Notes under the pieces: generated by a model
Database searches by the model: none
Seen by the model: the letters and a program-made list of their open reading frames with translations, nothing else
Told to the model about the DNA's origin: nothing
Shown here: positions 1 to 64,000 of the stretch, piece after piece
How positions within the stretch are numbered: position 1 is the stretch's first letter
How the letters are laid out: each line of letters opens with the position of its first letter
IMG/VR virus record: IMGVR_UViG_3300001687_000010
DNA length: 64,000 nt
Strand: one strand, 5' to 3'
Source of the DNA: a virus
Taxonomy: Duplodnaviria > Heunggongvirae > Uroviricota > Caudoviricetes
Position numbers and translations under genes: made by a program

Positions 1-342
1 CCTAATGGCTCAACCACTGATATCGTTTTAGCGGTAAGTCATACTTTAACCGGACTCGTATCCGGTTCAGAGGTTACATATCAACTTCAGGGAGTGACAC
101 CGAGCGCAGCAGGTGCTCAAGTTTATCATGTAGAAAATGCTAATGTCCCGGTTGATATCGGTGACCTTTCAAAAGGCTATAAAACAACTTATTCTTATAA
201 CTTTGTAGAGAATAGGGATGTAGATATATATGTACATAAAGTGGGTTATGTTTGGTATCCAATTAGAAACCAAACTCTAACTAATGAAAATCAGACGATT
301 CCGGTTTTTCAAACAATAGATAGAAATTATAATAATCCATAA
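1..342 (+). CDS. C-terminal part of a structural (tail-fiber-like) protein; 5' truncated by the window edge
   Basis: Frame open from nt 1 with no stop. Ends ...DRNYNNP, similar to the C-terminus ERNYSNPA of the next ORF. Confidence 0.45.
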   Translation, partial: PNGSTTDIVLAVSHTLTGLVSGSEVTYQLQGVTPSAAGAQVYHVENANVPVDIGDLSKGYKTTYSYNFVENRDVDIYVHKVGYVWYPIRNQTLTNENQTIPVFQTIDRNYNNP

Positions 343-397
343 AATATAAATAAATATTAAGGAGATTTAGTTTTTTAAATTTTAGAGGAGAGAGAAT

Positions 398-1810
398 ATG
401 GCTAAAATAGTAGACCCGGATTTGCTAACCCAAGGAGAGGAAATTGTAATTTCTCCCGGTGTATCCGGCACAATTAGATTACGTCCCGGTAAGGGGGATT
501 TGCTTGGGGAAGATGGTATCACTTTACAGTGTATCTATTCATTTCTTAAAGAAGAATGGAAAACAGATGACCTGTTAATTAAATATCCGTTCCCATTAAT
601 CTCAATTACGGAAGAACAATTTGAATTACAGAACGGATGGAACTGGGCAAATACCACAACTATCCAAACAATTAGAGACGGCGGATGGGCTTTAAAAGCG
701 GCCGATAACGCAACATCAAAAGCGGAATACATGAACCTAACAACTCTTGGTTCTTTTGTGGATTCCGCTAATGACCTTGCGTATTATGTTAATACATCCC
801 CAGTATCAGCCGGTACTCCGGTTGACTTCGTATATGCCGGTCCTGTAAACGAGGCAGTACAAATTTACGGTGTTCCGGGTTACGGTCATGGTGAAGATAG
901 ACGTGGAACTTTTGTTACCTTCTTACGTGAACAAGGCAAAACATATGACCAATACGACCTTTTAACAGAGCAGAATTTAACGGCTTTAACGTATAAGAAA
1001 TATGCATTGCCGCTATCCAATTCATCTGATGTTAAAATTAGTACCAATGACCCTCAAATTGCTTCTGGTGCAACCTATTCTGGTATTGATATTAGTTATT
1101 ATACTTTACCACAAGCAAGAATAATTGGTGGTATAACATATTATTTTCATATTATTATAGATGCCGCCGGCCAAGTTGCAGAAACAGTTTATGAAAAGGT
1201 TCAATATTTACTTAGACAAACCTATAATATAAACTCCAATCCGGCAACATCGGCAGGCTTCCCAATCAGAGGTGATGTTAACGATGAATTGCTTCAGTTT
1301 ATTGGTGATACCCTCCGTACAAACTATGTAGACGGATGGGGAGGTGTTTACATTGATAATTTTGATACCGATGATATCAATAGACTGGAATTTACCGATG
1401 ATGCTGGCGAAATTAGAACATTTCCATATACTGCTACGGGTACATTGGCGTTTAACGATAACTTGGTAAACGACTCTGGATTCCCACCTTATGGCAATGC
1501 GAGATGGTGGATGTTCTTTACGGCTATTGGTACATCTGCTTATGGTACTTCAGCTGCAATCCTTGTGGAAAACGCAAGTGGTAAACAATTATACGGTGAA
1601 GTATCAGCGGCATCAATTCCGTGGACATTTGACTATGACGGTAATGAACAAGCCGGAAGAACTAAAAAGACGAATGCAGCCGTTACGGTTGTGGCCATCG
1701 GTGTCGATACAGCACAATGGGTTAAAACAACTTCAACTATTACTCGAACAACCGGCCAAACAATATCACTTGTTGCCGCACTCGAGAGAAATTATAGTAA
1801 CCCAGCATAA
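398..1810 (+). CDS. hypothetical virion structural protein (T/N/G/Y-rich)
   Basis: 470-aa ORF. GGAGA-type RBS upstream. Composition typical of tail or fiber proteins. First gene of a tightly packed operon. Confidence 0.5.
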   Translation: MAKIVDPDLLTQGEEIVISPGVSGTIRLRPGKGDLLGEDGITLQCIYSFLKEEWKTDDLLIKYPFPLISITEEQFELQNGWNWANTTTIQTIRDGGWALKAADNATSKAEYMNLTTLGSFVDSANDLAYYVNTSPVSAGTPVDFVYAGPVNEAVQIYGVPGYGHGEDRRGTFVTFLREQGKTYDQYDLLTEQNLTALTYKKYALPLSNSSDVKISTNDPQIASGATYSGIDISYYTLPQARIIGGITYYFHIIIDAAGQVAETVYEKVQYLLRQTYNINSNPATSAGFPIRGDVNDELLQFIGDTLRTNYVDGWGGVYIDNFDTDDINRLEFTDDAGEIRTFPYTATGTLAFNDNLVNDSGFPPYGNARWWMFFTAIGTSAYGTSAAILVENASGKQLYGEVSAASIPWTFDYDGNEQAGRTKKTNAAVTVVAIGVDTAQWVKTTSTITRTTGQTISLVAALERNYSNPA

Positions 1811-1830
1811 GGAAATAAGGTGATGTACTT

Positions 1831-2415
1831 ATGGCTGAATACGTTACATTCAACGGGCCAGAGAAGCTCATTATCGTTAATGACGGTGTGACTTCTCTGG
1901 ACGCTCAAAGGGATGTGTACTCTGCTTGGAAACGCTGGATGTTTTCAGAGAGTGCGCCAGTTAGTGGTGGCGACCCTGTTCATCATGCCGCTTATTTACA
2001 AGCAGTTAGAACAATTGGTGGTGACCCGATTGGTGGTGGACAAGTTGTATCACCATATTTCTTTTTAGTCAATGGATGGAGAATTCGGCCATATGAAGGA
2101 AACCATAGATTAGTTGTAGATGGAAACTTGTTCGTAGATGGTGGTGGAAATCCGTTTGTACCGACACAAGGTAATTATAATGTCGTGGTAGAATTACAAA
2201 CATCTTCAAAATCTATTACGACAACCGTATCTGTTAGTGGCGGAACATTGCTTACTCAAGCACAAGAAGATGCTATATTTGCTTTACCCAACGAAGCTGT
2301 AATAGCAGACGCTATATGGGATGAATTTTTAAGTCAACATACATCCGCAGGCACAGCAGGTGAAATTATAAACAAAATAAAGAGGCTTGTGTCTTTGATT
2401 CCGGCAGGTGTATAA
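1831..2415 (+). CDS. hypothetical structural protein
   Basis: 194-aa ORF in the structural operon. Its stop overlaps the next start (TAATGG). Confidence 0.45.
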   Translation: MAEYVTFNGPEKLIIVNDGVTSLDAQRDVYSAWKRWMFSESAPVSGGDPVHHAAYLQAVRTIGGDPIGGGQVVSPYFFLVNGWRIRPYEGNHRLVVDGNLFVDGGGNPFVPTQGNYNVVVELQTSSKSITTTVSVSGGTLLTQAQEDAIFALPNEAVIADAIWDEFLSQHTSAGTAGEIINKIKRLVSLIPAGV

Positions 2416-3524
2416 TGGGCGTGATTGTAACCAGAAGCATAGGAACCGGAAGTACTGCCACCGCTGGATGTGGTGTCTTTACACCGGCGGAAAAACTTGC
2501 ACTCCAAATGGAGATGGAGTTTAAGACTGCCTATGCAAGTTATTATAAAGAATTTGTCTATATAGATGGCGGAGTAAATGATGGTACTTTAGTGAGTGCC
2601 GCTATATGGATTGACCCTGTTAAAACTACCAGACTTTTTACCAAAGATTTTACATATGAAATTGGTGGTGGTGGAAAATATAGCAATCTGGCTCAAACGC
2701 TTTTGCATAGAGATTCAGATAGTGCTCAGTTATTAAAAATATTTGGGTACGATAATGATGATAATCTGGCAAGTGTAACAATATCGGCATCGCCTTTTGT
2801 TAGCGCAGGTGAATGTGACTGGACTGAAGTGGTTCAGGATGCTGTTGCTGACTTATTAACTGCTGGCCCTAATATCCAGTTAACCTATGATGATAATGCA
2901 GGTTCTTTAGAAATATCAGGAGCAAATTGGGGCGGATATATTAATGACCAAATAGTAGCGGCGAGCGCATCTTTAATAAGTTATATAGATACAGTTTCTG
3001 CCGCATCTGTGGAAGCTGATAATCAATTAAGAAATGAATTTGATTGGACATATACATCGATAGTTGATACAAACACTGGAGCAACTTCTTATACTTTGAC
3101 GTCCTCTATTCCAAATAACGCAAAAGCGGTAGAGGTTTTGATGCTCGGTGTTAGCACAAATACAAATAGTCAACCACCTATTGTAAGGTTAGGAGATGCT
3201 GGTGGTGTGGAAACAACCGGATATGCTGGAGTGGTCAGAGGGCCAACTGGTGAAACTGCTGTTTCGAATGGATTTTATCCTTTTAGAACAAATGCATGGA
3301 ATGCAGCCGATTTGCTTGATTGTAGAATAAGATTGACGAGATGGGATGAGAATCTAAATACATGGTTTGCAGATTCTCTTGCTAATGATGGAGCGCAGCT
3401 TAGCACCTTTTCCGGTAAAAAAACAACATCGGAAGTAATGACTACAATACAGTTAACTACACCCGGTGGTACGGCAACATTTGATGCGGGTCAGGCAAGA
3501 GTTAGATATAGAAATATAAAATGA
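2415..3524 (+). CDS. hypothetical structural protein (Gly/Thr/Ser-rich)
   Basis: 369-aa ORF, translationally coupled to its neighbours. Confidence 0.45.
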   Translation: MGVIVTRSIGTGSTATAGCGVFTPAEKLALQMEMEFKTAYASYYKEFVYIDGGVNDGTLVSAAIWIDPVKTTRLFTKDFTYEIGGGGKYSNLAQTLLHRDSDSAQLLKIFGYDNDDNLASVTISASPFVSAGECDWTEVVQDAVADLLTAGPNIQLTYDDNAGSLEISGANWGGYINDQIVAASASLISYIDTVSAASVEADNQLRNEFDWTYTSIVDTNTGATSYTLTSSIPNNAKAVEVLMLGVSTNTNSQPPIVRLGDAGGVETTGYAGVVRGPTGETAVSNGFYPFRTNAWNAADLLDCRIRLTRWDENLNTWFADSLANDGAQLSTFSGKKTTSEVMTTIQLTTPGGTATFDAGQARVRYRNIK

Positions 3525-5548
3525 AAATTTTAGCATTTTTTACAAATAGTGGAGTACCTGCGACCGGCCTATCTCCTACAATTAGAATTAGAGAGTTAGC
3601 CGGGGATACACTTGTGGTCACCGATGCCGCCATGTCCGAAGTAGGGGACGGGCATTACAAATATAATTTTACCACTTATGATGCTACTGTAGATTATTCA
3701 ATTCGATGTGATGGCGGTGTAACTTTACCAACTGCGGAACGCTATACCTATGCCGGTAACGAAAATTATTTTGAGGATACACAGGAAGCTGTATGGTCAG
3801 CACCTGTGACAGCATATTCAGGAATGAATATGACAGGCGCAATGCAATCATTAATTTATGGTGATTTAGTTCATGTTGACGAGGTTTCCGGGACGGGTGT
3901 GGGAACAGCATTTCCAGCAGGAACTTTAAGATACCCTGCTAATGATTTAAACAATGCTCTAACAATAGCGAGAACAAGAGGTTTACATACGGTTCATATT
4001 CACAATGACTTAACCATAGGTAATGGTGCTGATGCAAGTAAATTAATTTTTACTACTGATGGTTTTATGGGAACCGATGTTACTTTAGAAGATGGTGCTG
4101 ATATAGACAGATCCTCTTTTAGATATTTGAATTTACAAGGTGTGCAAACTACCGGAACGCAAATATTAGTTGAAGCGTGTACTATTTATGATTTAGAGAA
4201 TTTCCAAGGTGTTATGAACAATGTAGCATTCGGGCAAGCAAGTGAAATAACACTTAACCCAAATGGGTGGGCGCAAATTATACAGGCAACAGCAGCAGGG
4301 GATGCTGGAAACGAGCCTGAAATCCATATTGGAAATGCCATGTTGAATATATCAGAAATGACCGGACTCCTTAAATTAAAAGGTAAAATTGGTACTGACA
4401 GAACGGTCATAAACAGTACATCAAGTTTTATTATAATAGATTCAACTTGTGTGTCAGGTTCGATAGAACTAATTGGTACAGGTGGATTTAAAGATAATTC
4501 AGGACCAAATTGTAATGTTGACACCGATGCCTTTATTTCACTTTTGACTATCTCTGACCATGTTTGGGATGAAACAGCAAGTGAACATATAATTGCAGGG
4601 TCTACTGGACAGATATTACAAGATATTGATACTAATATAATCGGTGCTTCTGCTACACTTTATAACCAGTTAAGTACAATAATACCATTTAATGTATGGG
4701 AAGAACAATTAGCAGACCATAATGTAGCCGGTACTTATGGAAACGAATTAGCAACTAAAGCTGATATAGTAGCCGCAACATCAACCACAGAAACAGTAGC
4801 AACAAGCGGTGAAACTATTTTCGGAACTGAAACCGGAACATTTTTAAATACCAGATTAAGAGATGACTCATACTGGCAGATTCAGGAAAACGCCACAACG
4901 GGTATTACGGTTGAATTATCATTTAATATACCGGATGAAGATAGAGCAGGTGTTGTAAAAACATATGGTAGATATATTGGTTTACCGGCCGCAACCCATC
5001 ATATGGAATTATGGGCATATAATTATGAAGCTATGGCTTGGGAAGAATTAAAAGAAGAATATTTGCCCGGTGGAAATACATCTGATGCTGAATATACCCA
5101 TGAATATTATGAGCGAAATATAGATAGAACTAATAACAATACTGTCCGTATTAAATTCATTCATCATCCGACAACCTATAATGCGGCTCATTATATGTAT
5201 CTTGATTATGTAGTGGTAACTTCGATTGATGTTATAACCGCTAAAGATATAGCTGAAGCCGTATGGAGTGAGAAAACATCCGGTTATACTGATATAACTC
5301 GATTTGGTGGATTGGTTGCGATAGAAATTAGTAATGATTTAAAACGATTACTTGGTTTAACGCACGAAAATATATTTATCGACAATCCGATTTATGATGG
5401 CTGGGGCAACCTAACCTCGGCAAGGGTCAGAATCTACGGAAATTCGGCCTCTGTGGGGACGTCAGGGGCAGTTATAGGGGAGTATGAGATAACCGCACCG
5501 AGCCACGAGGCAGGCCGATTTAATTCATGGAAACAAATAAAGGTATAA
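3521..5548 (+). CDS. tail fiber / tailspike-like protein with beta-helix-like repeats
   Basis: 675-aa ORF. The central region has repetitive N/G/T-x-I/V-x rungs typical of right-handed parallel beta-helix tailspikes. Confidence 0.5.
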   Translation: MKILAFFTNSGVPATGLSPTIRIRELAGDTLVVTDAAMSEVGDGHYKYNFTTYDATVDYSIRCDGGVTLPTAERYTYAGNENYFEDTQEAVWSAPVTAYSGMNMTGAMQSLIYGDLVHVDEVSGTGVGTAFPAGTLRYPANDLNNALTIARTRGLHTVHIHNDLTIGNGADASKLIFTTDGFMGTDVTLEDGADIDRSSFRYLNLQGVQTTGTQILVEACTIYDLENFQGVMNNVAFGQASEITLNPNGWAQIIQATAAGDAGNEPEIHIGNAMLNISEMTGLLKLKGKIGTDRTVINSTSSFIIIDSTCVSGSIELIGTGGFKDNSGPNCNVDTDAFISLLTISDHVWDETASEHIIAGSTGQILQDIDTNIIGASATLYNQLSTIIPFNVWEEQLADHNVAGTYGNELATKADIVAATSTTETVATSGETIFGTETGTFLNTRLRDDSYWQIQENATTGITVELSFNIPDEDRAGVVKTYGRYIGLPAATHHMELWAYNYEAMAWEELKEEYLPGGNTSDAEYTHEYYERNIDRTNNNTVRIKFIHHPTTYNAAHYMYLDYVVVTSIDVITAKDIAEAVWSEKTSGYTDITRFGGLVAIEISNDLKRLLGLTHENIFIDNPIYDGWGNLTSARVRIYGNSASVGTSGAVIGEYEITAPSHEAGRFNSWKQIKV

Positions 5549-5549
5549 A

Positions 5550-5837
5550 ATGAAATATGAAAATTTTTTAAACGAAATGGGAGCATCATTACAAAAATTA
5601 GCTTTTATCACAGTTAAGGAAATATTGGCTATGGGTTTAAAAAAAGCTGATATTTCAATCTTACAAAAAGATAAAAAACTCCGGGTAAAAATGCCTGATA
5701 GACCGGCCGGTCCCACTCAAACATCTCAAAAAGGATTGGAGTTTGTCGTGGATGTTCTCGGAGAAAATAAAATTTTAATAAATAATAAAGAGAAGGATAT
5801 AAACGAGTTTATAAACGAGGTACTCGGACCAAAATAA
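5550..5837 (+). CDS. small protein with N-terminal leader MKYENFLNE (CTS-like family)
   Basis: N-terminus matches the family consensus M-x-x-x-x-[YF]-L-x-E. Confidence 0.45.
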   Translation: MKYENFLNEMGASLQKLAFITVKEILAMGLKKADISILQKDKKLRVKMPDRPAGPTQTSQKGLEFVVDVLGENKILINNKEKDINEFINEVLGPK

Positions 5838-5847
5838 GGAGCAAAAA

Positions 5848-6162
5848 ATGAGCGCATTAGATAATATTGAATTTTATCTGGCATCGGAAGAAGCCATAAA
5901 TGGTGTAATGTCATTAATTAAGGAGGAGATTCAAATATCCTCTGCGGTAATGAAAAAGACGCTTTTCCGGTTTAATAGCTTTGTGGAAAAGGCCGCTGAT
6001 ATGACCAAACTCCATAATATGATTAACCTTAGAACCAAAAAAATGAATAAAGTTGATAAACTTTTGGCTTGGTTCAGGGTACTGGAGAATGAAAACTTCC
6101 ATGATGAGGCCGCATATGCAGCGATGAGACTCAGAGAACTGGGTTATAGCGGACCTTATTAA
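5848..6162 (+). CDS. hypothetical protein
   Basis: 104-aa ORF with an AGGAG RBS. Confidence 0.4.
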   Translation: MSALDNIEFYLASEEAINGVMSLIKEEIQISSAVMKKTLFRFNSFVEKAADMTKLHNMINLRTKKMNKVDKLLAWFRVLENENFHDEAAYAAMRLRELGYSGPY

Positions 6163-6173
6163 GGGGTAAAATA

Positions 6174-6485
6174 ATGAGATTTAAAGAATATTTGATAAAT
6201 GAAAAACTAAAAAAACCATCTAACCTTAGTGGGGCAAGTGACGAAGAGTTAATGTCTTATGCCGGGGATTTTGAAAACACTAAATGGAATCCAGATAATA
6301 AAGCCGAAGTAATGAGAATAGCTAAAGCTATAAACAAAGAAATTAAAAAAAGAGGGTTCCGTGGTAATGAAATTAAACCGATATTTGAAGCCAAAGGAGA
6401 AACTTGCCCAGTATGTGGTAAAAAGAACGCAAGCGGAAAGCATATTGATAAATGCTTAAAAAAATCAGGGGAGTATGACTGGTAA
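6174..6485 (+). CDS. leader-family protein (MRFKEYLINE) with C-terminal CxxC...C zinc knuckle
   Basis: N-terminal decapeptide motif. CPVCGK...KC motif near the C-terminus. Confidence 0.5.
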   Translation: MRFKEYLINEKLKKPSNLSGASDEELMSYAGDFENTKWNPDNKAEVMRIAKAINKEIKKRGFRGNEIKPIFEAKGETCPVCGKKNASGKHIDKCLKKSGEYDW

Positions 6486-6724
6486 TGAAATTTAGAGATT
6501 ATTTAAACGAGGGAAAGAATTCCATAATTGCTAAAGGCAAAGGAAAAGGCCAGCCAAGATGGGAATATTATGATAGCAGAGGAGTAAAACATTTTGGATG
6601 GGTAGAAAAAACATCAGACAGAGGGGGAACTGATGTTACCTATTTTTTCAGAGATGAAAATACTGACGAGCTTTCCGTTGTCTCAGGAAGTATTTTGAAA
6701 AAAGCAAATAGGATATGGAAATAA
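6485..6724 (+). CDS. leader-family protein (MKFRDYLNE)
   Basis: N-terminal motif. Stop/start overlap with the upstream gene. Confidence 0.5.
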   Translation: MKFRDYLNEGKNSIIAKGKGKGQPRWEYYDSRGVKHFGWVEKTSDRGGTDVTYFFRDENTDELSVVSGSILKKANRIWK

Positions 6725-6961
6725 ATGTCGATAGCAATAGCCACTATGGGAAAATATGTCCGGTATACTTTACAAACCGGCTCACGTGAAGGCGGCGGAA
6801 CTTATGGTTATCCCGTATGGGAACCTTTTAGAAAAAGCAAGCCACAGGTGGTAGTGCGTTCAGTTAGCGTAGATGATAAATTAAGGAGACAAAAACCGAG
6901 GGTAAAAATCGAGACCATTGAAAACGGTAATGGCGAGATTAATTTACAATCATTTAATTAA
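6725..6961 (+). CDS. hypothetical protein
   Basis: 78-aa ORF. Confidence 0.4.
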   Translation: MSIAIATMGKYVRYTLQTGSREGGGTYGYPVWEPFRKSKPQVVVRSVSVDDKLRRQKPRVKIETIENGNGEINLQSFN

Positions 6962-6969
6962 GGTGAGAT

Positions 6970-7236
6970 ATGGATACATATAAAAAATATCTAAACGAAA
7001 GCAAATTGATTAGAAGCCCAAAAGATGATTTTGAAAAACGGCTTTCAGCTTTAGATTCAGAAGTAGAAGATTTTGTTATGTTTCTATTTAATCAAACAAA
7101 AAAACCAAAGAAAACAGAAGCAGATGCTTATAAAGTCCTTTATCAAACATATGCCCAAAAGATGAAGGATTTTCAAAGAGTATTAGTAGAAATCCTAAAA
7201 TATAAAGATAAGGAACAGCAAAGATTTGGTTTTTAA
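6970..7236 (+). CDS. leader-family protein (MDTYKKYLNE)
   Basis: N-terminus is nearly identical to the ORF at 7767 and strikingly similar to the T4 internal-protein capsid targeting sequence MKTYQEFIAE, as I recall it. Confidence 0.5.
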   Translation: MDTYKKYLNESKLIRSPKDDFEKRLSALDSEVEDFVMFLFNQTKKPKKTEADAYKVLYQTYAQKMKDFQRVLVEILKYKDKEQQRFGF

Positions 7237-7248
7237 AGGTGAGAAACT

Positions 7249-7767
7249 ATGATTAGAATAAATACCGCAGAACGAAAGAAACTCAAGTTTGGTGTAGCGG
7301 TAAGTGGAGTCCAGACGAGAGACTTAAACGGCGTACTTAGACTTACATACGAGGGAGTTGAATACGGGTTCAAAACCGAAGTCCTTGACGATAAATTAGC
7401 GGTTGAGATTCCGCCGTTGGATAGTATAATAGCATATGAATTACCCGAAGGTGCTAAACTTACCGGCCGTCTTGAAGTTGTGGCTGAAGATACTTATATA
7501 GTACCGTGGACGGATAACTTTTCCGTTATTAGACCTATTAAAGTCGAGGCAACAATTACCGAAGATGAGGATATACCGGAGAAAGAAATTAGCGTTAAGG
7601 CTACGGTAACTGAAGAAGAGGACGTTAAGGACGTTAAGGAAGGTCTAAAAGGCGCAATAGCTCGAACTGTAGTTAAAGCGGCCGGTACTCATATAGCCAA
7701 GAAGGTCGTGGATAAAAAGAAAAAGAAAAACGAATCTAAATTTAGTAAAGCATTAAGAGGGGAATAA
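7249..7767 (+). CDS. hypothetical protein
   Basis: 172-aa ORF with a GGTGAG RBS. Confidence 0.45.
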   Translation: MIRINTAERKKLKFGVAVSGVQTRDLNGVLRLTYEGVEYGFKTEVLDDKLAVEIPPLDSIIAYELPEGAKLTGRLEVVAEDTYIVPWTDNFSVIRPIKVEATITEDEDIPEKEISVKATVTEEEDVKDVKEGLKGAIARTVVKAAGTHIAKKVVDKKKKKNESKFSKALRGE

Positions 7768-8024
7768 TGGATACTTATAAAAAATACCTAAATGAAGCCG
7801 CTTTATCAGGCAAAACAGTATCAAAAGAAATTGAAAGAGAATTTGAAAGACTTCAAGATGAAATAGATGATTTTATGATGCATACGGAAATGGTTACAAG
7901 AGAATCTGGACCAGATATTGAAAAAATAATGATAGGGCCTTGGAATGCTTTAGATAAAGCCTATGATAATTTTGTATCCAGAGCTAAAAACTTTATAAAA
8001 GCCGCTCATAAACATACTAATTAA
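7767..8024 (+). CDS. leader-family protein (MDTYKKYLNE), paralog of 6970
   Basis: Its first 10 aa are identical to the ORF at 6970. Confidence 0.5.
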   Translation: MDTYKKYLNEAALSGKTVSKEIEREFERLQDEIDDFMMHTEMVTRESGPDIEKIMIGPWNALDKAYDNFVSRAKNFIKAAHKHTN

Positions 8025-9108
8025 GTTTCGCCAGTTCGTCTTTAACAAACATTTCTAATAAAGGTTTATCATTAGTAACCATATCTTCGGGTATGGTTAT
8101 TTTTGTTCCTATCCCCATTCTCTCCGGTATGAGTTCAGGATTTGCGCCCAGTATTTTTTGCCAGTTACCGGCCTTGCCTGTGTACCATTTTGAAATAATA
8201 GCAACCGATTCCCCTTTAAATTTTACAGTATGGGTTAAATCTTGTTCAGAATCTGCTTTTTTCTGTCCTGTATCAGGTATTATCAGGACATTATGTCCGC
8301 TTTTTTGTCCTGATTCGGTTTTTTCGGTATTATCATCGGGACTATTTCCGTTTTCATCGCTAATATTAAACGACCTGAATACCACAAATTTACCCATCGT
8401 TTCATAAACCTCTTTAGCATAGCGGTCACTTCCGCCCACGTATTTATACAGAGCTTTCTTCATATCGTTATGTGTTTCATCAAGATAAATTCGTAATATA
8501 CGACAACCAGAATCGATATTGGTTTCAATATCGTGTAAATCATATTTGCTTTTAAGCCCAAGTTTTTCACCCCATACACCGAAGCGCACCTGCATTAAAC
8601 CTCTGGCAGGGTCTTTTTTAAGTTGACTTATGGCGTATGGATTATAGCCGGATTCCACGTCCATAACCGCTAATACAGCAACAAACGGAACCCCATGCTC
8701 GGCAGATTTATCAAGAATATGAACCGCTATTTGGTCAGCTACTGTGGGCGGAACGGTCTTGCGATATTTAAGGATAAATGCCTTAATCTCATCTTTGGCT
8801 TTATTGCCGACTGCTTCTAACTCCTTAATCCTGTTAGCCGCTTTTAGAACATCATTTGTAAGGGCATCCACTATTTTTTGTTTAGTTTCAAGGGTTTCCA
8901 GAGTATGAGACAGTTTTTGTTCGGTTATATCAGCTTTATCCTCAAACCTATTATACTTAAAAATCGCAAAGAAAAAGAGACCAATAAGCAAAAGAGTCAA
9001 AATACAATGACCCCAATCTATACGGTCTCTCCAATCTCCCCAAGTTCGTTTTTCTCCGGGGAATGAGAAATCATCATAGCGTCCTTTCATAACGGATTCT
9101 CCTTTCAA
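8017..9108 (-). CDS. endolysin: lytic transglycosylase (SLT) domain plus C-terminal LysM, with N-terminal membrane anchor
   Basis: SLT motifs are present: ...MDVESGYNPYAIS...ARGLMQV. A hydrophobic N-terminal segment ILTLLLIGLFFFAIF is present. The C-terminus THTVKFKGESVAIISKWY...GTKITIP has a LysM pattern. Confidence 0.75.
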   Translation of the reverse strand: MKGESVMKGRYDDFSFPGEKRTWGDWRDRIDWGHCILTLLLIGLFFFAIFKYNRFEDKADITEQKLSHTLETLETKQKIVDALTNDVLKAANRIKELEAVGNKAKDEIKAFILKYRKTVPPTVADQIAVHILDKSAEHGVPFVAVLAVMDVESGYNPYAISQLKKDPARGLMQVRFGVWGEKLGLKSKYDLHDIETNIDSGCRILRIYLDETHNDMKKALYKYVGGSDRYAKEVYETMGKFVVFRSFNISDENGNSPDDNTEKTESGQKSGHNVLIIPDTGQKKADSEQDLTHTVKFKGESVAIISKWYTGKAGNWQKILGANPELIPERMGIGTKITIPEDMVTNDKPLLEMFVKDELAKLN

Positions 9109-9158
9109 TTATTCCGTTATTATATAACACTTTTTATCAATTGTAAATAAAATTTAGG

Positions 9159-9611
9159 CTATTTTTGGTTTTGTAATTCTTCTATACGGGCATTTAATTC
9201 TGCAATTTTTGAATTTAACAAGCGTTCTGCGTTTGCAAATCCTTCACTTATGCCGTCCCCTTTGCCTTCGTGCAAGCCTTCTTCATAACCCTTTTCATAA
9301 CCCTGACGCTCACCTTCTTCATAACCTTCACTCCAACCGTCTTCCATACCGGATTCCCGGCCATCTGAAAAACCATCATCATATGCCCCATCATCATCTA
9401 ATTGAAAACCGTCACTTCGGGCTTCCTTATAGCCTTCGGTTTGACCGGCCTCAAAAGCGGCATCCCAAATTGCGTCTATATACATTCCCATTTTTTCTTC
9501 ATCGCTTCTGATTGACCGAGAATAAGCGATATAAACGTCATTTGCGGTTTCACGATTTACAATTGTTTCTAATGCATCTGTAAAAACTGCCATAACACTT
9601 CTCCTATCCAA
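9159..9611 (-). CDS. acidic repeat protein (EGYE/EG repeats)
   Basis: 150-aa ORF. Its start overlaps the 3' end of the polymerase gene. Confidence 0.4.
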   Translation of the reverse strand: MDRRSVMAVFTDALETIVNRETANDVYIAYSRSIRSDEEKMGMYIDAIWDAAFEAGQTEGYKEARSDGFQLDDDGAYDDGFSDGRESGMEDGWSEGYEEGERQGYEKGYEEGLHEGKGDGISEGFANAERLLNSKIAELNARIEELQNQK

Positions 9612-12267
9612 AAATGGAATCTATCATACGTTCTGCCGTAGCCATACTGGTTAACAAATGGTCTTTTCCCATAGGCTGAAGCAGGAACCCTATTTTTTTA
9701 GTAAAAAATTTATCAATCATAGTATCATAATCAATAACCATATACTGGCTAAATTCTTGCGGCCAGCGGTCATTAAAAGTTACAACATCAACCTTAAACA
9801 TATTATCCTTAACATATAAAACTTTTGCTTTATTCCCGTCATATATATCTTCATATTTGTTTGTAAGATTAAGTGCTTCTAAAAGCGTCCGGTAATTATG
9901 CACTCCCCTAACGTGATATGGCGTATGTTTAATTGGGTCATTAACGTCATCTTCATCATCCCTGAATACTCCGTTAAACGCATCGCTTACTTTTGCCGGT
10001 TCTCCGATATATTTATCTATATTGTTTACACTTAAATTGCTTGCTATTTCTTCCGGTGCTACTTCTTTTAATTCTTTTTTATACTGACGAATAGTTTCTA
10101 AAATTTTATCATCCGGTACATTCTTCATAATCATTTCATAAACGTGTTTAAGCCGGGTTCGAATAGCCTCCGCACTATCTGAACGAACCAATTCAAGTCC
10201 CTTAACCGCAAGCTCGTCAGTCGGCACTCCCTCTTCGTTAACAACCCAATACGAGTATTTTTTCTTTTTAACAAAGAGTGCGGTCTTGGCGATAATCTCC
10301 TGCTTAAACATTATGTAAAAATCTTTAACTTGGGAGTTATAATCCTTTAATTGCGTCTCTTCAAAAGTTCGTTTATTTACATAATCTTCCAGTTTGCCTG
10401 AAAATTCTAATATTTTTTCTATTTTTTCATCGTCCGTATAATCAGCCCACCAGTCAAATTGTTTAAAATAATACCCTAATTTTATAAACAGAGAATCAGT
10501 ATCGATATAAGCAACCATATCTTCATCCATCCCCTGCTCTTTAAAAAAGTCGTTAATAAAAACTTCGGCTTGTTTAATTGAATGTCGACCACAAGAGGTA
10601 ATGGCTTCCGCTATATTGGTATTAAAAAATCGACTATAAGGCACTGCGGTGATACCAAACATAGCGTTAAGAATAATCTTTAAAGCCCATTGTAGCGCAA
10701 ATAATTCGTTACCTCTATTCCGTACTTTATCCCTTTCTTCGCCTTCCTGCATATCTGCGGCCTTATTAAAGGTCTGCTTCATTTGAGGCTTGACTTCCTC
10801 AACCCGTTTATTAAATAACTGTCTCTGAACTGCGGCAATAACGCCTAACGGTTTAGTCCTAAAAACAGAACCACATGGGGCTATGGCCAAAAGACCCCGA
10901 CTAACCGCTTCGTTAAATTTAGCAAGGCCAAGACCTCTAAACTCCGCACGTTGCCCGTCCGCCTTAATAATAAAAAATGGCGGAAATTCCCTATCTCGTA
11001 CTGCCGCAATCACTTGTTGTTTTGAAAGGTCTACAATCCGCCCAAAATAGGTTTCATTACTCATGTTTAAGGCTATAATATGGGACGGGTATGAAGATGT
11101 AATATCAATATCTATAATCCAGTCCCACATACCTTTATGCGGTTCTTTAACATAGGCCGCCGGGAATGTTTCCTGCGTACCACCTGCATGATATGGCGCA
11201 CAAAGTCCGGTGCGCCTAAAATAAGTTAATAAAACCCCTTCTATTAATTGCGTCATTGACTGATAATATTTCATAGGGCATTTTGTAAGTAGGGATAAGG
11301 CTTGTATAAGTTTAATATAACCCTTTTTATCCTCTAACTCATCCACCCGCTTACAGTCAATTATATTATAATCAACGTATTTATCCCAGTCTTTTATGTA
11401 TAGTTCTCGTAAATCCTTATACTCTGAATAATCCAGTTTGCCCTTTTCAAGTTCATAGTTGGCTACAAAGTCCAGAGTATATCTCTCTAATTTATCACGG
11501 GCGTACCATTTATAAACATCAATATAATCCAATATATGAATACCGGCTATATCCACGTTTAAATCGTTATATTTGTTAGACCGCCACGTCCTAACGTCCC
11601 CGACTGGCGACATCCTTTTAAAAATACTGGTATTATTGCCATAAAGATTCCGACATCTATTAATAATATACGGCAGGTCAAACCCATAAACGTTCCATCC
11701 GGTAATAACATCCGGGGGATTGTCGTTCATAAACTGTAAAAAGTTTTCAAGCAGTAATTTTTCGTTAGGGCAATGAGAATAATCGGTATCACTATTGCCG
11801 GTATATTTCTTTTCCCCGAAAGTAAATGTCTTTTTATTTATGGAATTTTTTATCGATATTAAACTTATTGGGTCATTTGCCTCAGTTATACTTGGAAATC
11901 CTTCGTTATTAACAACTTCAATATCTATGGTATAGGTAAGCAGTTTAGGTACTTCTAATTCATCGTCAGGGATGTTATGATATCGTTCCGCTAAAAACTG
12001 TATTTCAGGCTTAACTTTGTTCTCAAATATAAATTCGTTATCTTTACAGTATTCGTAATAATGGGAATATGACCTAAAGTCCTTACGGACGACCTGAGTT
12101 CCGTCTATCGTTTTAATATCGGGATATGCGCCACCTGAATGGCCATTTGCCCGTACAAAAACATAAGGAACCCATTCTATCGTATCATAAAAGCGTTCCC
12201 CTTTAATCTGCTCCCATAAATGTATTTTATTTGTTCGGTGTTCGTAGTGTACGTTTATAAAACTCAT
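9604..12267 (-). CDS. family B DNA polymerase with 3'-5' exonuclease (T4 gp43-like)
   Basis: Exo motifs TYTIDIEV and ITGWNVYGFDLPYI are present. Pol motif A DIDITSSYPS, motif B KIILNAMFG and motif C YIDTDS are present. Overall colinear with T4 gp43 as recalled, ending ...IFG. Confidence 0.9.
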   Translation of the reverse strand: MSFINVHYEHRTNKIHLWEQIKGERFYDTIEWVPYVFVRANGHSGGAYPDIKTIDGTQVVRKDFRSYSHYYEYCKDNEFIFENKVKPEIQFLAERYHNIPDDELEVPKLLTYTIDIEVVNNEGFPSITEANDPISLISIKNSINKKTFTFGEKKYTGNSDTDYSHCPNEKLLLENFLQFMNDNPPDVITGWNVYGFDLPYIINRCRNLYGNNTSIFKRMSPVGDVRTWRSNKYNDLNVDIAGIHILDYIDVYKWYARDKLERYTLDFVANYELEKGKLDYSEYKDLRELYIKDWDKYVDYNIIDCKRVDELEDKKGYIKLIQALSLLTKCPMKYYQSMTQLIEGVLLTYFRRTGLCAPYHAGGTQETFPAAYVKEPHKGMWDWIIDIDITSSYPSHIIALNMSNETYFGRIVDLSKQQVIAAVRDREFPPFFIIKADGQRAEFRGLGLAKFNEAVSRGLLAIAPCGSVFRTKPLGVIAAVQRQLFNKRVEEVKPQMKQTFNKAADMQEGEERDKVRNRGNELFALQWALKIILNAMFGITAVPYSRFFNTNIAEAITSCGRHSIKQAEVFINDFFKEQGMDEDMVAYIDTDSLFIKLGYYFKQFDWWADYTDDEKIEKILEFSGKLEDYVNKRTFEETQLKDYNSQVKDFYIMFKQEIIAKTALFVKKKKYSYWVVNEEGVPTDELAVKGLELVRSDSAEAIRTRLKHVYEMIMKNVPDDKILETIRQYKKELKEVAPEEIASNLSVNNIDKYIGEPAKVSDAFNGVFRDDEDDVNDPIKHTPYHVRGVHNYRTLLEALNLTNKYEDIYDGNKAKVLYVKDNMFKVDVVTFNDRWPQEFSQYMVIDYDTMIDKFFTKKIGFLLQPMGKDHLLTSMATAERMIDSIFG

Positions 12268-12387
12268 TCAGCGTCTCGTGCTTCTTCCAATTTTTTAATA
12301 ATATAATCTATATCCGCTTTACTTCTAATGATTATTGTTTGGCTTCCGATAGATGATTGAAAATTACCAAAATACGTTAACTCATAA

Positions 12388-12711
12388 TCACCGTTTTTTC
12401 TTTTTTCTACTTTTGCTCCGCTTGCCTTCATTTTTTGTCCCCTTTTTTGTTTTAAGTTTAGGTTTTGGCATCTGACGTTTTGTACAATTTACTTTATGAA
12501 ACTCATATTTATTGTCAGCCGCTTCTGCATCACGGCCATAAAAATTCATACCACAATGCGGACAAGTTACGCACGTTACTTCCGATATACTATCATAAAC
12601 CGGAATAGCCTTGAATACAAATGGCTCGGTACAGGTGCGTTCCCCTTGTTTAGCAGTACATAAAAAAGCGACTTTAACCTTATCACAACCTTCTTGATTT
12701 GTACACATCAT
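12388..12711 (-). CDS. Cys-rich zinc-binding protein with Lys-rich basic tail
   Basis: Multiple CxxC pairs, and a C-terminus KKGTKNEGKRSKSRKKKKR. Confidence 0.45.
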   Translation of the reverse strand: MMCTNQEGCDKVKVAFLCTAKQGERTCTEPFVFKAIPVYDSISEVTCVTCPHCGMNFYGRDAEAADNKYEFHKVNCTKRQMPKPKLKTKKGTKNEGKRSKSRKKKKR

Positions 12712-13196
12712 ATTTCAAATAACTCGTCATCTAAATGTTTAGTTTTAACCGCTTTTATTTTTGTACGTTTAGGTTTATCAGGCATACCATCGGTTGTCCA
12801 TATATCGTCACTAAAACCTTTTTCGTAAAGTTCCTTTATCATTTTTTGTCGGAGTTCTTCGGCTAAACTTTCCTGAAGGCGGGATAAATTATCCATTTTC
12901 CATCTTTCATATTGCTTAATCTCTTCCGCAGTTCTCGCAATAGCAGTGCCTGTTATTGCCCCTGATGCGGCAACTGAACCCATCGCAAGCCGTCTTTCTT
13001 CTAACTCCATATCATCAATCATTTTACCGATTCGAGCCATATAATCGGTATCATTTGCCGCTTTAATTTGTTCCGCTTGTCTTTTTTCTAAATGTTTTCC
13101 GAATTTATGCATCCGGTCTAACCATTCACTATCTTCTACGCTCACGTGGTTCTCTCCTTTGTGGTTCTGGCGCACGTTCCCGATATCCATCGGCAT
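12708..13196 (-). CDS. hypothetical protein (true start may be an internal Met at about 13190 or 13112)
   Basis: The longest ORF overlaps the helicase 3' end. The internal ATG at about 13190 has an AAGGGA SD 5 nt upstream. Confidence 0.35.
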   Translation of the reverse strand: MPMDIGNVRQNHKGENHVSVEDSEWLDRMHKFGKHLEKRQAEQIKAANDTDYMARIGKMIDDMELEERRLAMGSVAASGAITGTAIARTAEEIKQYERWKMDNLSRLQESLAEELRQKMIKELYEKGFSDDIWTTDGMPDKPKRTKIKAVKTKHLDDELFEI

Positions 13197-14499
13197 CCCT
13201 TATCCATAATTCCATTTCTGTTTCGTCATATATTTTTAGGGAACGGTCATCGTAATACCATTTCCATATATCTCCGACTCGGCCGCCTAACCTATTCTTT
13301 AATATTTTATTATGCAACTCATGCTGATATATCCAGTCGTCAGCATTTGTTCCTATCACGCTCATAAAATCAGCCGTAGCCGGTACGCCTAAACTCTCCG
13401 CTATATAATTAAAATCGACTTCTTCAAATCCGGCAAATCCACCTTCCCTATTTAATTGACTAACCGATACCACAGGAGTTGCAAATTCAAAACTTAAAGC
13501 CCGAAGTTCTTCGGCAACCGCTTTAACCGATTGATAAAGGTCATTAACCTTTTTGAAAGCCGAGCGCATTAGGTTTATATAATCAACGTATATAACATCA
13601 ATACGAATATCTCTTAAAACCAGCTCCCGTAAATACGTCCTAAAATCCCGTACTGACGCCGACCCCGTTGGATACTGCTTAATATGTAATTCGCCACGAC
13701 CTTCGGTTTCTTTAATCGTTTTTAAAGCGTTTTTTAATCGGATACGGTTATCCCCGAAATACATACGGTTTATATCGAGCTTACTAAATATAGCGTCAAA
13801 CCGTTGAGCAAACATATCCTCGGACATTTCAAGGGTAATTAACACCACGTTTTTACCGTGGAGCACTTGTCTGGCCGCCCAGTTTGCCATTAAACCCGAT
13901 TTGAAACCGTGTATTTTAGCCACTATCACCGATAGCGTCATCGGCGGAAAGCCGCCATTAATGAGTTCGTCAAAGGTCGGAAAATATGTGGGTAAACGGA
14001 TATCCGTAACCGTGAACATTTTCCGAAGACGCTTCCCCAGTTCGGCAAAATACATTAAGCCGAGGTCTACTTTTAAATCCTTACAGAGAGCATCCTCTAT
14101 TTTTTCACGGAGATGTTCCAGATTCCTGCCGGAGTCGATAATATCAATCGACTGCGTCATAGCGTGTTTTATGGCTTTATCTTTTAAATATTCGTTTGTT
14201 TGGTTTAAAAGATAACCGCTTTGCTCCGCTATATTAAAATCCAGAGCATTGATTTCGTTTAAATACTCACTTACTTCAGGTTCGTTAATGGTATTTTTTA
14301 TTATATCTTGAGAAGGTAAAGTATTAAACTCGTCAAGATGCTCTGCTGAAGTCTTAAAAATTTTAGCGGCTGAGTCGCTATTAAAATATTCCGGTATAAA
14401 AGCGTTGGTTACTAAAACTAAAAACGCTTTATCGGTTAAAATCCCCTTTGTTATTATTTTTTCTATAAAATTGTCGTCCGGTCTCCCTTCGTTAACCAA
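13129..14499 (-). CDS. DnaB-family replicative helicase (T4 gp41-like)
   Basis: DnaB C-terminal motifs: VLITLEMS (H1a), VIYVDYINLM (Walker B-like) and VSVSQLNRE (H3). Apparent TTG start with a GGGAGG SD. Confidence 0.75.
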   Translation of the reverse strand: MVNEGRPDDNFIEKIITKGILTDKAFLVLVTNAFIPEYFNSDSAAKIFKTSAEHLDEFNTLPSQDIIKNTINEPEVSEYLNEINALDFNIAEQSGYLLNQTNEYLKDKAIKHAMTQSIDIIDSGRNLEHLREKIEDALCKDLKVDLGLMYFAELGKRLRKMFTVTDIRLPTYFPTFDELINGGFPPMTLSVIVAKIHGFKSGLMANWAARQVLHGKNVVLITLEMSEDMFAQRFDAIFSKLDINRMYFGDNRIRLKNALKTIKETEGRGELHIKQYPTGSASVRDFRTYLRELVLRDIRIDVIYVDYINLMRSAFKKVNDLYQSVKAVAEELRALSFEFATPVVSVSQLNREGGFAGFEEVDFNYIAESLGVPATADFMSVIGTNADDWIYQHELHNKILKNRLGGRVGDIWKWYYDDRSLKIYDETEMELWIRDADGYRERAPEPQRREPRERRR

Positions 14500-14514
14500 A
14501 AAGCCTCCCTAACC

Positions 14515-14817
14515 TTACCTCCAGATACTCCTTTTATGAATCCAAACTTGCTCTGCGTTGGTACGGTTTTTAATATTTCTTATCCAGTTATCACGAGTTA
14601 TGACCCCGTAATTACAGCATACGTTATCTATATATTTTTTTATCGGCACAAAATTCTCGGGATGATAGACATCTTGTTTACACCATATATCCTTATAAAC
14701 AGTGAATTGTGCGGATTGATTTACAAAAATAATACCGGGTGCTCGTAATAAACCGGCCATAAAATGTCCAGTATTATCCTTAACCACCACATATAATTTG
14801 AGATTTTGGCCATCCAT
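14515..14817 (-). CDS. hypothetical protein (start taken at MDGQ..., internal to the longest ORF)
   Basis: AAGGAAGG SD 8 nt upstream of this ATG. Confidence 0.4.
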   Translation of the reverse strand: MDGQNLKLYVVVKDNTGHFMAGLLRAPGIIFVNQSAQFTVYKDIWCKQDVYHPENFVPIKKYIDNVCCNYGVITRDNWIRNIKNRTNAEQVWIHKRSIWR

Positions 14818-14885
14818 AGCATTTTTTCCTTCCTTTTCATATAAATATATACAGCAATTATACCCTAAAATCGGCAAGTTGTAAA

Positions 14886-14914
14886 TTTACAATAGGCACT
14901 TTTTGTGCTAAAAT
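14886..14914 (+). promoter_or_regulatory. sigma70-like promoter TTTACA-N17-TGcTAAAAT upstream of the uvsY-like gene
   Basis: Read directly from the sequence. The -10 element sits about 10 nt before the ATG at 14924. Coordinates approximate. Confidence 0.5.
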
Positions 14915-14923
14915 GGATAAAAA

Positions 14924-15334
14924 ATGACGAATGACGAAGAATTAGCAAAACTGCACGAAGAATATCCCATAGAGGATATGGTAAAATTTACGGAACTTAA
15001 CTTACAGGAAAAACTGCAAGATAACCCCTATCAAATAGTTCGTTTCCGGGATTTATACCACAAAGAATTATCGGAACTTGACCGCTTAAATGACCTTCAT
15101 GAAAAATTGGTCGGAAAACGATATGAGTATTACCGTTTTAAGGACGACCACGAGTGGACCAAACCCGAAATAGAGAAGTACGCCTTACCAAAGGATGAGA
15201 AAATAGTCCGCATGAAAAAGATTATTAGGCGACAAGAAGTACGGGTTCGCTTCTTTGAGATGTGCTTCCGGGCGTTTGAAAAACAGGGTTGGTCGATGAA
15301 AGGTTTTATTGATACGATTAAAGGGGGATATTAA
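14924..15334 (+). CDS. UvsY-like recombination mediator (tentative)
   Basis: 136 aa. Weak colinear similarity to T4 UvsY (137 aa) from memory. Lies adjacent to a clear UvsW homolog, as in T4. Confidence 0.45.
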   Translation: MTNDEELAKLHEEYPIEDMVKFTELNLQEKLQDNPYQIVRFRDLYHKELSELDRLNDLHEKLVGKRYEYYRFKDDHEWTKPEIEKYALPKDEKIVRMKKIIRRQEVRVRFFEMCFRAFEKQGWSMKGFIDTIKGGY

Positions 15335-16792
15335 TTGGTAACGATTAAGGTTTATAACTCCTTAAATCTAAAAGTTGATACCGATGACGCAGATTATATG
15401 GATTTAATGCGTCAGGAATTTACCCGCCGAGTACCGAATTTCCAGTTTACGGCCGCTTATAAATCCGGCCATTGGTCGGGTTCGGTCTGCTTAATTGATA
15501 GGTGGAAAAATACCTTTCCTTACGGGTTATTAATGGATTATGTACGGGAGCATAAACGCAGTTTTCCCCGTATGCCGATTAAAGTGGAACCAGCGGTTAA
15601 GGAAATATTCCGGGGACCGGAATTCGAGATTATATACGACCTACCAACCCATAAAGTTAGACCATATCAAGACGATTGCATTCGTGCCTGCATAAAATAT
15701 ACCAAAGGTATTATTCGTTGTGCGACTGCATCCGGTAAATCGCTTGTTATCGCTTACGTTATCCGCAATCTATTAAGGGCAGATATTATACAAAAGAGTA
15801 TAATAATTGTACCCAGTACAGGCTTAATAACACAGTTTTATCAAGACCTCGTGGATTATGGCTTTGATAGTAAAAAAATTGGTACGGCATTCGCCAGACG
15901 CAAGCAATGGGATAAACAAATCGTTATATCTACATGGCAGACCCTTGCTAAAAATCCCGAAAAATTAAACGAATTTGACTGTATTTTCTGTGATGAGACT
16001 CACGGGGCTAAAGCCCATGAGCTAAAAAAACTATTGGAAAACGCCACTAAAGCGAAATATAGATTAGGTTTTACGGGTACGCTACACGCAGGAACTCTGG
16101 ATAATTGGAATACAAAATCCTATTTAGGGCCGGTAATACGGGAATATCCGGCCGGTCTATTAGCAGATGAGGGATGGATTAGTAAAGCAACAATCCATAT
16201 GCTTAATATAGAGTATCATCAAGATACTTGGGATGGGGAATACCATGATATTAGGGACGCTATATTCCAGAATCCATACCGTTTAGACCTGATTAAGGAA
16301 TTAACCGAATATTTAGACCATAATGTCCTAATATTGGTCGATAAGGTGGAAAAAGAAGGCGAGCTGTTAGAAGGGCTTCTGGGTACCGGCAAAAAGGAAG
16401 TGGTGTTTCTATCTGGCCGAGATGATGTTAAAGTGCGGGAGGAGTGGAGAAAGGCCGCAATGAGGCGCAAAGATATAGCCCTGATAGCCACATATGGCAT
16501 ATTTCAGCAAGGAATTAACATCCCTAACCTAAAGTATATAATCTTGGCGGCACCGTTTAAGGCTAAAATAAGGGTACTTCAGTCGATTGGAAGGGCATTA
16601 CGGATTCACTCGGACAAGAAAGACGGGGCGCAGATTTTTGATATCCATGACCATACTAAATTTTTTGAAAAGTACGGGGATATCCGTCTGCGCTATTATG
16701 ACCAAGAGAAGTTTGATATTAAGGAACACGTCTTTTATGAGGGTGAGTCTTTTGATTTTAAAAAGGTTTATTCTATTTCTTCATCGATTTGA
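15335..16792 (+). CDS. uvsW: UvsW-like SF2 DNA/RNA helicase
   Basis: Walker A ATASGKSLV, IIIVPSTGL, VISTWQTL, DExH-like CDETHG, TGTL, and a C-terminal ATYGIFQQGINIPNLKYIILA...LQSIGRALRIH. Near-colinear with T4 UvsW from memory. Confidence 0.8.
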   Translation: MVTIKVYNSLNLKVDTDDADYMDLMRQEFTRRVPNFQFTAAYKSGHWSGSVCLIDRWKNTFPYGLLMDYVREHKRSFPRMPIKVEPAVKEIFRGPEFEIIYDLPTHKVRPYQDDCIRACIKYTKGIIRCATASGKSLVIAYVIRNLLRADIIQKSIIIVPSTGLITQFYQDLVDYGFDSKKIGTAFARRKQWDKQIVISTWQTLAKNPEKLNEFDCIFCDETHGAKAHELKKLLENATKAKYRLGFTGTLHAGTLDNWNTKSYLGPVIREYPAGLLADEGWISKATIHMLNIEYHQDTWDGEYHDIRDAIFQNPYRLDLIKELTEYLDHNVLILVDKVEKEGELLEGLLGTGKKEVVFLSGRDDVKVREEWRKAAMRRKDIALIATYGIFQQGINIPNLKYIILAAPFKAKIRVLQSIGRALRIHSDKKDGAQIFDIHDHTKFFEKYGDIRLRYYDQEKFDIKEHVFYEGESFDFKKVYSISSSI

Positions 16793-16946
16793 TACTAATA
16801 ATTCTTTCCCCGGATTTTAATTGTTCTTCGGCTTCAACTTCAGCATGAGATTCACTGGATGCCATAACCGTGATTTTTCGTTTATTTGTTTTAATGACCC
16901 ATATATCAGGGAACATTCCTTCACATAAATAATCTTTGAATCTCAT
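16773..16946 (-). CDS. leader-family small protein (MRFKDYLCE), starting at the internal Met of the longer ORF
   Basis: N-terminal motif MRFKDYLCE. Confidence 0.45.
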   Translation of the reverse strand: MRFKDYLCEGMFPDIWVIKTNKRKITVMASSESHAEVEAEEQLKSGERIISIKSMKK

Positions 16947-17161
16947 CCTACCCATTTTCCTTTTGGTTTTTGTACCGGAGTATTAATTATTTTTTCAATC
17001 CGAGCAACTACGCTTTGAGTATTACTGGCTAAAGCATCAATCGCAGTTCTATTATCCGTTGTTCTTTTTGCTGTGGCCGCTGTGCGTTGCTCGACTGCCT
17101 TTAAACGGTCTATAATTTTTTTTAAGAGTTGTAAAGTGCGTTGGTCTTGTTCTTCGTTCAT
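16943..17161 (-). CDS. small coiled-coil protein
   Basis: 72-aa ORF. Confidence 0.35.
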   Translation of the reverse strand: MNEEQDQRTLQLLKKIIDRLKAVEQRTAATAKRTTDNRTAIDALASNTQSVVARIEKIINTPVQKPKGKWVG

Positions 17162-17670
17162 TTAACCGTCCCAAGAACTTTATTTAAAACTTTTTTATAT
17201 ATAGGAACTACATTGATTGTATGCATTTTTAAAGCCTTTTTAATTGCTTTTAAAATTATAGGTGTTACATAAATCGAACGCCTTTTTAATAAATCCATAA
17301 ATTCTATATGATGACCGAGTTCCTTGTCCTCAAGTTCACCGAGTGCGCCCCAGAAAGCCATTACTTCATCTTCCGGTAATTTAATTTGACCAAGTATTGT
17401 TCTTGGATTCTGTGACCCCTCGATAACCAATACAACTTCATTCTTTTTATTTAAGTGCTTATATTTTTTGCCTTGGTCATCCAAAGCATCCACTAAATTC
17501 ATAATAACCTCATCGGCTTCAGCCGGTACAGTTATTTTATTATTAGCGGCCTTAACTGTATATCCGCCTATTTTAATTGTATCATACGGATTTTGAACGA
17601 GATTTAGAAGTGCTCTTTTTTCTCGGCTTGTTAGCCTTTCCTCGTTTAGTAAGTACTCTCTCAGCTTCAT
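17158..17670 (-). CDS. leader-family protein (MKLREYLLNE)
   Basis: Start moved to an internal ATG preceded by a GAGGAGAG SD. N-terminal motif present. Confidence 0.5.
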   Translation of the reverse strand: MKLREYLLNEERLTSREKRALLNLVQNPYDTIKIGGYTVKAANNKITVPAEADEVIMNLVDALDDQGKKYKHLNKKNEVVLVIEGSQNPRTILGQIKLPEDEVMAFWGALGELEDKELGHHIEFMDLLKRRSIYVTPIILKAIKKALKMHTINVVPIYKKVLNKVLGTVK

Positions 17671-18088
17671 TGTTATTTCTCTCCTCATAATCCGCAACCC
17701 ACCATATGTTTTCTAAAATTCGGATTATGTTATGAATCTCCTCTTCAATTTCATTTTCATTTATATACCGTTGTCTCGCTAAAGAGTTTATACGGCTTAA
17801 AAACAGTTCAGTGGCTTCGTGAAAAGCCACTTTTCGTATTTCAAAATCATTAGGTGGAATTCCTGACCATGTTTTGCTTAATGTTACAAGGGCTAAACGG
17901 GCTTCTTTATCGGTGCTAACCGAAGCTCTTGCGTCCTCAACATCCCCATGTATGTAATGAAACTCCCATCCTTTAACGCCATAATGGTGAATCCAATTAA
18001 TAAATTCTTCTCTAAAAACATCAAACCATTTTTCACTTACATCATATTCAGTCTTCAGTATCTCGTCAATGGTTTTTTCTTCTTCCAC
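17582..18088 (-). CDS. hypothetical protein with basic C-terminal tail
   Basis: 168-aa ORF. Overlaps the downstream gene by 89 nt. Confidence 0.35.
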   Translation of the reverse strand: MEEEKTIDEILKTEYDVSEKWFDVFREEFINWIHHYGVKGWEFHYIHGDVEDARASVSTDKEARLALVTLSKTWSGIPPNDFEIRKVAFHEATELFLSRINSLARQRYINENEIEEEIHNIIRILENIWWVADYEERNNNEAERVLTKRGKANKPRKKSTSKSRSKSV

Positions 18089-18162
18089 AAGCAGTTGTCT
18101 CCTTACTATTATTTATTTATATCTGGTAAAAATAAATATAAATAGATTATGATAATTATAAG

Positions 18163-18600
18163 TTGGACAACTATATGAGTAAAGACGTATTTTTATGGAG
18201 AATGGCACGGCATGACCAAGGAACTGAAGGTTTTTTATTTACCGCAGGTTTTGATTGTCGGTCTTTAGAATTGCCGTGGAGAGATAATCAACGAAGTATA
18301 TCTTGTATCCCTCCCGGCTCTTATAATGTCGAAATTCGACTCTCACCGAAATATGGTCGTATATATTGGGTACGAAATGTACCAAATCGTAGCTATATTC
18401 TGATACATTCTGGCAATTTTGCAGGCGACACGAAAAAAGGCTTTAAAACTCACGTAAATGGTTGCATTTTGCTTGGACGTAAAATGGGCTATTTAAGTGA
18501 CCAACGTGCGGTGTTAAATTCCAGAATTACGGTCAGAGCTTTTATGGAACATATGGCCGATGAACCGTTTATGTTTCATATTATGGAGGCTTTTGGATAA
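18163..18600 (+). CDS. YkuD / L,D-transpeptidase-like catalytic-domain protein (tentative)
   Basis: The motif ILIHSGNFAG...KTHVNGCILLG resembles the LDT catalytic H..S/T-H-x-x-GC motif. Confidence 0.4.
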   Translation: MDNYMSKDVFLWRMARHDQGTEGFLFTAGFDCRSLELPWRDNQRSISCIPPGSYNVEIRLSPKYGRIYWVRNVPNRSYILIHSGNFAGDTKKGFKTHVNGCILLGRKMGYLSDQRAVLNSRITVRAFMEHMADEPFMFHIMEAFG

Positions 18601-19064
18601 TGAGTAGTTTTTTAGGAGCAGGGTTTAATTTTAATTTGAAATCTGGTGGATTAAGTGTACCAACATGGGTTGAATATTTTGATAATACAGTTTGGGTTGC
18701 TGATGGCCCTGATAATGATGGCTCATGGGATGCAGCGAATAATGAATGGGATTCTGGCCATGAACCAAAAGATGATAATGTGATTTATTTAAGTCCGTTA
18801 GGTGGCTGGGAGGTTAATTTCCGCCCATCAAAAATACGAGTTACCCATAGTAGAGGAAATGACTCGGATGCTTTTATTTACCTTAGAGGAACGAATGGTG
18901 GTATTATAGTAAGACAAGGTGCTTCTTTTGGAGGTACTTTTTATTCAGGTCAGGAAATTGACTTAACATGGAGTGGTTTTGATATATTATATTTGATAAT
19001 GAATATAACATCCGGCGGTGAAATTTCTTGGTCAGTAACTAATATCGAATTTTTAATAGGATAA
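18600..19064 (+). CDS. hypothetical protein
   Basis: 154-aa ORF, translationally coupled to its neighbours. Confidence 0.4.
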   Translation: MSSFLGAGFNFNLKSGGLSVPTWVEYFDNTVWVADGPDNDGSWDAANNEWDSGHEPKDDNVIYLSPLGGWEVNFRPSKIRVTHSRGNDSDAFIYLRGTNGGIIVRQGASFGGTFYSGQEIDLTWSGFDILYLIMNITSGGEISWSVTNIEFLIG

Positions 19065-19065
19065 A

Positions 19066-19530
19066 ATGGAAAAAATAACAAAACTCAATAATTACGTTGA
19101 TTTGGTTCATAGAGTTCAAGAATTGGGTGAATCAACAGGATTTATAGTACATCTTGATAGAGTAAAAAATGAAAAAGATTATAAAGAAGCATTTTCATAT
19201 GAAGATGGTACATTGATTTCATTTTCTAAATATTGTAAAGATTATAAGGATAAAATTTATATTTTCAAATATTTCAGAGTTTATGAGCAAAATAAAATGA
19301 AAGGTTTAGAGTTAATGAAATCCCACCATGATTATTTTTTTAATCAAGGTGTTCGTTATCTAATTGCTCGTGTTTCGCCTTTGTATGAAAATAGAGAAGA
19401 TTATAAAAACAAAACAAAGGTCAAAACAGATACAGAAACTTTGATAAATCATTATATAGAAAATTATACATATAGAGGGAATTATGTTTGTATGAAAAAT
19501 ACTAATATAATTGTAAAGGAGATGAAATAA
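19066..19530 (+). CDS. hypothetical protein (K/Y-rich)
   Basis: 154-aa ORF. Confidence 0.4.
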   Translation: MEKITKLNNYVDLVHRVQELGESTGFIVHLDRVKNEKDYKEAFSYEDGTLISFSKYCKDYKDKIYIFKYFRVYEQNKMKGLELMKSHHDYFFNQGVRYLIARVSPLYENREDYKNKTKVKTDTETLINHYIENYTYRGNYVCMKNTNIIVKEMK

Positions 19531-19856
19531 TGGCTTTAAGAAATTTATGGTCGGAATCAACCGCAGGACAACCAAAATCCCACGTTATTAACGTGCCGAC
19601 AGGAAGTAAAATCGCATATTTTGATTCATTAACAGTCTCAACTCATGGGGCTGACGTAGCGGCCGATGTCGGGATTACTATTGTAAACAATGGTCGGACA
19701 AAATGGGGAGCATGGTTGCGTAGCGCACAAATCTATGGTGCACATTTTAGCGACATAGGTGATATAGAATTAACAAGTAATGATTTAACAGTTGAAACAA
19801 CTTCAGGCGGAGCTGGCGTTATTGTATCCGTTGCCGCAGTTGTTAACATAAGATAA
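19530..19856 (+). CDS. hypothetical protein
   Basis: 108-aa ORF. Confidence 0.4.
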   Translation: MALRNLWSESTAGQPKSHVINVPTGSKIAYFDSLTVSTHGADVAADVGITIVNNGRTKWGAWLRSAQIYGAHFSDIGDIELTSNDLTVETTSGGAGVIVSVAAVVNIR

Positions 19857-19872
19857 TAAGTAGGAGGAAGAA

Positions 19873-20694
19873 ATGGATAAAATCCAAACTGATTACACAG
19901 ATAAAATTCAGGAGGCTTATGAAAAAGTATTAGAGCAAACCCCATATAGCGGTACACATATTAACCATTCAAGTTCAGTATCGCATATTAAAAAGGTTTA
20001 CGGTAATACCTATAAAGTCGTTCAAAGCCCGAGTACAGGCTCATGGTATGTAATGGGCAAAAATGCAGGTGACTGGGTTCCGGTAACAACTCCATTTGCG
20101 AATAAGGAAATGGCTAACCAATTTAAGAGTTGGTTAGATGATTCCACTTCGGATACGCAACAAATGGTCGGAACAACTACAGGTGGGAAACGTATTAGAG
20201 ATAACAAGGATGGTACGGAACCGGCGGCCAGTACTTCTAAGTTAACTGAAGCTTGTGCAAAAAAGAAAAAGAAGATGACTGAAGAGGATGATAAAAAAGG
20301 CGCAAAGTATCAAGCCTTCTTCAAAAAAATGGCCAAAAAGATGGGAATCGACCCGGAAAAAATTGAGGATTTACCGGCCGATAAGAAAAAGAAGTTTTTC
20401 GATGCAGTAGATAAAGGTTGGAAAGCAGATAAAGAGACCGATGTTGATGAGTCAACTATGTTAAATGAACTTACCATACCATCTATTACAGATATGAAAA
20501 TCAAGTTAGGGCAAAGCGGAACATCATTTACTGCTTCATCGGATGGTTTTGATGATAGATATGATGGTCACTTTAAAGGGAGTTTTATGGGTATAGGTCA
20601 AACTCCAGATAAAGCATTATCCGACCTAATGAAAAATATCTATAAACATTATTCTAAAAGCCCACAAATGGGAAAAGGTCATAGGATTAGATAA
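19873..20694 (+). CDS. hypothetical protein with central Lys/Asp-rich segment
   Basis: 273-aa ORF with an AGGAGG RBS. Confidence 0.45.
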   Translation: MDKIQTDYTDKIQEAYEKVLEQTPYSGTHINHSSSVSHIKKVYGNTYKVVQSPSTGSWYVMGKNAGDWVPVTTPFANKEMANQFKSWLDDSTSDTQQMVGTTTGGKRIRDNKDGTEPAASTSKLTEACAKKKKKMTEEDDKKGAKYQAFFKKMAKKMGIDPEKIEDLPADKKKKFFDAVDKGWKADKETDVDESTMLNELTIPSITDMKIKLGQSGTSFTASSDGFDDRYDGHFKGSFMGIGQTPDKALSDLMKNIYKHYSKSPQMGKGHRIR

Positions 20695-20716
20695 TTAATA
20701 ATAAAGAGGTGACGTT

Positions 20717-21343
20717 ATGATATTAGAGACAATTCTCGGTGGCGTAACGGGTTTAATCGGCAATGTCGTGGGTGGAATTTTTAAATATAAGACCGCTAAA
20801 CTCCAAGCAGAGCACGATGAGAAAATGATTAAACTGGAAACAGAAGCAATGGTTATGGAGGCTAAAGCCAATATTGCCATTACACGAGCCACAGTAGAAG
20901 GAGAAATTGAAATAGCCGATAGTAAGGCTTATATGCACAGTCAGATTGCCGGGAATCAAAAATTATTCGGGCAAAAATGGATTGATATGCTATTGGGAAT
21001 CGAGGGTAAATGGAAAATTATTACGGTTCCAGTAGCCGTATTAGTATCATTTTTATTCGGATTCGTAGATTTTTTACGGGGAATAATGCGACCTGCGCTT
21101 ACCGCATATTTAATGGGTATGGCAACATATATAACTATATGGGCATATCATATAATGCAGGGTGCAGGAATAACCGTATCCACTGACCAAGCAGTTAAAA
21201 TATTTGAAGATACGACTTCGATTATTGTATACTTAACTGTTTCATGTGTAACGTGGTGGTTTGGTGACCGCAGAATGGCTAAAACGATTATGCAGATTAA
21301 AGGTGCGGATAGAACAAAAATCGATGACGATATAACGATATAA
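20717..21343 (+). CDS. multi-pass membrane protein, holin candidate
   Basis: N-terminal TM ILETILGGVTGLIGNVVGGIF, an amphipathic linker, then 3 further hydrophobic segments. Confidence 0.4.
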   Translation: MILETILGGVTGLIGNVVGGIFKYKTAKLQAEHDEKMIKLETEAMVMEAKANIAITRATVEGEIEIADSKAYMHSQIAGNQKLFGQKWIDMLLGIEGKWKIITVPVAVLVSFLFGFVDFLRGIMRPALTAYLMGMATYITIWAYHIMQGAGITVSTDQAVKIFEDTTSIIVYLTVSCVTWWFGDRRMAKTIMQIKGADRTKIDDDITI

Positions 21344-21353
21344 AGGAGATAAG

Positions 21354-21836
21354 ATGAGTTCGTTAATTGATAGAATAAACCAGATTATAAACGAGGTTGG
21401 TAGCCTTGATAATTGGATGGATAGAAAAAGAGAAATGGATGAAAGACCCGTCCAGATGTATAAATCCTTAAACGATGCCGCCATATATTTTCCAGAATTA
21501 AAAAAAGGCAGAACTGAGATTTGGTATAAAAAAGGCGAATATCAAATTATGGCTGATTGGGGATTGGGTTATAAATGGTTATTAAAAAATGACCTGCTCC
21601 CACGAAGCACTAAAGATATCCAAAACACCCATATACCACTTGGTAGCGTTCAGGGAACTAATTTAGAAAGAATATTCTATATAATGCAGGGCGAAAACTG
21701 GAGTCCAAATGGCGAGGCCAGAAACCTAATACGCAAAAAAGGTTTAAAACATACCAGTATGAGCGTGGGTGATATCGTTAAAGTCGGCAACAGTTGGAAT
21801 TTAGTGGACGGAGTCGGATTTAAGAAAATTCTATAA
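21354..21836 (+). CDS. hypothetical protein
   Basis: 160-aa ORF with a GGAGA RBS. Confidence 0.4.
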   Translation: MSSLIDRINQIINEVGSLDNWMDRKREMDERPVQMYKSLNDAAIYFPELKKGRTEIWYKKGEYQIMADWGLGYKWLLKNDLLPRSTKDIQNTHIPLGSVQGTNLERIFYIMQGENWSPNGEARNLIRKKGLKHTSMSVGDIVKVGNSWNLVDGVGFKKIL

Positions 21837-21859
21837 AAATACTTGACAAGGACGGTAAA

Positions 21860-22375
21860 ATGAGGTTAAATAGTTACTTAAAAGAGGATAAAAAGGTAGT
21901 CGGGCTTTTGGGTAAAAAACTGGAGAAACTTAAAAAAGAGCACGGATTTATTTCTAAATCCATGTTAACCAAACAAGAGCTTGAGCAACTTAAAAAATCA
22001 GGCGGAAAGGTTCAGGAAATGGTATCAGGCCCCGGAGCACTTGATGGTAAAAGTAAACAGGCGGCTAAAAACGCTATCCTTAAAGCAACTCAAAAGTTTA
22101 CCCATAATAAACTTTATAAAGACCAATATTGGCAAGGGCCAAATGGTGTTTTTAAAGAGTTTGATAATATGAACCTTAATTGGCAACTCGATAAAAACGA
22201 ATATCGTAAAGACCGGGATTCCGGTAAAACCACAAGCAAAGTATGGGATTTTACGATATGGTTTGATGATAATAAAGGCAAACAACAAAAGATAGGCGGA
22301 CAGGTTATTGCTTCCGGTGCCGGTAGTGTAAAAGACCCCTTAGACCGATATGATTTAGTGGTAACGGTTTGGTAA
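21860..22375 (+). CDS. leader-family protein (MRLNSYLKE)
   Basis: N-terminal motif. Confidence 0.5.
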   Translation: MRLNSYLKEDKKVVGLLGKKLEKLKKEHGFISKSMLTKQELEQLKKSGGKVQEMVSGPGALDGKSKQAAKNAILKATQKFTHNKLYKDQYWQGPNGVFKEFDNMNLNWQLDKNEYRKDRDSGKTTSKVWDFTIWFDDNKGKQQKIGGQVIASGAGSVKDPLDRYDLVVTVW

Positions 22376-22384
22376 GGAGTATTT

Positions 22385-22672
22385 ATGCGATTAAAAAATT
22401 ATTTATTGGAAGTCAAAGACTGGCAGAAAAAAAATAAACGATTTGAACTTGAGGTTAAGTATAGTAGTGATGCCGATAAAATTCCAATTTTATTTAGAGA
22501 TGCGGGACTTAAAATTGGGGATGATTGGGATTGGTTAACCTCAAATATTATAGGGATAGGCAAAAAGGCATTTGATGAGGTAGAGGATTGGCTAATGTTC
22601 GGTAAAAAGAACAAAGATGGTTCATGGCCGATAATGAGTGTAGGGACAATCCCACCTAATAAGAGAAAGTAA
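22385..22672 (+). CDS. leader-family protein (MRLKNYLLE)
   Basis: N-terminal motif. Confidence 0.5.
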   Translation: MRLKNYLLEVKDWQKKNKRFELEVKYSSDADKIPILFRDAGLKIGDDWDWLTSNIIGIGKKAFDEVEDWLMFGKKNKDGSWPIMSVGTIPPNKRK

Positions 22673-24009
22673 TGCGATTTAAACGATATCTTGCGGAGGC
22701 AAGGGAAATGTTTAAAGAGTGGCAAAAATATGTGCGTGATAATAAAGAACTTACCGCCGCTGTCGGTGTCCTTGATAAAATAAATAAGTCTGGATACAAG
22801 GCTTATATAGTGGGCGGAACGGTACGGGATATTATTCTCGGAAACCTTAAACCCCATGATATAGATATAGCAACAAATGCGCCTATGGATGAACTTGGGC
22901 GTATGTTTAAAACCTTTGATATTGGCAAGTCTCGTGACTTCGGTATCGTGGTTGTAAGGTACGGCTCATTTTCCTTTGAAGTAGCGCAATTTAGGCAAGA
23001 TGGAAAATATAAAGATGGACGCAGACCAGAAGCGGTTACAATTTCAGGCAGTTTTGAGCAGGATGCGGCAAGACGAGATTTTACAATTAATGCAATGGGC
23101 ATTAACGCCAGCGGAGAAATTATTGATTATTTTGATGGACGAAAAGATATCCAAAACAAAGTGCTTAAAACCGTTGGCGACCCTCGAGAGAGATTCGGTG
23201 AGGATTATCTCCGAATGCTCCGAGCACCAAGATTTGCTTCAAAACTGGCGGCATCACAAAGCGGTGATAAGTTTGCGGATTATATTGTCCAGTTGGATAA
23301 ACTTAAACTTTTAAAATATATTCTGCCGGAAGTCGGAAACCTAAAATGGTTTAGGGAAAACTTAAAACATCATCCCGAAACAAAGGGGGAAGGTGGAACA
23401 GTATATAGTCACGTATTAGCTGCCCTGAGAAAGAGCGATACTGCCGACCCTATAAAGAATTTGGCTATATTATTACATGATGTCGGCAAGGGTGTGACGT
23501 TTGCTCAAAAAGAAGGGCTTCCTACTTATTTTGAACACGCTAAAATGGGCATCGAGCTTGTGCGCCATATTGCTAACCGACTTAGAATGAGCAATAAAGA
23601 TAAGGACGCTTTATTATTCGCAGTCGGCAACCATATGAAGTTTCATAATATCCTAAAAATGAGGCCATCTAAAGTTGCTAAACTTGTAAACGATGACCAC
23701 TGGGATGTTCTAATAGCGGTAGCCAGAGCAGACGAATTTGCACGTGGCGAAACCTTTATGTATAAAGGTGAATTTGAAAAAATAGTTGATAAGGCCATCA
23801 AAATTAAAGAAAAATTTGGTATGCCTGTCGTTAACAAACAGTTAAAACTCGTGGACGGTAAACACGTTATGAATCTTACCAGCCTTAAACCGGGGCCAAA
23901 AATTGGTGAGGTTATTCGTAAAGCAACAGAGTGGATTATGGATAACGATATTACCGACCAAGGAAAAATAGATAATTATATTAAAAAAATTGCGGGAGAA
24001 GCAAAATGA
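22672..24009 (+). CDS. tRNA nucleotidyltransferase (CCA-adding enzyme) with HD domain, carrying the N-terminal leader MRFKRYLAE
   Basis: GGTVRD, DIDIAT, RRDFTINA and RMLRAPRFA head-domain motifs. HDVGKG HD motif present. Confidence 0.85.
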   Translation: MRFKRYLAEAREMFKEWQKYVRDNKELTAAVGVLDKINKSGYKAYIVGGTVRDIILGNLKPHDIDIATNAPMDELGRMFKTFDIGKSRDFGIVVVRYGSFSFEVAQFRQDGKYKDGRRPEAVTISGSFEQDAARRDFTINAMGINASGEIIDYFDGRKDIQNKVLKTVGDPRERFGEDYLRMLRAPRFASKLAASQSGDKFADYIVQLDKLKLLKYILPEVGNLKWFRENLKHHPETKGEGGTVYSHVLAALRKSDTADPIKNLAILLHDVGKGVTFAQKEGLPTYFEHAKMGIELVRHIANRLRMSNKDKDALLFAVGNHMKFHNILKMRPSKVAKLVNDDHWDVLIAVARADEFARGETFMYKGEFEKIVDKAIKIKEKFGMPVVNKQLKLVDGKHVMNLTSLKPGPKIGEVIRKATEWIMDNDITDQGKIDNYIKKIAGEAK

Positions 24010-24302
24010 CTAAATGGAATAAATTAGATGAATATGCCAGTGAGATTGAGGCATATGAAAACGTATTAAATGAAAAATGGAATAAAGAAGAAATTTCGGA
24101 AGGTTTAAAGTGGAAAAAATTATCACCTAACGAATACGAAGCAGTTGGTAAAAAGGTAATTTTTTATGCTATGAAAAAAGGCGGAATATATAGCCTGCTT
24201 GTTTTAGATAAAAAAGGCAAAGGCGATGATGACCCTATTGACTGGTTAGATGCTGATAGCATAGAAGATGCCAAAGCTCAAGCTGAAAAATATAAGGAGT
24301 AA
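24006..24302 (+). CDS. hypothetical protein
   Basis: 98-aa ORF. Confidence 0.4.
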   Translation: MTKWNKLDEYASEIEAYENVLNEKWNKEEISEGLKWKKLSPNEYEAVGKKVIFYAMKKGGIYSLLVLDKKGKGDDDPIDWLDADSIEDAKAQAEKYKE

Positions 24303-24305
24303 ATA

Positions 24306-24971
24306 ATGCGATTTAAAAATTTTCTAAACGAAAAAAAATTTGCTATTGAAGTCTCTGTAAGGGACGCAAGGCGAGCATTAGCTTTGTTAAAAGATGAACG
24401 CATTCCATATAAACCAGATGGGTCTAATTATTATATTTTTAAAACTATGGATGCCCTTTTAAATGCGGAAGATGCTTTTAAACGGGGCAAAATTGAAGTC
24501 CTTGGTATTACAGAATCGGCAGAATCGGTAGAGATTGCTTATACTGATTTGCGTAAAAACAAACGAATGCGCAAAAAGTTTAAAGACCAAAAAGCCCTTG
24601 AAAAATGGCTCGATAAAATGGAAGGCAATATTATTGTTGACGCTTATCTAAATGAAGCCAAAACTATAAAATCCCGTAATGGCATATGGGGTTTTTATAA
24701 CGAGGCACATAGACGGCTCGGTAACGAAAAACTGGCAAAAGAGGCTTTCAGCAAAGCCGCTAATGCACTTATGATGGCAATGAAAGTTAAAGATACAGTA
24801 GCAAGGGATTTTCTTGATTCAAGAGGTGGGCGGCATTTGGCAGATTCTTTAACTGATGCCAATTTAGCAAATCCGAATGTTGTAAATATGATAAAACATC
24901 CGTGGCTTAAAGCAGAGTTTAAGCGTTTTATGAAAGATTACGACCCGGCAGAGTTTACGGCAAGTTTATAA
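24306..24971 (+). CDS. leader-family protein (MRFKNFLNE)
   Basis: N-terminal motif. 221 aa. Confidence 0.5.
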   Translation: MRFKNFLNEKKFAIEVSVRDARRALALLKDERIPYKPDGSNYYIFKTMDALLNAEDAFKRGKIEVLGITESAESVEIAYTDLRKNKRMRKKFKDQKALEKWLDKMEGNIIVDAYLNEAKTIKSRNGIWGFYNEAHRRLGNEKLAKEAFSKAANALMMAMKVKDTVARDFLDSRGGRHLADSLTDANLANPNVVNMIKHPWLKAEFKRFMKDYDPAEFTASL

Positions 24972-24972
24972 A

Positions 24973-25281
24973 ATGAGATTTAAACGCTATTTACAAGAAT
25001 CTAAAATGACCGATGTGGAAGCATTATCAATCTTCGGCTTAACGCCGGATGATTTAGGGAATAGTGCGCTTATAAAAAAGCGTTATCGGGATTTGGTTAA
25101 GACATATCACCCCGATAAAATCGGCAAAAATGATATGATGGTAAAAGTAAATTTAGCTTATGAGATAATTAAAAAACTTAAACCGAGTAAGATATCGGAC
25201 AAGGATGTGGAAAATCTAATGGCTGATTTATATCCCATCTTTAAAAAACCTAAACATAAATTTAAGGGAGTATACGCATGA
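24973..25281 (+). CDS. J-domain (DnaJ-like) protein with leader MRFKRYLQE
   Basis: KRYRDLVKTYHPDK...VNLAYEII matches the J-domain helix II / HPD / helix III pattern. Confidence 0.65.
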   Translation: MRFKRYLQESKMTDVEALSIFGLTPDDLGNSALIKKRYRDLVKTYHPDKIGKNDMMVKVNLAYEIIKKLKPSKISDKDVENLMADLYPIFKKPKHKFKGVYA

Positions 25282-25481
25282 GTAAATTTGAAAAATATAT
25301 TACAGAAGGTTCCATGTCATGGAGAGGGGAAAAAGCTAAAGCCACTATGGAAATTGCTTATGGAGAACCAGCCGTGAGGATTAAATCCAAAGGAATGGAT
25401 ATTAGAATATTGTTACCAAAAGAGGCGATAAATTTCCCAACAAAATTTGATACAGTAGTAGATGTAAGCGTTCAGGTATAA
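25278..25481 (+). CDS. leader-family small protein (MSKFEKYITE)
   Basis: Variant of the N-terminal motif. Confidence 0.45.
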   Translation: MSKFEKYITEGSMSWRGEKAKATMEIAYGEPAVRIKSKGMDIRILLPKEAINFPTKFDTVVDVSVQV

Positions 25482-25483
25482 TT

Positions 25484-25597
25484 ATGAGATTTAAAAATTA
25501 TCTAACCGAATCCATGAGCAGATATTGCCATATTTATAAAGCCAAAAACCGTAAATGGTATGTTGATTTGGCCGATACCGGGTGGTTATTCAACTGA
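25484..25597 (+). CDS. short leader-family ORF (MRFKNYLTE...), probably frameshifted
   Basis: 37 codons, then a stop. The +1 frame stays open for another about 35 codons, to roughly 25700. Confidence 0.3.
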   Translation: MRFKNYLTESMSRYCHIYKAKNRKWYVDLADTGWLFN

Positions 25598-25700
25598 TAA
25601 ATCAGGAAAACACCCGACACCTAAAAGGTCGCCTAATGGTTCCCCTATTAGAGAACCAAGTGCTAATAGAAGACCTTCATATAGTTATTAAGGAGTAATT

Positions 25701-25964
25701 ATGAGATTTAAAGAATATATAACTGAGGCTGATAATAAACATTGGATTACCAGTATTACAAGTGCAACTCATGAGTATATGTTTTTAGGTGGTGGATATA
25801 AAGGCAAGCCTGAAAATGATGAGGCGAGAAAAAAAGCCATTCAAATTAGAAAAAAATATCCAGAATTGAAAAGCGGGACGATTAAACAATTCAAATTTAG
25901 GGAAAATGAAATAAGGGGCAAACTTGATAAATTAAGAGAATTGCCTGAAGGAGCAAAAAGATAA
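25701..25964 (+). CDS. leader-family protein (MRFKEYITE)
   Basis: N-terminal motif. Confidence 0.5.
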   Translation: MRFKEYITEADNKHWITSITSATHEYMFLGGGYKGKPENDEARKKAIQIRKKYPELKSGTIKQFKFRENEIRGKLDKLRELPEGAKR

Positions 25965-26485
25965 TGAGGTTTACAAGGTTTCTTAAAGAAAGTGTAATAG
26001 ACGATGCTCTAAAAGTTGATGAGCCGTCTGTCCGCAGAAAATATAGCGAAGAGGGTGTAAAGAAAAAATTAGACCTTATTCAAAAAGCTATTAAAGAATT
26101 GCGTAATAACGATAAATACGATGATGATGCTAAAGACGCTATTATGGCGGATTTAGAAGATAAACAAGATAAATGGAGTAACGTGGACTCTGAAACAAAA
26201 CCACCTAAACCAGTTGCACCACCTCCTGAAGGTGAAGCGGAACCGAAAACTGATGCGGAAGTTGCGGCCGCAGAAAAAGAAGATGAAATAGCACAAAAAG
26301 AAGAAGATAAGGCTAAACAAAAAGAGGATGAAAAGGCCGCAAAAGAAGAGGAGTTGGCGAAAAAGAAAGAGGATAAGGCCAAAAAAGAAGAAGAGAAAAA
26401 GAAGAAAAACATGGAACGTGCGGAAATGGCCGCAAAAAAGAAAAACGAGGAGCGACTAATTAAGTCTAAAATCTCTTTAAAATGA
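25964..26485 (+). CDS. leader-family protein (MRFTRFLKE) with highly charged K/E/D-rich C-terminal half
   Basis: N-terminal motif. Low-complexity KEED repeats. Confidence 0.5.
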   Translation: MRFTRFLKESVIDDALKVDEPSVRRKYSEEGVKKKLDLIQKAIKELRNNDKYDDDAKDAIMADLEDKQDKWSNVDSETKPPKPVAPPPEGEAEPKTDAEVAAAEKEDEIAQKEEDKAKQKEDEKAAKEEELAKKKEDKAKKEEEKKKKNMERAEMAAKKKNEERLIKSKISLK

Positions 26486-27906
26486 AATATGAAAAGTATT
26501 TAACCCCTAAAGAAGAGGGTACTTTATACGAAGAATATATAACACATTTACTAAGCGAGGCTAAAGGTAAGCTTCGCTTTGTTGTAATAACAGATGAACC
26601 GGAAACCGATTCAGAATTATTTTATACTGCTCGCCGGATTTTAGATGAATCCGGCAAAAAGGGATATGGCGCATATGCTGTAATGGTTGACGGTGCTTAT
26701 ATTAAAGTTGAAGATGGTGTACGCACTATCCATAATGCGGATGATAAAAAAGGTTTTAAAATACAAAATGAAGATACTGTTTGTATAATCCGTGGCTCGA
26801 TTACCCGTAAAGACAGTTGGCTTGATTTAGTAACACAAATGGAAAAGGCCAATATTTGTTGCGTAAACAGTCGAGAATGTATAGAAGTATGTGCTGATAA
26901 ATATAGAACCTATCTCCGGTTGAATGAATATGGTTTAAACCAACCTAAAACCGTTTTAATCCCCAATAAAGGTTATCTTGAGCAGGCTGTCGAGAATTTA
27001 GATATTAAAAAATTCCCAATGATTTTAAAAACATTGAGGGGTTCTAAAGGCATCGGTGTTGTGTTTATTGAATCCGAAAGGTCATTGGACGCCATTGTTC
27101 AGTTAGCATATAAAAGCGATGAATGGGCAGAATTGCTCTTACAGGAGTATATTGAAACCGATAAGGATATTAGAGTACTGGTTTTAGGTGGTAAAGTTTT
27201 AGCATCCATGCAAAGAGAGGTTATTCCCGGTGATTTTAGGTCTAATTTTTCACGTGGGGGCAAAGTTAAAAAGTTTAAGTTAACCTCTTATGAGATAGAG
27301 CAATGTATTTTAGCCGCTAAAGCGGTAAATGGCGTATATGTTGCCGTTGATTTTATACCGGGGAAAAATAGGGATAAAGACCAACCGTTTATTCTTGAAG
27401 TAAACTCATCACCGGGGTCAGAAGGCATAGAAAAGGCCACTGGTGAAAATGTAATAGGTGATATGCTAATGTACTTCGAAGACCCCAAGAATCGCTATTC
27501 AGTGCCTTCTGAGGTAGGTTATAAAGAGATTGTAACCATAGAACCCTTCGGTCAGGTGATTGCTAAATTTGATACGGGCAATTCGGGTGAAAATGTTATC
27601 CATGCCGAAAATATGAAGATTAAGGGCAAAAAGGTAACATGGACGCTAAATGATAAAACGATTACAAGCGATATAATAGATAAAATAAAAATTAAAGTGG
27701 GTGGACTTCGTGATTACCCAGAGGAAAGAGTTTTAATCCATTTAGATGTGGAATTTTTAGGAACCATATATAAGGATGTACCGTTTACTCTGGATGATAG
27801 AGAGCACAGGTCACCAGTGCTTTTAGAACGCCAGTTTATGAGCAGATTAAATGTAATGGTTAACCCACGAAGACGTTATATCGTAACAACAAAATATAGT
27901 TTATAA
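26482..27906 (+). CDS. ATP-grasp enzyme (RimK/glutathione-synthetase-like) with leader-like N-terminus MKYEKYL
   Basis: ATP-grasp signatures are present: GSKGIGVVFIE, EYIETDKDIRVLVLGGKV and DFIPG...ILEVNSSPG. A 130-aa C-terminal extension follows. Confidence 0.7.
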   Translation: MKYEKYLTPKEEGTLYEEYITHLLSEAKGKLRFVVITDEPETDSELFYTARRILDESGKKGYGAYAVMVDGAYIKVEDGVRTIHNADDKKGFKIQNEDTVCIIRGSITRKDSWLDLVTQMEKANICCVNSRECIEVCADKYRTYLRLNEYGLNQPKTVLIPNKGYLEQAVENLDIKKFPMILKTLRGSKGIGVVFIESERSLDAIVQLAYKSDEWAELLLQEYIETDKDIRVLVLGGKVLASMQREVIPGDFRSNFSRGGKVKKFKLTSYEIEQCILAAKAVNGVYVAVDFIPGKNRDKDQPFILEVNSSPGSEGIEKATGENVIGDMLMYFEDPKNRYSVPSEVGYKEIVTIEPFGQVIAKFDTGNSGENVIHAENMKIKGKKVTWTLNDKTITSDIIDKIKIKVGGLRDYPEERVLIHLDVEFLGTIYKDVPFTLDDREHRSPVLLERQFMSRLNVMVNPRRRYIVTTKYSL

Positions 27907-27915
27907 TGAGGTAAA

Positions 27916-28110
27916 ATGGAAAAATATCAAAAATATTTGAAAACTAATATAGATGAATCTTTTTTTTCAGACCCAAGAAATAAGAAAAAAGCACAAGGAT
28001 GGTTTGATTCTTTATGGAGAGAAGCGGATAGCGCAGATAGAAAAGGGCAAAAAGATTACGCAGATGGTATGAGAACTGTATTACACGCATTTAGGCAATC
28101 ATTTCTATGA
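27916..28110 (+). CDS. hypothetical small protein (MEKYQKYLKTN; weak leader-like)
   Basis: 64-aa ORF. Confidence 0.35.
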   Translation: MEKYQKYLKTNIDESFFSDPRNKKKAQGWFDSLWREADSADRKGQKDYADGMRTVLHAFRQSFL

Positions 28111-28484
28111 GATTAAAACGATACTTACAAGAAGCAATAACACTTGATATAGAAATAGGCGATACTGTTTTAGGCGGAAAGTTTAAAAACAAGCGTGTTG
28201 TCGTTAAAGAGATAGGCAAAAATGAGAAAGGGGACTGGACTATCAACGGCAAGCCTTTATTAAAATTCAGGATATTACCCAAAGAAGAAGTAACAGAAGC
28301 ATCAAAAACTTGTTGGAAATGTGGCGCAAAAGAACGCAAATGGGGACATAGAACAGTTGATGGAAAGGATTATTGTAATAAATGTTTTAAAAAACTCCCG
28401 AAAGAAAAACAAGAAGAATGGTTAAAAGCGCATAAACAAAAAGATAAAGACCTTGAAAAACGGATGATGGATTTATTAAAATGA
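28107..28484 (+). CDS. leader-family protein (MRLKRYLQE) with C-terminal zinc ribbon
   Basis: N-terminal motif. C-terminal motif CWKCG...CNKC. Confidence 0.5.
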   Translation: MRLKRYLQEAITLDIEIGDTVLGGKFKNKRVVVKEIGKNEKGDWTINGKPLLKFRILPKEEVTEASKTCWKCGAKERKWGHRTVDGKDYCNKCFKKLPKEKQEEWLKAHKQKDKDLEKRMMDLLK

Positions 28485-29179
28485 GACTACAGACTTACCT
28501 AATTGAATCCAGTTTCGTACTAACGATTAAAGACATAGAACAAGTCGCTATGAAAGCAGGCGGACGCTTCCGCAGTGAGGCTGAAAAAAACGCAGAGCAG
28601 TTTTTAGACTGGTGGTACGAGAAACCGGAACTAAAAAAGGATTTAGGTTATTTTTTTAAGGCCGCAACAAAGGCAGGGCAAATGGCGTTAAAGATGCTCG
28701 GCCCCGTACCTTACTATAACAGAAATGACCTTATTAACAATATTTTAGATACGCAAGAATTCCCAACCAATCCTAAAGATTTTTTTCCCATCCCCATATA
28801 CATATCTTCAGGCAAAAATGACCGCTTTACAGTGGGTATACTTATCCATGCTAACGGTAAAAAAGAGTTATTTGAGGGCAATGACGAGGCCACAAGCGAG
28901 ACTTATGACTTAGTGGACAAGATATTAGGTAACGTCAAGCCCGTAACCGTTTATGGTTATCACGGTGAAAAGACTGTAGAGGATATACGCAGAACAAATA
29001 CCTTACCGGAAGGGCTTTATATGTCTCCCGATAAAAAATATGCGTTAGGATACTGGTCATTGAAAGAAAATCGGATTCCCTTCTCCTGCGTGGCTATGAG
29101 TAACGCCTTTAGAAAGGAATCCGATAAAGATTGGAAAGTAAAAAAAGATACTAAAATTAAAAACTTTAAGTTTATATAA
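28481..29179 (+). CDS. leader-family protein (MRLQTYLIE)
   Basis: N-terminal motif. 232 aa. Confidence 0.5.
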   Translation: MRLQTYLIESSFVLTIKDIEQVAMKAGGRFRSEAEKNAEQFLDWWYEKPELKKDLGYFFKAATKAGQMALKMLGPVPYYNRNDLINNILDTQEFPTNPKDFFPIPIYISSGKNDRFTVGILIHANGKKELFEGNDEATSETYDLVDKILGNVKPVTVYGYHGEKTVEDIRRTNTLPEGLYMSPDKKYALGYWSLKENRIPFSCVAMSNAFRKESDKDWKVKKDTKIKNFKFI

Positions 29180-29180
29180 T

Positions 29181-29316
29181 TGGCACCGGACGATGGATTC
29201 GAACCATCAATGGCTTAAAGAATATCGGCCTAATACTCAACCATTCCTACAACCTTATTCCGGCTTTCCCTCATCCCTCATGAGCAGGATTTAGTATCCG
29301 GTAGATGCGTCCGGTG
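29181..29316 (-). tRNA. tRNA-like element of about 136 nt with a canonical 3' half and a large internal insertion
   Basis: The minus strand has a 7-bp acceptor stem (ACCGGAC/GTCCGGT), a T-arm GATGG-TTCGAAT-CCATC, discriminator G and an encoded CCA. About 60 extra nt lie between the acceptor 5' strand and the T-arm. Confidence 0.4.
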
Positions 29317-29322
29317 TAATAT

Positions 29323-30315
29323 TTAATCCTGCGGAAACGCTTCGTCTAACGCTTCCATTAACGACATATCTTCAGTTCCCGTTGATATAACTTCAGGGGC
29401 ATCATCAGAAGCCGTTTCGGTTAAACCGCTATTCCATTCATCATCATCGTCTGCGCTTGCGTTTTCTATGGTGTTTCCATTTCCGCTTTTTACCGGGACG
29501 TTTACCGGAATGTTTGTGTTTTTTCTTCCGGTTGGTGTTGTTGTGCTTCTTACGTTTGCCCCGGTATTGTACTTTTTTGACGCAATTTTCTCCACTTCTT
29601 CTTTAATAAACGCTTCTTTATCCCATTCACAGGTGATAAACGGTTTGACTTTTGCGTCCACAATTTTCATTGCGCCACAAGGTGCCTTCCATCGTACCTG
29701 ACCGGCTACACCATTTTTAGCGATAACAAGCGATATGTTATGGTTTTGATTAACAAATGCATGGTCTGTGCCGGAAAAACCCGTACCCATTCCGTGGTGG
29801 GAATGTATAGCCCCGATAACAGGTAAGTTATTAAATTCTTCGCATTCAATGTTATCGACACTGGTTGCGGTAACTTCCTGTTTGGGGATAAAAATATCAC
29901 TGACCACGTGGGGTTCTTTTTCAGCGTCATCGCTAAGTAAATAAGCAAACCATTCAATGTTCGGGAACTTTTCCATCAGGGCATCGATTTTAACTTTCGC
30001 TAAAGGCTTAACCCACACTTTAACATGGCCGGGGGCTTTGCTACAATCTTTAACTTCATCAACTTCCGTTTCCCAACATTCTTCTTTAGGTTGAGAATAT
30101 ACGTTGTTGATATAAGTCTGGTTGTTAAAATGATAGCCCTGACCTGCAGGCCATTGACCATTCCAATTCTTATTGTAATTCATTTTTGCTCCTTTCGGTT
30201 TCTTGGGAAGGTGCTTAATAGCATTTCCTCTACACCACGGACAATTTTTATGCGAACCATCCTGACCATCTCGCCAGTATTTCATTCCGCAAAAACCACA
30301 TAAAATGATAGGCAT
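29323..30315 (-). CDS. JAB/MPN (JAMM) metalloprotease with N-terminal zinc ribbon; putative Ubl-processing / deconjugating enzyme
   Basis: JAMM motif HSHHGMGTGFSGTD (HxHx7SxxD) is present. N-terminal zinc ribbon CGFCG...CPWC is present. Its start overlaps the stop of the E1-like gene by 1 nt. Confidence 0.75.
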   Translation of the reverse strand: MPIILCGFCGMKYWRDGQDGSHKNCPWCRGNAIKHLPKKPKGAKMNYNKNWNGQWPAGQGYHFNNQTYINNVYSQPKEECWETEVDEVKDCSKAPGHVKVWVKPLAKVKIDALMEKFPNIEWFAYLLSDDAEKEPHVVSDIFIPKQEVTATSVDNIECEEFNNLPVIGAIHSHHGMGTGFSGTDHAFVNQNHNISLVIAKNGVAGQVRWKAPCGAMKIVDAKVKPFITCEWDKEAFIKEEVEKIASKKYNTGANVRSTTTPTGRKNTNIPVNVPVKSGNGNTIENASADDDDEWNSGLTETASDDAPEVISTGTEDMSLMEALDEAFPQD

Positions 30316-30941
30316 TAAATTCTCCTTGCGTTGAATAAACCTTTTATATTGGTAACAACTTCATTATCACTGTATTTTAAAATTTTAGCAACCGCAAGTG
30401 CGGCAATTATCGAAGCCGGAACGACCCACGAAGGTACGGTGCGGTATCCGGGTTCAGTTTCTCCCCATTCAGCAACACGGTTATGAAGACTCATATCTTC
30501 ACCATCATAACCGGCCTTGAAATAACGCATTCCCTGTTGTTTAGCCAGTCTTTGATTTTCGGCTTGAATTTTATCATCATCCGTACAATCCACCAACCAT
30601 TTGGTTCCGGGCGCATGGGCATCATTGAATTTATACGGCATAGCATATACCGTACAATCCGGTCTGAGAGTGTTAATAACGACCTTGAGAGCATCGGTTT
30701 TATTATAACCAATAAACTTATGCGGTACATCTAACCGATTAAGGTTATGCTCTTCAATTTCATCGAAATCAAAAAGCCATAACAGCTCGACTCCCGACAT
30801 TGCTAAAAATTTTCCGACCCAAAAACCAATTCCGCCACAACCAACTATGGTAACGGACGTGTCGGTATTAAGTTTAAGTTTTTCCTGTCTGGTGTATAGG
30901 TTACTCATTTTATCTCCTTTCTTTAACCGTCTATTGACCAA
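30315..30941 (-). CDS. E1-like ThiF/MoeB-family adenylyltransferase
   Basis: Rossmann motif VTIVGCGGIGFWVGKFLAMSGV...LFDFDEIEEHNLNRL and a downstream DCTDD motif are present. 208 aa. Confidence 0.8.
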   Translation of the reverse strand: MVNRRLKKGDKMSNLYTRQEKLKLNTDTSVTIVGCGGIGFWVGKFLAMSGVELLWLFDFDEIEEHNLNRLDVPHKFIGYNKTDALKVVINTLRPDCTVYAMPYKFNDAHAPGTKWLVDCTDDDKIQAENQRLAKQQGMRYFKAGYDGEDMSLHNRVAEWGETEPGYRTVPSWVVPASIIAALAVAKILKYSDNEVVTNIKGLFNARRI

Positions 30942-31825
30942 ACATCTTGAGTTGTATTGCCTGTAACTCCGGTTCTAACCGATTCCTGACCGATGTTAAG
31001 GCGTTCATCTGTAGCCCGTCTACGTTCTGACCTTGAGTTTATAACTCTATGGCGAAACAATGTCGCCTTGCGTGGCAAACCACGTGGTGAACTATGAGCA
31101 ATTGAATTTGAATTTACATTTTCTAATACCGCTTCAGCCGCTCTGGCTATCGCTATAATATCATCTGCATTTCTCCATGATTTTGGGTAACTCCATTGTC
31201 CCCAACAATCTGGATTTTGCTGATGATAATGGTCAAAATATTCAAGGCCGATAGGTTTATGCGTTGATACTCTCGTAACTCTGTTATCTTTTGTTTGAAC
31301 CATATAAATTACATTAGATATTAATTTTTTAGAATATCGTGGCTCAATCGGTCTTTGGTCAACAAATTTAGGCCAATATACACCCTGTACTAACCAAATT
31401 AATTCCCCTTGCCGACTGCCTTTTACAACGGACAATCCCCGTTTGGCGTGTTCCATTGTAACTTGAGGCATCGGAATCGCCTGTTGTAATTGACGCTTTA
31501 ATTCCCGTTCCTTGCGCTCGGCTTCTGCCTTAATACGAGATGTGGATTCAACAATTTCGGTAACTTTTTGGTTAAGGCGATTCTTAATCTCCTGCATTTT
31601 GGTACGCAGTTTTTGCCTAAACTCTTCCCGAATTTCATCCTCAATGGCTATCGGTTCTTCACTAACGACCTGTAACTTTAAAAGTTTATTACCGGAACGA
31701 ATGGTTATTCCTTCGTTTTGAATATCGTCAACTTGAACGCTATCAACAATACCAAACATTTCCGTTAAGGTACGTTGCGCCGTTTCACTTAGATTTGAAT
31801 CTATTTCTGGTGGTCGTGGTGCCAT
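30923..31825 (-). CDS. operon-embedded protein of unknown function (possible divergent E2-like component or substrate)
   Basis: 300 aa. N-terminal coiled coil. The C-terminal region ...FDHYHQQNPDCWGQW is loosely UBC-like (H/N/P...C). Preceded by its own promoter. Confidence 0.4.
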   Translation of the reverse strand: MAPRPPEIDSNLSETAQRTLTEMFGIVDSVQVDDIQNEGITIRSGNKLLKLQVVSEEPIAIEDEIREEFRQKLRTKMQEIKNRLNQKVTEIVESTSRIKAEAERKERELKRQLQQAIPMPQVTMEHAKRGLSVVKGSRQGELIWLVQGVYWPKFVDQRPIEPRYSKKLISNVIYMVQTKDNRVTRVSTHKPIGLEYFDHYHQQNPDCWGQWSYPKSWRNADDIIAIARAAEAVLENVNSNSIAHSSPRGLPRKATLFRHRVINSRSERRRATDERLNIGQESVRTGVTGNTTQDVWSIDG

Positions 31826-31852
31826 ATATAAACTCCTAACGATTTTTTATAT

Positions 31853-31882
31853 ATTATATAATGAAAAAACTAAAATGTAAAC
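31853..31882 (-). promoter_or_regulatory. promoter TGTTTACA-N17-TATAAT on the minus strand driving the 300-aa / E1 / JAB genes
   Basis: Read from the reverse complement. TAGGAG RBS 8 nt before the ATG at 31825. Coordinates +-2. Confidence 0.5.
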
Positions 31883-31888
31883 AAATAA

Positions 31889-31920
31889 AAAGAGGATTTC
31901 CTAAAAGAAAATCCTCTTTT
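31889..31920. terminator. bidirectional rho-independent terminator between the Ubl gene and the downstream operon
   Basis: Perfect 13-14 bp stem AAAGAGGATTTTC/GAAAATCCTCTTT with a 6-nt loop, flanked by T-runs on both strands. Coordinates +-2. Confidence 0.55.
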
Positions 31921-31975
31921 ACTTTTTTGTGATGGCCATCACATATTTTATCCGAAGGCAAAATATGTAATAATA

Positions 31976-32242
31976 TTAGCCTGCTACGTCATAAGGACGT
32001 AATTCAAGCCTCATGCCCTCTTCGATGGTATCCGGGGCCTCTGACGGGCGAATCTCGTCACCATTCAAAAAGGTACGGAACTTGCCGAGACCGGCATCAC
32101 GGGCGGTGCTTTTAACAACCTCTACGAAGTTGGCACCGGGTTCGATTTCACGGTCACTGTTGTTAACCCGAATTGAGGTTGAGTAACGTGACGGTTCGTC
32201 ATCATAAACTTGCTCTGGTGTGCTATCCCAATTATCAGTCAT
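31976..32242 (-). CDS. ThiS/MoaD-like ubiquitin-like beta-grasp protein
   Basis: 88 aa. The C-terminal half FLNGDEIRPSEAPDTIEEGMRLELRPYDVAG fits the ThiS/MoaD pattern (VNGE.V....L.DGD.I.I.P.V.GG), but ends AG rather than GG. AGGAGG RBS. Confidence 0.6.
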   Translation of the reverse strand: MTDNWDSTPEQVYDDEPSRYSTSIRVNNSDREIEPGANFVEVVKSTARDAGLGKFRTFLNGDEIRPSEAPDTIEEGMRLELRPYDVAG

Positions 32243-32304
32243 TTTTTTGCCTCCTATAAGATTTTAATTGTTGATAAAATAAAACTTCAACTTTTAAGTA
32301 ATAC

Positions 32305-32333
32305 CACTATACCATAAAGTGATTAAGTTGTAA
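32305..32333 (-). promoter_or_regulatory. promoter TTTACA-N17-TATAGT on the minus strand upstream of the Ubl gene
   Basis: Read from the reverse complement of 32290-32340. Confidence 0.45.
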
Positions 32334-32580
32334 ACAAACTTTCTGATTTTTCTTTCCAATGTTCACATTTATTATTAGAATCATTAATAATAGAATCGCA
32401 TATATCCGGTCTTTTTATATGCATACATAGGTCATGTGCCTTTAATACAGTTTTATCAGATTGATAAACAATCGGCCCTTCTAAAAAATGATGACAGTTA
32501 CTGCATTTTTTATATCCTATACCATACCATACATCATAGGCTTTTAGTTTTCTTTTACTTTTTAATATATCGTCAAACAT
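32323..32580 (-). CDS. Cys/His-rich small protein
   Basis: 85-aa ORF with CxxC, HxxxC and CxxxC motifs. Confidence 0.4.
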   Translation of the reverse strand: MFDDILKSKRKLKAYDVWYGIGYKKCSNCHHFLEGPIVYQSDKTVLKAHDLCMHIKRPDICDSIINDSNNKCEHWKEKSESLFTT

Positions 32581-32582
32581 AT

Positions 32583-33332
32583 TTATAGTTCTCTATTAAA
32601 TAGGTAATACTGTTCAGATTCATCCGCATTGATTGCGTGAATAAATCCACCGTCCGCTTTTTCAAGATATGCAAACTTTAAAACAAACGTATCATTAATA
32701 ACCGCAAGCAGACTTAAAATATTTTTATAATCATAACATATCTGAACATCGGCTTGACCTGCTTCAGCTTCACCAAACGGAAATATATGCCGACTTGAAA
32801 ACTCGTTTGTTAAGTCGGTTATCTCAAGCGTAAAGCGTCCATCTTTAACAACCACATACGCCTTACCAAAGTTAGGCGCAACAGTTTTAATTTTCTCTAT
32901 ACGTTCCTGCATAGCATCATCAATCGCTATGGTCTTAAATGATGGATATTCGTCTCTTGCACTTTTAGGAAATATATTCCTTTGAATTGATACTGGCTTA
33001 CAAAAGTTAATAAAACTTTCGGATACCGATGATATAACGTGTATATGGGGCTTATCTCCATCCACGATTTCAATATCGGCTTCTTCATCCCATATTTTTA
33101 GCGCAGGGTCAAGCACCCTCAACGGTTCTGAAAAATGAAACTCGATATCATCCGTTGTCGGAAAATCAATCATATTGTTCGGTATGTTAATCTGCGTAAT
33201 AATATCTTTTTGCTGAGATATCATACTGGATTTAATCCGACCCTCTTCAAATTTTAAATGTAAAGCTGCTATACTGTTGTTTAACGTCACCTTCTTTATT
33301 ACTTCTCTAAACTCCGGGATATTAATTTTCAT
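32583..33332 (-). CDS. sliding clamp (T4 gp45-like)
   Basis: 249 aa. Immediately downstream of the clamp-loader genes. Weak colinear similarity to gp45 from memory. Confidence 0.5.
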   Translation of the reverse strand: MKINIPEFREVIKKVTLNNSIAALHLKFEEGRIKSSMISQQKDIITQINIPNNMIDFPTTDDIEFHFSEPLRVLDPALKIWDEEADIEIVDGDKPHIHVISSVSESFINFCKPVSIQRNIFPKSARDEYPSFKTIAIDDAMQERIEKIKTVAPNFGKAYVVVKDGRFTLEITDLTNEFSSRHIFPFGEAEAGQADVQICYDYKNILSLLAVINDTFVLKFAYLEKADGGFIHAINADESEQYYLFNREL

Positions 33333-33745
33333 AATACTCTCTCCATGAATTTTTTCACCATACTCGCTTCCCTTTCCGACATATCATATTCTAACATTAA
33401 ACGGTTTATGTCTTCTTGTTCACGTAAATAGGTTTTTTGCTTTTTTGTATATCGTATAAAACGCCGTCCTTTTGGAATAGAGGCATAATAATAATTATAC
33501 ACCATTTCATCAGGAATGTAAAAAAGCAGGGGATTAATTTTTGAAACATATTCTATACAATCCGCCTCGTGGCTCAACCATAATGATAAAAGGAAAGCCG
33601 GTGCTGCTTTTTTAACATAAGCGTATTTATTCGTTTTGTTACATATTTGATTTAGAAAGTCAAACAGGTTTGGTCCCTTCTCTTCTTCTTCTTCGGGTTC
33701 CTGTTTAATCTTTTTGCGTTCCTGTAAAACATCAAGGATGCTCAT
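33329..33745 (-). CDS. clamp-loader small subunit (T4 gp62-like)
   Basis: ICNKTNK...VYNYYYASIPKGRRFIRY resembles the gp62 region INNKTK...HFNYLMAAVPRGKRYGKW. Confidence 0.5.
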   Translation of the reverse strand: MSILDVLQERKKIKQEPEEEEEKGPNLFDFLNQICNKTNKYAYVKKAAPAFLLSLWLSHEADCIEYVSKINPLLFYIPDEMVYNYYYASIPKGRRFIRYTKKQKTYLREQEDINRLMLEYDMSEREASMVKKFMERVL

Positions 33746-34671
33746 ATAGCACCTATCTTAGACATAGTATGTACCATTTGCATAAAATTTATCTCCTTAA
33801 TGGGATAATCCAAGTCGTTACGCAAATGCTCACCTATTAACATAATGGTCTCATCCGGTTTTTTAAACTTTTGCCAGTTTTCATATAGAAAATTAAACAG
33901 TGCAACATAGTTTATATAATTGCTCCGTAATAAAACCCTGATTCTATCGTAGTTCTTATCAAACATACAATCTAATATCTGGGCATATATATCCTCTGGA
34001 GAATATATATCGGAGTCCCTTAATTCCCCATCTATTGAATTCTCCTGCATAGCCCATATGGTTTTGCGGATATCTGGATAGCATTTTTTAATAAGGTTAG
34101 CCAATACTTTCGATTCGAATTTAATACCTTCAGTTCTGAGGATATTGGCCATAAATAGGCCGATATCTCTTTTAGGTGGGTTATCGAAGGGTATCTCAAT
34201 ACAACGTGACCGGATGGGGCTTAAAATTTGATGGACTTCATTGGTCATAAGAATAAAGCGGCACAATTCTTGTACATCTTCCATGAGCTGTTTAAGCATT
34301 TTTTGTGCGCCAGACTGCCCTTTGGATAATGCGTCCGCTTCGTTTAATATGACTATTTTAAGTTTTGCGCTACCAGCGTATGCGAATGGTTTAACGTCTT
34401 CCCGAATAAACTCGATACCAGTTTTATCCGATGCGTTTATCCACATATTAGGAAGGTCGGTCTCTTTTAGGTATATTTTGGTAAATGTTCCCTTACCGAC
34501 TCCGGCTGAGCCATATAATAATAGGTTGGGTACTTCTTTAATTGCTTTTTCAAGTTTAGGTCTTATAGTATCGTTTAAGACCATTTCGTTTAAATTTTGA
34601 GGTTCATATTTGAACGTCCAAATCTCACGTTCGTCTTTTATCATATTATAAATCCCATCCCCATCTTTCAT
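33742..34671 (-). CDS. clamp-loader AAA+ ATPase (T4 gp44 / RFC-like)
   Basis: Walker A GSAGVGKGT, Walker B IVILNEAD and sensor-1 SRC motif SRCIEIPF are present. Confidence 0.8.
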   Translation of the reverse strand: MKDGDGIYNMIKDEREIWTFKYEPQNLNEMVLNDTIRPKLEKAIKEVPNLLLYGSAGVGKGTFTKIYLKETDLPNMWINASDKTGIEFIREDVKPFAYAGSAKLKIVILNEADALSKGQSGAQKMLKQLMEDVQELCRFILMTNEVHQILSPIRSRCIEIPFDNPPKRDIGLFMANILRTEGIKFESKVLANLIKKCYPDIRKTIWAMQENSIDGELRDSDIYSPEDIYAQILDCMFDKNYDRIRVLLRSNYINYVALFNFLYENWQKFKKPDETIMLIGEHLRNDLDYPIKEINFMQMVHTMSKIGAI

Positions 34672-35224
34672 CTAATTCTTCTTGCGTTGGTATTTCTTCT
34701 GGTTTAGGCGGAGGTGGGGGCCCGCCTGACGTCCATACTTCTTTTTCCTCAACATCTTCCACTATTTGTTCTACCATACCCTCTACATTTATATCTTCAG
34801 GTACAGGTAATAGCGTCCCACAATTAGCGCATTCTGAACCGCTAATTTTATAATTTATTTCGTGATGGCAAGTATCGCAATATTTCGGCAAATTTGATTC
34901 ACTAAGCGAATCCCATACCCGTTCTGCTTCTTCAGGTGTTAACACATTACTATTTTCAAGAATATCCATTATATCGGTATCTATATTATCAAGCGTGGTT
35001 TCTATTTCAAGTGAAGCTTGTGCATCTATTAAATCTACCGTATCAACCGCACTTTCAAATATTTTTTCCACAATTTCTTGCGCTAACGGGCTATTATCCG
35101 GGACGCTTATTTTCACTTCAGGATTATTAAAAATATGTTTAACTCGTTCTGTTAACGAATCTGCCAATTCTTTAATAATCAGTTCTTTAACTTTTTGAGA
35201 TATGCCTAATGTTTCCATTTTCAC
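34646..35224 (-). CDS. acidic protein with CxxC...CxxC zinc-ribbon and poly-Pro segment
   Basis: 192-aa ORF. CDTCHH...CANCG motif. PPPPPKPEE segment. Confidence 0.4.
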   Translation of the reverse strand: MKMETLGISQKVKELIIKELADSLTERVKHIFNNPEVKISVPDNSPLAQEIVEKIFESAVDTVDLIDAQASLEIETTLDNIDTDIMDILENSNVLTPEEAERVWDSLSESNLPKYCDTCHHEINYKISGSECANCGTLLPVPEDINVEGMVEQIVEDVEEKEVWTSGGPPPPPKPEEIPTQEELDERWGWDL

Positions 35225-35234
35225 CTACTTGCTT

Positions 35235-35438
35235 TTAGATAATAGGTTTATCTGAAACTATCCATCCCAATTCTCTAACAATCCAATCGTAACCAGCCAC
35301 AACTGAAGTGCCGTTTATTTTACACCCCGCATTGCGACTGCCATAACAATATTCAAGTGTATGAACCCTATCTTTTCGAATTACCCATATGTTACCATTG
35401 GGTAATTTTACTTTTATAGTCTCTTTTTCCCAACTCAT
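35235..35438 (-). CDS. hypothetical small protein
   Basis: 67-aa ORF. Confidence 0.35.
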   Translation of the reverse strand: MSWEKETIKVKLPNGNIWVIRKDRVHTLEYCYGSRNAGCKINGTSVVAGYDWIVRELGWIVSDKPII

Positions 35439-35716
35439 TATGAAGTCATCACTGCATCTTTTAGTTTACGGGCAGGCTTAAATCTAACCACAAGCCTTTC
35501 CGGTACAAAAACCTTTTCTCCAGTTCTCGGGTTTCGAGCTGTCCTTGATTCGGTTTTTTTAACTTTAAAGGTTCCAAAGTTAGGTAAAGTCGCTTTTCCA
35601 GTTTTTAAAATACTTTCAGTAATACCGGACATTAAAACATCCACAACTATACCGGCTTCTTGGGCAGTGATTCCCGTCTTATCCATTAAATATCGTTTTA
35701 ATCCACCTTTGCCCAT
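35438..35716 (-). CDS. HU/IHF-family DNA-binding protein
   Basis: GFGTFKVKKTESRTARNPRTGEKVFVPERLVVRFKPA matches the HU beta-arm signature. A promoter TTTACA-N17-TATTAT lies upstream at about 35729-35757 (minus strand). Confidence 0.7.
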   Translation of the reverse strand: MGKGGLKRYLMDKTGITAQEAGIVVDVLMSGITESILKTGKATLPNFGTFKVKKTESRTARNPRTGEKVFVPERLVVRFKPARKLKDAVMTS

Positions 35717-35863
35717 AAAATCACCTTTTTATACAAAATTTTATTACATAATACCATACTGAGGCCATATTGTAAACAGACCTAAAAAAAATATACCGTT
35801 TGTTTACAATTTTAATAAAAAATGTTACACTATACGCATTTTAAAAAGGAGAGGAGTATAATT

Positions 35864-36160
35864 ATGGTTAAAAAACACATTTTCGAATTACCAAATCCTG
35901 AAGCTAAACGTCTACCTATTGTAGACCAGTGCTTGGGTGGACGGGAATATGTAACCGTTGAAAAAGGCAAAAAGGTTACAAAAGTTATTCCCGATTGTAG
36001 CCGTATTTTTGAGCTTACTAACGGCACTAAGGTTTGTTGCGCTTATGGGAACCCTGCCGCAATCCATAGACAGGGATGTGCGCTCGGTGATAACAAAGAA
36101 GATATTAGACAAGAAACAGGCACAACCTTAAAACGGAAATTTAAGCGGAAAAATTGGTAA
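35864..36160 (+). CDS. hypothetical protein (start at MVKK...)
   Basis: Strong SD AAAGGAGAGGAG 8 nt upstream. A TTTACA promoter-like element lies upstream at about 35785. Confidence 0.45.
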   Translation: MVKKHIFELPNPEAKRLPIVDQCLGGREYVTVEKGKKVTKVIPDCSRIFELTNGTKVCCAYGNPAAIHRQGCALGDNKEDIRQETGTTLKRKFKRKNW

Positions 36161-36366
36161 TGCTTTATTGTGACGAATGTGCGGAAAATCATAATTTAGA
36201 AAAACGAGCATTTAGAATTTTTTATGCCGACTGTGAGTTATGCGGTAAAAAATTTATTGAGTGCAATTTCTCGTGCGAGGTTGACGATTGGAAAAATACA
36301 CTACTGGAACGGGTCAAAAAATTTTGGTACATCATAAAGAAGATTGTGAAGGTGAATACTGCGTAA
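36154..36366 (+). CDS. Cys-rich small protein
   Basis: 70-aa ORF (CDEC...CELCG). Overlaps the next ORF in another frame. Confidence 0.35.
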   Translation: MVMLYCDECAENHNLEKRAFRIFYADCELCGKKFIECNFSCEVDDWKNTLLERVKKFWYIIKKIVKVNTA

Positions 36367-36596
36367 TTCATAACCCGTCTGACCATATTATGAAAGATTG
36401 GCCGACCCATTGGCGTGACGATAGGCGAATAATGGAACGCATATGTCCGCACGGCATTGGTCATCCTGACCCTGATGATTTGGCCTTTAAAAGACGTATG
36501 GCAGAAAAATGGGGACGAAAAGATTATGATAAAGGTATCCACGGATGTGATGGATGCTGTAGTGATTCTTTAAAAGATATCGATTTTGACCTTTAA
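36288..36596 (+). CDS. Cys/His-rich protein (possibly fused with the previous ORF via a frameshift)
   Basis: 102 aa with several H/C clusters. Confidence 0.35.
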   Translation: MEKYTTGTGQKILVHHKEDCEGEYCVIHNPSDHIMKDWPTHWRDDRRIMERICPHGIGHPDPDDLAFKRRMAEKWGRKDYDKGIHGCDGCCSDSLKDIDFDL

Positions 36597-36652
36597 GGTC
36601 ATTAACAGGGGATAGACTAACCCCATAAAATTCAACGGAAGGAGCAAAACCT

Positions 36653-37963
36653 ATGAAAAAACTTAGTCTAACTAAAATCGTAGGTATGGTCTTTATCGGC
36701 ACTCTCTTTATTATTGGTCTTATTTGTACGCCAATGATTTTTGAGACTGTTGAAAAAGGAACATACCAAGTTAAACAAGCCGCTGTAAGCGGTACAATGT
36801 CGGCCAAAATGACACCCGGACTTTGGTTACAAATGTTCGGTGATATTGATACTTGGCCAAAAGCTGAAACCTACTTTTTTACCGCAGAAAAAGATACTGA
36901 TGCCGGTGATGAAGATGGTGACGCTTCAATAGAAGTGAGGTTTAATGACGGTTCACTTTGTAAAATCAGTGGAACGCTTCGTATTGTAATGCCGACTACT
37001 GAAGGTGAAGCCATATCTCTTGTTGTTAACCGGGGTCATAAAACATATAATGACCTTCAGGAAAAACTTATTAAACCGACCCTTCGTAACGTCCTTCGTT
37101 CCACTGCCAACCTTATGTCGGCACGGGAATCTTATTCAGAAAAACGCCTTGATTTTATCACATGGTCACGTGACCAGATTAATAATGGCGTATATAAAAC
37201 TGAAGAAGAAGTCCGTGAGGTTACAGACCTTGTAACGGGCGAAAAAACTTGGCGTAAAGTCAAAAAGATTCGCACTGATAATAGTGGTACACCTTTATAT
37301 GAGTCCAATCCGTTAAATGGTTTGGGTATCCAATTGGCCAACTTTGAAATCAAGACATTCGTCTATGAGAAAAAAGTTCAGGAGCAGATTGCAGCCCAAC
37401 AGGAAGCACGGATGGCCGTGGAAACTGCTAAAGCAAAAGCCGAAGAAGCCAAACAGGAAGAGCTAAAAGCGGTTGCCGAAGGTAAGAAAAACGTAGCCAT
37501 TGCGAAGTACGAAAAAGAGCAGGAAAAAGTGAAAGCGGTTGTCGATGCTCAAAAGGCCAAAGAAGTTCAGGAGCTTGATGCTCAGAGAGACAAAAACGTT
37601 GCGGTTATTGCCGGTGAAAAACGTAAAGAAGTTGCCGCTCTTGATAAAGATGCCGCCGCTTTGAAAAAGCAAGAGCAAATCTTGTTAGGTCAGGGTGAAG
37701 CCGAAAGGAAGAAATTGGTATTAGCCGCTGACGGTGCTCTGGCGCAAAAACTTGAGACTTATGAACGGGTTAATGCTATGTACGCTGAAGCCATTAAAGG
37801 CTATAAAGGCAACTGGGTGCCGACTACTGTGTTAGGCGCAAGTGGTAACTCAGAAGCCGCTGGTGGCGCACAGACGCTTATTAATTTATTAACTGCTAAA
37901 ACCGCCGCTGACTTGGCACTTGATATGTCAGTTCCGGCCGGTGCATCCGTTGACAAAAAATAA
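36653..37963 (+). CDS. SPFH / band-7 (HflK/C- or flotillin-like) membrane protein
   Basis: N-terminal TM, SPFH-like core, then a long Ala/Lys/Glu-rich coiled coil. Confidence 0.6.
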   Translation: MKKLSLTKIVGMVFIGTLFIIGLICTPMIFETVEKGTYQVKQAAVSGTMSAKMTPGLWLQMFGDIDTWPKAETYFFTAEKDTDAGDEDGDASIEVRFNDGSLCKISGTLRIVMPTTEGEAISLVVNRGHKTYNDLQEKLIKPTLRNVLRSTANLMSARESYSEKRLDFITWSRDQINNGVYKTEEEVREVTDLVTGEKTWRKVKKIRTDNSGTPLYESNPLNGLGIQLANFEIKTFVYEKKVQEQIAAQQEARMAVETAKAKAEEAKQEELKAVAEGKKNVAIAKYEKEQEKVKAVVDAQKAKEVQELDAQRDKNVAVIAGEKRKEVAALDKDAAALKKQEQILLGQGEAERKKLVLAADGALAQKLETYERVNAMYAEAIKGYKGNWVPTTVLGASGNSEAAGGAQTLINLLTAKTAADLALDMSVPAGASVDKK

Positions 37964-38048
37964 GTCCTTTTAAGGCCAGATGGCTTGAGCTACGGTTCAA
38001 GCCATCGAGCAATATGAGGACAAAACATAACATAAAAAGGAGCAAACT

Positions 38049-38318
38049 ATGTTTATTCAGGCTATTATCGTAATATTATTACTTGTTGGTTTATTATATG
38101 CGTTCTGGCGTATATTTGTTAAAGATTGGCTTATTGATTTAGGTTATATCCCAAAGGAACCTAAAACACATTATACAGAACGACTGGATAAAACTCAAGA
38201 GAATTATGAAAATATAAAAGCCAGTACTGAAGCCGTTAAACAAGAAAAAAAGCTTGTCGGTGAGATTAAAAAGATGGAAAAGACCATCGAAGAAGCCGAT
38301 AATGAAATTGACAATTAA
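38049..38318 (+). CDS. small membrane protein
   Basis: N-terminal TM IQAIIVILLLVGLLYAFW. AAAGGAG RBS. Confidence 0.4.
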   Translation: MFIQAIIVILLLVGLLYAFWRIFVKDWLIDLGYIPKEPKTHYTERLDKTQENYENIKASTEAVKQEKKLVGEIKKMEKTIEEADNEIDN

Positions 38319-38384
38319 TTTTTTTGTTGACAATACTTCCTATTTAGTATATACTCGTGGTATAATTACGGATAGGAGTATGCT

Positions 38385-38861
38385 ATGGAATTAAAATATT
38401 CGGCTAAAGGTACGCCATATATTGATTTAGGCAAATATGGTCGATTGATATTCAGCAAGTATACCGCACACCCGGAATTGGGATATAAATATCTTGCGTA
38501 TAACAATAGTGGTTTCAAAAAAATAGCGACCACTATTGTTAATGCAGAAGGTAAAAAAGAACGGATATTTACATATAAGCAATTTCGGGATTCCGATATG
38601 TTTAACTTTAAGATGAAAAGGGATGAAAAGGGTATTAGGGGAATTCCACGTGGAACTATTCCGCAAAAAATAGGGCAAGCCTTAATACAGATATTTGATT
38701 CCTTAACCGAAGATGGTTATATGCCCTATTCTAATTTGGAATTATTAGGGACTATATTGACCGAATTGGATATGAACGAAATAAAGAAAGTGACGAAGAA
38801 AAAGGCGAGGAGAAGTATCAAGAAGGAGATTAAAAAGGTTGACGAAAAACGTAACGATTAG
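38385..38861 (+). CDS. hypothetical protein
   Basis: 158-aa ORF. Confidence 0.4.
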   Translation: MELKYSAKGTPYIDLGKYGRLIFSKYTAHPELGYKYLAYNNSGFKKIATTIVNAEGKKERIFTYKQFRDSDMFNFKMKRDEKGIRGIPRGTIPQKIGQALIQIFDSLTEDGYMPYSNLELLGTILTELDMNEIKKVTKKKARRSIKKEIKKVDEKRND

Positions 38862-39141
38862 ATTATATGATTGTAATAGATGTGGGAGAAACGGTTGTCG
38901 GGGAGATATCATTAGGGACGGAAAAGGCGGAATTAAAAAATTTATCGGCTGTCCGGGTATGGTAACACCAGATTATATGAGGTGTACGTTATTAGAACGG
39001 GCTTCAGAAAATCACGGTTCTTTTATAGCATTAGGAACTATATTAGAGCAAATGGATTTACAGTTTGACGAGATACCTCGATGGCCTTATTTTAGGTTTA
39101 TATTTAAAGAATCACAACAGGAAGTGCAGACCATAATTTAG
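38839..39141 (+). CDS. hypothetical protein
   Basis: 100-aa ORF. Confidence 0.4.
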   Translation: MTKNVTIRLYDCNRCGRNGCRGDIIRDGKGGIKKFIGCPGMVTPDYMRCTLLERASENHGSFIALGTILEQMDLQFDEIPRWPYFRFIFKESQQEVQTII

Positions 39142-39149
39142 GAGTCATC

Positions 39150-39296
39150 ATGTATAACAATATAACATCCGAAGACGATTTTGAAATGGAAGAAATCGAG
39201 TGCGATTGCGGAGACCCTGATTGTTTAATTTGCAATCCGCCAGAAGATGATTGTGAAAACGAAGGTGATGAGTGCGAACAATGCGGTGGCGGATGA
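39150..39296 (+). CDS. acidic Cys-rich micro-protein (48 aa)
   Basis: AGGAG RBS. CDCGDPDCLICNP...CEQCG. Not in the ORF track (shorter than 60 aa). Confidence 0.35.
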   Translation: MYNNITSEDDFEMEEIECDCGDPDCLICNPPEDDCENEGDECEQCGGG

Positions 39297-39319
39297 GGGA
39301 CTCAGCCGTAAACAGTTTG

Positions 39320-39348
39320 TTTACAAGTTCAGATTTTTGAGTTATAAT
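39320..39348 (+). promoter_or_regulatory. promoter GTTTGTTTACAAG-N17-TATAAT
   Basis: TTTACA / 17 nt / TATAAT read directly. Upstream of the small ORF at 39382. Confidence 0.55.
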
Positions 39349-39381
39349 ATATAAATAAGAAATGAGGAGAAGTTTAGACTA

Positions 39382-39531
39382 ATGTCCAGAACTGAATTTA
39401 TAACTATTCATAGAGAACGCCAAACGCTCATTAAGAGTGGCGGGACAATTGCGACCATGCCGAGACCTCTGTTTACAATGCCATCCCACTTATGGTATAA
39501 TATTAATGAATCAGAGGATAAAGGCGTATGA
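39382..39531 (+). CDS. small ORF (about 49 aa)
   Basis: GAGGAG RBS. Coordinates approximate. Confidence 0.3.
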   Translation: MSRTEFITIHRERQTLIKSGGTIATMPRPLFTMPSHLWYNINESEDKGV

Positions 39532-39566
39532 TTGGATAGAGTGTATATATAGATTTTTATAAAACC

Positions 39567-39601
39567 CTCTATCCACATACCGGATAGGGGGTTTTTTTAT
39601 T
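39567..39601 (+). terminator. rho-independent terminator
   Basis: 10-bp stem CCCTCTATCC/GGATAGGGGG (one G-U pair) with a 7-nt loop, followed by TTTTTTT. Confidence 0.6.
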
Positions 39602-39604
39602 GTT

Positions 39605-39844
39605 ATGAACATTTATGACCCAAAAAATAAAGATGTGGTAAACGCCATTAAGTTTTGCCTTAATTGGGGAAACGGTATGAAATTACTCGGTGTTAAATAC
39701 AGCACTGATAAAGAGATATATAAATGCCGAGTGTTTGACCCTAACTGGGGCGGACGAACCACAATCCGGTTAGATGAGAAGTTTGTACGCCATGCAATCC
39801 AATGGATACAGAAAGGTGGTAAGGCATTATGGACTGGCAATTAA
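39605..39844 (+). CDS. hypothetical protein
   Basis: 79-aa ORF. Confidence 0.4.
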   Translation: MNIYDPKNKDVVNAIKFCLNWGNGMKLLGVKYSTDKEIYKCRVFDPNWGGRTTIRLDEKFVRHAIQWIQKGGKALWTGN

Positions 39845-40062
39845 GAGTTGTTAAACAATACAGAGATGTTCCTTATGGACAGGGTAAAAAAGATTGGTTT
39901 TACGGCATATTTGAAGTGCTATTAAATGAAGATGGGGAACTTCTTTGTATGGGATTAGACCCTATCGCACCTATGCCCACGGAATTTGAAGAGCTAAGAG
40001 GGGACGTTGTAAGAATGCTCGACTCAATGGGTAAGCCTGTTTTAGAATGGCAAGGCTTGTAA
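39829..40062 (+). CDS. hypothetical protein
   Basis: 77-aa ORF. Confidence 0.4.
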   Translation: MDWQLRVVKQYRDVPYGQGKKDWFYGIFEVLLNEDGELLCMGLDPIAPMPTEFEELRGDVVRMLDSMGKPVLEWQGL

Positions 40063-40340
40063 ACCCTTAATTAACGGGGCTTGACGGGTAGTATTTAGAG
40101 TAGTAAAATTATATCTACTCTCATAAACTGAACCGGATTCAGTGGCCAAAAGTGGCGTTTTCAGAGGATCCGGGTGAAATGGTATAAGTACCCGAATTCA
40201 TTACACCCGAGTCCCTATACTGTTATAAGGGGATAGACGAGAAAATCGATTGTGTGGCCTCTCACGGGGCCGGTTGAAAGCACCTATAAAAACGGGCATT
40301 TATGGGGCAATTTTCACTGAATAAGGTTCATTAATTATAA

Positions 40341-40415
40341 GCGGGTATGGTGTTAGTGGTAGCACGATTGATTGCCTATCAGTAAGGCTCGGTTCGAGTC
40401 CGAGTACTCGCTCCA
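40341..40415 (+). tRNA. tRNA-Gly (anticodon GCC)
   Basis: Cloverleaf parsed by hand: acceptor GCGGGTA/TACTCGC, anticodon loop TTGCCTA, T-loop TTCGAGT, encoded CCA. Confidence 0.7.
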
Positions 40416-40434
40416 AAAGGTTTTGTGATGGAAT

Positions 40435-40512
40435 CGGGAATTAGTGTTTAACGGACAAGCACGAGGCATTTGGGATGCTTTAGACTCGGTTCAAATCCGG
40501 GATTCCCGACCA
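40435..40512 (+). tRNA. tRNA-Pro (anticodon TGG)
   Basis: Acceptor CGGGAAT/ATTCCCG, anticodon loop TTTGGGA, T-loop TTCAAAT, CCA. Confidence 0.65.
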
Positions 40513-40603
40513 AATAAAAAACGGACCCGAGGCGAAAGTTGCCGATGAGTCTCCAAAACTCATGTCGATGGGGAGCATTACCTCACGGGTCTGCCAGATA
40601 TAA

Positions 40604-40679
40604 TGCAGGGTAGCTTAATTGGCAAAGCGTCTGACTGTTAATCAGAAAGATGGAGGTTCGATGCCTCTCCCTGCAGCCA
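40604..40679 (+). tRNA. tRNA-Asn (anticodon GTT)
   Basis: Acceptor TGCAGGG/CCCTGCA, D-arm GCTT-AATTGGCA-AAGC, anticodon loop CTGTTAA, CCA. Confidence 0.75.
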
Positions 40680-40692
40680 AAAAATATAATAT

Positions 40693-40771
40693 GCAGAGGT
40701 AGCTCAGTCCGGTAGCAGCTCTTGGGTGAAGTCCAAGGTAGTCGGGGGTTCAAATCCTCCTCTCTGCACCA
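40693..40771 (+). tRNA. tRNA-Phe (anticodon GAA)
   Basis: Acceptor GCAGAGG/TCTCTGC, anticodon stem CTTGG/CCAAG with loop GTGAAGT, CCA. Confidence 0.7.
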
Positions 40772-40776
40772 GTTTT

Positions 40777-40852
40777 GGTCGGCTCGTCCAAATGGCAAGG
40801 ACGCTCGCCTGATTAGCGAGAAATCAAGGTTCGAATCCTTGGCTGACTACCA
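40777..40852 (+). tRNA. tRNA-Ile (anticodon GAT)
   Basis: D-arm GTCC-AAATGGCAA-GGAC, anticodon stem CTCGC/GCGAG with loop CTGATTA, CCA. Confidence 0.7.
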
Positions 40853-40864
40853 AATAAAATATGA

Positions 40865-40939
40865 TGCGGAGTAGAGGAGTGGTCACCTTACAAGGCTCAT
40901 AACCTTGAGACACGGGTTCAAATCCCGTCTCCGCTACCA
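40865..40939 (+). tRNA. tRNA-Met (anticodon CAT), 1:72 mismatch
   Basis: Anticodon stem CAAGG/CCTTG with loop CTCATAA. The T1-T72 mismatch could indicate an initiator-type or aberrant acceptor. Confidence 0.6.
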
Positions 40940-40944
40940 ATTTT

Positions 40945-41022
40945 GCTGGCATCTTCTAAAAGGAATAGGCTGCAAGCCTTTCAAGCTTGACGATGCGGGT
41001 TCGAATCCCGCTGCCAGCACCA
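40945..41022 (+). tRNA. tRNA (anticodon probably TTC, Glu) with atypical D-arm
   Basis: Perfect acceptor GCTGGCA/TGCCAGC, T-arm GCGGG-TTCGAAT-CCCGC, anticodon stem CAAGC/GCTTG with loop CTTTCAA. The D-region does not fold canonically. Confidence 0.5.
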
Positions 41023-41482
41023 GTTTCAAGGATGGTTACAGCAAACAAAATCATTCCATTGTAAGGACGTGGTTGTGGGTTCGAGTCCCACTCCGTGGTT
41101 GTGGGTTCGAGTCCCACTCCCGGCCCCAAAATTATGGCCGGGATAGCTCAATGGGTAGAGCACGAAGATAATACCATCCTGACTTTTTAAGGGGCAGTCC
41201 CTGTTGGATATTTTTGCAAGAGGGTGTCTGGCAGGGGATTAAAATTTACCCTGCATAAGGATAATTACAGCAAAGAACACTTGGTTAAAGAGGTTCAATT
41301 CCTTACTGCCCCGCCAATTTTGGACCCTAAATGATGCTAATAGGGAATTAGCACTTTGTGAAGATAGGCCAATCTTTGTATGCAAAGTCCGGTTCGATTC
41401 CGGTGCGAAGCAGTGGACTGCATTTCTGTTAGCGCAGAAATTAGTTAGGTTCGATTCCTAACCGTTTAGGGTTTAATTTAAT

Positions 41483-41558
41483 GGGCCTGTGGTGTAATAG
41501 GGAACACGGAACCCTTGCAAGGTTTAAGCTGAGAGTTCGAGTCTCTCCGGGTCCACCA
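41483..41558 (+). tRNA. tRNA-Ala (anticodon TGC)
   Basis: Acceptor GGGCCTG/CGGGTCC (two G-U pairs), D-arm GTGT-AATAGGGA-ACAC, anticodon loop CTTGCAA, CCA. Confidence 0.7.
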
Positions 41559-41741
41559 TTTGACAATTTTACGCAATAGACGTAAAAAAATTAAGGCTTT
41601 TGTGTTATGGAGTCATATTTAGAATATAATATGCGGATGTTACGAAGTAAAGTTAGAGTGGCTAAAGAGGCTAAAAAAAATGACTGGCCTGACCTATATA
41701 GATATTCTATAAAATCAGCGGAAGAATTAATTGAAGAATTA

Positions 41742-41827
41742 GGAGAGTACCTCAATTCGGTGATAAACAAGGTTTGAACCCTTGGGCATGGTAAAACATG
41801 GGCGTTCGATTCGTCTACTCTCCTCCA
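41742..41827 (+). tRNA. tRNA-Ser (anticodon TGA), class II
   Basis: Perfect acceptor GGAGAGT/ACTCTCC, anticodon stem CAAGG/CCTTG with loop TTTGAAC, long variable arm CATG-GTAAAA-CATG, CCA. 86 nt. Confidence 0.65.
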
Positions 41828-41842
41828 AAAAGGACTTGACTT

Positions 41843-42013
41843 ATGAAATGGTGCGATTTATTATGTAAGTACGCTGAATGGCCGGATAAGATTCAAGACG
41901 GGTCAAAATCCTGTCAGACGTTTGTCGGGCTATATTGTAAGAAAAAGAAGCGAATAGTTTATAAAAATCAACCTTGTGATGAGAAAGAAGAGGTAAAATG
42001 TTATGGATGCTAA
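41843..42013 (+). CDS. Cys-rich micro-protein (56 aa)
   Basis: MKWCDLLCKY...KCYGC. In frame up to the start of the ORF at 42003. Not in the ORF track. Confidence 0.35.
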   Translation: MKWCDLLCKYAEWPDKIQDGSKSCQTFVGLYCKKKKRIVYKNQPCDEKEEVKCYGC

Positions 42014-42194
42014 AGTATTACGTTGTTTAATGGAAGGGGATTTAGAAGAAAGATTTGATAAAATTACGTTTTTTCTCTGCGATTTGGTGGTAGACGCAGT
42101 TGAAAAGTGGCTTAGTTTATGCGAATGGGTCGGGGATAAAGCAATTATAGTTTTTGATGGCATATTTAATCCGGCTGAGTTAGGACCACGATAA
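42003..42194 (+). CDS. hypothetical small protein
   Basis: 63-aa ORF. Confidence 0.35.
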   Translation: MDAKVLRCLMEGDLEERFDKITFFLCDLVVDAVEKWLSLCEWVGDKAIIVFDGIFNPAELGPR

Positions 42195-42442
42195 TGGCTC
42201 ACGACTGGAAATATGTAAATATCACTCCCGGTACGAAATATTTTAAATATTTCGGTTGCCATGACCTTAGAGAGTGCCGAAAATGTGGCAAAATACAGGC
42301 AAAACACGCCGATTATATTTGGGGTCGGGTAAGTGGATATTATTGGGAACCCAAAGTCGGACGTTGTCCTACCGATAAAAAGGGAGATAAAAATGATAGC
42401 ATCAATGGCACAAGGAAGAAGATTAAAGTATCAAATGGCTAA
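42194..42442 (+). CDS. Cys-rich small protein (zinc-ribbon-like)
   Basis: CHDLRECRKCG...GRCP. Confidence 0.4.
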   Translation: MAHDWKYVNITPGTKYFKYFGCHDLRECRKCGKIQAKHADYIWGRVSGYYWEPKVGRCPTDKKGDKNDSINGTRKKIKVSNG

Positions 42443-42614
42443 ATTTACTGATGGTCAACTCAAAACAGTAAAAAAGAAATACCCTGCGCTTGCCGATATG
42501 ATTGATGAACTTTTAAAATGGCCAGAGCATATTAGAAAGGAAGATGGGTTTGACCCTGATAAATGCAATTGCCCTGATTGCCGTGATGAAAGGAAAAAAG
42601 CAAAAAAAAGCTAA
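42393..42614 (+). CDS. small protein with CxxC...CxxC (start at internal Met)
   Basis: SD AAGGGAGATAAAA directly upstream. The same SD string precedes the ORF at 42684. Confidence 0.4.
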   Translation: MIASMAQGRRLKYQMAKFTDGQLKTVKKKYPALADMIDELLKWPEHIRKEDGFDPDKCNCPDCRDERKKAKKS

Positions 42615-42683
42615 AGTTTCCCTTGACTCTGCCGATATATTGTTATAGGATAAAGGTATAACAATAAAAAAGGGAGATAAAAA

Positions 42684-42908
42684 ATGGGATGGACAAAAGT
42701 TACGGATAAAAAGTTTGCTACCGAATTAAGCGATATTGAAGCCTATCAACTGGCTACACAGGGCAAGCAAGTTCGTTGCCCGAAATGTCGGGTATATATC
42801 CCGAATATTTTAGTCGGATGCAAACACGCTATGGATAAAGAAGGTGATGTTACGCATTTTACCCTTCGACATGGTTGTGGCGCAAATTTAGTTATCTTTA
42901 ACGATTAA
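42684..42908 (+). CDS. zinc-ribbon small protein
   Basis: SD AAGGGAGATAAAA. CPKCRV...CKHA...HGCG. Confidence 0.45.
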   Translation: MGWTKVTDKKFATELSDIEAYQLATQGKQVRCPKCRVYIPNILVGCKHAMDKEGDVTHFTLRHGCGANLVIFND

Positions 42909-42925
42909 TATAAAAGGTGATAAAA

Positions 42926-43111
42926 ATGGGTTTTAATAACGGCATTATTAATAAGGTAGAAAAACCCGTACAATATCGAGTTAGGGCAGAACATACAAGC
43001 GGTAAAATGCTTAATGTACTTATTACGGGTAAAACCATTCAACAGATTCATCAAACCTTCGGTAAACATGGTTTTGTTGTTAATCGATGGTCGAAAGTAG
43101 AAGGGAGTTAG
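42926..43111 (+). CDS. hypothetical small protein
   Basis: SD AAAGGTGATAAAA precedes the internal ATG. Confidence 0.4.
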   Translation: MGFNNGIINKVEKPVQYRVRAEHTSGKMLNVLITGKTIQQIHQTFGKHGFVVNRWSKVEGS

Positions 43112-43117
43112 TTAGTA

Positions 43118-43318
43118 ATGTGCGAAAAATGCGTCAGACGACATAAAAGACTTGGCTTGCCGAAATGGTTTTCTTACGGTAAAGCCAAAGTTTATGCCCA
43201 TCGTTTAGTTAATGGGGAACCGATTCCGCTTTTTTACGATAGACGTGTTAACGTAGCAATCGAAGCGCACGTCCATAAAATCGAAAGAGTAAGAAGTAAA
43301 AATGAAAAAGTTAATTGA
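43118..43318 (+). CDS. hypothetical small protein
   Basis: 66-aa ORF. Confidence 0.4.
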   Translation: MCEKCVRRHKRLGLPKWFSYGKAKVYAHRLVNGEPIPLFYDRRVNVAIEAHVHKIERVRSKNEKVN

Positions 43319-43514
43319 CAATTGGGAAGAGTTAGGCTATAATAGTTATGAACGAACAGTCGGCACTTTTCCCGTACTATGTAATACAATTTATTGCCGT
43401 CATAGCGAATATCGAGAGTATTTAGGCGGATATTATTGTAATTTTTTAGGCCGAATGGTTGAAAACGGTCAAATTTGTAAAGGAGAAAAAGATGCCAGAG
43501 AAGCGACAGCATGA
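43302..43514 (+). CDS. Cys-rich small protein
   Basis: 70-aa ORF. Confidence 0.35.
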   Translation: MKKLIDNWEELGYNSYERTVGTFPVLCNTIYCRHSEYREYLGGYYCNFLGRMVENGQICKGEKDAREATA

Positions 43515-43647
43515 AAAGGTGATTGAAACGCCTGATTTTACAGTTGCAAAATATGTTTACACCGACCATGCAGGAAACCCGATTTATTTTGACGGTGTAG
43601 TGTACTGGGTTGTATTGCCTAACGGTATTATAGAAAATTACGGTTAA
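43492..43647 (+). CDS. hypothetical small protein (start at internal Met)
   Basis: SD AAAGGAGAAAAAG upstream. Confidence 0.4.
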   Translation: MPEKRQHEKVIETPDFTVAKYVYTDHAGNPIYFDGVVYWVVLPNGIIENYG

Positions 43648-43716
43648 AAAATAGGTGGGCTTCGGGGAACCAAGCCGGGAAAGGGATGGGTAATTTCTAT
43701 AAGAAAGGGCCAAACG

Positions 43717-43863
43717 ATGTCATCTAAAGAAATTGTCGTCAAAAACACGGAGTTAGAAGTTAACATTTATCCGGTTGTTATTTGCCCTAAATGCAATGAG
43801 GTTATGAAATTTAAACCGACTGGCAGAACGGGTGAAATGATTTGTGGGTGTAAAGATGAATAA
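43717..43863 (+). CDS. zinc-ribbon micro-protein (48 aa)
   Basis: CPKCN...CGC. Coordinates approximate. Not in the ORF track. Confidence 0.3.
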   Translation: MSSKEIVVKNTELEVNIYPVVICPKCNEVMKFKPTGRTGEMICGCKDE

Positions 43864-44218
43864 ATATGTTATCGCAATGACTATTGAAGATATGGGTTCA
43901 GGTGTTACCGATATCTATCAAGATGTTTTTAAAGGGGATAATAAATACGAAGCGTTAGGTCGGGCTTTTGAACGCTTTAGCCAAGCCGGTGTAGTCCATA
44001 AATATCAGGTCACATTGGTTGAGCGTGACGCAAGAAAAAATAGTTGGCCTGAACATCTTGATAAATACGCTAAATTTTTAAAAGAAGGGCAGAAAATACA
44101 GGCTATTAAATTCCGCCGAGAAGAAACTGGCGAGGGATTAAAGGATGCTAAACATTTTATCGACCATTTAGTTGATAAATATCCCGATATATATAAACGA
44201 CCAACTTCGGAGTGGTAA
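43856..44218 (+). CDS. hypothetical protein
   Basis: Starts at the internal ATG (MNKYVIAM...). Confidence 0.45.
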   Translation: MNKYVIAMTIEDMGSGVTDIYQDVFKGDNKYEALGRAFERFSQAGVVHKYQVTLVERDARKNSWPEHLDKYAKFLKEGQKIQAIKFRREETGEGLKDAKHFIDHLVDKYPDIYKRPTSEW

Positions 44219-44346
44219 AATGCCGATTAATGGGGGATGTTCCCGCTTGCGGTCTGTAAAACCGTTGCACGTAAAAAGAATTGTGGGTGGTTGTGCGAGT
44301 AGTTCGATTCTTCCATCCCCCACCACCAAAAAAAGAAAGGCCGATA

Positions 44347-44541
44347 ATGGATAAAGATAAGGCCGAAATTGTTATCGAAAAATGCCAAGCTCTGGCTACC
44401 GACAAAGGCGCAACTAAAGGTGAGCGAATTGTTGCTAACCATAAGGCGCAGACATTAATCGATAAGCATATAAACGATTCTAATATCTGGATAGCCGATA
44501 CCATATGGATGCCTGACGCATGGTTTATAAGAAAGGGATAA
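44347..44541 (+). CDS. hypothetical small protein
   Basis: Start at MDKDK, preceded by an A-rich SD. Confidence 0.4.
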   Translation: MDKDKAEIVIEKCQALATDKGATKGERIVANHKAQTLIDKHINDSNIWIADTIWMPDAWFIRKG

Positions 44542-44765
44542 ATGATTGATACCTTAATATTAATTGGTGGGTTTATCCTTGCTATGTATTGTGGTGTTAA
44601 AATTTGGTGCAGTAAAAGCCAGAGAGACAGCTTTTTGACCGAAGAAGAAAGGAATGCGCTAAATGGATATAAAGGACTTGATAAAGATTTGTAACACCTG
44701 TCCGTACCGGAATAAACAGGATAATATGTATTTTATGGCGTGGTGGTCACACTGCCAAAAAGAAT

Positions 44766-45041
44766 GTGAGTTATTGGCTAATGTGGAGAAGTTTAAAAAG
44801 AATTTTGAATCCTGACCTTGTTTATTGGATTGATAGCCATATTGAATATATTAAAGATTATTTTTATATTCTAAAAACCAATGTTGATTATGATTTAGGC
44901 TTACATCCAGACCATGATGCTTACAGGGAACCGGATGAAGATGAAAATATCTGGCGTTTAGAACGCATGGGTATTGAAAATCACGATTATTATAAAAAAG
45001 AATGGGTATGGGATAGCCGAAAAGATTGGGACGAAGGATAA
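44766..45041 (+). CDS. hypothetical protein
   Basis: 91-aa ORF. Confidence 0.4.
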   Translation: MSYWLMWRSLKRILNPDLVYWIDSHIEYIKDYFYILKTNVDYDLGLHPDHDAYREPDEDENIWRLERMGIENHDYYKKEWVWDSRKDWDEG

Positions 45042-45058
45042 ATGAAATGAACAAATAC

Positions 45059-45132
45059 GGCCCGTTAGTTTAGTGGTAAAATGGGTGGCTGTCGACCACT
45101 CGTTAGGGGTTCGATTCCCCTACGGGCCGCCA
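45059..45132 (+). tRNA. tRNA-Asp (anticodon GTC)
   Basis: Perfect acceptor GGCCCGT/ACGGGCC, anticodon stem GGTGG/CCACT with loop CTGTCGA, T-arm AGGGG-TTCGATT-CCCCT, CCA. Confidence 0.75.
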
Positions 45133-45153
45133 TTTAAAAATGTGAGGTGACTA

Positions 45154-45366
45154 ATGGATTGCCCTAAATGCAATTTTTGGATATCAGATAGAGTATCCGA
45201 ATTTTTTGACCATAAAAGAGGTATGGTTGTAAACAAATGGGTCTGTATAAATTGTGGCCATATTTATATCACAGAGGATAAAATCGAAGATGTACTGGGG
45301 GAAGTAAACAGCATTCCGCCAGAATATTATATAGACGACTGGGATGAAGATGATACCAGTATTTAG
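45154..45366 (+). CDS. zinc-ribbon small protein
   Basis: CPKCN...CINCG. Confidence 0.45.
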   Translation: MDCPKCNFWISDRVSEFFDHKRGMVVNKWVCINCGHIYITEDKIEDVLGEVNSIPPEYYIDDWDEDDTSI

Positions 45367-45443
45367 GAGTGTAGCCCAATTTGGCAGAGGCACATGGCTT
45401 AGAACCATGACAGTGATGGGTTCGAATCCCTCCACTCCTACCA
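45365..45443 (+). tRNA. tRNA with anticodon TAG (Leu-like); member of a paralog trio with identical 5' half
   Basis: Its 5' portion AGGAGTGTAGCCCAATTTGGCAGAGGCA matches the elements at 48482 and 57240. Anticodon stem CATGG/CCATG with loop CTTAGAA. Short variable arm. CCA. Confidence 0.55.
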
Positions 45444-45595
45444 GTTAAATTTATGTTTAGAAAAATACTAATAAAAATATTACTCAGATTAGAGTATATG
45501 GCCATTGATATTGCCGGTATATTTAACCGACTTCAGGTTAGGTTAAAAGGTACTCGATGGAAAATAGAAAAATATTGATTAGGAGAATTTGTGTT

Positions 45596-45913
45596 ATGAG
45601 TAGAAGTACAGAAGAATGGGAACAAGAAGTTATTAGCGTGTTAAAAGGAACATCCCCTGAAGAACCAATTACGGTTAGGGATATAGCCGATATTCTCGGC
45701 ATTAATGATGGCCCCAGTTGCCCTCGCACCAGAAAGTATATTCTGAGCGCAATGAAAAATAATAACGTGGCCATTGGTTCTAACCGCAAAGGATATTACC
45801 TTATTAAAACGGCTAAACAATGCCAAGAGTACCTTAACGAACTGTTAGGTCGCTCAGTGGCTTTATCCGAGCGAATCAAGATTACTTGGTACGCTTTTAA
45901 TGGAAGAAACTAA
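45596..45913 (+). CDS. putative winged-helix DNA-binding protein
   Basis: ITVRDIADILGI...; start at internal Met. Function uncertain. Confidence 0.4.
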   Translation: MSRSTEEWEQEVISVLKGTSPEEPITVRDIADILGINDGPSCPRTRKYILSAMKNNNVAIGSNRKGYYLIKTAKQCQEYLNELLGRSVALSERIKITWYAFNGRN

Positions 45914-45936
45914 TGAAAAAACTTAAACAGAATACT

Positions 45937-46012
45937 GGGTGTATAGCTCAACGGTAGAGCAACTGGCTCTTAACCAGTAGGTTGACGGGTTCAAATCCCT
46001 CTGCACCCACCA
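45937..46012 (+). tRNA. tRNA-Lys (anticodon CTT)
   Basis: D-arm GCTC-AACGGTA-GAGC, anticodon stem ACTGG/CCAGT with loop CTCTTAA, CCA. Confidence 0.7.
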
Positions 46013-46022
46013 AAATTTATGT

Positions 46023-46107
46023 GGGTCGTTGACCGAATGGTAAGGGGCTGGACTTTTAATCCAGTGGGTTTATCCCATTCCGGGTTCGAATCCCGGGCGG
46101 CCCACCA
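46023..46107 (+). tRNA. 85-nt tRNA with anticodon TTT and a long variable arm (unusual class-II-like Lys?)
   Basis: Acceptor GGGTCGT/GCGGCCC, anticodon stem CTGGA/TCCAG with loop CTTTTAA, variable hairpin GGG-TTTAT-CCC, T-arm CCGGG-TTCGAAT-CCCGG, CCA. Confidence 0.5.
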
Positions 46108-46125
46108 TATTCTGGATGTTTAAAA

Positions 46126-46485
46126 ATGGCTAATTTTCCAATAGGCATAATAATAGCCGGTGCTGTGGTTATTTATCTCGTTTATAGAAATGCGAAAAAA
46201 ATGCAGCAGGCGATTGATAATGCTAATAAACCAATAGTTTCCTATGCTGGTTATTTAAATAAATTATGTCTTATGACGAATAAATCGACATATGACATAT
46301 TTTATATAGCCGCAGAACCACATAAAATACCTAAATGGATGGTAGAAAAGGATTTTAGTAACTGGATTAAAAAATTTGGAGCTGATGATAAAATGCCTAA
46401 TTATGTTAAAGAATTTTTAGATGAAGGCAAGGAAATAATCGAGGAAGCATACGTTAACCCTTTTACATGGACATCAAAAATATGA
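46126..46485 (+). CDS. small membrane protein
   Basis: N-terminal TM FPIGIIIAGAVVIYLVY. Confidence 0.4.
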   Translation: MANFPIGIIIAGAVVIYLVYRNAKKMQQAIDNANKPIVSYAGYLNKLCLMTNKSTYDIFYIAAEPHKIPKWMVEKDFSNWIKKFGADDKMPNYVKEFLDEGKEIIEEAYVNPFTWTSKI

Positions 46486-46688
46486 ATGAGATTGGAATTA
46501 TACGACCTATTTTTGACGGCTCGGCATTTGATGGTATACTGCGCCTTTTTATCGGGAATGAAATGTTTTTATTCCCATTATTATTAATAGCGTTAATTTT
46601 GCTTTTGAAAGGACAATTAAAACCAAATGAAAAATCTAATATTCAAGAATCAGATGACGTTCAAAGGGACGATAACGAAAATAAGTGA
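46467..46688 (+). CDS. small membrane protein
   Basis: Hydrophobic core FLFPLLLIALILLL. Confidence 0.35.
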   Translation: MDIKNMNEIGIIRPIFDGSAFDGILRLFIGNEMFLFPLLLIALILLLKGQLKPNEKSNIQESDDVQRDDNENK

Positions 46689-46905
46689 TAACGATAATGC
46701 AGTGCGGACTCCTTCTATGGATGGTTATTTTGATAACTTACCTGAAATCGGTGAACGTTTTAATATAATCGGAGAATCGTTAACAAAAGGTTTAACGGCA
46801 CGATTGATATCGACCAGTCCGGTACAGGGAATGGATATAAGTGGTCGGTATATTATGTTTAAAACCGAAAATTCAGATTATACTTTAGAATACGAAATCA
46901 TTTAA
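46627..46905 (+). CDS. hypothetical protein
   Basis: 92-aa ORF. Confidence 0.4.
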   Translation: MKNLIFKNQMTFKGTITKISDNDNAVRTPSMDGYFDNLPEIGERFNIIGESLTKGLTARLISTSPVQGMDISGRYIMFKTENSDYTLEYEII

Positions 46906-46919
46906 GAAAGGATAAAACT

Positions 46920-47453
46920 GTGGCACGAGATGAATGGGGTCCAGATTTATGGGATTCCGGGCTTAGTGCTGAAGAGCGTCTGAAAGAATTTGAAAAACGG
47001 ATGAAGCGAGCGAGAGCTAAAATATCCGGTAGACGAATTCAACAAAGAGCAAATAATGCGCTAAAACGGACTGATAGAACATTAAAATATAACCCCAAAA
47101 CCGAAACGATTGAGGATGTCTGGAATACTAAATCAGATTATTCAAAATCAAATTATACAAAAAGGTTAAAACGTATGGCAAAAACAGCAGGTGGTATAAG
47201 TCTTGGTGGTATACTTTTTTGGGGCTTTATTATGTACCAATTATTTTGGGATAAAGATGAACCTAAAGAAGTTAAAGAAACACCTAAACCGATTGAACAA
47301 GTTAAAAAAACGGTTGAAAAGGTTAAAAACGATGTAGATAAAACCATCACAAAAGCTAAAGAAAAATTAAAAGAAGACCAAAAGAAGGAACCGGAATCGG
47401 ATTCTCCTTATGGGTCTAATGATGTTTACGGAGATACAAAAAGCAAATATTAA
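46920..47453 (+). CDS. membrane-anchored Lys-rich protein
   Basis: Central TM GGISLGGILFWGFIMYQLFW. Confidence 0.4.
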   Translation: MARDEWGPDLWDSGLSAEERLKEFEKRMKRARAKISGRRIQQRANNALKRTDRTLKYNPKTETIEDVWNTKSDYSKSNYTKRLKRMAKTAGGISLGGILFWGFIMYQLFWDKDEPKEVKETPKPIEQVKKTVEKVKNDVDKTITKAKEKLKEDQKKEPESDSPYGSNDVYGDTKSKY

Positions 47454-47456
47454 AAA

Positions 47457-47531
47457 GCCGGTATAGCTCAACAGGGAGAGCGGCCGCCTTGTAAGCGGTT
47501 GACCGGGGTTCGAGTCCTCGTTCCGGCTCCA
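47457..47531 (+). tRNA. tRNA-Thr (anticodon TGT)
   Basis: D-arm GCTC-AACAGGGA-GAGC, anticodon stem GCCGC/GCGGT with loop CTTGTAA, CCA. Confidence 0.7.
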
Positions 47532-47619
47532 AAAAAAATGAACTTTTTTTACTCAAAAGTGCGTCAACTAATATAAATAGTTATAAGGTGAGATAACCAC
47601 CTTTTATTAGTTTACGCTT

Positions 47620-48186
47620 ATGAGTAAATCAAAGAACGTAATTAACTGGAGACGGCGCACTAAAGAACGTATGGTCGCCGCCTTTGATAAAAAATGCTGT
47701 ATCTGCGGAAAAACCTACCCACAGGAATGTTTTGAATTCCATCATTTAGACCCTTCCGAGAAATCTTTTGGACTTGGTACAATTAGGTCAAATTGCATAT
47801 CATGGGAAAAAATAGTTGCGGAATTACGCAAGTGCGTTATGGTATGTGCTAATTGCCATCGGTTAGTCGAATATGGCTATATACAAATACCGTCCGACCC
47901 ATATATGTTTAATGAAAAATATACAGATTATAAAAAGAATTTTCCGACTCAGCAGCTTAAAACAGATAACTGCAGGTGCGGACGAAAAAAACCAGTGACG
48001 CAGAAATACTGCTCACGGGATTGTTATAACATATATAGACGGCATACTAATTGGCCGACTAAATATGAATTACGAGATTTACTTAAAGAACACTCCATGA
48101 AAAAAATCGGGCAATTATATGGAGTATCTGCTTCAGCGGTAAATAAATGGAAAAAATATTACGGATTAGGAGGTCGCAAAAAATGA
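47620..48186 (+). CDS. HNH homing-endonuclease-like protein
   Basis: Motifs CCICG...FEFHHLDPSEK...CANCHRLVEYG. C-terminal HTH-like tail. Confidence 0.75.
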   Translation: MSKSKNVINWRRRTKERMVAAFDKKCCICGKTYPQECFEFHHLDPSEKSFGLGTIRSNCISWEKIVAELRKCVMVCANCHRLVEYGYIQIPSDPYMFNEKYTDYKKNFPTQQLKTDNCRCGRKKPVTQKYCSRDCYNIYRRHTNWPTKYELRDLLKEHSMKKIGQLYGVSASAVNKWKKYYGLGGRKK

Positions 48187-48401
48187 CTATGCAATAAATT
48201 AACTAAAAAGGAGGTGCATAGTCAGTGCATAAGCGACCTCAAAAAAAATCCAGCCGAAAGGTTGGACGTGCGTCCCGTAAACCGGCACATAATCGCTATA
48301 ATCTTGAGCGAAGATGGGAACGGAATAAAGAGAGACGTATTGCTAAACAAGCCCGTAAAGAAGCGAAGAAAGCTGCTAAAAAAGCACAAAAAAATGAGTA
48401 A

Positions 48402-48478
48402 GCCGGGATAGTTTAAGGCGGATAAAACACATCCTTGGTACGGATGAGATTCGGGTTCGAATCCCGGTGCTGGCTCCA
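48402..48478 (+). tRNA. tRNA-Thr (anticodon GGT)
   Basis: D-arm GTTT-AAGGCGGATA-AAAC, anticodon stem CATCC/GGATG with loop TTGGTAC, CCA. One acceptor mismatch. Confidence 0.6.
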
Positions 48479-48481
48479 TAT

Positions 48482-48560
48482 GGCGGAGTAGCCCAACTTG
48501 GCAGAGGCATACGGTTTAAGCCCGTAAAAGTGATGGGTTCGAATCCCTCCTCCGCTACCA
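48482..48560 (+). tRNA. tRNA with anticodon TAA (Leu-like); trio member
   Basis: 5' half GGCGGAGTAGCCCAACTTGGCAGAGGCA. Anticodon stem TACGG/CCGTA with loop TTTAAGC. Short variable arm. CCA. Confidence 0.55.
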
Positions 48561-48597
48561 GTTTTTAAGGTTGATTACAGCAAACAACTATGGCGAA

Positions 48598-48669
48598 ACC
48601 GGATATTGCTGGTTCGAATCCAGCCTCCCCTACTTGAAGGGGAGTGACCTAAGTGGTAAAGGTGCCGGT
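48598..48669 (+). ncRNA. circularly-permuted tRNA-like element (3' half precedes 5' half)
   Basis: Order: ACCGG-ATATT, then T-arm GCTGG-TTCGAAT-CCAGC, then CTCCCCT, then a 6-nt linker, then AGGGGAG-TG-ACCT-AAGTGGTAA-AGGT-G-CCGGT. The acceptor (7/7), D-arm and anticodon stem (5/5) are all complementary only across the permutation. Confidence 0.4.
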
Positions 48670-48734
48670 CAAAAAATATCAACCTGTATTTATTACTTAG
48701 TATGTCGGTTTTTTGCCGACATTGGGAGATTAAA

Positions 48735-49103
48735 ATGGCGGATAGATTAACGCATAATGCAGATTGCTTTGCTATTTTAGGCGAAGAATTTGACCATGTT
48801 AACGGATGGTTAGATGCTTGTGCCGCAAAATACCCGCCTCCCTTGTTTTTAGAGTATCATCGAAAATTCCGCCACCACGATAGGGGTGTTAAAGAAGTAC
48901 GCCAAAAATGGGGAATAAAAGCGGAAGAAGCGGCAAAAATCCATATTATTCGGGATGTAGAGATTTATATAAACAGAGAAGGAAAGCCGTTTATAGAATA
49001 CTGCACTTATGATAAATTGGATAAAATTTATAAACAAGCCTTAAAATACTGCCACGATTGGCAGGGGCCGCTTGATGAACGTTGGTTAAAAGGTTTAAAA
49101 TAG
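48735..49103 (+). CDS. hypothetical protein
   Basis: Start at MADRL with a GGGAGA SD. 122 aa. Confidence 0.45.
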   Translation: MADRLTHNADCFAILGEEFDHVNGWLDACAAKYPPPLFLEYHRKFRHHDRGVKEVRQKWGIKAEEAAKIHIIRDVEIYINREGKPFIEYCTYDKLDKIYKQALKYCHDWQGPLDERWLKGLK

Positions 49104-49175
49104 CCCCTTAGTAGACTGGTATAACGTCTGCCTTACAAGCAGAAGAAGATGGTTCGATTCCTTCAGGGGCTACCA
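49102..49175 (+). tRNA. tRNA-Val (anticodon TAC)
   Basis: Perfect acceptor AGCCCCT/AGGGGCT, anticodon stem TCTGC/GCAGA with loop CTTACAA, CCA. D-arm ambiguous. Confidence 0.6.
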
Positions 49176-49179
49176 GTTT

Positions 49180-49271
49180 GCTCCGGTAGTTTAACGGTAA
49201 AACGGCGTCCTTATAAGGCGTAAACTCCAGATTAGAGTGAGTTGCTGGTTCGAATCCAGCCCGGAGTACCA
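49180..49271 (+). tRNA. 92-nt class-II-like tRNA with apparent anticodon TAT
   Basis: D-arm GTTT-AACGGTA-AAAC, anticodon stem GCGTC/GGCGT with loop CTTATAA, long variable arm ACTC...GAGT, T-arm GCTGG-TTCGAAT-CCAGC, CCA. Confidence 0.5.
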
Positions 49272-49276
49272 CATAT

Positions 49277-49351
49277 AGCCCGTTGGTGAAATGGGAACAC
49301 GGAAGGCTTTGACCCTTTCATGACTTGGTTCGATTCCAAGGCGGGCTTCCA
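49277..49351 (+). tRNA. tRNA-Gln (anticodon TTG)
   Basis: Anticodon stem GAAGG/CCTTT with loop CTTTGAC, T-arm CTTGG-TTCGATT-CCAAG, CCA. Confidence 0.65.
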
Positions 49352-49378
49352 CTTAAATAAATATATTTAGGTGGGAAA

Positions 49379-49492
49379 ATGCCGAAAAAATGCGATAAAT
49401 GTAAAGAAAAAACGTATTGCTTCTATCCTTGGAAAAAGGATAAATGGATTTGTGGCGAATGTAAAGATAAAGAACGAGATAAACGCAAATAA
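49379..49492 (+). CDS. zinc-ribbon micro-protein (37 aa)
   Basis: AGGTGGG SD. CDKCK...CGEC. Confidence 0.4.
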   Translation: MPKKCDKCKEKTYCFYPWKKDKWICGECKDKERDKRK

Positions 49493-49496
49493 TATG

Positions 49497-49570
49497 GTGG
49501 GGTTAGGCTAATGGTAAGCCGAGAGGTTGTGGCCCTCTTGATACGGGTTCGATTCCCGTACCTCACCCCA
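49497..49570 (+). tRNA. tRNA-His (anticodon GTG) with encoded G-1
   Basis: Acceptor GTGGGGT/ACCTCAC preceded by G(-1), opposite discriminator C. Anticodon stem AGAGG/CCTCT with loop TTGTGGC. CCA. Confidence 0.7.
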
Positions 49571-49588
49571 ATTTTTTAAGAAGAAGTG

Positions 49589-49617
49589 TTTACAATTAAA
49601 CACTTTTTTTGTATAAT
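49589..49617 (+). promoter_or_regulatory. promoter GTGTTTACAAT-N17-TATAAT
   Basis: Consensus -35-like TTTACA and perfect TATAAT with a 17-nt spacer. Confidence 0.55.
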
Positions 49618-49653
49618 ATAAAAGGGAATTTTTATGAAAGGAATCTAATTTGT

Positions 49654-49914
49654 ATGGCTGTCCGAAAAGCGAAAAAAGTGCTAAAAAAGGTTGACAAAAG
49701 TTTTGGTAGAGTTTATTGTCTTGACGGAAAATACCATAAATGGGAATGGATGTTTACAGACCATTTCGGTGGCAAAATCAAATGGTGCGAAAAATGCGGT
49801 AGTTTAACCGAATTTAAGCCCGGAACACGTTGGTCAGAGGGTAAACGGGTTACGGATAAAAATAAGAAACCTTATATTAAAATGCCTCAATTAGCCAGTG
49901 TATCCAAGAGGTAA
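49654..49914 (+). CDS. zinc-ribbon small protein (start at MAVRK)
   Basis: Start lies downstream of the promoter. CLDG...CEKCG. The 3' end overlaps tRNA-Cys. Confidence 0.4.
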   Translation: MAVRKAKKVLKKVDKSFGRVYCLDGKYHKWEWMFTDHFGGKIKWCEKCGSLTEFKPGTRWSEGKRVTDKNKKPYIKMPQLASVSKR

Positions 49915-49968
49915 GGCGACTGCCTGCAAAGCAGTTTGTTTACGGTTCGACTCCGTACACTGGCTCCA
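49894..49968 (+). tRNA. tRNA-Cys (anticodon GCA)
   Basis: Perfect acceptor GCCAGTG/CACTGGC, anticodon stem ACTGC/GCAGT with loop CTGCAAA, T-arm TACGG-TTCGACT-CCGTA, CCA. Confidence 0.7.
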
Positions 49969-49987
49969 AAAGAAAGGAAGGTGTAAG

Positions 49988-50389
49988 GTGAAGAAATTGT
50001 TTATTATTTTCGGAATCATTCTTGGAATCGGCCTTAATGTACATGGCGATGAAACAGCAAATATTACTTTAGCATGGGATGCTAATGAAGAACCCGAAAT
50101 AACAGGCTATAACCTTTATACCAAACACCACGTTAACGAAACATATACGCTATTAAGTGAAATTTTAGAAGAGGATTTAGATAATCCTCTCATGCCTCAA
50201 ATTAAAATATGGGGCTTAGATAAAAACCTTACTCATTATTTTGTATGTACCGCTAAAACAGAAACGCAGGAAAGCGAATTCTCAAAAGAAGTGATATGGA
50301 CAGCAGAAAACGCTAATAATGGTACAGCACAAAAAACTAATGGAAGCACAGGTGGCGGATGTTTTATAAGTACAATAATGCGCCCGTAG
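49988..50389 (+). CDS. secreted fibronectin-type-III-like domain protein
   Basis: GTG start after an AAGGAAGG SD. Signal peptide MKKLFIIFGIILGIGLNVHG. NITLAWDANEEPEITGYNLY is an FN3-like signature. Confidence 0.5.
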   Translation: MKKLFIIFGIILGIGLNVHGDETANITLAWDANEEPEITGYNLYTKHHVNETYTLLSEILEEDLDNPLMPQIKIWGLDKNLTHYFVCTAKTETQESEFSKEVIWTAENANNGTAQKTNGSTGGGCFISTIMRP

Positions 50390-50455
50390 CAAAGCGGAAT
50401 TGCAACAGTCTTCTAAACTGTTAAGACGAAGGTTCGAGTCCTTCCGGGCGTACCA
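50380..50455 (+). tRNA. tRNA-Arg (anticodon TCT)
   Basis: Anticodon stem ACAGT/ACTGT with loop CTTCTAA, T-arm GAAGG-TTCGAGT-CCTTC, CCA. Overlaps the previous CDS stop. Confidence 0.65.
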
Positions 50456-50458
50456 TAT

Positions 50459-50533
50459 GGCCCCATCGTCTAACGGTTAGGATGTTGCCCTCTCACGGCA
50501 GAGATATGGGTTCGAATCCCGTTGGGGCTACCA
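50459..50533 (+). tRNA. tRNA-Glu (anticodon CTC)
   Basis: Acceptor GGCCCCA/TGGGGCT, anticodon loop CTCTCAC, CCA. Colinear with canonical tRNA-Glu. Confidence 0.7.
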
Positions 50534-50788
50534 AATGGAGAGTTAAAAATGACTATATATTGTGGTTATTGCCATAAGAACATGACTAACGAAAAGTACG
50601 AAAATCATATGTGCTTAAAATGGGTATGGGAACGTATAAAGAGAAAATTCAATGGATGGAATATATTTAAAAAATAAACCGGAAATCCAAAAGCAAATGT
50701 GGCTATGGATGGAAGAAATGCAAGACCGACATCCCCATATAGAATTCGGATGGTGGGGATTTATGCCGTGCATTATTGTGAGGGAATT

Positions 50789-50905
50789 ATGAAAAAAGAA
50801 AAATACTATTGTACTTATTGCGGCCATGAAGTAGAAATTGGTCAAAAATCAAAAGATAAAGGCCAATGTTCAAATTGCGGATGGCGGATACTGAAAAAAG
50901 AATAA
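50789..50905 (+). CDS. zinc-ribbon micro-protein
   Basis: CTYCG...CSNCG. Start chosen at the internal Met. Confidence 0.4.
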   Translation: MKKEKYYCTYCGHEVEIGQKSKDKGQCSNCGWRILKKE

Positions 50906-51099
50906 TGTACTATTGTCGATATTGTGGAGCAAAATTTGTAAACATATGGTTAAAACCATATTGTCCTAAATGCGGTAAAATAAATCCAAATTTTGTAACA
51001 AGACCGCAGTTAGAAAAATTAGCTATAAAGATGACCAAAAAACAAATGGATTTAGTTTTTAAAAAGAGTTATAGAAAGGAAAATTATATGGCCCCGTAG
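50881..51099 (+). CDS. zinc-ribbon small protein
   Basis: CRYCG...CPKCG. Confidence 0.4.
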   Translation: MADTEKRIMYYCRYCGAKFVNIWLKPYCPKCGKINPNFVTRPQLEKLAIKMTKKQMDLVFKKSYRKENYMAP

Positions 51100-51166
51100 C
51101 TCAACTGGACGAGCCTCCGGCTACGAACCGGAGTGTATGCAGGTTCGAGTCCTGTCGGGGCTTCCA
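51090..51166 (+). tRNA. tRNA-Arg (anticodon ACG)
   Basis: Perfect acceptor GGCCCCG/CGGGGCT, D-arm GCTC-AACTGGAC-GAGC, anticodon stem TCCGG/CCGGA with loop CTACGAA, CCA. Confidence 0.75.
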
Positions 51167-51270
51167 TTAAAATGAAAATATTATTTTTAACAATATTAAC
51201 AACTATGTTTTTATGGGGGATACCTTTATTTGCTATAATCCCGTTATTAATAATATATGTAATGATATTT

Positions 51271-51345
51271 TGCCCTGTGGTGTAACGGTAACACGCAAGA
51301 CTCTGAATCTTGTAGCTTCTGGTTCGAATCCAGACGGGGCAGCCA
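51271..51345 (+). tRNA. tRNA-Gln (anticodon CTG)
   Basis: D-arm GTGT-AACGGTA-ACAC, anticodon stem CAAGA/TCTTG with loop CTCTGAA, T-arm TCTGG-TTCGAAT-CCAGA, CCA. Confidence 0.7.
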
Positions 51346-51357
51346 AAAAGGAGAGGG

Positions 51358-51597
51358 ATGAAACTTTTAGACAAAAAGTTTATGAATGATAAACTTCGGG
51401 ATATTATTCGACTTGGTTCTGTCTTATTGCTTGCCATCCCTTGTATTATATTAGGAGTTGGATTAATATTTGCTCAAATATTTTTTGAAAAGAAGGTGGG
51501 AAATATACGGCTAAATAATATAAAGGAGAAATTGTATGCCGTTATTTCACTGTGTAAAATGCCATCACGAATGGGAAGGCATATTAGAAAAAAATAA
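51358..51597 (+). CDS. small membrane protein
   Basis: TM LGSVLLLAIPCIILGVGLIFAQIFF. Confidence 0.4.
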   Translation: MKLLDKKFMNDKLRDIIRLGSVLLLAIPCIILGVGLIFAQIFFEKKVGNIRLNNIKEKLYAVISLCKMPSRMGRHIRKK

Positions 51598-51718
51598 TCC
51601 TATATGCGACTGGTGCGGGGCGCACGGTTATATTATAGAAGAAAAAACGCCATTTGAAAAAATGATTGAAGATTTAGAATGTTCTGATTGGAATATTGAC
51701 GAATTTTTAAAAATTTAA
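51536..51718 (+). CDS. zinc-ribbon micro-protein
   Basis: CVKCHH...CDWCG. Confidence 0.4.
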   Translation: MPLFHCVKCHHEWEGILEKNNPICDWCGAHGYIIEEKTPFEKMIEDLECSDWNIDEFLKI

Positions 51719-51734
51719 GAAAGGGGATGTGGCC

Positions 51735-51884
51735 ATGTTTAAAATTAAAACAATTACATATAAAATTGAATGTGAATGTGGATGTACCTTTTCAGCATCT
51801 CGTGAAGAAAATAAAAGTATATTTTTTAAATGCCCCGGATGTGATAAAAAAGGCGGAATAAATCCGAAAGAAAAAATAAATTAA
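51735..51884 (+). CDS. zinc-ribbon micro-protein (49 aa)
   Basis: GGGGATG SD. ECECGC...CPGC. Coordinates approximate. Confidence 0.35.
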   Translation: MFKIKTITYKIECECGCTFSASREENKSIFFKCPGCDKKGGINPKEKIN

Positions 51885-51966
51885 TCAGCAAAAATGTTAT
51901 TTTTAACAACAAAAAAAGATAAATAAGAGTAAGAAAGGGGAAATACGTTAAGGGAGTTTTAACAAT

Positions 51967-53162
51967 TTGGATAAAATACTTTTAGGTGATTGTGAAGAAC
52001 AACTAAAGGGGTTAGAGAACGAAAGTGTAGACCTAATAGCAAGGCCGTCCCTAAAGTAAGCATATGGAAGGAATGTTTAAGGGTATTAAAACCCGGAGGA
52101 TTTGCATTTGTAATGAGTGCACCTCGCCAAGATGTTTGGGCAAGGATGGTTTTTAATTTAGAAGAAGCCGGATTTAAATCAGATTTTACGCCTATATTTT
52201 GGGCATATCGTACTGGATTTCCGAAGCCGATTAATATTAGTAAGGCTATTGATAGGAGAGAAGGTGCAGAAAGACCTGTTTTAGGGGAGCATAAATCAGG
52301 TATTGGTAAAGCATTTAGTGGAGATGGAACTTGGGGAACTGGTTCCGAAACCGTTTTTGATACCGCACCGGCCACAGAAGAAGCCAAAGAAGCTGATGGA
52401 TGGTTTGGTGGATATCAACCCAAGCCTGCGGTAGAGGTTATTATAGTGGCTATGAAACCGTTATCCGAAAAAACTTATGTTGACCAGTGGCTTAAAAATA
52501 AAAGAGGTTCGACAAATTTAGATGCGGTTAGAGTGCCTTATGATGACGATAAAGACCGCAAAAGTTTTGGGGATATACGAGAATGGGCTGCTAAAAATAC
52601 AGATACGAGTAAAATGTTTGGTGATTTGCCGTATGTAGAATACGCAACCAGTGATAAAGGTCGATTTCCCGGCAATTTAATTATATCCGATAAAGCCCTT
52701 ACAGATGATTTTGCTAAGATTTTTAGCCTCGATAAATGGGGACAGGAATTTGAGTTTTTACAAAATTACCCATTTTTAACGGTAGCAAAACCAAGCCGGT
52801 CAGAACGTGATGAGGGTTTAGAAGATTCTGATTTAGAGAAAAAAGAACTTAATATCAAATCCGGTATGGCCGGTATGCTCGGTGATTGTGGTGAAGCGCA
52901 AAATATACACCCAACGGTTAAGCCAGTTAAACTTATGGCGTATTTAATTGTTTTAGCGAGTCATCCGGGCGATACTATATTAGACCCGTTTGTGGGTTCC
53001 GGTACGACCTGTATAGCGTCCGCTCATTTAAACCGGAGAACTATTGGTATAGAACTTGACCCGGAATATCATAAAATAGCGCAAGCCCGTTTAGACGTGG
53101 CTTTAGATAAAGCGAGTAGCGTACAAAAAAATGATGATAAAATTGATAGTTTGTTTGAATGA
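51967..53162 (+). pseudogene. N4/N6 DNA methyltransferase (PF01555-like) that is disrupted
   Basis: N-terminal frame (TTG at about 51967): LDKILLGDCEEQLKGLENESVDLIARPSLK then a stop. The expected DPPY motif is missing. The C-terminal frame (track ORF 52113-53162) carries ...WKECLRVLKPGGFAFV... and motif I ILDPFVGSGTTCIAS. Confidence 0.6.
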
Positions 53163-53419
53163 GAAGAGCTGAACGCATTAAAAACAATAAAATATTGTTA
53201 GCCTATGGTAAGCGGATTTGCTCTGTATGTGAGGATACCAAAGATTTAAAGGAATTCCCTTATCAGGGGCCAAAATTAGGCTTTTACGGTAAGTGCCGTG
53301 ATTGTTTGAATAAAGAGATGTATTTATCTTATCAGGAAGAACGGCGTGAATGGAACCGTAAGCGCAAAGAACGGGAAGAGCAGGCTAAAAATGATAAAAT
53401 CGATACTTTGTTCAAATAA
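53159..53419 (+). CDS. hypothetical protein with CxxC...CxxC
   Basis: 86-aa ORF. Its C-terminus KNDKIDTLFK repeats the MTase C-terminus KNDDKIDSLFE. Confidence 0.4.
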   Translation: MRRAERIKNNKILLAYGKRICSVCEDTKDLKEFPYQGPKLGFYGKCRDCLNKEMYLSYQEERREWNRKRKEREEQAKNDKIDTLFK

Positions 53420-53797
53420 AGGCCAGATAGGAGAATTGCTTTTTTATTGTTTTATTGCTGCAATCATAGGCATATTGGCATGGGAAGGTTTAGAGTGGTT
53501 AACTGAATGGTTTAATGCCCATTTTACGGTAATTTGGAAATGAAAAAGAAAAAAATATACGACAAAGAAAAACACGAACTTCAAAAAGCGTTGAGGATTC
53601 CTACCGCTAAAAAGGGACAGGTGTTTAAAGATAAAACCAAATATACTCGAAAGAAAAAACATAAACGAAGGCTGGGACAAGACTAAAGAGTCTCTGTCCC
53701 AGCCTTCGCCGCACCACTGTGCGTGGCTAACAGTAGCTTGTGCATATTTCGCCCCGCTGAAGCAAATGGATTATAACACATAATTGGTGAATTGTAA

Positions 53798-53998
53798 ATG
53801 ACTCCAGACCAAGAAACTTTTAAATTTTATTTAGATACGTTGCATCATCATGAGATTTTACCGACCAGATTATATTTAATATCCCGAATTCAAAAGAGTT
53901 TGGATCCGGGTGAGCGCAAAATGTATAAAAAAAGGTATGATATTTTAGAAAAATATAATCCTAATGAATCATGGAAAGGATGGGTGGATAAAATATGA
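53798..53998 (+). CDS. hypothetical small protein
   Basis: 66-aa ORF. Confidence 0.4.
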   Translation: MTPDQETFKFYLDTLHHHEILPTRLYLISRIQKSLDPGERKMYKKRYDILEKYNPNESWKGWVDKI

Positions 53999-54214
53999 AA
54001 AAATGGTTTAAAAAAAAATTTGGCAAGAATGGAAAGAGTGCGTTAAACGGGATAGAGAGTTTAAAAAAGCACTTCGGGAATATTTAGGCATTCCTGATTA
54101 ACGGAGGCAATAATGAGCGAACTATGGTTAGGTTTACTTTGGCCTATAATTTGCTTTGGATTGGGTTTTTTATTTGGTTTATTAGCAGGTGTAAAAATTA
54201 AAAAAGGAGACTAA

Positions 54215-54418
54215 ATGGAAACGGACTTGGTCCGGATATCATCGGATTATTTCGTGGCCGGAATAGAACTCGATGGTATCCATTCAGTATGCGTTACGGC
54301 CGCTCCCATATTAAAATATATGAGGGGCAAAAAATTAAAATGGATTATGGATTATTGTGCTAAAAAAGGTTGGAAGTTTGAGTATAAAATAAACGGTAGA
54401 TGGGAACAATGGAATTAA
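54215..54418 (+). CDS. hypothetical small protein
   Basis: 67-aa ORF with a GGAGA RBS. Confidence 0.4.
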   Translation: METDLVRISSDYFVAGIELDGIHSVCVTAAPILKYMRGKKLKWIMDYCAKKGWKFEYKINGRWEQWN

Positions 54419-54696
54419 AGCCTTATACACTTAATTCATTTTTTTACGGCGTAAAACACTCTTTGTGTTGGTTATTACATAACCATATTATTGTACATAA
54501 TATTACATAAGTAAGCAATGCTCACTTCGTTCACATTGTTACATATGAAATACTATGTACAATAATAGTTCCATTGCACATGGAACAACACAAAGAGATA
54601 TTTCCGCCCCGCTGGACAAGAATATTTTACCATGTTTTTTCCAAATTGTAAACAAAAAAAGTGAAAAAAAGTGAAAAAAGTTTGAGGAGATTGAAA

Positions 54697-54894
54697 ATGT
54701 TTAATAATAAAAAGGTGTTAACAGAAGAAGAAAAAGTCGAGAATGCAAAGGTTGCTGTGGCTTATAATCAATTGCCGTTAATGAAAAAGTTTGATTTTTG
54801 GGTTATGGTTATTAGGTACTGGTATAACGGTGATGATTGGGATTTTGCTAAAGCCTACGCAATGAGTGTTATTAAAGGATTTAAGCGGTATTAA
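54697..54894 (+). CDS. hypothetical small protein (start MFNNKK)
   Basis: GAGGAG SD 8 nt upstream of the internal ATG. Confidence 0.4.
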   Translation: MFNNKKVLTEEEKVENAKVAVAYNQLPLMKKFDFWVMVIRYWYNGDDWDFAKAYAMSVIKGFKRY

Positions 54895-54908
54895 TAAACT
54901 ATAATCCG

Positions 54909-54937
54909 TTTACAATTGGTCGTCAATAGGTTATAAT
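54909..54937 (+). promoter_or_regulatory. promoter CCGTTTACAAT-N17-TATAAT
   Basis: Perfect -10 element, 17-nt spacer. ATG of a micro-ORF lies 7 nt downstream of the -10 element. Confidence 0.5.
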
Positions 54938-54943
54938 TAAACG

Positions 54944-55090
54944 ATGTATTGGTATCTAATAACAATATACGAGTGTCCAGTATGCGGTAAAAGAACCGAA
55001 TACAGGGAACGTCAATATTCACCAAGACCGGACGACCCTGAAGAACGGCATAGGTATTTTCATCAGTATGATTACTGCGAGGGTTTATGA
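54944..55090 (+). CDS. zinc-ribbon micro-protein (48 aa)
   Basis: ECPVCG...; its stop overlaps the next start (ATGA). Confidence 0.35.
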   Translation: MYWYLITIYECPVCGKRTEYRERQYSPRPDDPEERHRYFHQYDYCEGL

Positions 55091-55488
55091 AAAAAATTAT
55101 AATCATAGGTAGTCGAAGGCGAGATGGCCAAAAAGACCTTGAAACCGTTTTTAACGAATTCCGCAAGCATTATGAGGACGGGGATATTATTATCTCCGGT
55201 GGATGTCCTAAAGGTGGGGATAGGTTTGCCGAAGTAATAGCTCAAAAATTAGGGCTAACAGAAAATAACGGCAAGTTAATTATCCATAGACCTTTATATC
55301 CTATCAAGGGTTCGCCTAAGTGGGTATATGCTCAAGCCTTTTATGAGCGCAATACGTTAGTGGCCGCAGAGGCCGATAAGGATTCAGTGGTTATCGCTTG
55401 TGTATCCCCGGAACGTACTGGTGGCACAGAGGATACGTTGCGTAAAATTAATAAAATGGGCAAAGACCCGTTAGTGAGGTTAGTATGA
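55087..55488 (+). CDS. SLOG / DUF2493-like Rossmann-fold protein (tentative)
   Basis: KKIIIIGSRRR...IIISGGCPKGGDRFAE resembles the GSR...SGGA.G.D pattern of DprA/DUF2493 SLOG proteins. Confidence 0.4.
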   Translation: MKKIIIIGSRRRDGQKDLETVFNEFRKHYEDGDIIISGGCPKGGDRFAEVIAQKLGLTENNGKLIIHRPLYPIKGSPKWVYAQAFYERNTLVAAEADKDSVVIACVSPERTGGTEDTLRKINKMGKDPLVRLV

Positions 55489-55865
55489 AAAAATTTATTA
55501 TCGCTATGACGATAGCAATTTTATTTAGTTGCCTGATTGGTTTATTGATGGGTTGTGCTACATTACCGACTGAGCCGACTGATGGCCCTAAAGGTTTACC
55601 GACTAACGAAGCGGATATAGTGGATATAACCATATTTAATTCGTTAGATGAGCCGGTTGAGGTATGGGTTTATCAGGGGAGTAATTTTAATGACGAATTA
55701 TACAATTTTTATGTTAACCCGAATACGAGGTATTATATTAAACTTCAAAAGGACGGGGTTTATAAAGTTTGTATAATTCTGATTTTTGGAACCGAAGTGG
55801 ATGCCAAATGCGTCCTTAAAAAAACAATGGTTAATGAAGAGTGGACTATACAGAAAAATAAATAG
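55485..55865 (+). CDS. lipoprotein
   Basis: Signal peptide plus lipobox: MKKFIIAMTIAILFSCLIGLLMGC. Confidence 0.55.
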   Translation: MKKFIIAMTIAILFSCLIGLLMGCATLPTEPTDGPKGLPTNEADIVDITIFNSLDEPVEVWVYQGSNFNDELYNFYVNPNTRYYIKLQKDGVYKVCIILIFGTEVDAKCVLKKTMVNEEWTIQKNK

Positions 55866-55938
55866 CGGGTGTAGTGTAATGGTAACACGTCAGCCTTCCA
55901 AGCTGACTTTGAGAGTTCGAATCTCTCCACTCGCTCCA
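55865..55938 (+). tRNA. tRNA-Gly (anticodon TCC)
   Basis: D-arm GTGT-AATGGTA-ACAC, anticodon stem TCAGC/GCTGA with loop CTTCCAA, T-arm GAGAG-TTCGAAT-CTCTC, CCA. Confidence 0.75.
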
Positions 55939-55951
55939 AAAGGTGAAAAAA

Positions 55952-56131
55952 ATGGTACACGGTGAAGTTTGTCCAAAATGCGGTTCAAAAAATGTTACGG
56001 ATAATGAAATAGCTTATACTTATGAACCAGTAGCACGAACCAGTGCTGACTGGTATTGTCCAGATTGCGGTTGTGATTATGCCGTATTGTATAAATTTGA
56101 CGAGATTCAAATCAATGAAGAAAACGATTGA
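55952..56131 (+). CDS. zinc-ribbon micro-protein
   Basis: CPKCGS...CPDCGC. SD AAAGGTGA. Confidence 0.4.
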   Translation: MVHGEVCPKCGSKNVTDNEIAYTYEPVARTSADWYCPDCGCDYAVLYKFDEIQINEEND

Positions 56132-56281
56132 ATATATTGAAATTATATTTTGGAAATCTGTATTTGCCATCGCATGGGTAGGGTGTTGGATTGAAGATGA
56201 AATTTGGACACCCATATGGTGGTTTTTTAATAAAAGAAAATTTGAAAGAAAGGGGAAATAAACGCAAGGAGAATTTAAGCT

Positions 56282-56950
56282 GTGCCTATAAGAGTTCAAA
56301 GACATAATTTTGAAGAGTTAGCAACTGTTACTTTTCGAGTAAGGAGAGGAAGATTAAGATTACATCGTACTGAAGCCAAGGATTATGATTACCGGAACGA
56401 ACCATTCTGGCAAAAAAATAAACATACTATAAATGCCGCAGATATTGTGGACGATGCTATGGATGGTTTGTTTGATGATATATTAAACCCCGACCCTCAG
56501 ATTAGATATAATATGGGGTTAGAAATTTATAAAAATTTACCCGAAGAATTGCCTGTTATAACCGTTAAAAATCCGTGGGCAGATTGCCTTGTAAGAGGAT
56601 TTAAGGATATCGAAAACAGAGGATGGAATACCGGACATAGAGGGCCGGTTGTAATACATTCAAGCAAGACTCCTGATAAGGCAGGGTTTCGTGGGGCTGA
56701 CTACGAGATTAAGAAAAATTATTTAGCCAGTGCTTTAAGTTATTATAATAATGGTTATTTAATCGGCATGGTTAATATAATCGATGTTATTAAACAATCT
56801 GACTCAATATGGGCAGATGGTTTTTCTAAATACTATTGGGTTATAAGGGATGCTATTATGTTCCCGTCCCCGATAGTGGCTAAAGGTAAGTTGGGCTTTT
56901 GGACATATAAAGATGACCAAAGGCTTTTAAGAGACCAAATAAGAGTTTAG
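56282..56950 (+). CDS. ASCH/PUA-like domain protein (tentative)
   Basis: GTG start after an AAGGAGA SD. VITVKNPWADCLVRGFKDIENRGW...GPVVIHSS resembles ASCH. Confidence 0.45.
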   Translation: MPIRVQRHNFEELATVTFRVRRGRLRLHRTEAKDYDYRNEPFWQKNKHTINAADIVDDAMDGLFDDILNPDPQIRYNMGLEIYKNLPEELPVITVKNPWADCLVRGFKDIENRGWNTGHRGPVVIHSSKTPDKAGFRGADYEIKKNYLASALSYYNNGYLIGMVNIIDVIKQSDSIWADGFSKYYWVIRDAIMFPSPIVAKGKLGFWTYKDDQRLLRDQIRV

Positions 56951-57037
56951 GAAGGGTGAGCGGAATGGTATCGCAGCGGTTTGCTAAACCGTCTCAGGGT
57001 AAAACCTGTACGGGTTCGACTCCCGTTCCTTCCTCCA
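56950..57037 (+). tRNA. tRNA-Ser (anticodon GCT), class II
   Basis: Acceptor GGAAGGG/TCCTTCC, anticodon stem GCGGT/ACCGT with loop TTGCTAA, long variable arm CAGG-GTAAAA-CCTG, CCA. 88 nt. Confidence 0.65.
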
Positions 57038-57053
57038 TTTAGGAGAATTTGTT

Positions 57054-57239
57054 ATGGATATGACTAAAGAAGAAGTGGCCTCGCTATACCGGATTTATTC
57101 CGATTATGGGGCAAACGAAAAAGAACATCCCAGAGTTATGGGTGTTTTAGGTGAGCTATGGGATGCCGTCCGTGATAAGGACGAAATCCGAATACGAGTA
57201 TCCACAAAAGTGGAATCATCAGAGGAAAAAGCAATATAA
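57054..57239 (+). CDS. hypothetical small protein
   Basis: 61-aa ORF. Confidence 0.4.
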   Translation: MDMTKEEVASLYRIYSDYGANEKEHPRVMGVLGELWDAVRDKDEIRIRVSTKVESSEEKAI

Positions 57240-57317
57240 GGCGGAGTAGCCCAACTTGGCAGAGGCAATAGATTCAAAACCTATTCAGTGTCGGTTCGAA
57301 TCCGACTTCCGCTACCA
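57240..57317 (+). tRNA. tRNA with probable anticodon CAA (Leu-like); trio member
   Basis: 5' half is identical to 48482 (GGCGGAGTAGCCCAACTTGGCAGAGGCA). Anticodon region AATAG-A-TTCAAAA-C-CTATT. T-arm GTCGG-TTCGAAT-CCGAC. CCA. Confidence 0.5.
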
Positions 57318-57321
57318 TAAA

Positions 57322-57405
57322 GCCGAAGTGGTGGAACAGGTAGACACGCAGTCTTGAGGGGGCTGTGCTTATGGCGTGTGGGTTCGAGTCCCACCTTCGG
57401 CACCA
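57322..57405 (+). tRNA. tRNA-Leu (anticodon GAG), class II
   Basis: Perfect acceptor GCCGAAG/CTTCGGC, anticodon stem CAGTC/GGCTG with loop TTGAGGG, long variable arm, T-arm GTGGG-TTCGAGT-CCCAC, CCA. Confidence 0.7.
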
Positions 57406-57412
57406 GAAAGTG

Positions 57413-57441
57413 TTTACAATGTTAAAATTTTTATGTAAAAT
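57413..57441 (+). promoter_or_regulatory. promoter AGTGTTTACAAT-N17-TAAAAT
   Basis: Same architecture as the other copies. Confidence 0.45.
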
Positions 57442-57606
57442 AGGTTGGCATAAGTATACCCTAAGATTAGAGTTAAATCCGTTGGGTACTCACGATTATA
57501 ATGTGCCGTTTGAAGCGGTTGAATATTGTACCCGTTGCGGTAAAGAGAAAGAGCGATTTGGGGGAACAGTAGGCACACCAATTATAAGAAAGGGGAAGGA
57601 ATAAAA

Positions 57607-58359
57607 ATGGATGACGAGCAAAAAAAGCCGTTAGAGTTAAAGGATTTGTTAGACTCTAAACTGCCGATTTTAGAACGGTTCAGGGAGATGGCTCCCGGAA
57701 CGTTTAAGCATTCACAAAACGTATCACTTTTATGTGAATCTGTAGGCTTAGAACTGGATTTAGATATCGACCTTATGAAGGTAGCCGGTATGTACCATGA
57801 CCTCGGTAAACTAAATTCACCAGAGCTGTTCTCTGAAAATCAAAACGGTAAAAACCCACATGAGAATTTAGACCCGATGGTTAGTTATCATTTAATTACA
57901 CGTCACGTGGGTGATACGATTTTGTTAATGCTTAACAATTTTGATGATTTTACTCAAAAGCAAAAATTAATGGAAATTATGTCGCAACATCACGGGAACA
58001 CGGTACTCCAGTTTTTCTATAAAAAATCAAAGTCAAAAGTGGAAGACCCGTTTAGGTATAAATCGGTTCCGCCACAAAGTATTGAGGCCGCTGTTTTAAT
58101 GATTTGTGATAGTGTGGAAGCAACCGCAAGGTCGCTGGACGCCGCCGATGATTTAAAAGATTCAAAGGATAGGCGGTCTGTTATAAACACAACTGTCGAT
58201 AGGTTAATGCAGGATTATCAGCTTGATGATATAAAAGTGGGAATGTTGCGGAAAGTTAAAACTGTACTGTATAAGGAATTGGATAACATTTACCATAAGC
58301 GTGAAGTTTATGGGGATGAAAAGGCCGAAACTGAAGATGACGATACTATAAAAGTGTGA
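57607..58359 (+). CDS. HD-domain phosphohydrolase
   Basis: H...HD motif: KHSQNVSLL...AGMYHDLGK. Confidence 0.65.
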   Translation: MDDEQKKPLELKDLLDSKLPILERFREMAPGTFKHSQNVSLLCESVGLELDLDIDLMKVAGMYHDLGKLNSPELFSENQNGKNPHENLDPMVSYHLITRHVGDTILLMLNNFDDFTQKQKLMEIMSQHHGNTVLQFFYKKSKSKVEDPFRYKSVPPQSIEAAVLMICDSVEATARSLDAADDLKDSKDRRSVINTTVDRLMQDYQLDDIKVGMLRKVKTVLYKELDNIYHKREVYGDEKAETEDDDTIKV

Positions 58360-58367
58360 GGTGCGGT

Positions 58368-58529
58368 ATGGAAGAATATATCGGGCGAGAAGAAGCTGAA
58401 CAAACGATTAAACAAGCCATAGATGATTATTTACCAATAGAAGAGCTTCAGCAAATTTTGGATATCATCTATGGGGATGAATTTTTAGTTGTCGAAGATG
58501 ACGATATTCCAGAAGAAGAAGAGGACTAA
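58368..58529 (+). CDS. acidic micro-protein (53 aa)
   Basis: GAGGTG SD. C-terminal DDDIPEEEED. Confidence 0.35.
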   Translation: MEEYIGREEAEQTIKQAIDDYLPIEELQQILDIIYGDEFLVVEDDDIPEEEED

Positions 58530-58727
58530 ATTGTTCTGTGTAAATACTATGCAGAATGGTAAAGAAAAAATGCTTACGTCAAGTATTCCGGCCAAAGGAA
58601 CGCTTGATGGTCAAGGGAGTGGGTGATTGTACAGTCTGCGTACCGGATAAAAATAACAAAAATTGCAGAATGTATTACCCGATTAGTATAAATATAGTTG
58701 AAATAGAAACAACTGGGAGGAAAAAAG

Positions 58728-59012
58728 ATGCCGAAGTGCGTTAAGTGTTCGGGTGTATTTCCGCCCGAATTCTCTGCGCTAATACCGACTGATAGGCTTG
58801 GCGAAGAACAACCACATATGTGCTTGTTTTGCGAGTTAAATATTAATGAGGTTACGATAGAGAAAGGCGAAGGGAAAACGGAAAAATATACTAAGGAACA
58901 ATGTAAAAAGGATTACGATGTTTTTTTAAAACAATTGAAGGAGAAAAAGAACGTTGCTCAACTCCTCGTGAAGGGAGATAACAATGTCGCAGGTAATATT
59001 ATTAAACGCTGA
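58728..59012 (+). CDS. zinc-ribbon small protein
   Basis: CVKCSG...CLFCE. Confidence 0.45.
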   Translation: MPKCVKCSGVFPPEFSALIPTDRLGEEQPHMCLFCELNINEVTIEKGEGKTEKYTKEQCKKDYDVFLKQLKEKKNVAQLLVKGDNNVAGNIIKR

Positions 59013-59493
59013 TTATAGTTTTTTAAATCTGCTCGGATGGAAAAGGGCTTTTGCCCTTATCAGCAAGGGCAAGGTAGAGGTCTTGAAATTTGGCAATAAA
59101 GTCATTCGTGACGCTAAAGGACGTCTGCTAAAAATTCCTGCGGTTTTGCGGCTTGTAAAACTGATTAGAACAGTTTACAAGACCAGAGTGCCGTTTAGTA
59201 AAAAGAACGTGATGGTTCGGGATGGATTTAAGTGCGTATATTGTGGAACTGAGGGAGTCAGATTTACAATCGACCATGTTTTCCCGAAATCAAAAGGTGG
59301 TATATCTTCATTTGAAAACTGCGTAACGGCTTGTAAGCCCTGTAATAACGACAAGGGTGATAGAAGTTGTTCTGAGGCAAAGATGTACCCTAAAACCAAA
59401 CTTATCACTCCGACTATTTCTGAATTTTTGAGAATGAAAATTAAGACTCTTGGAATTCAGGATGTACTGGATGATATATTCAAAGCTATGTAA
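58984..59493 (+). CDS. HNH endonuclease
   Basis: RDGFKCVYCG...IDHVFPKSKGG...NCVTACKPCNNDKGD. Confidence 0.7.
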   Translation: MSQVILLNADYSFLNLLGWKRAFALISKGKVEVLKFGNKVIRDAKGRLLKIPAVLRLVKLIRTVYKTRVPFSKKNVMVRDGFKCVYCGTEGVRFTIDHVFPKSKGGISSFENCVTACKPCNNDKGDRSCSEAKMYPKTKLITPTISEFLRMKIKTLGIQDVLDDIFKAM

Positions 59494-59621
59494 TAACGAC
59501 CGAGGATGGACGTGGAGGTGGCAGTTCAATACATTGCCTTAAAACTCGGTTTATACCGGGGCGTGTAGGTTTGTTATTACTTTAAGAAAGGGGAAATAAA
59601 GTTTAGGGAGAGTTAAAATTA

Positions 59622-60728
59622 GTGGCTACGAAGAGTTTTTACAAGCCGATTAAAGTCCCTGCTCGGCTTGGGTTTTTAAGTTATTTGGGAGATACGCAGG
59701 GTTGTGGTACAATTAGGGTTATTCATCCATATCTATTATTAAATCATTTCAGGGCGAAGGGAGTTCAGGTTTTAACCCAAACTATGAACCACTACTGCTT
59801 CGATATAAATTATTACAAGCAGTTTACCTTCTGCCAATTCCAACGTTCATCCACTGAACATCATTATAAATTATTACTTCATTTTAAGACCCAAGTTCAG
59901 CAGAAGTATAATGTACCCATAATTTATGAGATTGACGATATGCTTATTGGTATACCGGATTATAATTATGCGGTTAATTATTATGCTAAAAATGAAGATT
60001 GGGTAAAGAAGTGTATGGGTATTTCGGACGCTATGATAACGTCTACCGACCACTTAAAAAAGGTTTATACGGAATACTGCGGAAATATAGCCGTTATCGA
60101 GAATCATCTTCCCAAGTTTATTTGGGGGGATATTTACCCGGCGCATGAATATAAGGATGAAGACGAAAAGATTAAAATTATATGGGCTGGTTCGCAAAAC
60201 CATTTTGCGTCAAAGGCTTTAACGCCAGAGACTAAAGGTGGAGATTTTGGGGAAGAACTTTTAAAGTTTATTCGCAAAACAACGGACGTATATGACTGGT
60301 ATATTATGGGTTCAATGCCGGAAGAACTGGAACCCGTAAAAAACAAAATATGTTTCGTTCCGTGGAAGCATATATTTGAGTATCCTAAATGCGTTAAAGA
60401 AATTGAGGCCGATATTGCTATTGCTCCTTTAGAGGATAACCCGTTTAATGCCTGTAAAAGCAATATTAAACAACTTGAGTATACGGCTATGGGAGCGGCC
60501 GGTGTTTATAGCGATGTTATACCATATAAAAAGGCTAAAATTAAGGTTAAAACCGATGAAGAAATGATATCGGAAATCGAGCGTTTAGCAGGGGATATTG
60601 ATGCTCGTGCGAGAACTTTTAAGGCGGATTTAGCGGCCGTCCGAAGCCAGTTATGGTGGGAAGAGTTTGATAACGTCAAAAAATACATAAATACCTATTT
60701 AGGGTTATTTAAGCAGAGGTTGCCATGA
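59622..60728 (+). CDS. glycosyltransferase-like protein, possibly DNA beta-glucosyltransferase-like (tentative)
   Basis: The C-terminal half (KIIWAGSQNH...IAPLEDNPFNACKSNIKQLEYTAMGAAGVYSD) loosely parallels T4 beta-gt (DVIYGGSFRSG...IGDKNYNDNFITLRVWETMASDAV) from memory. Confidence 0.35.
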   Translation: MATKSFYKPIKVPARLGFLSYLGDTQGCGTIRVIHPYLLLNHFRAKGVQVLTQTMNHYCFDINYYKQFTFCQFQRSSTEHHYKLLLHFKTQVQQKYNVPIIYEIDDMLIGIPDYNYAVNYYAKNEDWVKKCMGISDAMITSTDHLKKVYTEYCGNIAVIENHLPKFIWGDIYPAHEYKDEDEKIKIIWAGSQNHFASKALTPETKGGDFGEELLKFIRKTTDVYDWYIMGSMPEELEPVKNKICFVPWKHIFEYPKCVKEIEADIAIAPLEDNPFNACKSNIKQLEYTAMGAAGVYSDVIPYKKAKIKVKTDEEMISEIERLAGDIDARARTFKADLAAVRSQLWWEEFDNVKKYINTYLGLFKQRLP

Positions 60729-61024
60729 TTGAGATAACGGAAAACTCAGAATTGATAAGCAAACAAGGCAAAATAGTCGTGGATTTTTGGGCCCCGTGGT
60801 GCGGGCCCTGTCGTGCAATTGCCCCGATTTTAAAACAGTTAGAATCGGAATATATAAACATTAAATTCGCTAAATGTAATGTGGATGATTGGCCGAATAT
60901 AGCACAAAATTTTAATATTAAGGCTATACCGACTGTTTTGGTTATAAACGATGGTAATATAGTGCAACAATTTGTTGGTATTCAGAGTAAGAGTACCATA
61001 GAAAAATGTTTGGATAAATTATGA
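60725..61024 (+). CDS. thioredoxin
   Basis: Active site VVDFWAPWCGPCRAIAP. Confidence 0.8.
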   Translation: MIEITENSELISKQGKIVVDFWAPWCGPCRAIAPILKQLESEYINIKFAKCNVDDWPNIAQNFNIKAIPTVLVINDGNIVQQFVGIQSKSTIEKCLDKL

Positions 61025-61308
61025 TAATATTTGAAAATAAACGTGTTTTTTTGTGGTGTGAAGTACCTATGAGAACGGAGAGAGATTCTTATAAGGGCTA
61101 TTGGGTACGTTCTCATGTTAAGTTTTTACGGTCAGGAAGTAGGTTTAAGGTAGATGATACTGTTTATCTGGCTACGTCCGAGCCGTATTACCGTAAAGTT
61201 GAAGAACCGGAACCGACTTTATTAAGAATGGTCGCCGGTATGTTTGAACCGCAACAGGAAAAACCGGAAGAGGGCTGGACGGTAAATTATGTTAAGGAGC
61301 ATAAATAA
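61021..61308 (+). CDS. hypothetical protein
   Basis: 95-aa ORF. Confidence 0.4.
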   Translation: MIIFENKRVFLWCEVPMRTERDSYKGYWVRSHVKFLRSGSRFKVDDTVYLATSEPYYRKVEEPEPTLLRMVAGMFEPQQEKPEEGWTVNYVKEHK

Positions 61309-62037
61309 GTGGTAAAACCGGAAGATGTGTACACAAGTTTAATACGGAATAAATGTATTTTTAATGGAAAATCCCATCCTATTAGTATAACTATACCCGA
61401 AGCGGAACCGGATAAATGGATAGTTAAGAAAAATGGTTCTAAACGGGCTTCCCGTATATTCAATTCTGAAGAAGAAGCAATCACTTATATAAAAGAGCAT
61501 TATGGACAGGGTTATCGAAAGTCAGTTCGCAAAGGCAAAAAAATGCCTGCGGAGTACATGGCCGCTTTGCGCCAAATGGCTCACTGGTTTAATACTAAGT
61601 GGCGTGATATAGATATGGATAGGTATTTTGAGTGCGGTTTAGAACTGTACGGCAACCGGCTAAATTATATGAATTTTACCGACCATAAGATTATTAAGCT
61701 GTACATACAAAAAGACAAAAACATTAAACGCAAGGCCAAGTTTACTAAGGAAGCTCTCGTGGAATCGGCTAAATTTGTTAAGCAATATATGCGAGAGAAT
61801 AATATGACCTTTTTAAAGTACCGGATGACGAGGGATACAAGGCTATTAGCAGTTGACCATTATTTACAGAATAAAATAGACCATAACTTTTTAACGTGGT
61901 TAATATCATTTGGCCTTGTGACTTTATATGATGACGATATTGCGGTAATACCGTATATAAACGAGAATTATCGTGAAACTTTAAACGAATTAGAAAATGT
62001 TAGACCGTTTTTAACGGAATTAGCAAGGAGGATGTAA
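61309..62037 (+). CDS. hypothetical protein
   Basis: GTG start after an AAGGAG SD. 242 aa. Confidence 0.45.
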   Translation: MVKPEDVYTSLIRNKCIFNGKSHPISITIPEAEPDKWIVKKNGSKRASRIFNSEEEAITYIKEHYGQGYRKSVRKGKKMPAEYMAALRQMAHWFNTKWRDIDMDRYFECGLELYGNRLNYMNFTDHKIIKLYIQKDKNIKRKAKFTKEALVESAKFVKQYMRENNMTFLKYRMTRDTRLLAVDHYLQNKIDHNFLTWLISFGLVTLYDDDIAVIPYINENYRETLNELENVRPFLTELARRM

Positions 62038-62759
62038 TGAACGATTTTGACGATATTATGGATATTGTGGGCGGTGCTAATAAAAAGCAATATGTTTGTT
62101 TTGTTATGGACCATAGTGGCTCGATGGGCGAAAAAATGGAAGCCTTAAAACTGGATTCTAAACGGAAGAGTGATTTGGCTATGTCTAATTTTAACGAGCA
62201 ACTTCAGGCGTTAAAGGCCGAAGTGGATATGGACGTTATCGTAACCATTGTGGAGTTTGATAACCAGTTTAAATGCCCGGTCGAAAATAAGCTGATAGAG
62301 TCTATTGAGCCATTAAAAAATTACTGGACGGGCGGAATGACTGCGTTATATGACGCAATTGCTTTCGGGATTACAAAAGTGCAATCCATGATGGATAAAG
62401 ACCCAAGTGATGATAAGGCCGCATTGGTTATTATCCAGACGGACGGGCAAGAAAATTATTCGCAGGAATATCAGGGTGACGAAGGGCGTTTACGGCTTAA
62501 AGAACGCATTGAAGAACTTGAAAAAACGGACTTATGGACGTTTACATTCCTTGGTGAAAATATCGATAAAAAGATTGCTATGGATATGGGCTTACAAGCC
62601 GGTAATGTTTTAAATTACGCCGGGACGCATGATGGTTATAAAATGTCGAATGAGGTTACTATGTCCGGTATTAGTAAATATTTGAATGCCCGGAAAGCCG
62701 GTGATACATATGTAACTGATTTTATGACGGATTATGAAGAATCTGAAGGTGAAAAATGA
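62037..62759 (+). CDS. von Willebrand factor A (vWA) domain protein
   Basis: MIDAS motifs VMDHSGSM...T...IIQTDGQEN. Confidence 0.7.
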   Translation: MNDFDDIMDIVGGANKKQYVCFVMDHSGSMGEKMEALKLDSKRKSDLAMSNFNEQLQALKAEVDMDVIVTIVEFDNQFKCPVENKLIESIEPLKNYWTGGMTALYDAIAFGITKVQSMMDKDPSDDKAALVIIQTDGQENYSQEYQGDEGRLRLKERIEELEKTDLWTFTFLGENIDKKIAMDMGLQAGNVLNYAGTHDGYKMSNEVTMSGISKYLNARKAGDTYVTDFMTDYEESEGEK

Positions 62760-63061
62760 ATATTCCAGAAAAATTAAAGATTTTGGGTAAATATATTACA
62801 GTAGCCAAAGTGGATAAAATCGATGATGATGATAATTTTTTAGGCATGTGGAAAGCTGCAGAACGCAGAATCGAGTTACGGGCGGATGATGATGAATCGG
62901 ATATAAATGAAATTTTTTTACACGAGATAATAGAGTGTATAAATGATAGATGTGATTTGGGCTTAAATCATACCAAATTAAGCGTATTATCTGAGGTTTT
63001 ATGGCAAATTATAGGCGACAATAATTTGGATTTTAGGAGGGACAATGAGTCAGGAGTATAA
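62756..63061 (+). CDS. hypothetical protein
   Basis: 101-aa ORF. Confidence 0.4.
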   Translation: MNIPEKLKILGKYITVAKVDKIDDDDNFLGMWKAAERRIELRADDDESDINEIFLHEIIECINDRCDLGLNHTKLSVLSEVLWQIIGDNNLDFRRDNESGV

Positions 63062-63221
63062 AGGAGAGTTAATTAAAGACCCGAAACCTAACGGCAAAAT
63101 GCTCACAAAAGAGGAAAAAAAGGGCAAACTTCTTAAATCGGAAGGCGCAAAGGGCAATCCGTTATGGAAAGATGATAAACTAAATGAGCAAAAAAATGCC
63201 AAAAAACGGCTAAATGAGTAA
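63045..63221 (+). CDS. Lys-rich micro-protein (58 aa)
   Basis: TTAGGAGG SD. Overlaps the previous stop by 17 nt. Confidence 0.35.
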   Translation: MSQEYKGELIKDPKPNGKMLTKEEKKGKLLKSEGAKGNPLWKDDKLNEQKNAKKRLNE

Positions 63222-63263
63222 TAGAACCCTAAGTAAATAATTTTTTTATTTTGCGAATGTTTG

Positions 63264-63291
63264 TTTACAATTGGGAAAAATGTGTTATAAT
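63264..63291 (+). promoter_or_regulatory. promoter GTTTGTTTACAAT-N16-TGtTATAAT (extended -10)
   Basis: Upstream of the secreted-protein gene at 63358. Confidence 0.55.
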
Positions 63292-63357
63292 AGCGTATTA
63301 TTTTAACAATGACCATAAGGTCAAATAACCTAAACTCATAGGAAAGGAGAAAATTCT

Positions 63358-64000
63358 ATGAAAAAATTGTTTATTTTAGTTGTGGCAATGGCGTTGGTTA
63401 TCGGTGCCGGTAATGTGTTTGCATTTGGTGATATTGAAGACAATGATACCACCAATAATGGTATCATTGGTGATAAAAATCATCACAACATTATTAATAC
63501 TGGTGAAATGAATAATGGCCCGTTAGCCGGTGGAACTGTTATTAACAAAGGCGGCGAAGGTGGAGATGGTGGAAGTGTAAATATTGGAAATGGTATGTTG
63601 AATAAAAACTTTTCACCGGAAGCAACAATCGAGAAAGGTGCCGTTGATATTGATATTGAAGGCGATAAGCAAATCAATAAGCAGTTGGCCATTCAAGGCA
63701 ATAAGCAAAGTATGGTTTATAATGAGGCCAAAAACCCTGTAAATTATGACCATATTTCGGCTACTGCACCTTCTTCAACACCGGATATGATTACTCACCC
63801 GGATGCCGATGATATTAAAACCAAATTCGGCCTTTTTGAAGAATTGACGGAAGGCGAGATTACTCAGGTTCAGGCCCGTATGGCTTCTAAAGGCGCACCG
63901 GATGTTAAGGTTTTGAAGTCCCTTATGTTTGAGGGCAAAGACCAACTGAACAACCTTTTTCTTACCGACAAAAAGCGTGGAACCTATATGGGTACGATTA
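63358..64000 (+). CDS. secreted protein with signal peptide; 3' truncated by the window edge
   Basis: GGAAAGGAGAA SD. Signal peptide MKKLFILVVAMALVIGAGNVFA. Frame open to the end of the window. Start coordinate approximate. Confidence 0.5.
   Translation, partial: MKKLFILVVAMALVIGAGNVFAFGDIEDNDTTNNGIIGDKNHHNIINTGEMNNGPLAGGTVINKGGEGGDGGSVNIGNGMLNKNFSPEATIEKGAVDIDIEGDKQINKQLAIQGNKQSMVYNEAKNPVNYDHISATAPSSTPDMITHPDADDIKTKFGLFEELTEGEITQVQARMASKGAPDVKVLKSLMFEGKDQLNNLFLTDKKRGTYMGTI

What the first reader, a model, noticed from the sequence alone, without database searches (positions are those of the whole stretch)
41023..41480. Scrambled tRNA-like block: tandemly duplicated T-arm, acceptor-stem hairpins joining 3' and 5' halves, and a recurring GATTACAGCAAA motif
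The region contains several tRNA parts in a non-canonical order.
- A 26-nt unit GTGGTTGTGGGTTCGAGTCCCACTCC (T-arm) is directly repeated at 41069-41094 and 41095-41120.
- It is followed by TCCCGGC-C-CCA and a 10-nt loop. The complementary 5' acceptor strand GGCCGGGA then runs into a perfect D-arm (TA-GCTC-AATGGGTA-GAGC) at 41136-41161. So a tRNA 3' half is fused head-to-tail to a tRNA 5' half.
- A second element (41191-41316) has acceptor strands GGGGCAG / CTGCCCC-G-CCA about 110 nt apart, flanking a T-arm.
- Two more isolated T-arms with no 5' partner lie at about 41385-41410 and about 41445-41465.
The 15-nt motif [AT]T-[GA][GA]TTACAGCAAA[CG]AA occurs at about 41034, about 41263 and again at about 48573. 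Each time it sits about 20-40 nt upstream of a T-arm.
The track ORF 40905-41171 runs through tRNA-Met and these elements and is probably spurious.
This looks like either a nest of degenerate tRNA pseudogenes, tRNAs with a novel mini-intron or insertion element carrying the GATTACAGCAAA motif, or a family of permuted tRNAs.
Basis: seen in the sequence. Interest (0 to 1): 0.65.

Follow-up and report, generated by a model that had tools for sequence, protein, structure and literature searches.

The report
Phage tRNA-shaped Y-like RNA genes
The "scrambled tRNA" block is a pair of genes for tRNA-shaped non-coding RNAs, which belong to a large, unannotated phage RNA family that sits next to a Ro60-like RNA-binding protein gene in many other phages and so probably forms an RNA-protein particle with it.

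Summary

- **What E1 and E3 are.** E1 (41027-41182) and E3 (48566-48687, the third motif copy) are not tRNAs or pseudogenes. Both have the layout of bacterial YrlA Y RNAs, which resemble circularly permuted tRNAs: T-arm, closed acceptor-like hairpin, D-arm, with the 5' and 3' ends paired in a stem (P1).
- **How they differ from YrlA.** They lack YrlA's GNCGAA motif and score below Rfam's cut-off. They carry UUACAGCAAA (core CAGCAA) in an internal loop next to P1.
- **The family.** The module defines a family in at least 119 IMG/VR contigs and over 250 GenBank phage records, including Felix O1 and BF/GAP32-type jumbo phages. It is unannotated everywhere. All seven P1 pairs covary.
- **Protein partner.** The family is tightly linked, on the same strand, to a Ro60-like protein gene (Pfam DUF2828 + DUF7788/vWA_Ro60). 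The window and 20 kb of extra flank do not contain that gene.
- **E2** (41191-41316) fits a circularly permuted, tRNA-ended version of the same fold.
- **E4** (41322-41474) is a separate, unexplained structure with two T-arms.
- **The 26-nt duplication** in E1 recurs in a second assembly.

Binding to the Ro-like protein and the function are inferred.

The parts
41027..41182 (+). E1: full-length Y-RNA-like tRNA mimic of the CAGCAA family, carrying an extra duplicated T-arm
   Evidence: My covariance model R1 scores it 87.0 bits, E=6.5e-16, over model positions 1-124, with the second T-arm copy treated as a 28-nt insertion. A de-duplicated E1 was in the model's seed. Rfam YrlA matches 41094-41164 at 37.4 bits (cut-off 69), E=1.7e-6. 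The minimum-free-energy fold forms P1, the acceptor hairpin and the D-arm, z=-4.78.
41029..41035 (+). E1 P1 stem, 5' strand (AGGATGG); pairs with 41174-41180
   Evidence: Seven Watson-Crick pairs read directly from the sequence. In the family, P1 is 98% paired and all 7 pairs show compensatory changes.
41036..41045 (+). E1 conserved motif UUACAGCAAA (family core CAGCAA), in the internal loop next to P1
   Evidence: Exact match. The motif is invariant in alignment A3, whose members were chosen by that motif. The core CAGCAA is kept in members found without using the motif.
41055..41067 (+). E1 small hairpin TCC-AUUGUAA-GGA (7-nt anticodon-loop-like or variable-arm hairpin)
   Evidence: Read from the sequence. 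Relaxed ARAGORN reads it as an anticodon loop 'tgt'. Similar 7-nt-loop hairpins occur in many members.
41068..41120 (+). Perfect tandem duplication (2 x 26 nt) containing two T-arm copies (GTGGG-TTCGAGT-CCCAC at 41075-41091 and 41101-41117)
   Evidence: Tandem Repeats Finder: period 26, 2.0 copies, 100%. Reproduced in a second assembly, L350. No other family member inspected has such a duplication. In the minimum-free-energy fold the two copies pair with each other.
41118..41143 (+). E1 closed acceptor-like hairpin TCCCGGCC / GGCCGGGA; its loop begins with C-CCA
   Evidence: Eight base pairs read from the sequence. It aligns to the acceptor-like helix of Rfam YrlA. In the family this helix is 95% paired with all 7 pairs covarying. 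About 15 of 55 members have an N-CCA-type loop start.
41144..41161 (+). E1 D-arm (TA-GCTC-AATGGGTA-GAGC)
   Evidence: The family D-stem is 91% paired.
41174..41182 (+). E1 P1 3' strand (CCATCCT) followed by the conserved G(A); preceded by the A-rich loop strand 41163-41173
   Evidence: The 3' end ...CCUG is conserved in the family.
41191..41316 (+). E2: divergent member of the tRNA-ended (circularly permuted) version of the same fold. Parts: open 7-bp acceptor stem plus G-CCA; long GU-rich hairpin in place of a D-arm; A-rich strand; P1 closed as a hairpin (41246-41252 / 41258-41264); motif at 41265-41274; weak T-arm (about 41289-41304)
   Evidence: Same order of parts as L066, L142, L062, L088, L093, L127, L141, L019, L050 and L206. 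The P1 strand plus motif, AGGATAA|TTACAGCAAA, is identical to L141. A fold constrained to include the P1 hairpin costs -44.5 against the unconstrained -44.7 kcal/mol. Model R1, built for the other topology, scores only its P1/motif part at 16.1 bits, E=0.46. The assignment is therefore qualitative.
41322..41474 (+). E4: separate structured RNA-like unit. It has a 10-bp closing stem GGACCCTAAA/TTTAGGGTTT and two T-arm-like hairpins (41389-41403, 41444-41460). It has no CAGCAA motif. Not part of the family; function unknown
   Evidence: Fold -56.4 kcal/mol, z=-3.97. No full-length match to any Rfam family or to R1, only short T-arm partial matches. No relative found by blastn among the fetched loci.
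48566..48687 (+). E3: intact full-length member of the family. Parts: P1 AGGTTGA/TCAACCT, motif 48575-48584, 5-bp inner stem ACCGG/CCGGT, T-arm 48606-48622, closed acceptor-like hairpin 48623-48648, D-arm 48651-48669
   Evidence: R1 scores it 94.4 bits, E=1.8e-17, over model positions 1-124 (E3 was in the seed). Rfam YrlA matches 48600-48667 at 25.7 bits, E=0.0012. Sequence.

Best explanation
E1 and E3 are genes for small non-coding RNAs that mimic tRNA, in the manner of bacterial YrlA Y RNAs.

**Fold.** Each RNA is probably cut out of the phage's tRNA-array transcript. It folds into a tRNA-like L-shape made of a T-arm, an acceptor stem closed by a loop, and a D-arm. Its two ends pair in a 7-8-bp stem (P1). 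Next to P1 lies an internal loop. The 5' strand of that loop carries the conserved UUACAGCAAA (core CAGCAA) and the 3' strand is A-rich.

**Proposed mechanism.** The P1/CAGCAA module is the docking site for a phage Ro60-like protein (Pfam DUF2828 plus a Ro60-type vWA domain), in the way Ro60/Rsr binds the stem of a Y RNA. The tRNA-like body would then bring in a tRNA-recognising enzyme, such as an exonuclease, ligase or CCA-adding enzyme. The particle would survey, repair or degrade tRNAs and other structured RNAs during infection.

**Other elements.** E2 is the same fold opened at the acceptor stem and closed at P1. It is a tRNA-ended version in which the protein-docking arm replaces the anticodon arm. 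E1's extra T-arm is a recent duplication that may impair it.

**Shown:** the fold, its conservation and covariation, membership of a large phage RNA family, and the genomic linkage of that family to the Ro-like gene.

**Inferred:** expression and processing in this phage, binding to the protein, and the biological role.
For: **1. YrlA-type architecture.** Rfam YrlA matches the T-arm / closed hairpin / D-arm core of E1 (37.4 bits, E=1.7e-6) and E3 (25.7 bits, E=0.0012).

**2. A large family.**
- These yielded 95 distinct elements with a candidate P1. 66 of them passed a stricter filter (all 7 P1 positions paired, at least 6 Watson-Crick, length 170 nt or less).
- The elements examined lie inside phage tRNA arrays.
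- Two subfamilies alone give 241 and 18 GenBank phage records, including Felix O1 and Serratia BF/GAP32-type jumbo phages. None is annotated as an RNA.

**3. Covariation on 25 sequences.** P1 is 98% paired and the acceptor-like hairpin 95% paired, each with all 7 pairs showing compensatory changes. The T-stem is 100% paired and the D-stem 91%. The covariation score is 0.83, against 0.21 in shuffles (0 of 500 reach it) and at most 0.144 when partners are slid.

**4. Window search.** Model R1 finds exactly two full copies in the window.

**5. Linkage to a Ro-like gene.**
- Felix O1 ORF42 lies about 1 kb upstream of its element and is DUF2828 + DUF7788.
- 24 of 62 IMG/VR loci chosen by the RNA hold the gene in their short flanks. 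All 28 element-gene pairs are on the same strand, and spacing is often 8-440 nt.
- 37 of 79 element loci hold the gene, against 1 of 119 control phage tRNA loci (p=7e-17).
- Replicated in GTDB contigs: 13 of 15 hits with a perfect P1 have the gene within 8 kb.

**6. Reverse test, starting from the protein.**
- Mycobacteriophage Krypton555 has a full element about 100 nt downstream of the gene (76.6 bits, motif CCACAGCAAU).
- Listeria LP-124 and Campylobacter PC14 have tandem P1+CAGCAA modules directly upstream of the gene.
- Vibrio XZ1 has a module that overlaps the gene's ribosome-binding site and start codon.

**7. The protein is Ro-like.**
- The top PDB hits of the family profile are Ro60/TROVE proteins (1yvp, E=2.5e-4).
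- 7 of 14 members hit Pfam vWA_Ro60.
- Some GenBank records name it 'Ro-like RNA binding protein'.
- HHpred's best match for what appears, by synteny, to be the same gene in Listeria phage CKA15 is D. radiodurans Rsr. Three unannotated regions within 2 kb upstream of that gene are among the most highly transcribed in the phage (PMC12282133).
Against: - **No partner gene found here.** No Ro-like or TROVE gene is present in the 64-kb window or in 10 kb of extra flank on each side. Only 24 of 62 RNA-ascertained loci show the gene nearby. In BF-like jumbo phages the RNA and the gene are about 200 kb apart. The partnership in this phage is therefore unverified.
- **Motif differs from known Ro sites.** The canonical Ro-binding motif GNCGAA(N)G is absent. 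Whether CAGCAA binds a Ro-like protein has never been tested.
- **Below Rfam's cut-off.** Rfam YrlA scores are far below the gathering score of 69 bits.
- **Inner stem not universal.** The stem between P1 and the tRNA-like core is paired in only 61% of cells.
- **Partial circularity.** P1 complementarity was used to delimit many elements. E1 and E3 were in the seed of R1.
- **E1 may be defective.** Its duplicated T-arm may misfold.
- **No expression data** exist for this phage.
Confidence: 0.75

Rival explanations
1. tRNA-mimic decoy or sponge that works without the Ro-like protein. The RNA would soak up a host factor that recognises the tRNA elbow or acceptor region, such as an anti-phage tRNA nuclease, a tRNA-modifying or processing enzyme, or the CCA-adding enzyme. 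This would protect phage and host tRNAs.
For: - The tRNA-like core is the best-conserved structured part.
- The elements examined sit in tRNA arrays.
- This window has two copies but no Ro-like gene.
- Felixounaviruses that infect E. coli K-12 keep the element at 98.5-100% identity.
Against: - This reading does not explain the strongly conserved P1/CAGCAA module.
- It does not explain the 'mini' forms, which keep only that module and lack any tRNA-like body.
- It does not explain the same-strand adjacency to the Ro-like gene.
Confidence: 0.12
2. Cis-acting element of the tRNA-operon transcript. It would be a processing punctuation mark (an RNase P/Z/E entry site) or a regulatory leader, not a stable trans-acting RNA.
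For: - E1, E2 and E4 are packed 5-10 nt apart between tRNA genes, like tRNAs in a polycistronic precursor.
- In Vibrio phage XZ1 the module overlaps the ribosome-binding site and start codon of the Ro-like gene, which looks autoregulatory.
- M. smegmatis YrlA is an RNase P substrate.
Against: - E1 and E3 are not next to any gene they could regulate.
- A full conserved L-shaped fold plus a paired-end stem is more than a cleavage signal needs.
- Regions that by synteny match the Listeria modules were reported as highly abundant RNA species.
Confidence: 0.06
3. Degenerate tRNA pseudogenes or recombination debris in a fast-evolving tRNA array.
For: - The region contains a tandem duplication.
- E2 is weakly structured, with a poor D-arm and a 4-bp T-stem.
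- E4 has no relatives.
- Relaxed ARAGORN gives conflicting low-score tRNA calls.
Against: - E1 and E3 share a non-tRNA motif and a covarying stem with many elements in unrelated phages.
- Debris would not conserve a paired-end stem or a closed acceptor hairpin.
- Decay remains possible for E2, and E4 remains unexplained.
Confidence: 0.04
4. True circularly permuted tRNA genes. As in the red alga Cyanidioschyzon merolae, they would be circularised and re-opened at the acceptor loop to give decoding tRNAs. This might supply the tRNA-Trp and tRNA-Tyr that ARAGORN does not find.
For: - A 3' part is followed by a 5' part, joined by a loop that in E1 starts with C-CCA.
- Trp and Tyr tRNAs are missing from the 29 tRNAs called.
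- About 27% of family members have N-CCA at the start of the acceptor loop.
Against: - E3 and many members have no anticodon arm.
- Joining the ends would give a stem with the CAGCAA loop, not a 7-nt anticodon loop.
- Most acceptor loops are 3-7 nt without CCA.
- Rfam tRNA scores only 14.7 bits, E=6.3, in the region.
Confidence: 0.03

Closest known systems
YrlA (Y RNA-like A; Rfam RF02553; Chen et al. 2014, PMC4201824; crystal structure reported in bioRxiv 10.1101/312249)
   Same: Same order of parts: paired 5'/3' ends with an internal loop, then T-arm, an acceptor-like stem closed by a loop, then D-arm. Overall it resembles a circularly permuted tRNA. Both are encoded by phages as well as bacteria, and both are linked to a Ro-type protein gene on the same strand. 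Some members have a 7-bp acceptor stem and CCA-like loop starts, like the RNase P-cleavable M. smegmatis YrlA.
   Different: - The putative protein-binding module differs: UU(A/U/G)CAGCAA(A/U/C) next to a 7-8-bp terminal stem ending ...CCUG, instead of GNCGAA(N)G.
- Rfam YrlA matches only the tRNA-like core, at 25-43 bits against a gathering score of 69.
- The linked protein is DUF2828 + DUF7788/vWA_Ro60, not a Pfam TROVE protein.
- The family also exists in a tRNA-ended permutation and in 'mini' forms.
Classical Y RNAs with Ro60/Rsr (metazoan Y RNAs, D. radiodurans Yrn1, Salmonella YrlB, Thermus phage phiLo Yrl1/2; PMC12135203)
   Same: Small RNAs whose paired ends and adjacent internal loop carry the Ro-binding site. 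They are encoded close to the Ro gene. The 'mini' P1+CAGCAA modules beside the Ro-like gene in Listeria and Campylobacter phages resemble YrlB or Yrl1/2 in lacking a tRNA-like domain.
   Different: No GGUCCGA or CGAA motif is present. Binding to any Ro-type protein is untested here.
Circularly permuted tRNA genes (Cyanidioschyzon merolae and some archaea) and two-piece (permuted) tmRNA genes
   Same: The 3' acceptor/T-arm part is encoded upstream of the 5' acceptor/D-arm part, with a short linker that may start with CCA.
   Different: No anticodon loop can be restored and no bulge-helix-bulge splice motif is evident. There is no tag reading frame and no G3:U70 pair. Rfam tmRNA_permuted scores 12.9 bits against a cut-off of 47.
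Phage T4 'species 1' and 'species 2' stable RNAs (rnaC, rnaD)
   Same: Small stable RNAs of unknown function encoded at the end of a T4-type phage tRNA cluster (annotation in NC_000866).
   Different: No convincing sequence or structure match. R1 finds only tRNA-tRNA junction hits in the T4 tRNA region. rnaD has only a loose ...CACAGCAGAAAC... resemblance.

Membership tests
YrlA (Rfam RF02553 / Chen et al. 2014) | tRNA-like domain in the order T-arm, closed acceptor-like stem-loop, D-arm | tested here: met
   cmscan aligns E1 41094-41164 (37.4 bits, E=1.7e-6) and E3 48600-48667 (25.7 bits, E=0.0012) to model positions 23/24-84/85.
YrlA (Rfam RF02553 / Chen et al. 2014) | Score at or above Rfam's gathering threshold (69 bits) over the full model | tested here: not met
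   No YrlA hit at gathering score. The best scores are 37.4 and 25.7 bits, on the core only. Relatives score 35-43 bits.
YrlA (Rfam RF02553 / Chen et al. 2014) | GNCGAA(N0-1)G motif near the 5' end (the proposed Rsr/Ro60 contact) | tested here: not met
   The feature is defined in PMC4201824. E1, E2 and E3 carry UUACAGCAAA at that position instead.
YrlA (Rfam RF02553 / Chen et al. 2014) | 5' and 3' ends pair to form a stem with an internal loop | tested here: met
   P1 has 7 Watson-Crick pairs in both E1 and E3. In the family it is 98% paired with all pairs covarying.
YrlA (Rfam RF02553 / Chen et al. 2014) | Encoded within about 4 kb of, and on the same strand as, a Ro60 (TROVE) ortholog | tested here: not met
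   No TROVE or DUF2828 ORF occurs in the window or in the extra 10-kb flanks. In relatives the linked gene is DUF2828 + DUF7788, a Ro-like protein rather than a Pfam TROVE protein.
YrlA (Rfam RF02553 / Chen et al. 2014) | Bound by Rsr; carries tRNA-type modifications | not testable with these tools
   Needs immunoprecipitation and modification mapping.
CAGCAA-module phage RNA family (defined here; model R1) | 7-8-bp terminal stem immediately followed by UU(A/U/G)CAGCAA, an A-rich opposite strand, and a 3' end ...C(C/U)UG | tested here: met
   Both E1 and E3 have all of these parts. Members outside the seed score comparably: Krypton555 76.6 bits, L265 82.1, L309 80.6. E1 and E3 were in the seed, so their own scores of 87 and 94 bits are partly by construction.
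CAGCAA-module phage RNA family (defined here; model R1) | Ro-like (DUF2828 + DUF7788/vWA_Ro60) gene in the same genome | tested here: inconclusive
   The gene is absent from about 84 kb examined. The rest of this T4-like genome is unavailable. In BF-like jumbo phages the two lie about 200 kb apart.
tRNA-ended permutation of the CAGCAA family (L066 type) - for E2 | Open 7-bp acceptor stem; P1 closed as a hairpin directly 5' of the motif; T-arm abutting the 3' acceptor strand | tested here: inconclusive
   E2 has the acceptor stem plus G-CCA, a 6-of-7 P1 hairpin (energetically neutral), the exact motif and a weak T-arm. It lacks a D-arm and the hairpin between motif and T-arm. No covariance model could be built for this class because MAFFT misaligned P1.
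tRNA (Rfam RF00005 / ARAGORN) | Cloverleaf in canonical order with an anticodon loop | tested here: not met
   ARAGORN default finds none in 41023-41482. Rfam tRNA scores 14.7 bits, E=6.3. Only relaxed ARAGORN settings give mutually inconsistent calls.
Permuted (two-piece) tmRNA | Match to the permuted tmRNA model; tag reading frame; G:U at acceptor position 3 | tested here: not met
   tmRNA_permuted scores 12.9 bits against a cut-off of 47. The acceptor stems GGCCGGG and GGGGAG have no G3:U70 pair.
Ro60/Rsr protein family - for the linked DUF2828 protein of relatives | C-terminal vWA domain with a MIDAS motif of the Ro60 type | tested here: met
   7 of 14 members hit Pfam PF25045 vWA_Ro60. 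The family profile's best PDB hits are Ro60 proteins aligned over the vWA domain, and D-x-S-x-S is invariant.
Ro60/Rsr protein family - for the linked DUF2828 protein of relatives | N-terminal TROVE HEAT-repeat ring | not tested
   Pfam calls the N-terminal part DUF2828, not TROVE. HHpred's best match for what appears by synteny to be the Listeria phage homolog is reported as D. radiodurans Rsr (PMC12282133). No structure prediction was run here.

The most novel reading that the evidence does not exclude
Many tailed phages, from Felix O1 and P100-type Listeria phages to mycobacteriophages and 350-kb jumbo phages, would carry an undescribed RNA-protein system. It would consist of a Ro60 paralog (DUF2828 + Ro60-type vWA) and a family of RNAs that share one docking module (P1 stem + CAGCAA loop) mounted on three chassis:
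- a Y-RNA-like permuted tRNA (E1, E3);
- a genuine tRNA-ended molecule with CCA, in which the docking arm replaces the anticodon arm (E2, L066 type);
- bare 'mini' modules, one of which overlaps the protein gene's own start codon.

The tRNA-ended forms could be processed, CCA-tailed and perhaps aminoacylated like tRNAs. The system would recruit tRNA-handling enzymes to defend or remodel the tRNA pool during infection.
Probability: 0.45. Interest if true: 0.85.

Novelty: new variant of a known kind. Interest (0 to 1): 0.72.

Why it matters
Y RNAs and Ro60 are well studied in animals and in a few bacteria. What phage Ro-like proteins bind is still unknown. One 2025 paper only guessed that abundant unannotated transcripts next to such a gene "may be Y RNAs" (PMC12282133).

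- **A testable partner.** This finding gives that guess a concrete RNA partner with a defined motif and fold. The partner exists in easily handled model phages, including Felix O1, P100/A511-type Listeria phages and mycobacteriophages. Binding, structure and knockout experiments can start at once.
- **Annotation gap.** The element is an RNA gene missing from hundreds of deposited phage genomes. In some records it is overlapped by predicted "hypothetical proteins".
- **An evolutionary example.** One protein-docking module appears on circularly permuted versions of a tRNA scaffold. This bears on how tRNA mimics evolve from tRNA genes.

Tried and rejected
- **tRNA with an intron.** ARAGORN with intron and low-threshold options gave only mutually inconsistent calls, for example 'tRNA-Leu' with an 86-nt intron spanning E1-E2. 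Rejected.
- **Permuted tmRNA or other Rfam families.** Only sub-threshold partial T-arm hits were found.
- **Close relatives in GenBank phages.** blastn of 40300-42300 hit only individual tRNA genes. The exact E3 sequence is absent from IMG/VR.
- **First loose motif scan.** Most of its 120 loci were chance matches in coding sequence. A stricter pattern was needed.
- **Ro-like or TROVE gene in the window.** Pfam on 20 ORFs, tblastn with Felix ORF42 and a family HMM on all ORFs of 80 aa or more, including the +/-10-kb flanks, were all negative.
- **Universal inner stem (P2).** It is only 61% paired. Many members instead have a 7-nt-loop hairpin before or after the core, so the junction varies.
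- **Covariance model for the tRNA-ended class, to score E2.** Abandoned because MAFFT misaligned the P1 hairpin.
- **Relatives of E4.** None by blastn. The two-T-arm scan found many other two-T-arm RNAs but none clearly homologous.
- **Papers not held.** Chen et al. 2014 supplements and Burroughs & Aravind 2016.
- **T4 rnaC/rnaD as homologs.** No support.
Full report
**Observation.** The window is part of a T4-like phage genome. It encodes a family B DNA polymerase, a DnaB-type helicase, a UvsW-like helicase and a CCA-adding enzyme. Its extended flanks add a T4-type portal, gp32 and clamp-loader genes. The polymerase is only about 29% identical to any GenBank phage. ARAGORN finds 29 tRNA genes on the + strand between 40341 and 57405, none for Trp or Tyr, and none in 41023-41482. 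Rfam at gathering score agrees.

- The 26-nt unit is a perfect tandem repeat (41068-41120, period 26, 2.0 copies, 100%).
- The closed hairpin TCCCGGCC/GGCCGGGA runs into a perfect D-arm.
- GGGGCAG pairs with CTGCCCC-G-CCA 110 nt downstream.
- Two further T-arm hairpins follow.
- TTACAGCAAA occurs exactly three times, all on the + strand inside the tRNA array (41036, 41265, 48575). About 0.12 copies are expected.

A second assembly (L350) differs from the window by an indel near 42600 but is gap-free and 99.99% identical across 29322-42600. The duplication is therefore reproduced and is not an obvious assembly artefact. ORF 40905-41171 overlaps two tRNA genes and E1 and is best treated as spurious.

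**What E1 and E3 are.** In permissive mode, Rfam matches the Y RNA-like family YrlA to 41094-41164 (37.4 bits, E=1.7e-6) and to 48600-48667 (25.7 bits, E=0.0012). Both matches cover model positions 23/24-84/85, which are the T-arm, the closed acceptor-like hairpin and the D-arm. The YrlA literature describes these RNAs as resembling circularly permuted tRNAs with a closed acceptor stem.

In both elements the sequence just upstream of the motif pairs perfectly with a strand downstream of the D-arm (AGGATGG/CCATCCT in E1, AGGTTGA/TCAACCT in E3). The units are therefore E1 = 41027-41182 and E3 = 48566-48687. The flanks do not match YrlA. Canonical YrlA carries GNCGAA(N)G near its 5' end as the likely Ro60/Rsr contact (PMC4201824). 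These elements carry UUACAGCAAA in an internal loop opposite an A-rich strand.

**A large family.** A first scan of IMG/VR for the motif followed by GGTTCRA gave mostly chance hits, but about 16 loci had the same architecture. It yielded 95 distinct elements with a candidate P1, of which 66 passed a stricter filter. Those examined lie inside phage tRNA arrays and score 35-43 bits against Rfam YrlA, below its cut-off of 69.

Two subfamilies alone give 241 and 18 GenBank phage records. The first is mainly Felixounavirus, including Felix O1 at 24577-24707. The second is Serratia BF, Erwinia, Yersinia, GAP32, CBB and similar jumbo phages. In every record the element is unannotated or overlapped by a "hypothetical protein".

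On a 25-sequence alignment (A3) the five proposed helices behave as follows:

| Helix | Cells paired | Pairs with compensatory changes |
|---|---|---|
| P1 | 98% | 7 of 7 |
| Acceptor-like hairpin | 95% | 7 of 7 |
| T-stem | 100% | 3 of 5 |
| D-stem | 91% | 3 of 4 |
| Inner stem (P2) | 61% | 3 of 3 |

The covariation score is 0.83, against 0.21 in shuffles (0 of 500 reach it) and at most 0.144 when partners are slid. P1 complementarity helped to delimit the elements, so that result is partly circular. However, most elements have seven Watson-Crick pairs at a fixed position, which chance does not give.

A covariance model built from A3 (R1) finds exactly two full matches in the window: E3 at 94.4 bits and E1 at 87.0 bits, with the second T-arm copy treated as an insertion. 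All other hits are weak tRNA-tRNA junctions.

In loci not chosen by the motif, R1 finds members at 50-82 bits with motif variants UUUCAGCAAC, UAACAGCAGA, AUACAGCAAU and UUGCAGCAAU. The conserved core is therefore CAGCAA.

In GTDB genome contigs the strict pattern gives only 72 hits in 596 Gb, with about 34 expected by chance (my arithmetic). The family therefore appears concentrated in viral sequence.

**Partner protein.** In Felix O1 a 471-aa "RNA-binding protein" (ORF42) lies about 1 kb upstream of the element, at the head of the tRNA array. Pfam calls it DUF2828 + DUF7788. The evidence for linkage is:
- Homologs occur in 24 of 62 RNA-ascertained IMG/VR loci despite short flanks. All 28 element-gene pairs are on the same strand, and many are 8-440 nt apart.
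- Counting both topologies, 37 of 79 element loci hold the gene, against 1 of 119 control phage tRNA loci (p=7e-17).
- The 20 gene-bearing loci that my strict filter left out all come from the second, stricter scan; none comes from the chance matches of the first scan.
- In the independent GTDB set, 13 of 15 hits with a perfect P1 have the gene within the same 8-kb locus.

The reverse test starts from the protein:
- Mycobacteriophage Krypton555 has a full element about 100 nt downstream of the gene (76.6 bits, motif CCACAGCAAU).
- Listeria phage LP-124 has three tandem "mini" P1+(U/A/C)ACAGCAA modules directly upstream of the gene. RtcB-like and second RNA ligase genes lie downstream.
- Campylobacter phage PC14 has two such modules.
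- In Vibrio phage XZ1 the module's 3' strand contains the gene's start codon and its loop contains the Shine-Dalgarno sequence.

The protein is Ro-like on four counts:
- The best PDB matches of the family profile are Ro60/TROVE proteins (1yvp at E=2.5e-4, also 9kop and 9nen).
- 7 of 14 members hit Pfam vWA_Ro60, and the MIDAS D-x-S-x-S motif is invariant.
- Some GenBank records call it "Ro-like RNA binding protein", and 710 phage records carry a homolog.
- A 2025 study of Listeria phage CKA15 reports Rsr as the top HHpred match for what appears, by synteny, to be the same gene. The same study found the protein in virions. It also found three very highly transcribed unannotated regions within 2 kb upstream, and speculated that they might be Y RNAs (PMC12282133).

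I did not test the N-terminal ring fold.

**The gap for this window.** No Ro-like or TROVE gene is found in the 64-kb window or in 10 kb of flank on either side. In BF-like jumbo phages the RNA lies at about 300 kb and the gene at about 100 kb. The gene may therefore lie elsewhere in this genome, but that is untested.

**E2, E4 and the duplication.** Several contigs carry the same fold opened at the acceptor stem and closed at P1. The order is acceptor 5' strand, D-arm, A-rich strand, P1 hairpin, UUACAGCAAA, hairpin, T-arm, acceptor 3' strand. Examples are L066 2120-2236, which Rfam calls a 117-nt "tRNA", and L142, L062, L088, L093, L127, L141, L019, L050 and L206.

E2 (41191-41316) has this order of parts:
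- a 7-bp acceptor stem plus G-CCA;
- an A-rich strand;
- a 6-of-7 P1 hairpin (41246-41252 / 41258-41264) whose 3' strand plus motif is identical to that of L141;
- a weak T-arm.

Forcing the P1 hairpin costs only 0.2 kcal/mol. E2 lacks a D-arm and the hairpin before the T-arm. I could not build a model for this class. I therefore call E2 a divergent or decaying member.

E4 (41322-41474) has a 10-bp closing stem and two T-arm-like hairpins (z=-3.97). It has no motif and no relatives. It remains unexplained. RNAs with two T-arms are common in phage contigs.

E1's duplicated T-arm is unique among the members inspected. In the minimum-free-energy fold the two copies pair with each other, which could disrupt the tRNA elbow.

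About 27% of members, including E1, begin the acceptor loop with N-CCA. Most have 3-7-nt loops without it. This is consistent with descent from tRNA genes that encode CCA, as this phage's tRNA genes do.

**Mechanism, rivals and novelty.** The best-supported reading is that E1 and E3 are Y-RNA-like tRNA mimics. Their P1/CAGCAA module would dock a phage Ro-like protein. Their tRNA-like body would recruit a tRNA-handling enzyme for RNA surveillance, repair or degradation during infection. The fold, the family membership and the genomic linkage are shown. Expression here, binding and function are inferred.

The rivals are a protein-independent tRNA decoy, a cis-acting processing or regulatory signal, tRNA debris, and true permuted tRNA genes. 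Each is less likely, for the reasons given in its own entry.

The kind of element, Y RNA with a Ro-type protein including in phages, is known. This variant is absent from Rfam 15, and none of the eight full-text searches returned a description of it. Its distinguishing features are the motif, the Ro-paralog partner, the circular permutations and the mini forms.

Noticed in passing
window 41322-41474: E4 is a 153-nt structured unit with a 10-bp closing stem and two T-arm-like hairpins. It is packed between E2 and tRNA-Ala. It has no CAGCAA motif, no full-length Rfam match and no relatives found.
   Followed up: partly
IMG/VR loci L242, L310, L246, L312, L243, L315, L227 (coordinates): A recurrent RNA class of about 93-106 nt in phage contigs. 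It has a 7-bp acceptor-like closing stem, a first T-arm about 10 nt after the 5' strand, a middle segment containing ATGG(U/A), and a second T-arm abutting the 3' strand. More than 120 contigs have two T-loops 30-55 nt apart.
   Followed up: no
L238 4995-5148; L266 4972-5124: Apparent tRNA nested inside another tRNA. A complete cloverleaf is inserted where the anticodon region of an outer tRNA-like sequence would be.
   Followed up: no
L224 (Vibrio phage XZ1, ON000910.1) 4950-5010: A P1+UUUACAGCAAU module whose 3' strand AUGUC contains the start codon of the Ro-like gene and whose loop holds the Shine-Dalgarno GAGGAAA. This suggests the protein represses its own translation.
   Followed up: partly
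L221 (Listeria phage LP-124, NC_047745.1) 4620-4886 and 7815-11458: Three tandem mini P1+(U/A/C)ACAGCAA modules lie directly upstream of the DUF2828 gene. An RtcB-like ligase gene and a second putative RNA ligase gene lie 1.3-4 kb downstream. By synteny the modules probably correspond to the three highly transcribed unannotated regions reported for phage CKA15 (PMC12282133).
   Followed up: partly
L220 (Felix O1, NC_005282.1) 2294-2364, 2461-2522, 2915-2986: Additional weaker R1 hits (24-31 bits) in gaps between Felix O1 tRNA genes. They may be further mini modules.
   Followed up: no
window 40905-41171: An 88-aa ORF with a TTG start overlaps tRNA-Met, tRNA-Glu and E1. It is almost certainly not a gene.
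   Followed up: yes
window 40341-57405: Of the 20 amino acids, the 29 ARAGORN tRNAs leave out only Trp and Tyr. Several tRNA genes, such as Glu, Met and Ala, encode their CCA ends.
   Followed up: no
window 22672-24009; 57607-58359: The phage encodes a CCA-adding enzyme (PolyA_pol + HD domains). An HD-domain protein gene lies at the end of the tRNA array. Both fit a tRNA-maintenance theme.
   Followed up: no
window about 42594-42600 versus L350 13279-13524: The otherwise 99.99%-identical ENA contig carries about 244 extra bases at this point. This is a strain-level indel just downstream of the first tRNA block.
   Followed up: no
L024 4214-4281: Near-threshold match to the HDV-like ribozyme family (HDV-F-prausnitzii, 38.4 bits against a cut-off of 44) in a phage tRNA array that also holds two YrlA-like elements.
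   Followed up: no
L219 (phage T4, NC_000866.4) 2909-3172, minus strand: T4 rnaD contains ...CAUCACAGCAGAAAC... near its 3' end, a loose resemblance to the CAGCAA motif. No structural match to the family was found.
   Followed up: partly

What the first reader, a model, noticed from the sequence alone, without database searches (positions are those of the whole stretch)
48561..48680. Candidate circularly permuted tRNA gene
The elements read 5' to 3' as follows:
- ...CTATGGCGAA then ACCGG (anticodon-stem 3' strand).
- ATATT (variable).
- GCTGG-TTCGAAT-CCAGC (T-arm).
- CTCCCCT (acceptor 3' strand), then A, then the linker CTTGA.
- AGGGGAG (acceptor 5' strand), then TG.
- ACCT-AAGTGGTAA-AGGT (D-arm with canonical A14/G18G19/A21 positions), then G.
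- CCGGT (anticodon-stem 5' strand), then CAAAAAATATC...
Every helix is perfectly complementary, but only if the 3' half, which lies upstream, pairs with the 5' half, which lies downstream. This is the arrangement described for permuted tRNA genes in Cyanidioschyzon. To my knowledge it is not described in phages.
The anticodon loop would have to be created by processing or ligation of the two outer ends. Alternatively the molecule functions as a nicked tRNA-like structure.
The GATTACAGCAAA motif lies just upstream at 48573.
Basis: seen in the sequence. Interest (0 to 1): 0.7.

Follow-up and report, generated by a model that had tools for sequence, protein, structure and literature searches.

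The report
Phage Y RNA-like tRNA mimic
What looks like a scrambled (circularly permuted) tRNA gene is a small phage RNA of the known Y RNA-like (YrlA) kind, a tRNA-shaped module set into a conserved stem-and-motif handle that in other phages lies beside a Ro60-like protein gene, but here no such gene was found nearby.

Summary
At 48598-48669 (+) every tRNA helix is perfectly paired in permuted order: anticodon-stem 3' strand, V loop, T arm, acceptor hairpin closed by a 6-nt loop, D arm, anticodon-stem 5' strand.

It is not a Cyanidioschyzon-type permuted tRNA gene. There is no anticodon loop. The two ends run into an 8-bp helix (48568-75/48678-85) plus a conserved UUACAGCAAAC motif.

That "handle" defines a modular RNA cassette found in more than 60 phage contigs. 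In all 32 contigs that also carry a ~475-aa DUF2828/DUF7788 gene, the cassettes lie on the same strand, 15-656 nt away. That protein's predicted fold best matches Ro60, and mycobacteriophages annotate it "Ro-like".

A covariance model trained only on cassettes from other contigs scores this element at 79 bits, a second window copy (41023-41186) at 78 bits and an independent Ro-linked mycobacteriophage YrlA at 76 bits. The next window hit scores 24.5 bits.

So it is a YrlA-class Y RNA-like tRNA mimic. It is unusual in lying in the tRNA cluster of a T4-like phage with no Ro60-like gene in ~84 kb, and it is absent from syntenic relatives.

Side leads: some cassettes carry whole permuted tRNAs with varied anticodons, and the handle resembles Dictyostelium Class I RNAs.

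The parts
48562..48691 (+). Whole RNA unit E2: handle plus tRNA-like module. It starts 2 nt after the CCA of tRNA-Leu(UAA), which ends at 48560.
   Evidence: Full-length match (model positions 1-127) to covariance model R1, which was trained on other contigs only: 79.0 bits, E 3.8e-13. ARAGORN coordinates of the upstream tRNA.
48568..48575 (+). Outer (terminal) helix, 5' strand AGGUUGAU.
   Evidence: Pairs perfectly with 48678-48685. Pairing probability is 0.79-1.0 in the ensemble. The same helix covaries across contigs.
48576..48585 (+). Conserved single-stranded handle motif UACAGCAAAC. With the preceding U it reads UUACAGCAAAC.
   Evidence: There are only 3 exact TTACAGCAAA copies in the window, all in the tRNA cluster. 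The bases T, C and AGCAA are invariant in alignment A3. ACAGCAA is also present in the three Ro-linked mycobacteriophage units.
48592..48597 (+). GGCGAA, which matches the GNCGAA core of the YrlA Ro60-binding motif (GNCGAAN0-1G). The trailing G is missing.
   Evidence: Sequence. Motif definition from PMC4201824. It is not a shared feature of the other cassettes, so its significance is uncertain.
48598..48602 (+). Anticodon-stem equivalent, 3' strand ACCGG (tRNA positions 39-43). It closes the tRNA-like module.
   Evidence: Pairs with 48665-48669. The Ro-linked mycobacteriophage YrlA has the same ACCGG closing strand.
48603..48607 (+). Variable loop AUAUU (tRNA positions 44-48). U48 can form the Levitt pair with A15.
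   Evidence: Sequence. The A15:U48 alternative of the Levitt pair is noted for YrlA RNAs in PMC4201824.
48608..48624 (+). T arm GCUGG-UUCGAAU-CCAGC.
   Evidence: The T stem covaries in the family.
48625..48644 (+). Acceptor-stem mimic: a 7-bp hairpin, CUCCCCU with AGGGGAG, closed by ACUUGA. The first A of the loop is in the discriminator position. No CCA is encoded.
   Evidence: Pairing probability 0.94-1.0. All 7 pairs of this helix show compensatory changes across the family.
48645..48664 (+). U8-G9, D arm ACCU-AAGUGGUAA-AGGU, and G26.
   Evidence: A14, G18, G19 and A21 are in place.
48665..48669 (+). Anticodon-stem equivalent, 5' strand CCGGU (tRNA positions 27-31).
48678..48687 (+). Outer helix 3' strand AUCAACCU, followed by the conserved GU tail.
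   Evidence: GU follows the closing strand in 50 of 70 perfectly closed units. It is not among the six commonest dinucleotides after the 25 control closings.
41023..41186 (+). Second copy of the same RNA class in the window (E1). It starts directly after the CCA of tRNA-Glu. The outer helix is 41029-36 with 41173-80. The T-arm segment is tandemly duplicated (26 nt, twice). The acceptor hairpin is TCCCGGC-C-CCA-AAATTATG-GCCGGGA. The D arm is GCTC-AATGGGTA-GAGC.
   Evidence: R1: 78.4 bits. Rfam YrlA: 37.4 bits. Its outer helix differs from E2's by two compensatory changes.

Best explanation
E2 is a stable non-coding RNA of about 125 nt of the YrlA (Y RNA-like) class. It is not a tRNA gene.

Shown:
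- It lies on the same strand as the tRNA cluster and starts 2 nt after an upstream tRNA's CCA.
- It can fold into two modules.
- Module 1 is a handle: an 8-bp terminal helix, a single-stranded UUACAGCAAAC, and a 3' GU tail.
- Module 2 is a tRNA-shaped module (anticodon stem, V loop, T arm, loop-capped acceptor stem, D arm) that keeps the tRNA tertiary-contact nucleotides. The permuted order follows simply from the module being opened at the anticodon end and closed at the acceptor end.
- The handle is shared by a large family of phage cassettes. In every contig where a Ro60-like (DUF2828 + vWA) gene is visible, the cassettes lie next to it on the same strand.

Inferred:
- The handle is the binding platform for a Ro60-like protein, by analogy with the GNCGAA module of YrlA and with the Thermus phage Ro60-Yrl complex.
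- The RNA is released from the tRNA-cluster transcript by the nucleases that trim tRNA trailers.
- As in other Y RNAs, it tethers or gates the Ro60-like ring. Its tRNA-like module engages tRNA-recognising factors or an exonuclease such as PNPase during infection.
- Because it has a 7-bp acceptor stem and A73, like M. smegmatis YrlA, RNase P may nick the cap loop, and the phage's own CCA-adding enzyme (22672-24009) may extend the new 3' end. That would give a two-piece tRNA-like RNP.

The protein partner is either encoded elsewhere in this phage or supplied by the host.
For: Rfam:
- The best Rfam match is YrlA, not tRNA, covering exactly the tRNA-like module.
- A genuine Ro-linked mycobacteriophage YrlA also scores only 37.9 bits against that model.

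Held-out covariance model R1:
- E2 scores 79.0 bits, E1 78.4, and the independent Ro-linked mycobacteriophage RNA 76.0.
- The next window hit scores 24.5 bits.

Family covariation:
- 96.9% of cells are paired, against 67.5% in shuffles and 40-48% when partners are slid.
- 107 compensatory cells against 36 expected.

Linkage to the protein:
- The handle is found in 61 of 77 viral contigs pulled by the motif.
- A DUF2828/DUF7788 gene is present in 32 of them, always on the same strand, 15-656 nt from the nearest cassette.
- Mycobacteriophage gp54, annotated 'Ro-like RNA binding protein', belongs to this family (E 3e-116). It is followed by three handle-framed RNAs.

Protein fold:
- The AF2 model has pLDDT 85.9.
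- Its five best PDB matches are all Ro60/TROVE proteins, aligned full length, E 2e-8 to 5.5e-5.

Literature:
- YrlA architecture, Ro60 binding, and RNase P cleavage with CCA addition for a 7-bp acceptor stem (PMC4201824).
- Phage Ro60 binds phage Y RNA-like RNAs and engages host PNPase (PMC12135203).

Window context:
- A CCA-adding enzyme is encoded in the window.
- No + strand promoter-like or terminator-like site lies between the upstream tRNAs and E2.
Against: - No Ro60-like (DUF2828) or TROVE gene was found in the 64-kb window: six-frame hmmsearch at maximum sensitivity with the DUF2828-family profile, and Pfam scans (which would also detect TROVE) of 23 of the 28 ORFs of at least 180 aa, including every one above 300 aa.
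- None was found in about 10 kb beyond either end. In Chen et al., location within 4 kb of Ro60 was one of the reporting criteria for YrlA candidates.
- E2 is below Rfam's gathering score (25.7 against 69).
- Its D arm (ACCU/AGGU) departs from the near-invariant GCUC/GAGC of YrlA.
- E2 is absent from syntenic relatives.
- The only other copies are from the same phage and are identical, so E2 has no covariation support of its own.
- Expression, RNA ends, protein binding and function are all untested.
Confidence: 0.8

Rival explanations
1. It is a genuine circularly permuted tRNA gene. The transcript's outer ends are cut and ligated (possibly through a circular intermediate). RNase P and 3' processing then open the acceptor cap, giving a functional decoding tRNA.
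For: - All helices are perfect and the tRNA tertiary nucleotides are kept.
- Among sister cassettes, 11 of 24 (10 distinct sequences) contain a complete anticodon arm: 7-nt loop, U33, purine 37, with anticodons GAU, GAA, UGU, GGA, GUA, GCU, CCA and AAU. Most are followed by a canonical 4-5-nt variable loop.
- The window's tRNA set lacks Trp.
- Relatives encode RNA ligase, and the window encodes a CCA-adding enzyme.
Against: - E2 has no anticodon loop at all. Joining its ends would have to create one from CAAAAAAU... and ...GGCGAA, with the conserved handle lying in between.
- There is no bulge-helix-bulge junction.
- No splicing endonuclease or RtcB was found among the window ORFs scanned.
- The handle also frames payloads with no tRNA parts.
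- It is genetically tied to a Ro60-like RNA-binding protein, not to processing enzymes.
- The same design in bacteria (YrlA) is bound intact by Ro60 (PMC4201824).
Confidence: 0.04
2. It is a tRNA decoy that works without any Ro60-like protein. The L-shaped module soaks up host tRNA-directed nucleases or modification enzymes (for example anticodon nucleases used in anti-phage defence), and the handle only provides stability or processing signals.
For: - No Ro60-like gene was found in about 84 kb around E2.
- E2 and E1 sit in a tRNA cluster, a genomic setting associated with countering tRNA-targeting defences (background knowledge).
- Sister cassettes display anticodon arms with varied anticodons.
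Against: - E2 itself lacks an anticodon loop, which is the target of anticodon nucleases.
- The handle's sequence is conserved far beyond what a stability stem needs.
- It is strictly linked to a Ro60-like gene wherever the neighbourhood is visible.
- This reading overlaps with the main explanation. A Ro60-bound Y RNA could also act as a decoy.
Confidence: 0.1
3. It is a non-functional relic of tRNA gene rearrangement: the junction of two tandem copies of one tRNA (3' half of copy 1 plus 5' half of copy 2) left behind by duplication and deletion.
For: - E1's cap loop reads C-CCA plus an 8-nt spacer, exactly like a tandem-tRNA junction, and E1 carries a 26-nt tandem duplication.
- E2's acceptor stem AGGGGAG/CTCCCCT-A nearly equals that of the tRNA-Leu(UAA) found at this position in relative L092.
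- E2 is missing from relatives.
Against: - Both elements are framed by the conserved handle with compensatory changes between them.
- They score about 79 bits against a model built from unrelated contigs.
- The family shows strong covariation in every helix.
- A tandem-tRNA junction probably explains the evolutionary origin of the tRNA-like module, not its present state.
Confidence: 0.04
4. It is a permuted (two-piece) tmRNA-like gene, or the 59-codon ORF 48571-48750 that runs through it encodes a protein.
For: - There is a weak Rfam hit to tmRNA_permuted (12.9 bits, E 0.74).
- The handle contains GCA-AAC, reminiscent of the start of tmRNA tags.
- The ORF is listed.
Against: - ARAGORN, which detects permuted tmRNAs, finds none.
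- Reading from GCA gives no consistent short tag across cassettes. E2 has no nearby stop codon.
- A full D arm is present, unlike tmRNA.
- The ORF starts with TTG, has no family support, and overlaps a covarying RNA structure.
Confidence: 0.01

Closest known systems
YrlA (Y RNA-like A) RNAs of bacteria and mycobacteriophages (Rfam RF02553; Chen et al. 2014, PMC4201824)
   Same: - Same 5'-to-3' order: closing stem, V region, T arm, loop-capped acceptor-stem mimic, D arm.
- tRNA tertiary nucleotides are retained.
- A conserved motif lies near the 5' end, next to a terminal helix.
- The mycobacteriophage example (L085 3456-3595) has the same handle (stem-ACAGCAA...stem-AGU) and the same ACCGG closing stem, and scores like E2 against model R1.
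   Different: - No Ro60-like gene within 4 kb; none was found in about 84 kb.
- E2 scores below Rfam's gathering score, as the mycobacteriophage RNA does.
- The handle motif is UUACAGCAAAC, not GNCGAAN0-1G. E2 additionally carries GGCGAA.
- The D stem is ACCU/AGGU instead of GCUC/GAGC.
- E2 is embedded in the tRNA array of a distant T4-like phage.
Thermus phage phiLo Ro60 with its Y RNA-like Yrl1/Yrl2 (PMC12135203; PDB 9KOP, 9L5Y)
   Same: - A phage-encoded Ro60-type ring protein is paired with phage-encoded RNAs built as a 5'-3' stem plus an internal loop with a short conserved motif.
- The DUF2828 model's best structural matches include this protein.
   Different: - The Yrls were found next to the Ro60 gene.
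- They are described as stem-bulge-stem RNAs with a CGAA motif, not as tRNA mimics.
- E2 has no adjacent Ro60-like gene and carries a full tRNA-like module.
Circularly permuted tRNA genes of Cyanidioschyzon merolae and other algae or archaea
   Same: The 3' half of the tRNA lies upstream of the 5' half, and the acceptor strands are joined by a short linker.
   Different: - Those genes encode a complete tRNA, with the anticodon loop reconstituted at the junction.
- They are processed through a bulge-helix-bulge motif by the splicing endonuclease and a ligase.
- E2 has no anticodon loop and no BHB. Its ends continue into a conserved non-tRNA handle.
Dictyostelium Class I RNAs (Rfam RF01414; Kjellin et al. 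2021, PMC7919456)
   Same: The handle has the same layout: start (A)AG, a short covarying terminal stem, the motif (C)UUACAGCAA directly 3' of the 5' strand, a variable interior, and the end CUGU. Minimal phage cassettes match the Rfam model end to end at 27-34 bits.
   Different: - The matches are below the gathering score (41.5).
- Class I RNAs are eukaryotic, 42-65 nt long, have their own DUSE promoter, and are reported as unique to Dictyostelia.
- Their known binding protein is an RRM protein.
- Homology or a shared partner is untested.
Small stable RNAs encoded in the phage T4 tRNA cluster (species 1 and 2, rnaC/rnaD; background knowledge, not checked here)
   Same: They are non-tRNA stable RNAs, co-transcribed and co-processed with phage tRNAs in a T4-type tRNA cluster, and their function is unknown.
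   Different: No sequence or structural comparison was made here, and no link to Ro60-like proteins is known to me.

Membership tests
YrlA / bacterial and phage Y RNA-like RNAs | tRNA-like domain with the order V region, T arm, capped acceptor-stem mimic (AS), D arm, closed by a stem | tested here: met
   - Sequence reading and structural scanner with 0 mismatches.
- The Rfam YrlA alignment covers model positions 23-85.
- Architecture as described in PMC4201824.
YrlA / bacterial and phage Y RNA-like RNAs | Nucleotides for tRNA tertiary interactions, including a covarying 15:48 Levitt pair | tested here: met
   U8, A14, A15:U48, G18, G19, A21, G53:C61, U54, U55, C56 and A58 are all present in E2. 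The criterion comes from PMC4201824.
YrlA / bacterial and phage Y RNA-like RNAs | GNCGAAN0-1G motif near the 5' end (presumed Ro60 contact) | tested here: inconclusive
   - GGCGAA is at 48592-97, but is followed by AC, not (N)G.
- The sister cassettes and the mycobacteriophage units instead share ACAGCAA.
- cmscan aligns ACAGCAA to YrlA's ACGGCGAA position.
YrlA / bacterial and phage Y RNA-like RNAs | Encoded within about 4 kb of a Ro60 orthologue, on the same strand | tested here: not met
   - No DUF2828 homologue in the six-frame window search.
- No TROVE or DUF2828 hit in the Pfam scans of the window's larger ORFs.
- None in about 10 kb beyond each end.
YrlA / bacterial and phage Y RNA-like RNAs | Rfam RF02553 gathering score (69 bits) | tested here: not met
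   E2 scores 25.7 bits and E1 37.4 bits. The genuine Ro-linked mycobacteriophage YrlA scores only 37.9 bits, so the threshold misses the whole phage subclass.
YrlA / bacterial and phage Y RNA-like RNAs | Bound by Ro60/Rsr in vivo | not testable with these tools
   This needs immunoprecipitation or EMSA.
   - E2 has AGGUUGAU-UACAGCAAAC...AUCAACCU-GU.
   - R1 scores E2 at 79.0 bits (E 3.8e-13).
- The independent Ro-linked positive control scores 76.0 bits.
- The best other window hit scores 24.5 bits.
   - Seen in 32 of 32 contigs where the gene is present, but the gene is absent from the window and its flanks.
- 29 of the 61 cassette contigs also show no such gene in the stretch fetched.
Circularly permuted tRNA genes (Cyanidioschyzon type) | The 3' half lies upstream of the 5' half, with acceptor strands joined by a short linker | tested here: met
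Circularly permuted tRNA genes (Cyanidioschyzon type) | Joining the transcript ends gives a complete tRNA with a 7-nt anticodon loop | tested here: not met
   Beyond the 5-bp stem, the sequences are CAAAAAAU on the 3' side and UACAGCAAACAACUAUGGCGAA on the 5' side. They are followed by an 8-bp helix, and no anticodon loop can be formed.
Circularly permuted tRNA genes (Cyanidioschyzon type) | Bulge-helix-bulge motif at the junction, and a splicing endonuclease to cut it | tested here: not met
   - The junction is an 8-bp helix with a 22/8-nt internal loop.
- No endonuclease or RtcB family turned up among the window ORFs scanned. That scan is incomplete for small ORFs.
Circularly permuted tRNA genes (Cyanidioschyzon type) | Circular RNA intermediate and a mature aminoacylated tRNA | not testable with these tools
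   This needs RT-PCR across the junction and acid-gel Northern blots.
Dictyostelium Class I RNA (RF01414) | Short terminal stem, 11-nt motif next to the 5' strand, conserved AAG start and CUGU end | tested here: met
   - E2 handle: A-AGGUUGAU-UACAGCAA...AUCAACCU-GU.
- Rfam consensus: GaUcuC-CUUACAGCAA...GagAuC-UG.
- The termini are described in PMC7919456.
Dictyostelium Class I RNA (RF01414) | Length 42-65 nt, DUSE promoter, dictyostelid origin, Rfam gathering score 41.5 | tested here: not met
   - E2 is about 125 nt and lies in a phage tRNA cluster.
- Minimal cassettes reach at most 33.8 bits.
- This is a resemblance only.
Two-piece (permuted) tmRNA | Detected by ARAGORN or Rfam; tag reading frame; no D stem | tested here: not met
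   - ARAGORN finds none.
- RF04321 gives 12.9 bits.
- A full D arm is present, and there is no consistent tag ORF across cassettes.

The most novel reading that the evidence does not exclude
The UUACAGCAA handle is a general docking module for a very large, uncharacterised branch of Ro60-like proteins (DUF2828 + vWA; at least 4,831 clusters). Phages use it as a plug-in cassette to present swappable RNA payloads. The payloads include YrlA-type mimics such as E2, and complete tRNAs circularly permuted at position 26|27 with different anticodons.

Orphan copies such as E1 and E2, seeded among tRNA genes, would act with a Ro60-like protein encoded elsewhere in the phage or by the host.

The same handle in Dictyostelium Class I RNAs would mean that those abundant RNAs, reported as dictyostelid-specific, are Y RNA-type partners of a Ro60-like protein.
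Probability: 0.25. Interest if true: 0.8.

Novelty: new member of a known kind. Interest (0 to 1): 0.5.

Why it matters
For this locus:
- It removes a false lead. There is no evidence for eukaryote-style permuted tRNA maturation in a phage.
- It adds two unannotated Y RNA-like genes (E1, E2) to a phage tRNA cluster, which standard tools (ARAGORN, Rfam at gathering score) miss.

More broadly:
- The held-out model and the gene linkage show that phage YrlA-type RNAs belong to a much larger modular cassette family, tied to a Ro60-like protein family that Pfam still lists as DUF2828/DUF7788.
- That gives a concrete handle (stem-UUACAGCAA...stem-GU) for finding Y RNAs that current models miss.
- It also raises a question: why would a phage keep Y RNA-like tRNA mimics inside its tRNA array with no Ro60-like gene nearby?
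- If the handle really is the Ro60-like docking site, the resemblance to Dictyostelium Class I RNAs makes the long-open question of their function directly testable.

Tried and rejected
Searches that found nothing useful:
- Nucleotide searches of GenBank phages with the locus: megablast found nothing, and blastn found only generic T-arm matches.
- Relatives of the downstream ORF in viral contigs: none.
- An E2-specific T-loop...D-loop pattern in viral contigs: no hit.
- Relatives of the upstream HNH-like ORF (L001-L007): no cassette.
- Full-text search for the motif sequence: only unrelated primers and siRNAs.
- The supplements of Chen et al. 2014 are not held.

Hypotheses rejected:
- tmRNA-like tag reading from GCA-AAC: the ORFs are inconsistent across cassettes.
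- A known small self-cleaving ribozyme in the handle: no Rfam ribozyme family hit, even at E up to 10.
- A split DUF2828 or Ro60 in the adjacent window ORFs 61309-62037 and 62037-62759 (weak VWA hit): no significant match to the family HMM.
- An alternative helix UUACAG/CUGUUA, as the YrlA model aligns it. It is topologically incompatible with the strongly covarying outer helix and has only one possible covariation (L046), so I did not adopt it.

Tests that gave no information:
- Conservation of E2 in relatives. Three other assemblies are the same phage and identical. Four diverged relatives lack it, so E2 has no covariation of its own.
- The AlphaFold-database fold search, meant to see whether Dictyostelium has a DUF2828 protein: the library was unavailable.
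Full report
**Observation**

- ACCGG / ATATT
- GCTGG-TTCGAAT-CCAGC
- CTCCCCT-ACTTGA-AGGGGAG
- TG
- ACCT-AAGTGGTAA-AGGT
- G / CCGGT

All 21 pairs are Watson-Crick. If the module is numbered as a tRNA, the universal tertiary nucleotides are in place: U8, A14, A15:U48, G18, G19, A21, G26:A44, G53:C61, U54, U55, C56 and A58.

A purpose-written scanner for this permuted layout recovers the element with no mismatch. 50 shuffles of the 64-kb window gave only four hits, even with up to two mismatches allowed.

ARAGORN and Rfam's tRNA model find 29 and 28 ordinary tRNAs in the window (40341-57405, all on the + strand) and nothing at this site.

The tRNA-like fold is 2.4 kcal/mol above the MFE. Real tRNAs of this window also fail to give a cloverleaf MFE.

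- The flanks pair: AGGTTGAT (48568-75) with ATCAACCT (48678-85).
- The "upstream" GATTACAGCAAA motif sits directly after the 5' strand of that helix, so it is part of the RNA.
- In sensitive mode, the best Rfam family for the region is YrlA (Y RNA-like). The match is 25.7 bits, covers only the tRNA-like module, and is far below the gathering score of 69.
- The scanner found a second element of the same design at 41023-41186 (E1). E1 scores 37.4 bits against YrlA.
- Both elements start right after the CCA of a tRNA and share the leader GTTTnnAAGGnTGnTTACAGCAAACAA.
- Their outer helices differ by two compensatory changes: AGGATGGT/ACCATCCT against AGGTTGAT/ATCAACCT.
- The exact motif occurs only three times in the window, all in the tRNA cluster.

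**A widespread cassette**

Searching viral contigs with AGGNTNNTTACAGCAAASAA returned 77 loci. In 61 of them the motif is followed, 13 to about 210 nt later, by the complement of the five variable stem bases plus CCT.

An unbiased count gives these figures:
- 148 distinct 5' motifs;
- 70 of them have a perfect 8-bp closing strand, against 25 for a shuffled-stem control;
- GU follows the real closing strands in 50 of 70 cases, although it was not used for selection, and it is not among the six commonest dinucleotides after the 25 control closings;
- 37 different stem sequences are used.

The units usually follow a tRNA's CCA, are often tandem, and carry very different payloads:
- simple hairpins;
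- an anticodon-like hairpin plus a T arm;
- a colinear D-anticodon-T body;
- in about 27 distinct cases, the permuted T arm / capped acceptor / D arm module.

Every tight-capped permuted module lies inside a handle. The unframed scanner hits all have CCA-containing loops, so they are tandem-tRNA junctions.

The unconstrained MFE folds of nearly all of the 24 units reproduce the same five-way junction.

In 11 of the 24 units (10 distinct sequences) the hairpin upstream of the T arm is a canonical anticodon arm with varied anticodons, in most cases followed by a 4-5-nt variable loop. These are whole tRNAs permuted at 26|27.

In E2 and in L024, the anticodon stem itself closes the module and runs on into the handle.

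**The linked protein**

Clustering all ORFs of the cassette loci gave one dominant family, present in 32 loci, with a median length of 474 aa. It matches Pfam DUF2828 + DUF7788.

In all 32 loci the cassettes are on the gene's strand, and the nearest lies 15-656 nt away.

A BLAST match of E1's module in Mycobacterium phage Kingsolomon lies 143 nt downstream of gp54, annotated "Ro-like RNA binding protein".
- gp54 matches my family HMM at E 3e-116. In Pfam it matches DUF2828, DUF7788 and VWA_2, but not TROVE.
- The intergenic region after gp54 holds three handle-framed units (GGAC...-ACAGCAA-...-...GUCC-AGU).
- The middle unit has the same design as E2, including an ACCGG closing strand.

The family is very large, with at least 4,831 clusters.

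An AlphaFold2 model (pLDDT 85.9) has Ro60/TROVE proteins as its five best PDB matches. They align over the full length, with E from 2e-8 to 5.5e-5 and TM up to 0.62. The matches are:
- the TROVE domain 9KOP;
- the Thermus phage phiLo Ro60 9L5Y (two chains);
- Xenopus Ro 1YVR;
- human Ro60 9NEN.

All later hits are vWA-only.

**Formal membership test**

I aligned 16 tRNA-like cassettes from other contigs, leaving out E1 and E2.

On the hand-drawn structure (outer helix, T, acceptor hairpin, D), one search gives:
- 96.9% of cells paired, against 67.5% in shuffles and 40-48% with slid partners;
- 107 compensatory cells against 36 expected;
- all seven acceptor-hairpin pairs covary.

The covariance model built from this alignment (R1) scores as follows:
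- E2: 79.0 bits (48562-48691);
- E1: 78.4 bits;
- the independent Ro-linked mycobacteriophage RNA: 76.0 bits;
- the next window hit, a tandem-tRNA junction: 24.5 bits.

Rfam's YrlA model gives the genuine mycobacteriophage RNA only 37.9 bits. So failing Rfam's threshold is a property of the whole phage subclass.

Over 753 kb of cassette loci, R1 finds 86 matches:
- about 33 score at least 55 bits and have tRNA-like payloads;
- a tail at 36-50 bits matches through the handle alone.

**What is missing here**

- No DUF2828 homologue exists in the six-frame translation of the window.
- No TROVE or DUF2828 hit appears in the Pfam scans of the window's larger ORFs. These covered 23 of the 28 ORFs of at least 180 aa, including all above 300 aa.
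- The precomputed Pfam annotation shows none in about 10 kb beyond either end.
- The phage is a very distant T4-like lineage. Its DNA polymerase is about 29% identical to those of cyano- and pelagimyoviruses.
- Three other metagenome assemblies carry the same phage with E2 unchanged.
- A syntenic relative (L092) has the same tRNA order and a neighbouring protein 64% identical, but only an 89-nt spacer where E2 sits.
- Three further relatives also lack a cassette there.
- E2 is therefore a lineage-specific insertion with no covariation of its own. Its support comes from the family.
- In bacterial and archaeal genomes a stringent form of the handle is almost absent: 8 hits in 596 Gb.

**Mechanism**

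Shown:
- the two-module architecture;
- membership in the class;
- linkage of the class to a gene with a Ro60-like fold.

Taken from the literature:
- YrlA RNAs bind Ro60/Rsr through their terminal module.
- Their tRNA-like domain is recognised by TruB and DusA.
- A phage Ro60 binds phage Y RNA-like RNAs and forms ternary complexes with host PNPase (PMC12135203).
- Jumbo phages with TROVE proteins are noted to have a tRNA-like partner (PMC7824862).

Inferred for E2:
- It is co-transcribed with the tRNAs. No + strand promoter-like or terminator-like site intervenes.
- It is released by tRNA trailer processing.
- A Ro60-like protein docks on the handle.
- The L-shaped module engages tRNA-recognising factors.
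- RNase P may nick the cap loop, and the phage's CCA-adding enzyme may extend the end. This is more likely for E1, whose cap loop already encodes C-CCA.

**Rivals**

- A true permuted tRNA gene is very unlikely for E2. There is no anticodon loop, no BHB and no endonuclease, and the handle is shared with non-tRNA payloads.
- A Ro-independent tRNA decoy cannot be excluded, because no Ro60-like gene was found nearby.
- A dead rearrangement relic is contradicted by the handle and the family covariation. A tandem-tRNA junction is still a plausible evolutionary origin, given E1's CCA-plus-spacer loop and E2's acceptor stem matching the neighbouring tRNA-Leu lineage.
- tmRNA-like and protein-coding readings are rejected.

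**Comparison and novelty**

E2 is a new member of a known kind, the phage and bacterial YrlA-type Y RNAs.

Points I could not find described in the held literature:
- the UUACAGCAA handle as the common frame of a large, modular phage cassette family;
- its linkage to DUF2828/DUF7788 proteins as a Ro60-like branch (DUF2828 has five incidental mentions);
- cassettes carrying complete permuted tRNAs with varied anticodons;
- orphan copies inside a tRNA array.

The handle also matches Rfam's Dictyostelium Class I RNA consensus in stem, motif and termini. That class is reported as unique to dictyostelids, and no paper links it to Ro60. I could not test whether Dictyostelium has a DUF2828 protein, so this remains a lead.

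Noticed in passing
window 41023-41186 (+): A second, unannotated YrlA-class cassette (E1) lies directly after tRNA-Glu. It has a 26-nt tandem duplication of the T-arm segment (41068-41093 and 41094-41119). An anticodon-like hairpin (loop AUUGUAA) lies upstream. Its acceptor cap loop encodes C-CCA plus an 8-nt spacer, like a tandem-tRNA junction.
   Followed up: yes
window 41180-41482 (+): This region holds unexplained structured RNA(s) between E1 and tRNA-Ala. A third TTACAGCAAA (41265) lies inside a possible tRNA-like RNA with an acceptor-type helix, GGGGCAGT...ACTGCCCC-G-CCA (about 41191-41312). It is followed by a long-range helix, CCCTAAATG/CGTTTAGGG, enclosing two T-arm-like hairpins (about 41321-41476). 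The fold z-score is -4.6. No closing strand for a regular handle was found.
   Followed up: partly
window 44231-44322 (+): This is probably a non-canonical tRNA-Tyr(GUA) missed by ARAGORN. The acceptor is GGGGGAUG/CAUCCCCC-A-CCA and the anticodon loop is CUGUAAA, with a long extra region. Rfam tRNA-Sec gives 29.8 bits. With it, only Trp is missing from the phage's tRNA set.
   Followed up: partly
viral contigs, e.g. L029 268-392(-), L037 719-846(-), L018 8844-8970(+), L027 4885-5012(+), L014 4612-4737(-): These cassettes carry a complete tRNA circularly permuted at position 26|27: anticodon arm, V loop, T arm, capped acceptor, D arm. The anticodons differ between otherwise similar units (GAU, GAA, UGU, GGA, GUA, GCU, CCA, AAU). 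One subfamily has an invariant UUGGUC cap loop.
   Followed up: partly
L056 3620-3671(-), 2256-2307(-), 11453-11507(-), 2113-2165(-): Minimal cassettes (about 55-65 nt) match Rfam Dicty_Class_I_RNA (RF01414) end to end at 27-34 bits, below the gathering score of 41.5. They share the terminal stem, the UUACAGCAA motif and the CUG(U) end with a class reported as unique to dictyostelid amoebae.
   Followed up: partly
32 viral contigs (e.g. L010 1292-2743(+), L069, L079) and L085 1919-3358: Pfam DUF2828 + DUF7788 proteins (about 475 aa; at least 4,831 clusters in public data) have a predicted Ro60-like fold. They include the mycobacteriophage 'Ro-like' proteins, although Pfam TROVE does not match them.
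   Followed up: yes
L055 5748-6218 (+): A GOLLD RNA (Rfam 176.5 bits, above the gathering score) sits inside a phage tRNA array that also carries several cassettes.
   Followed up: no
12 viral contigs, e.g. L037, L051, L071: A calcineurin-like metallophosphoesterase of about 200 aa is the second most frequent neighbour of the cassettes. In some contigs it starts right after a cassette. An RNase H-like protein (PF04308) recurs in 8 loci.
   Followed up: no
L022 2558-2954 (-): Three tRNA-like cassettes lie in tandem (R1 scores 71, 57 and 97 bits), on the same strand as the Ro60-like gene of that contig and within a few hundred nt of it.
   Followed up: no
window 22672-24009 (+); 61309-62759 (+): The phage encodes its own CCA-adding enzyme (PolyA_pol + HD). 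Two adjacent ORFs of 242 and 240 aa, the second with a weak VWA hit, are not related to the Ro60-like family.
   Followed up: partly
L092 2319-2396 (+) versus window 48625-48644: The tRNA-Leu(UAA) of a syntenic relative has the acceptor stem GGGGGAG/CTCCCCT-A. That is almost identical to E2's capped acceptor AGGGGAG/CTCCCCT-A, which suggests that E2's tRNA-like part derives from the neighbouring tRNA lineage.
   Followed up: partly
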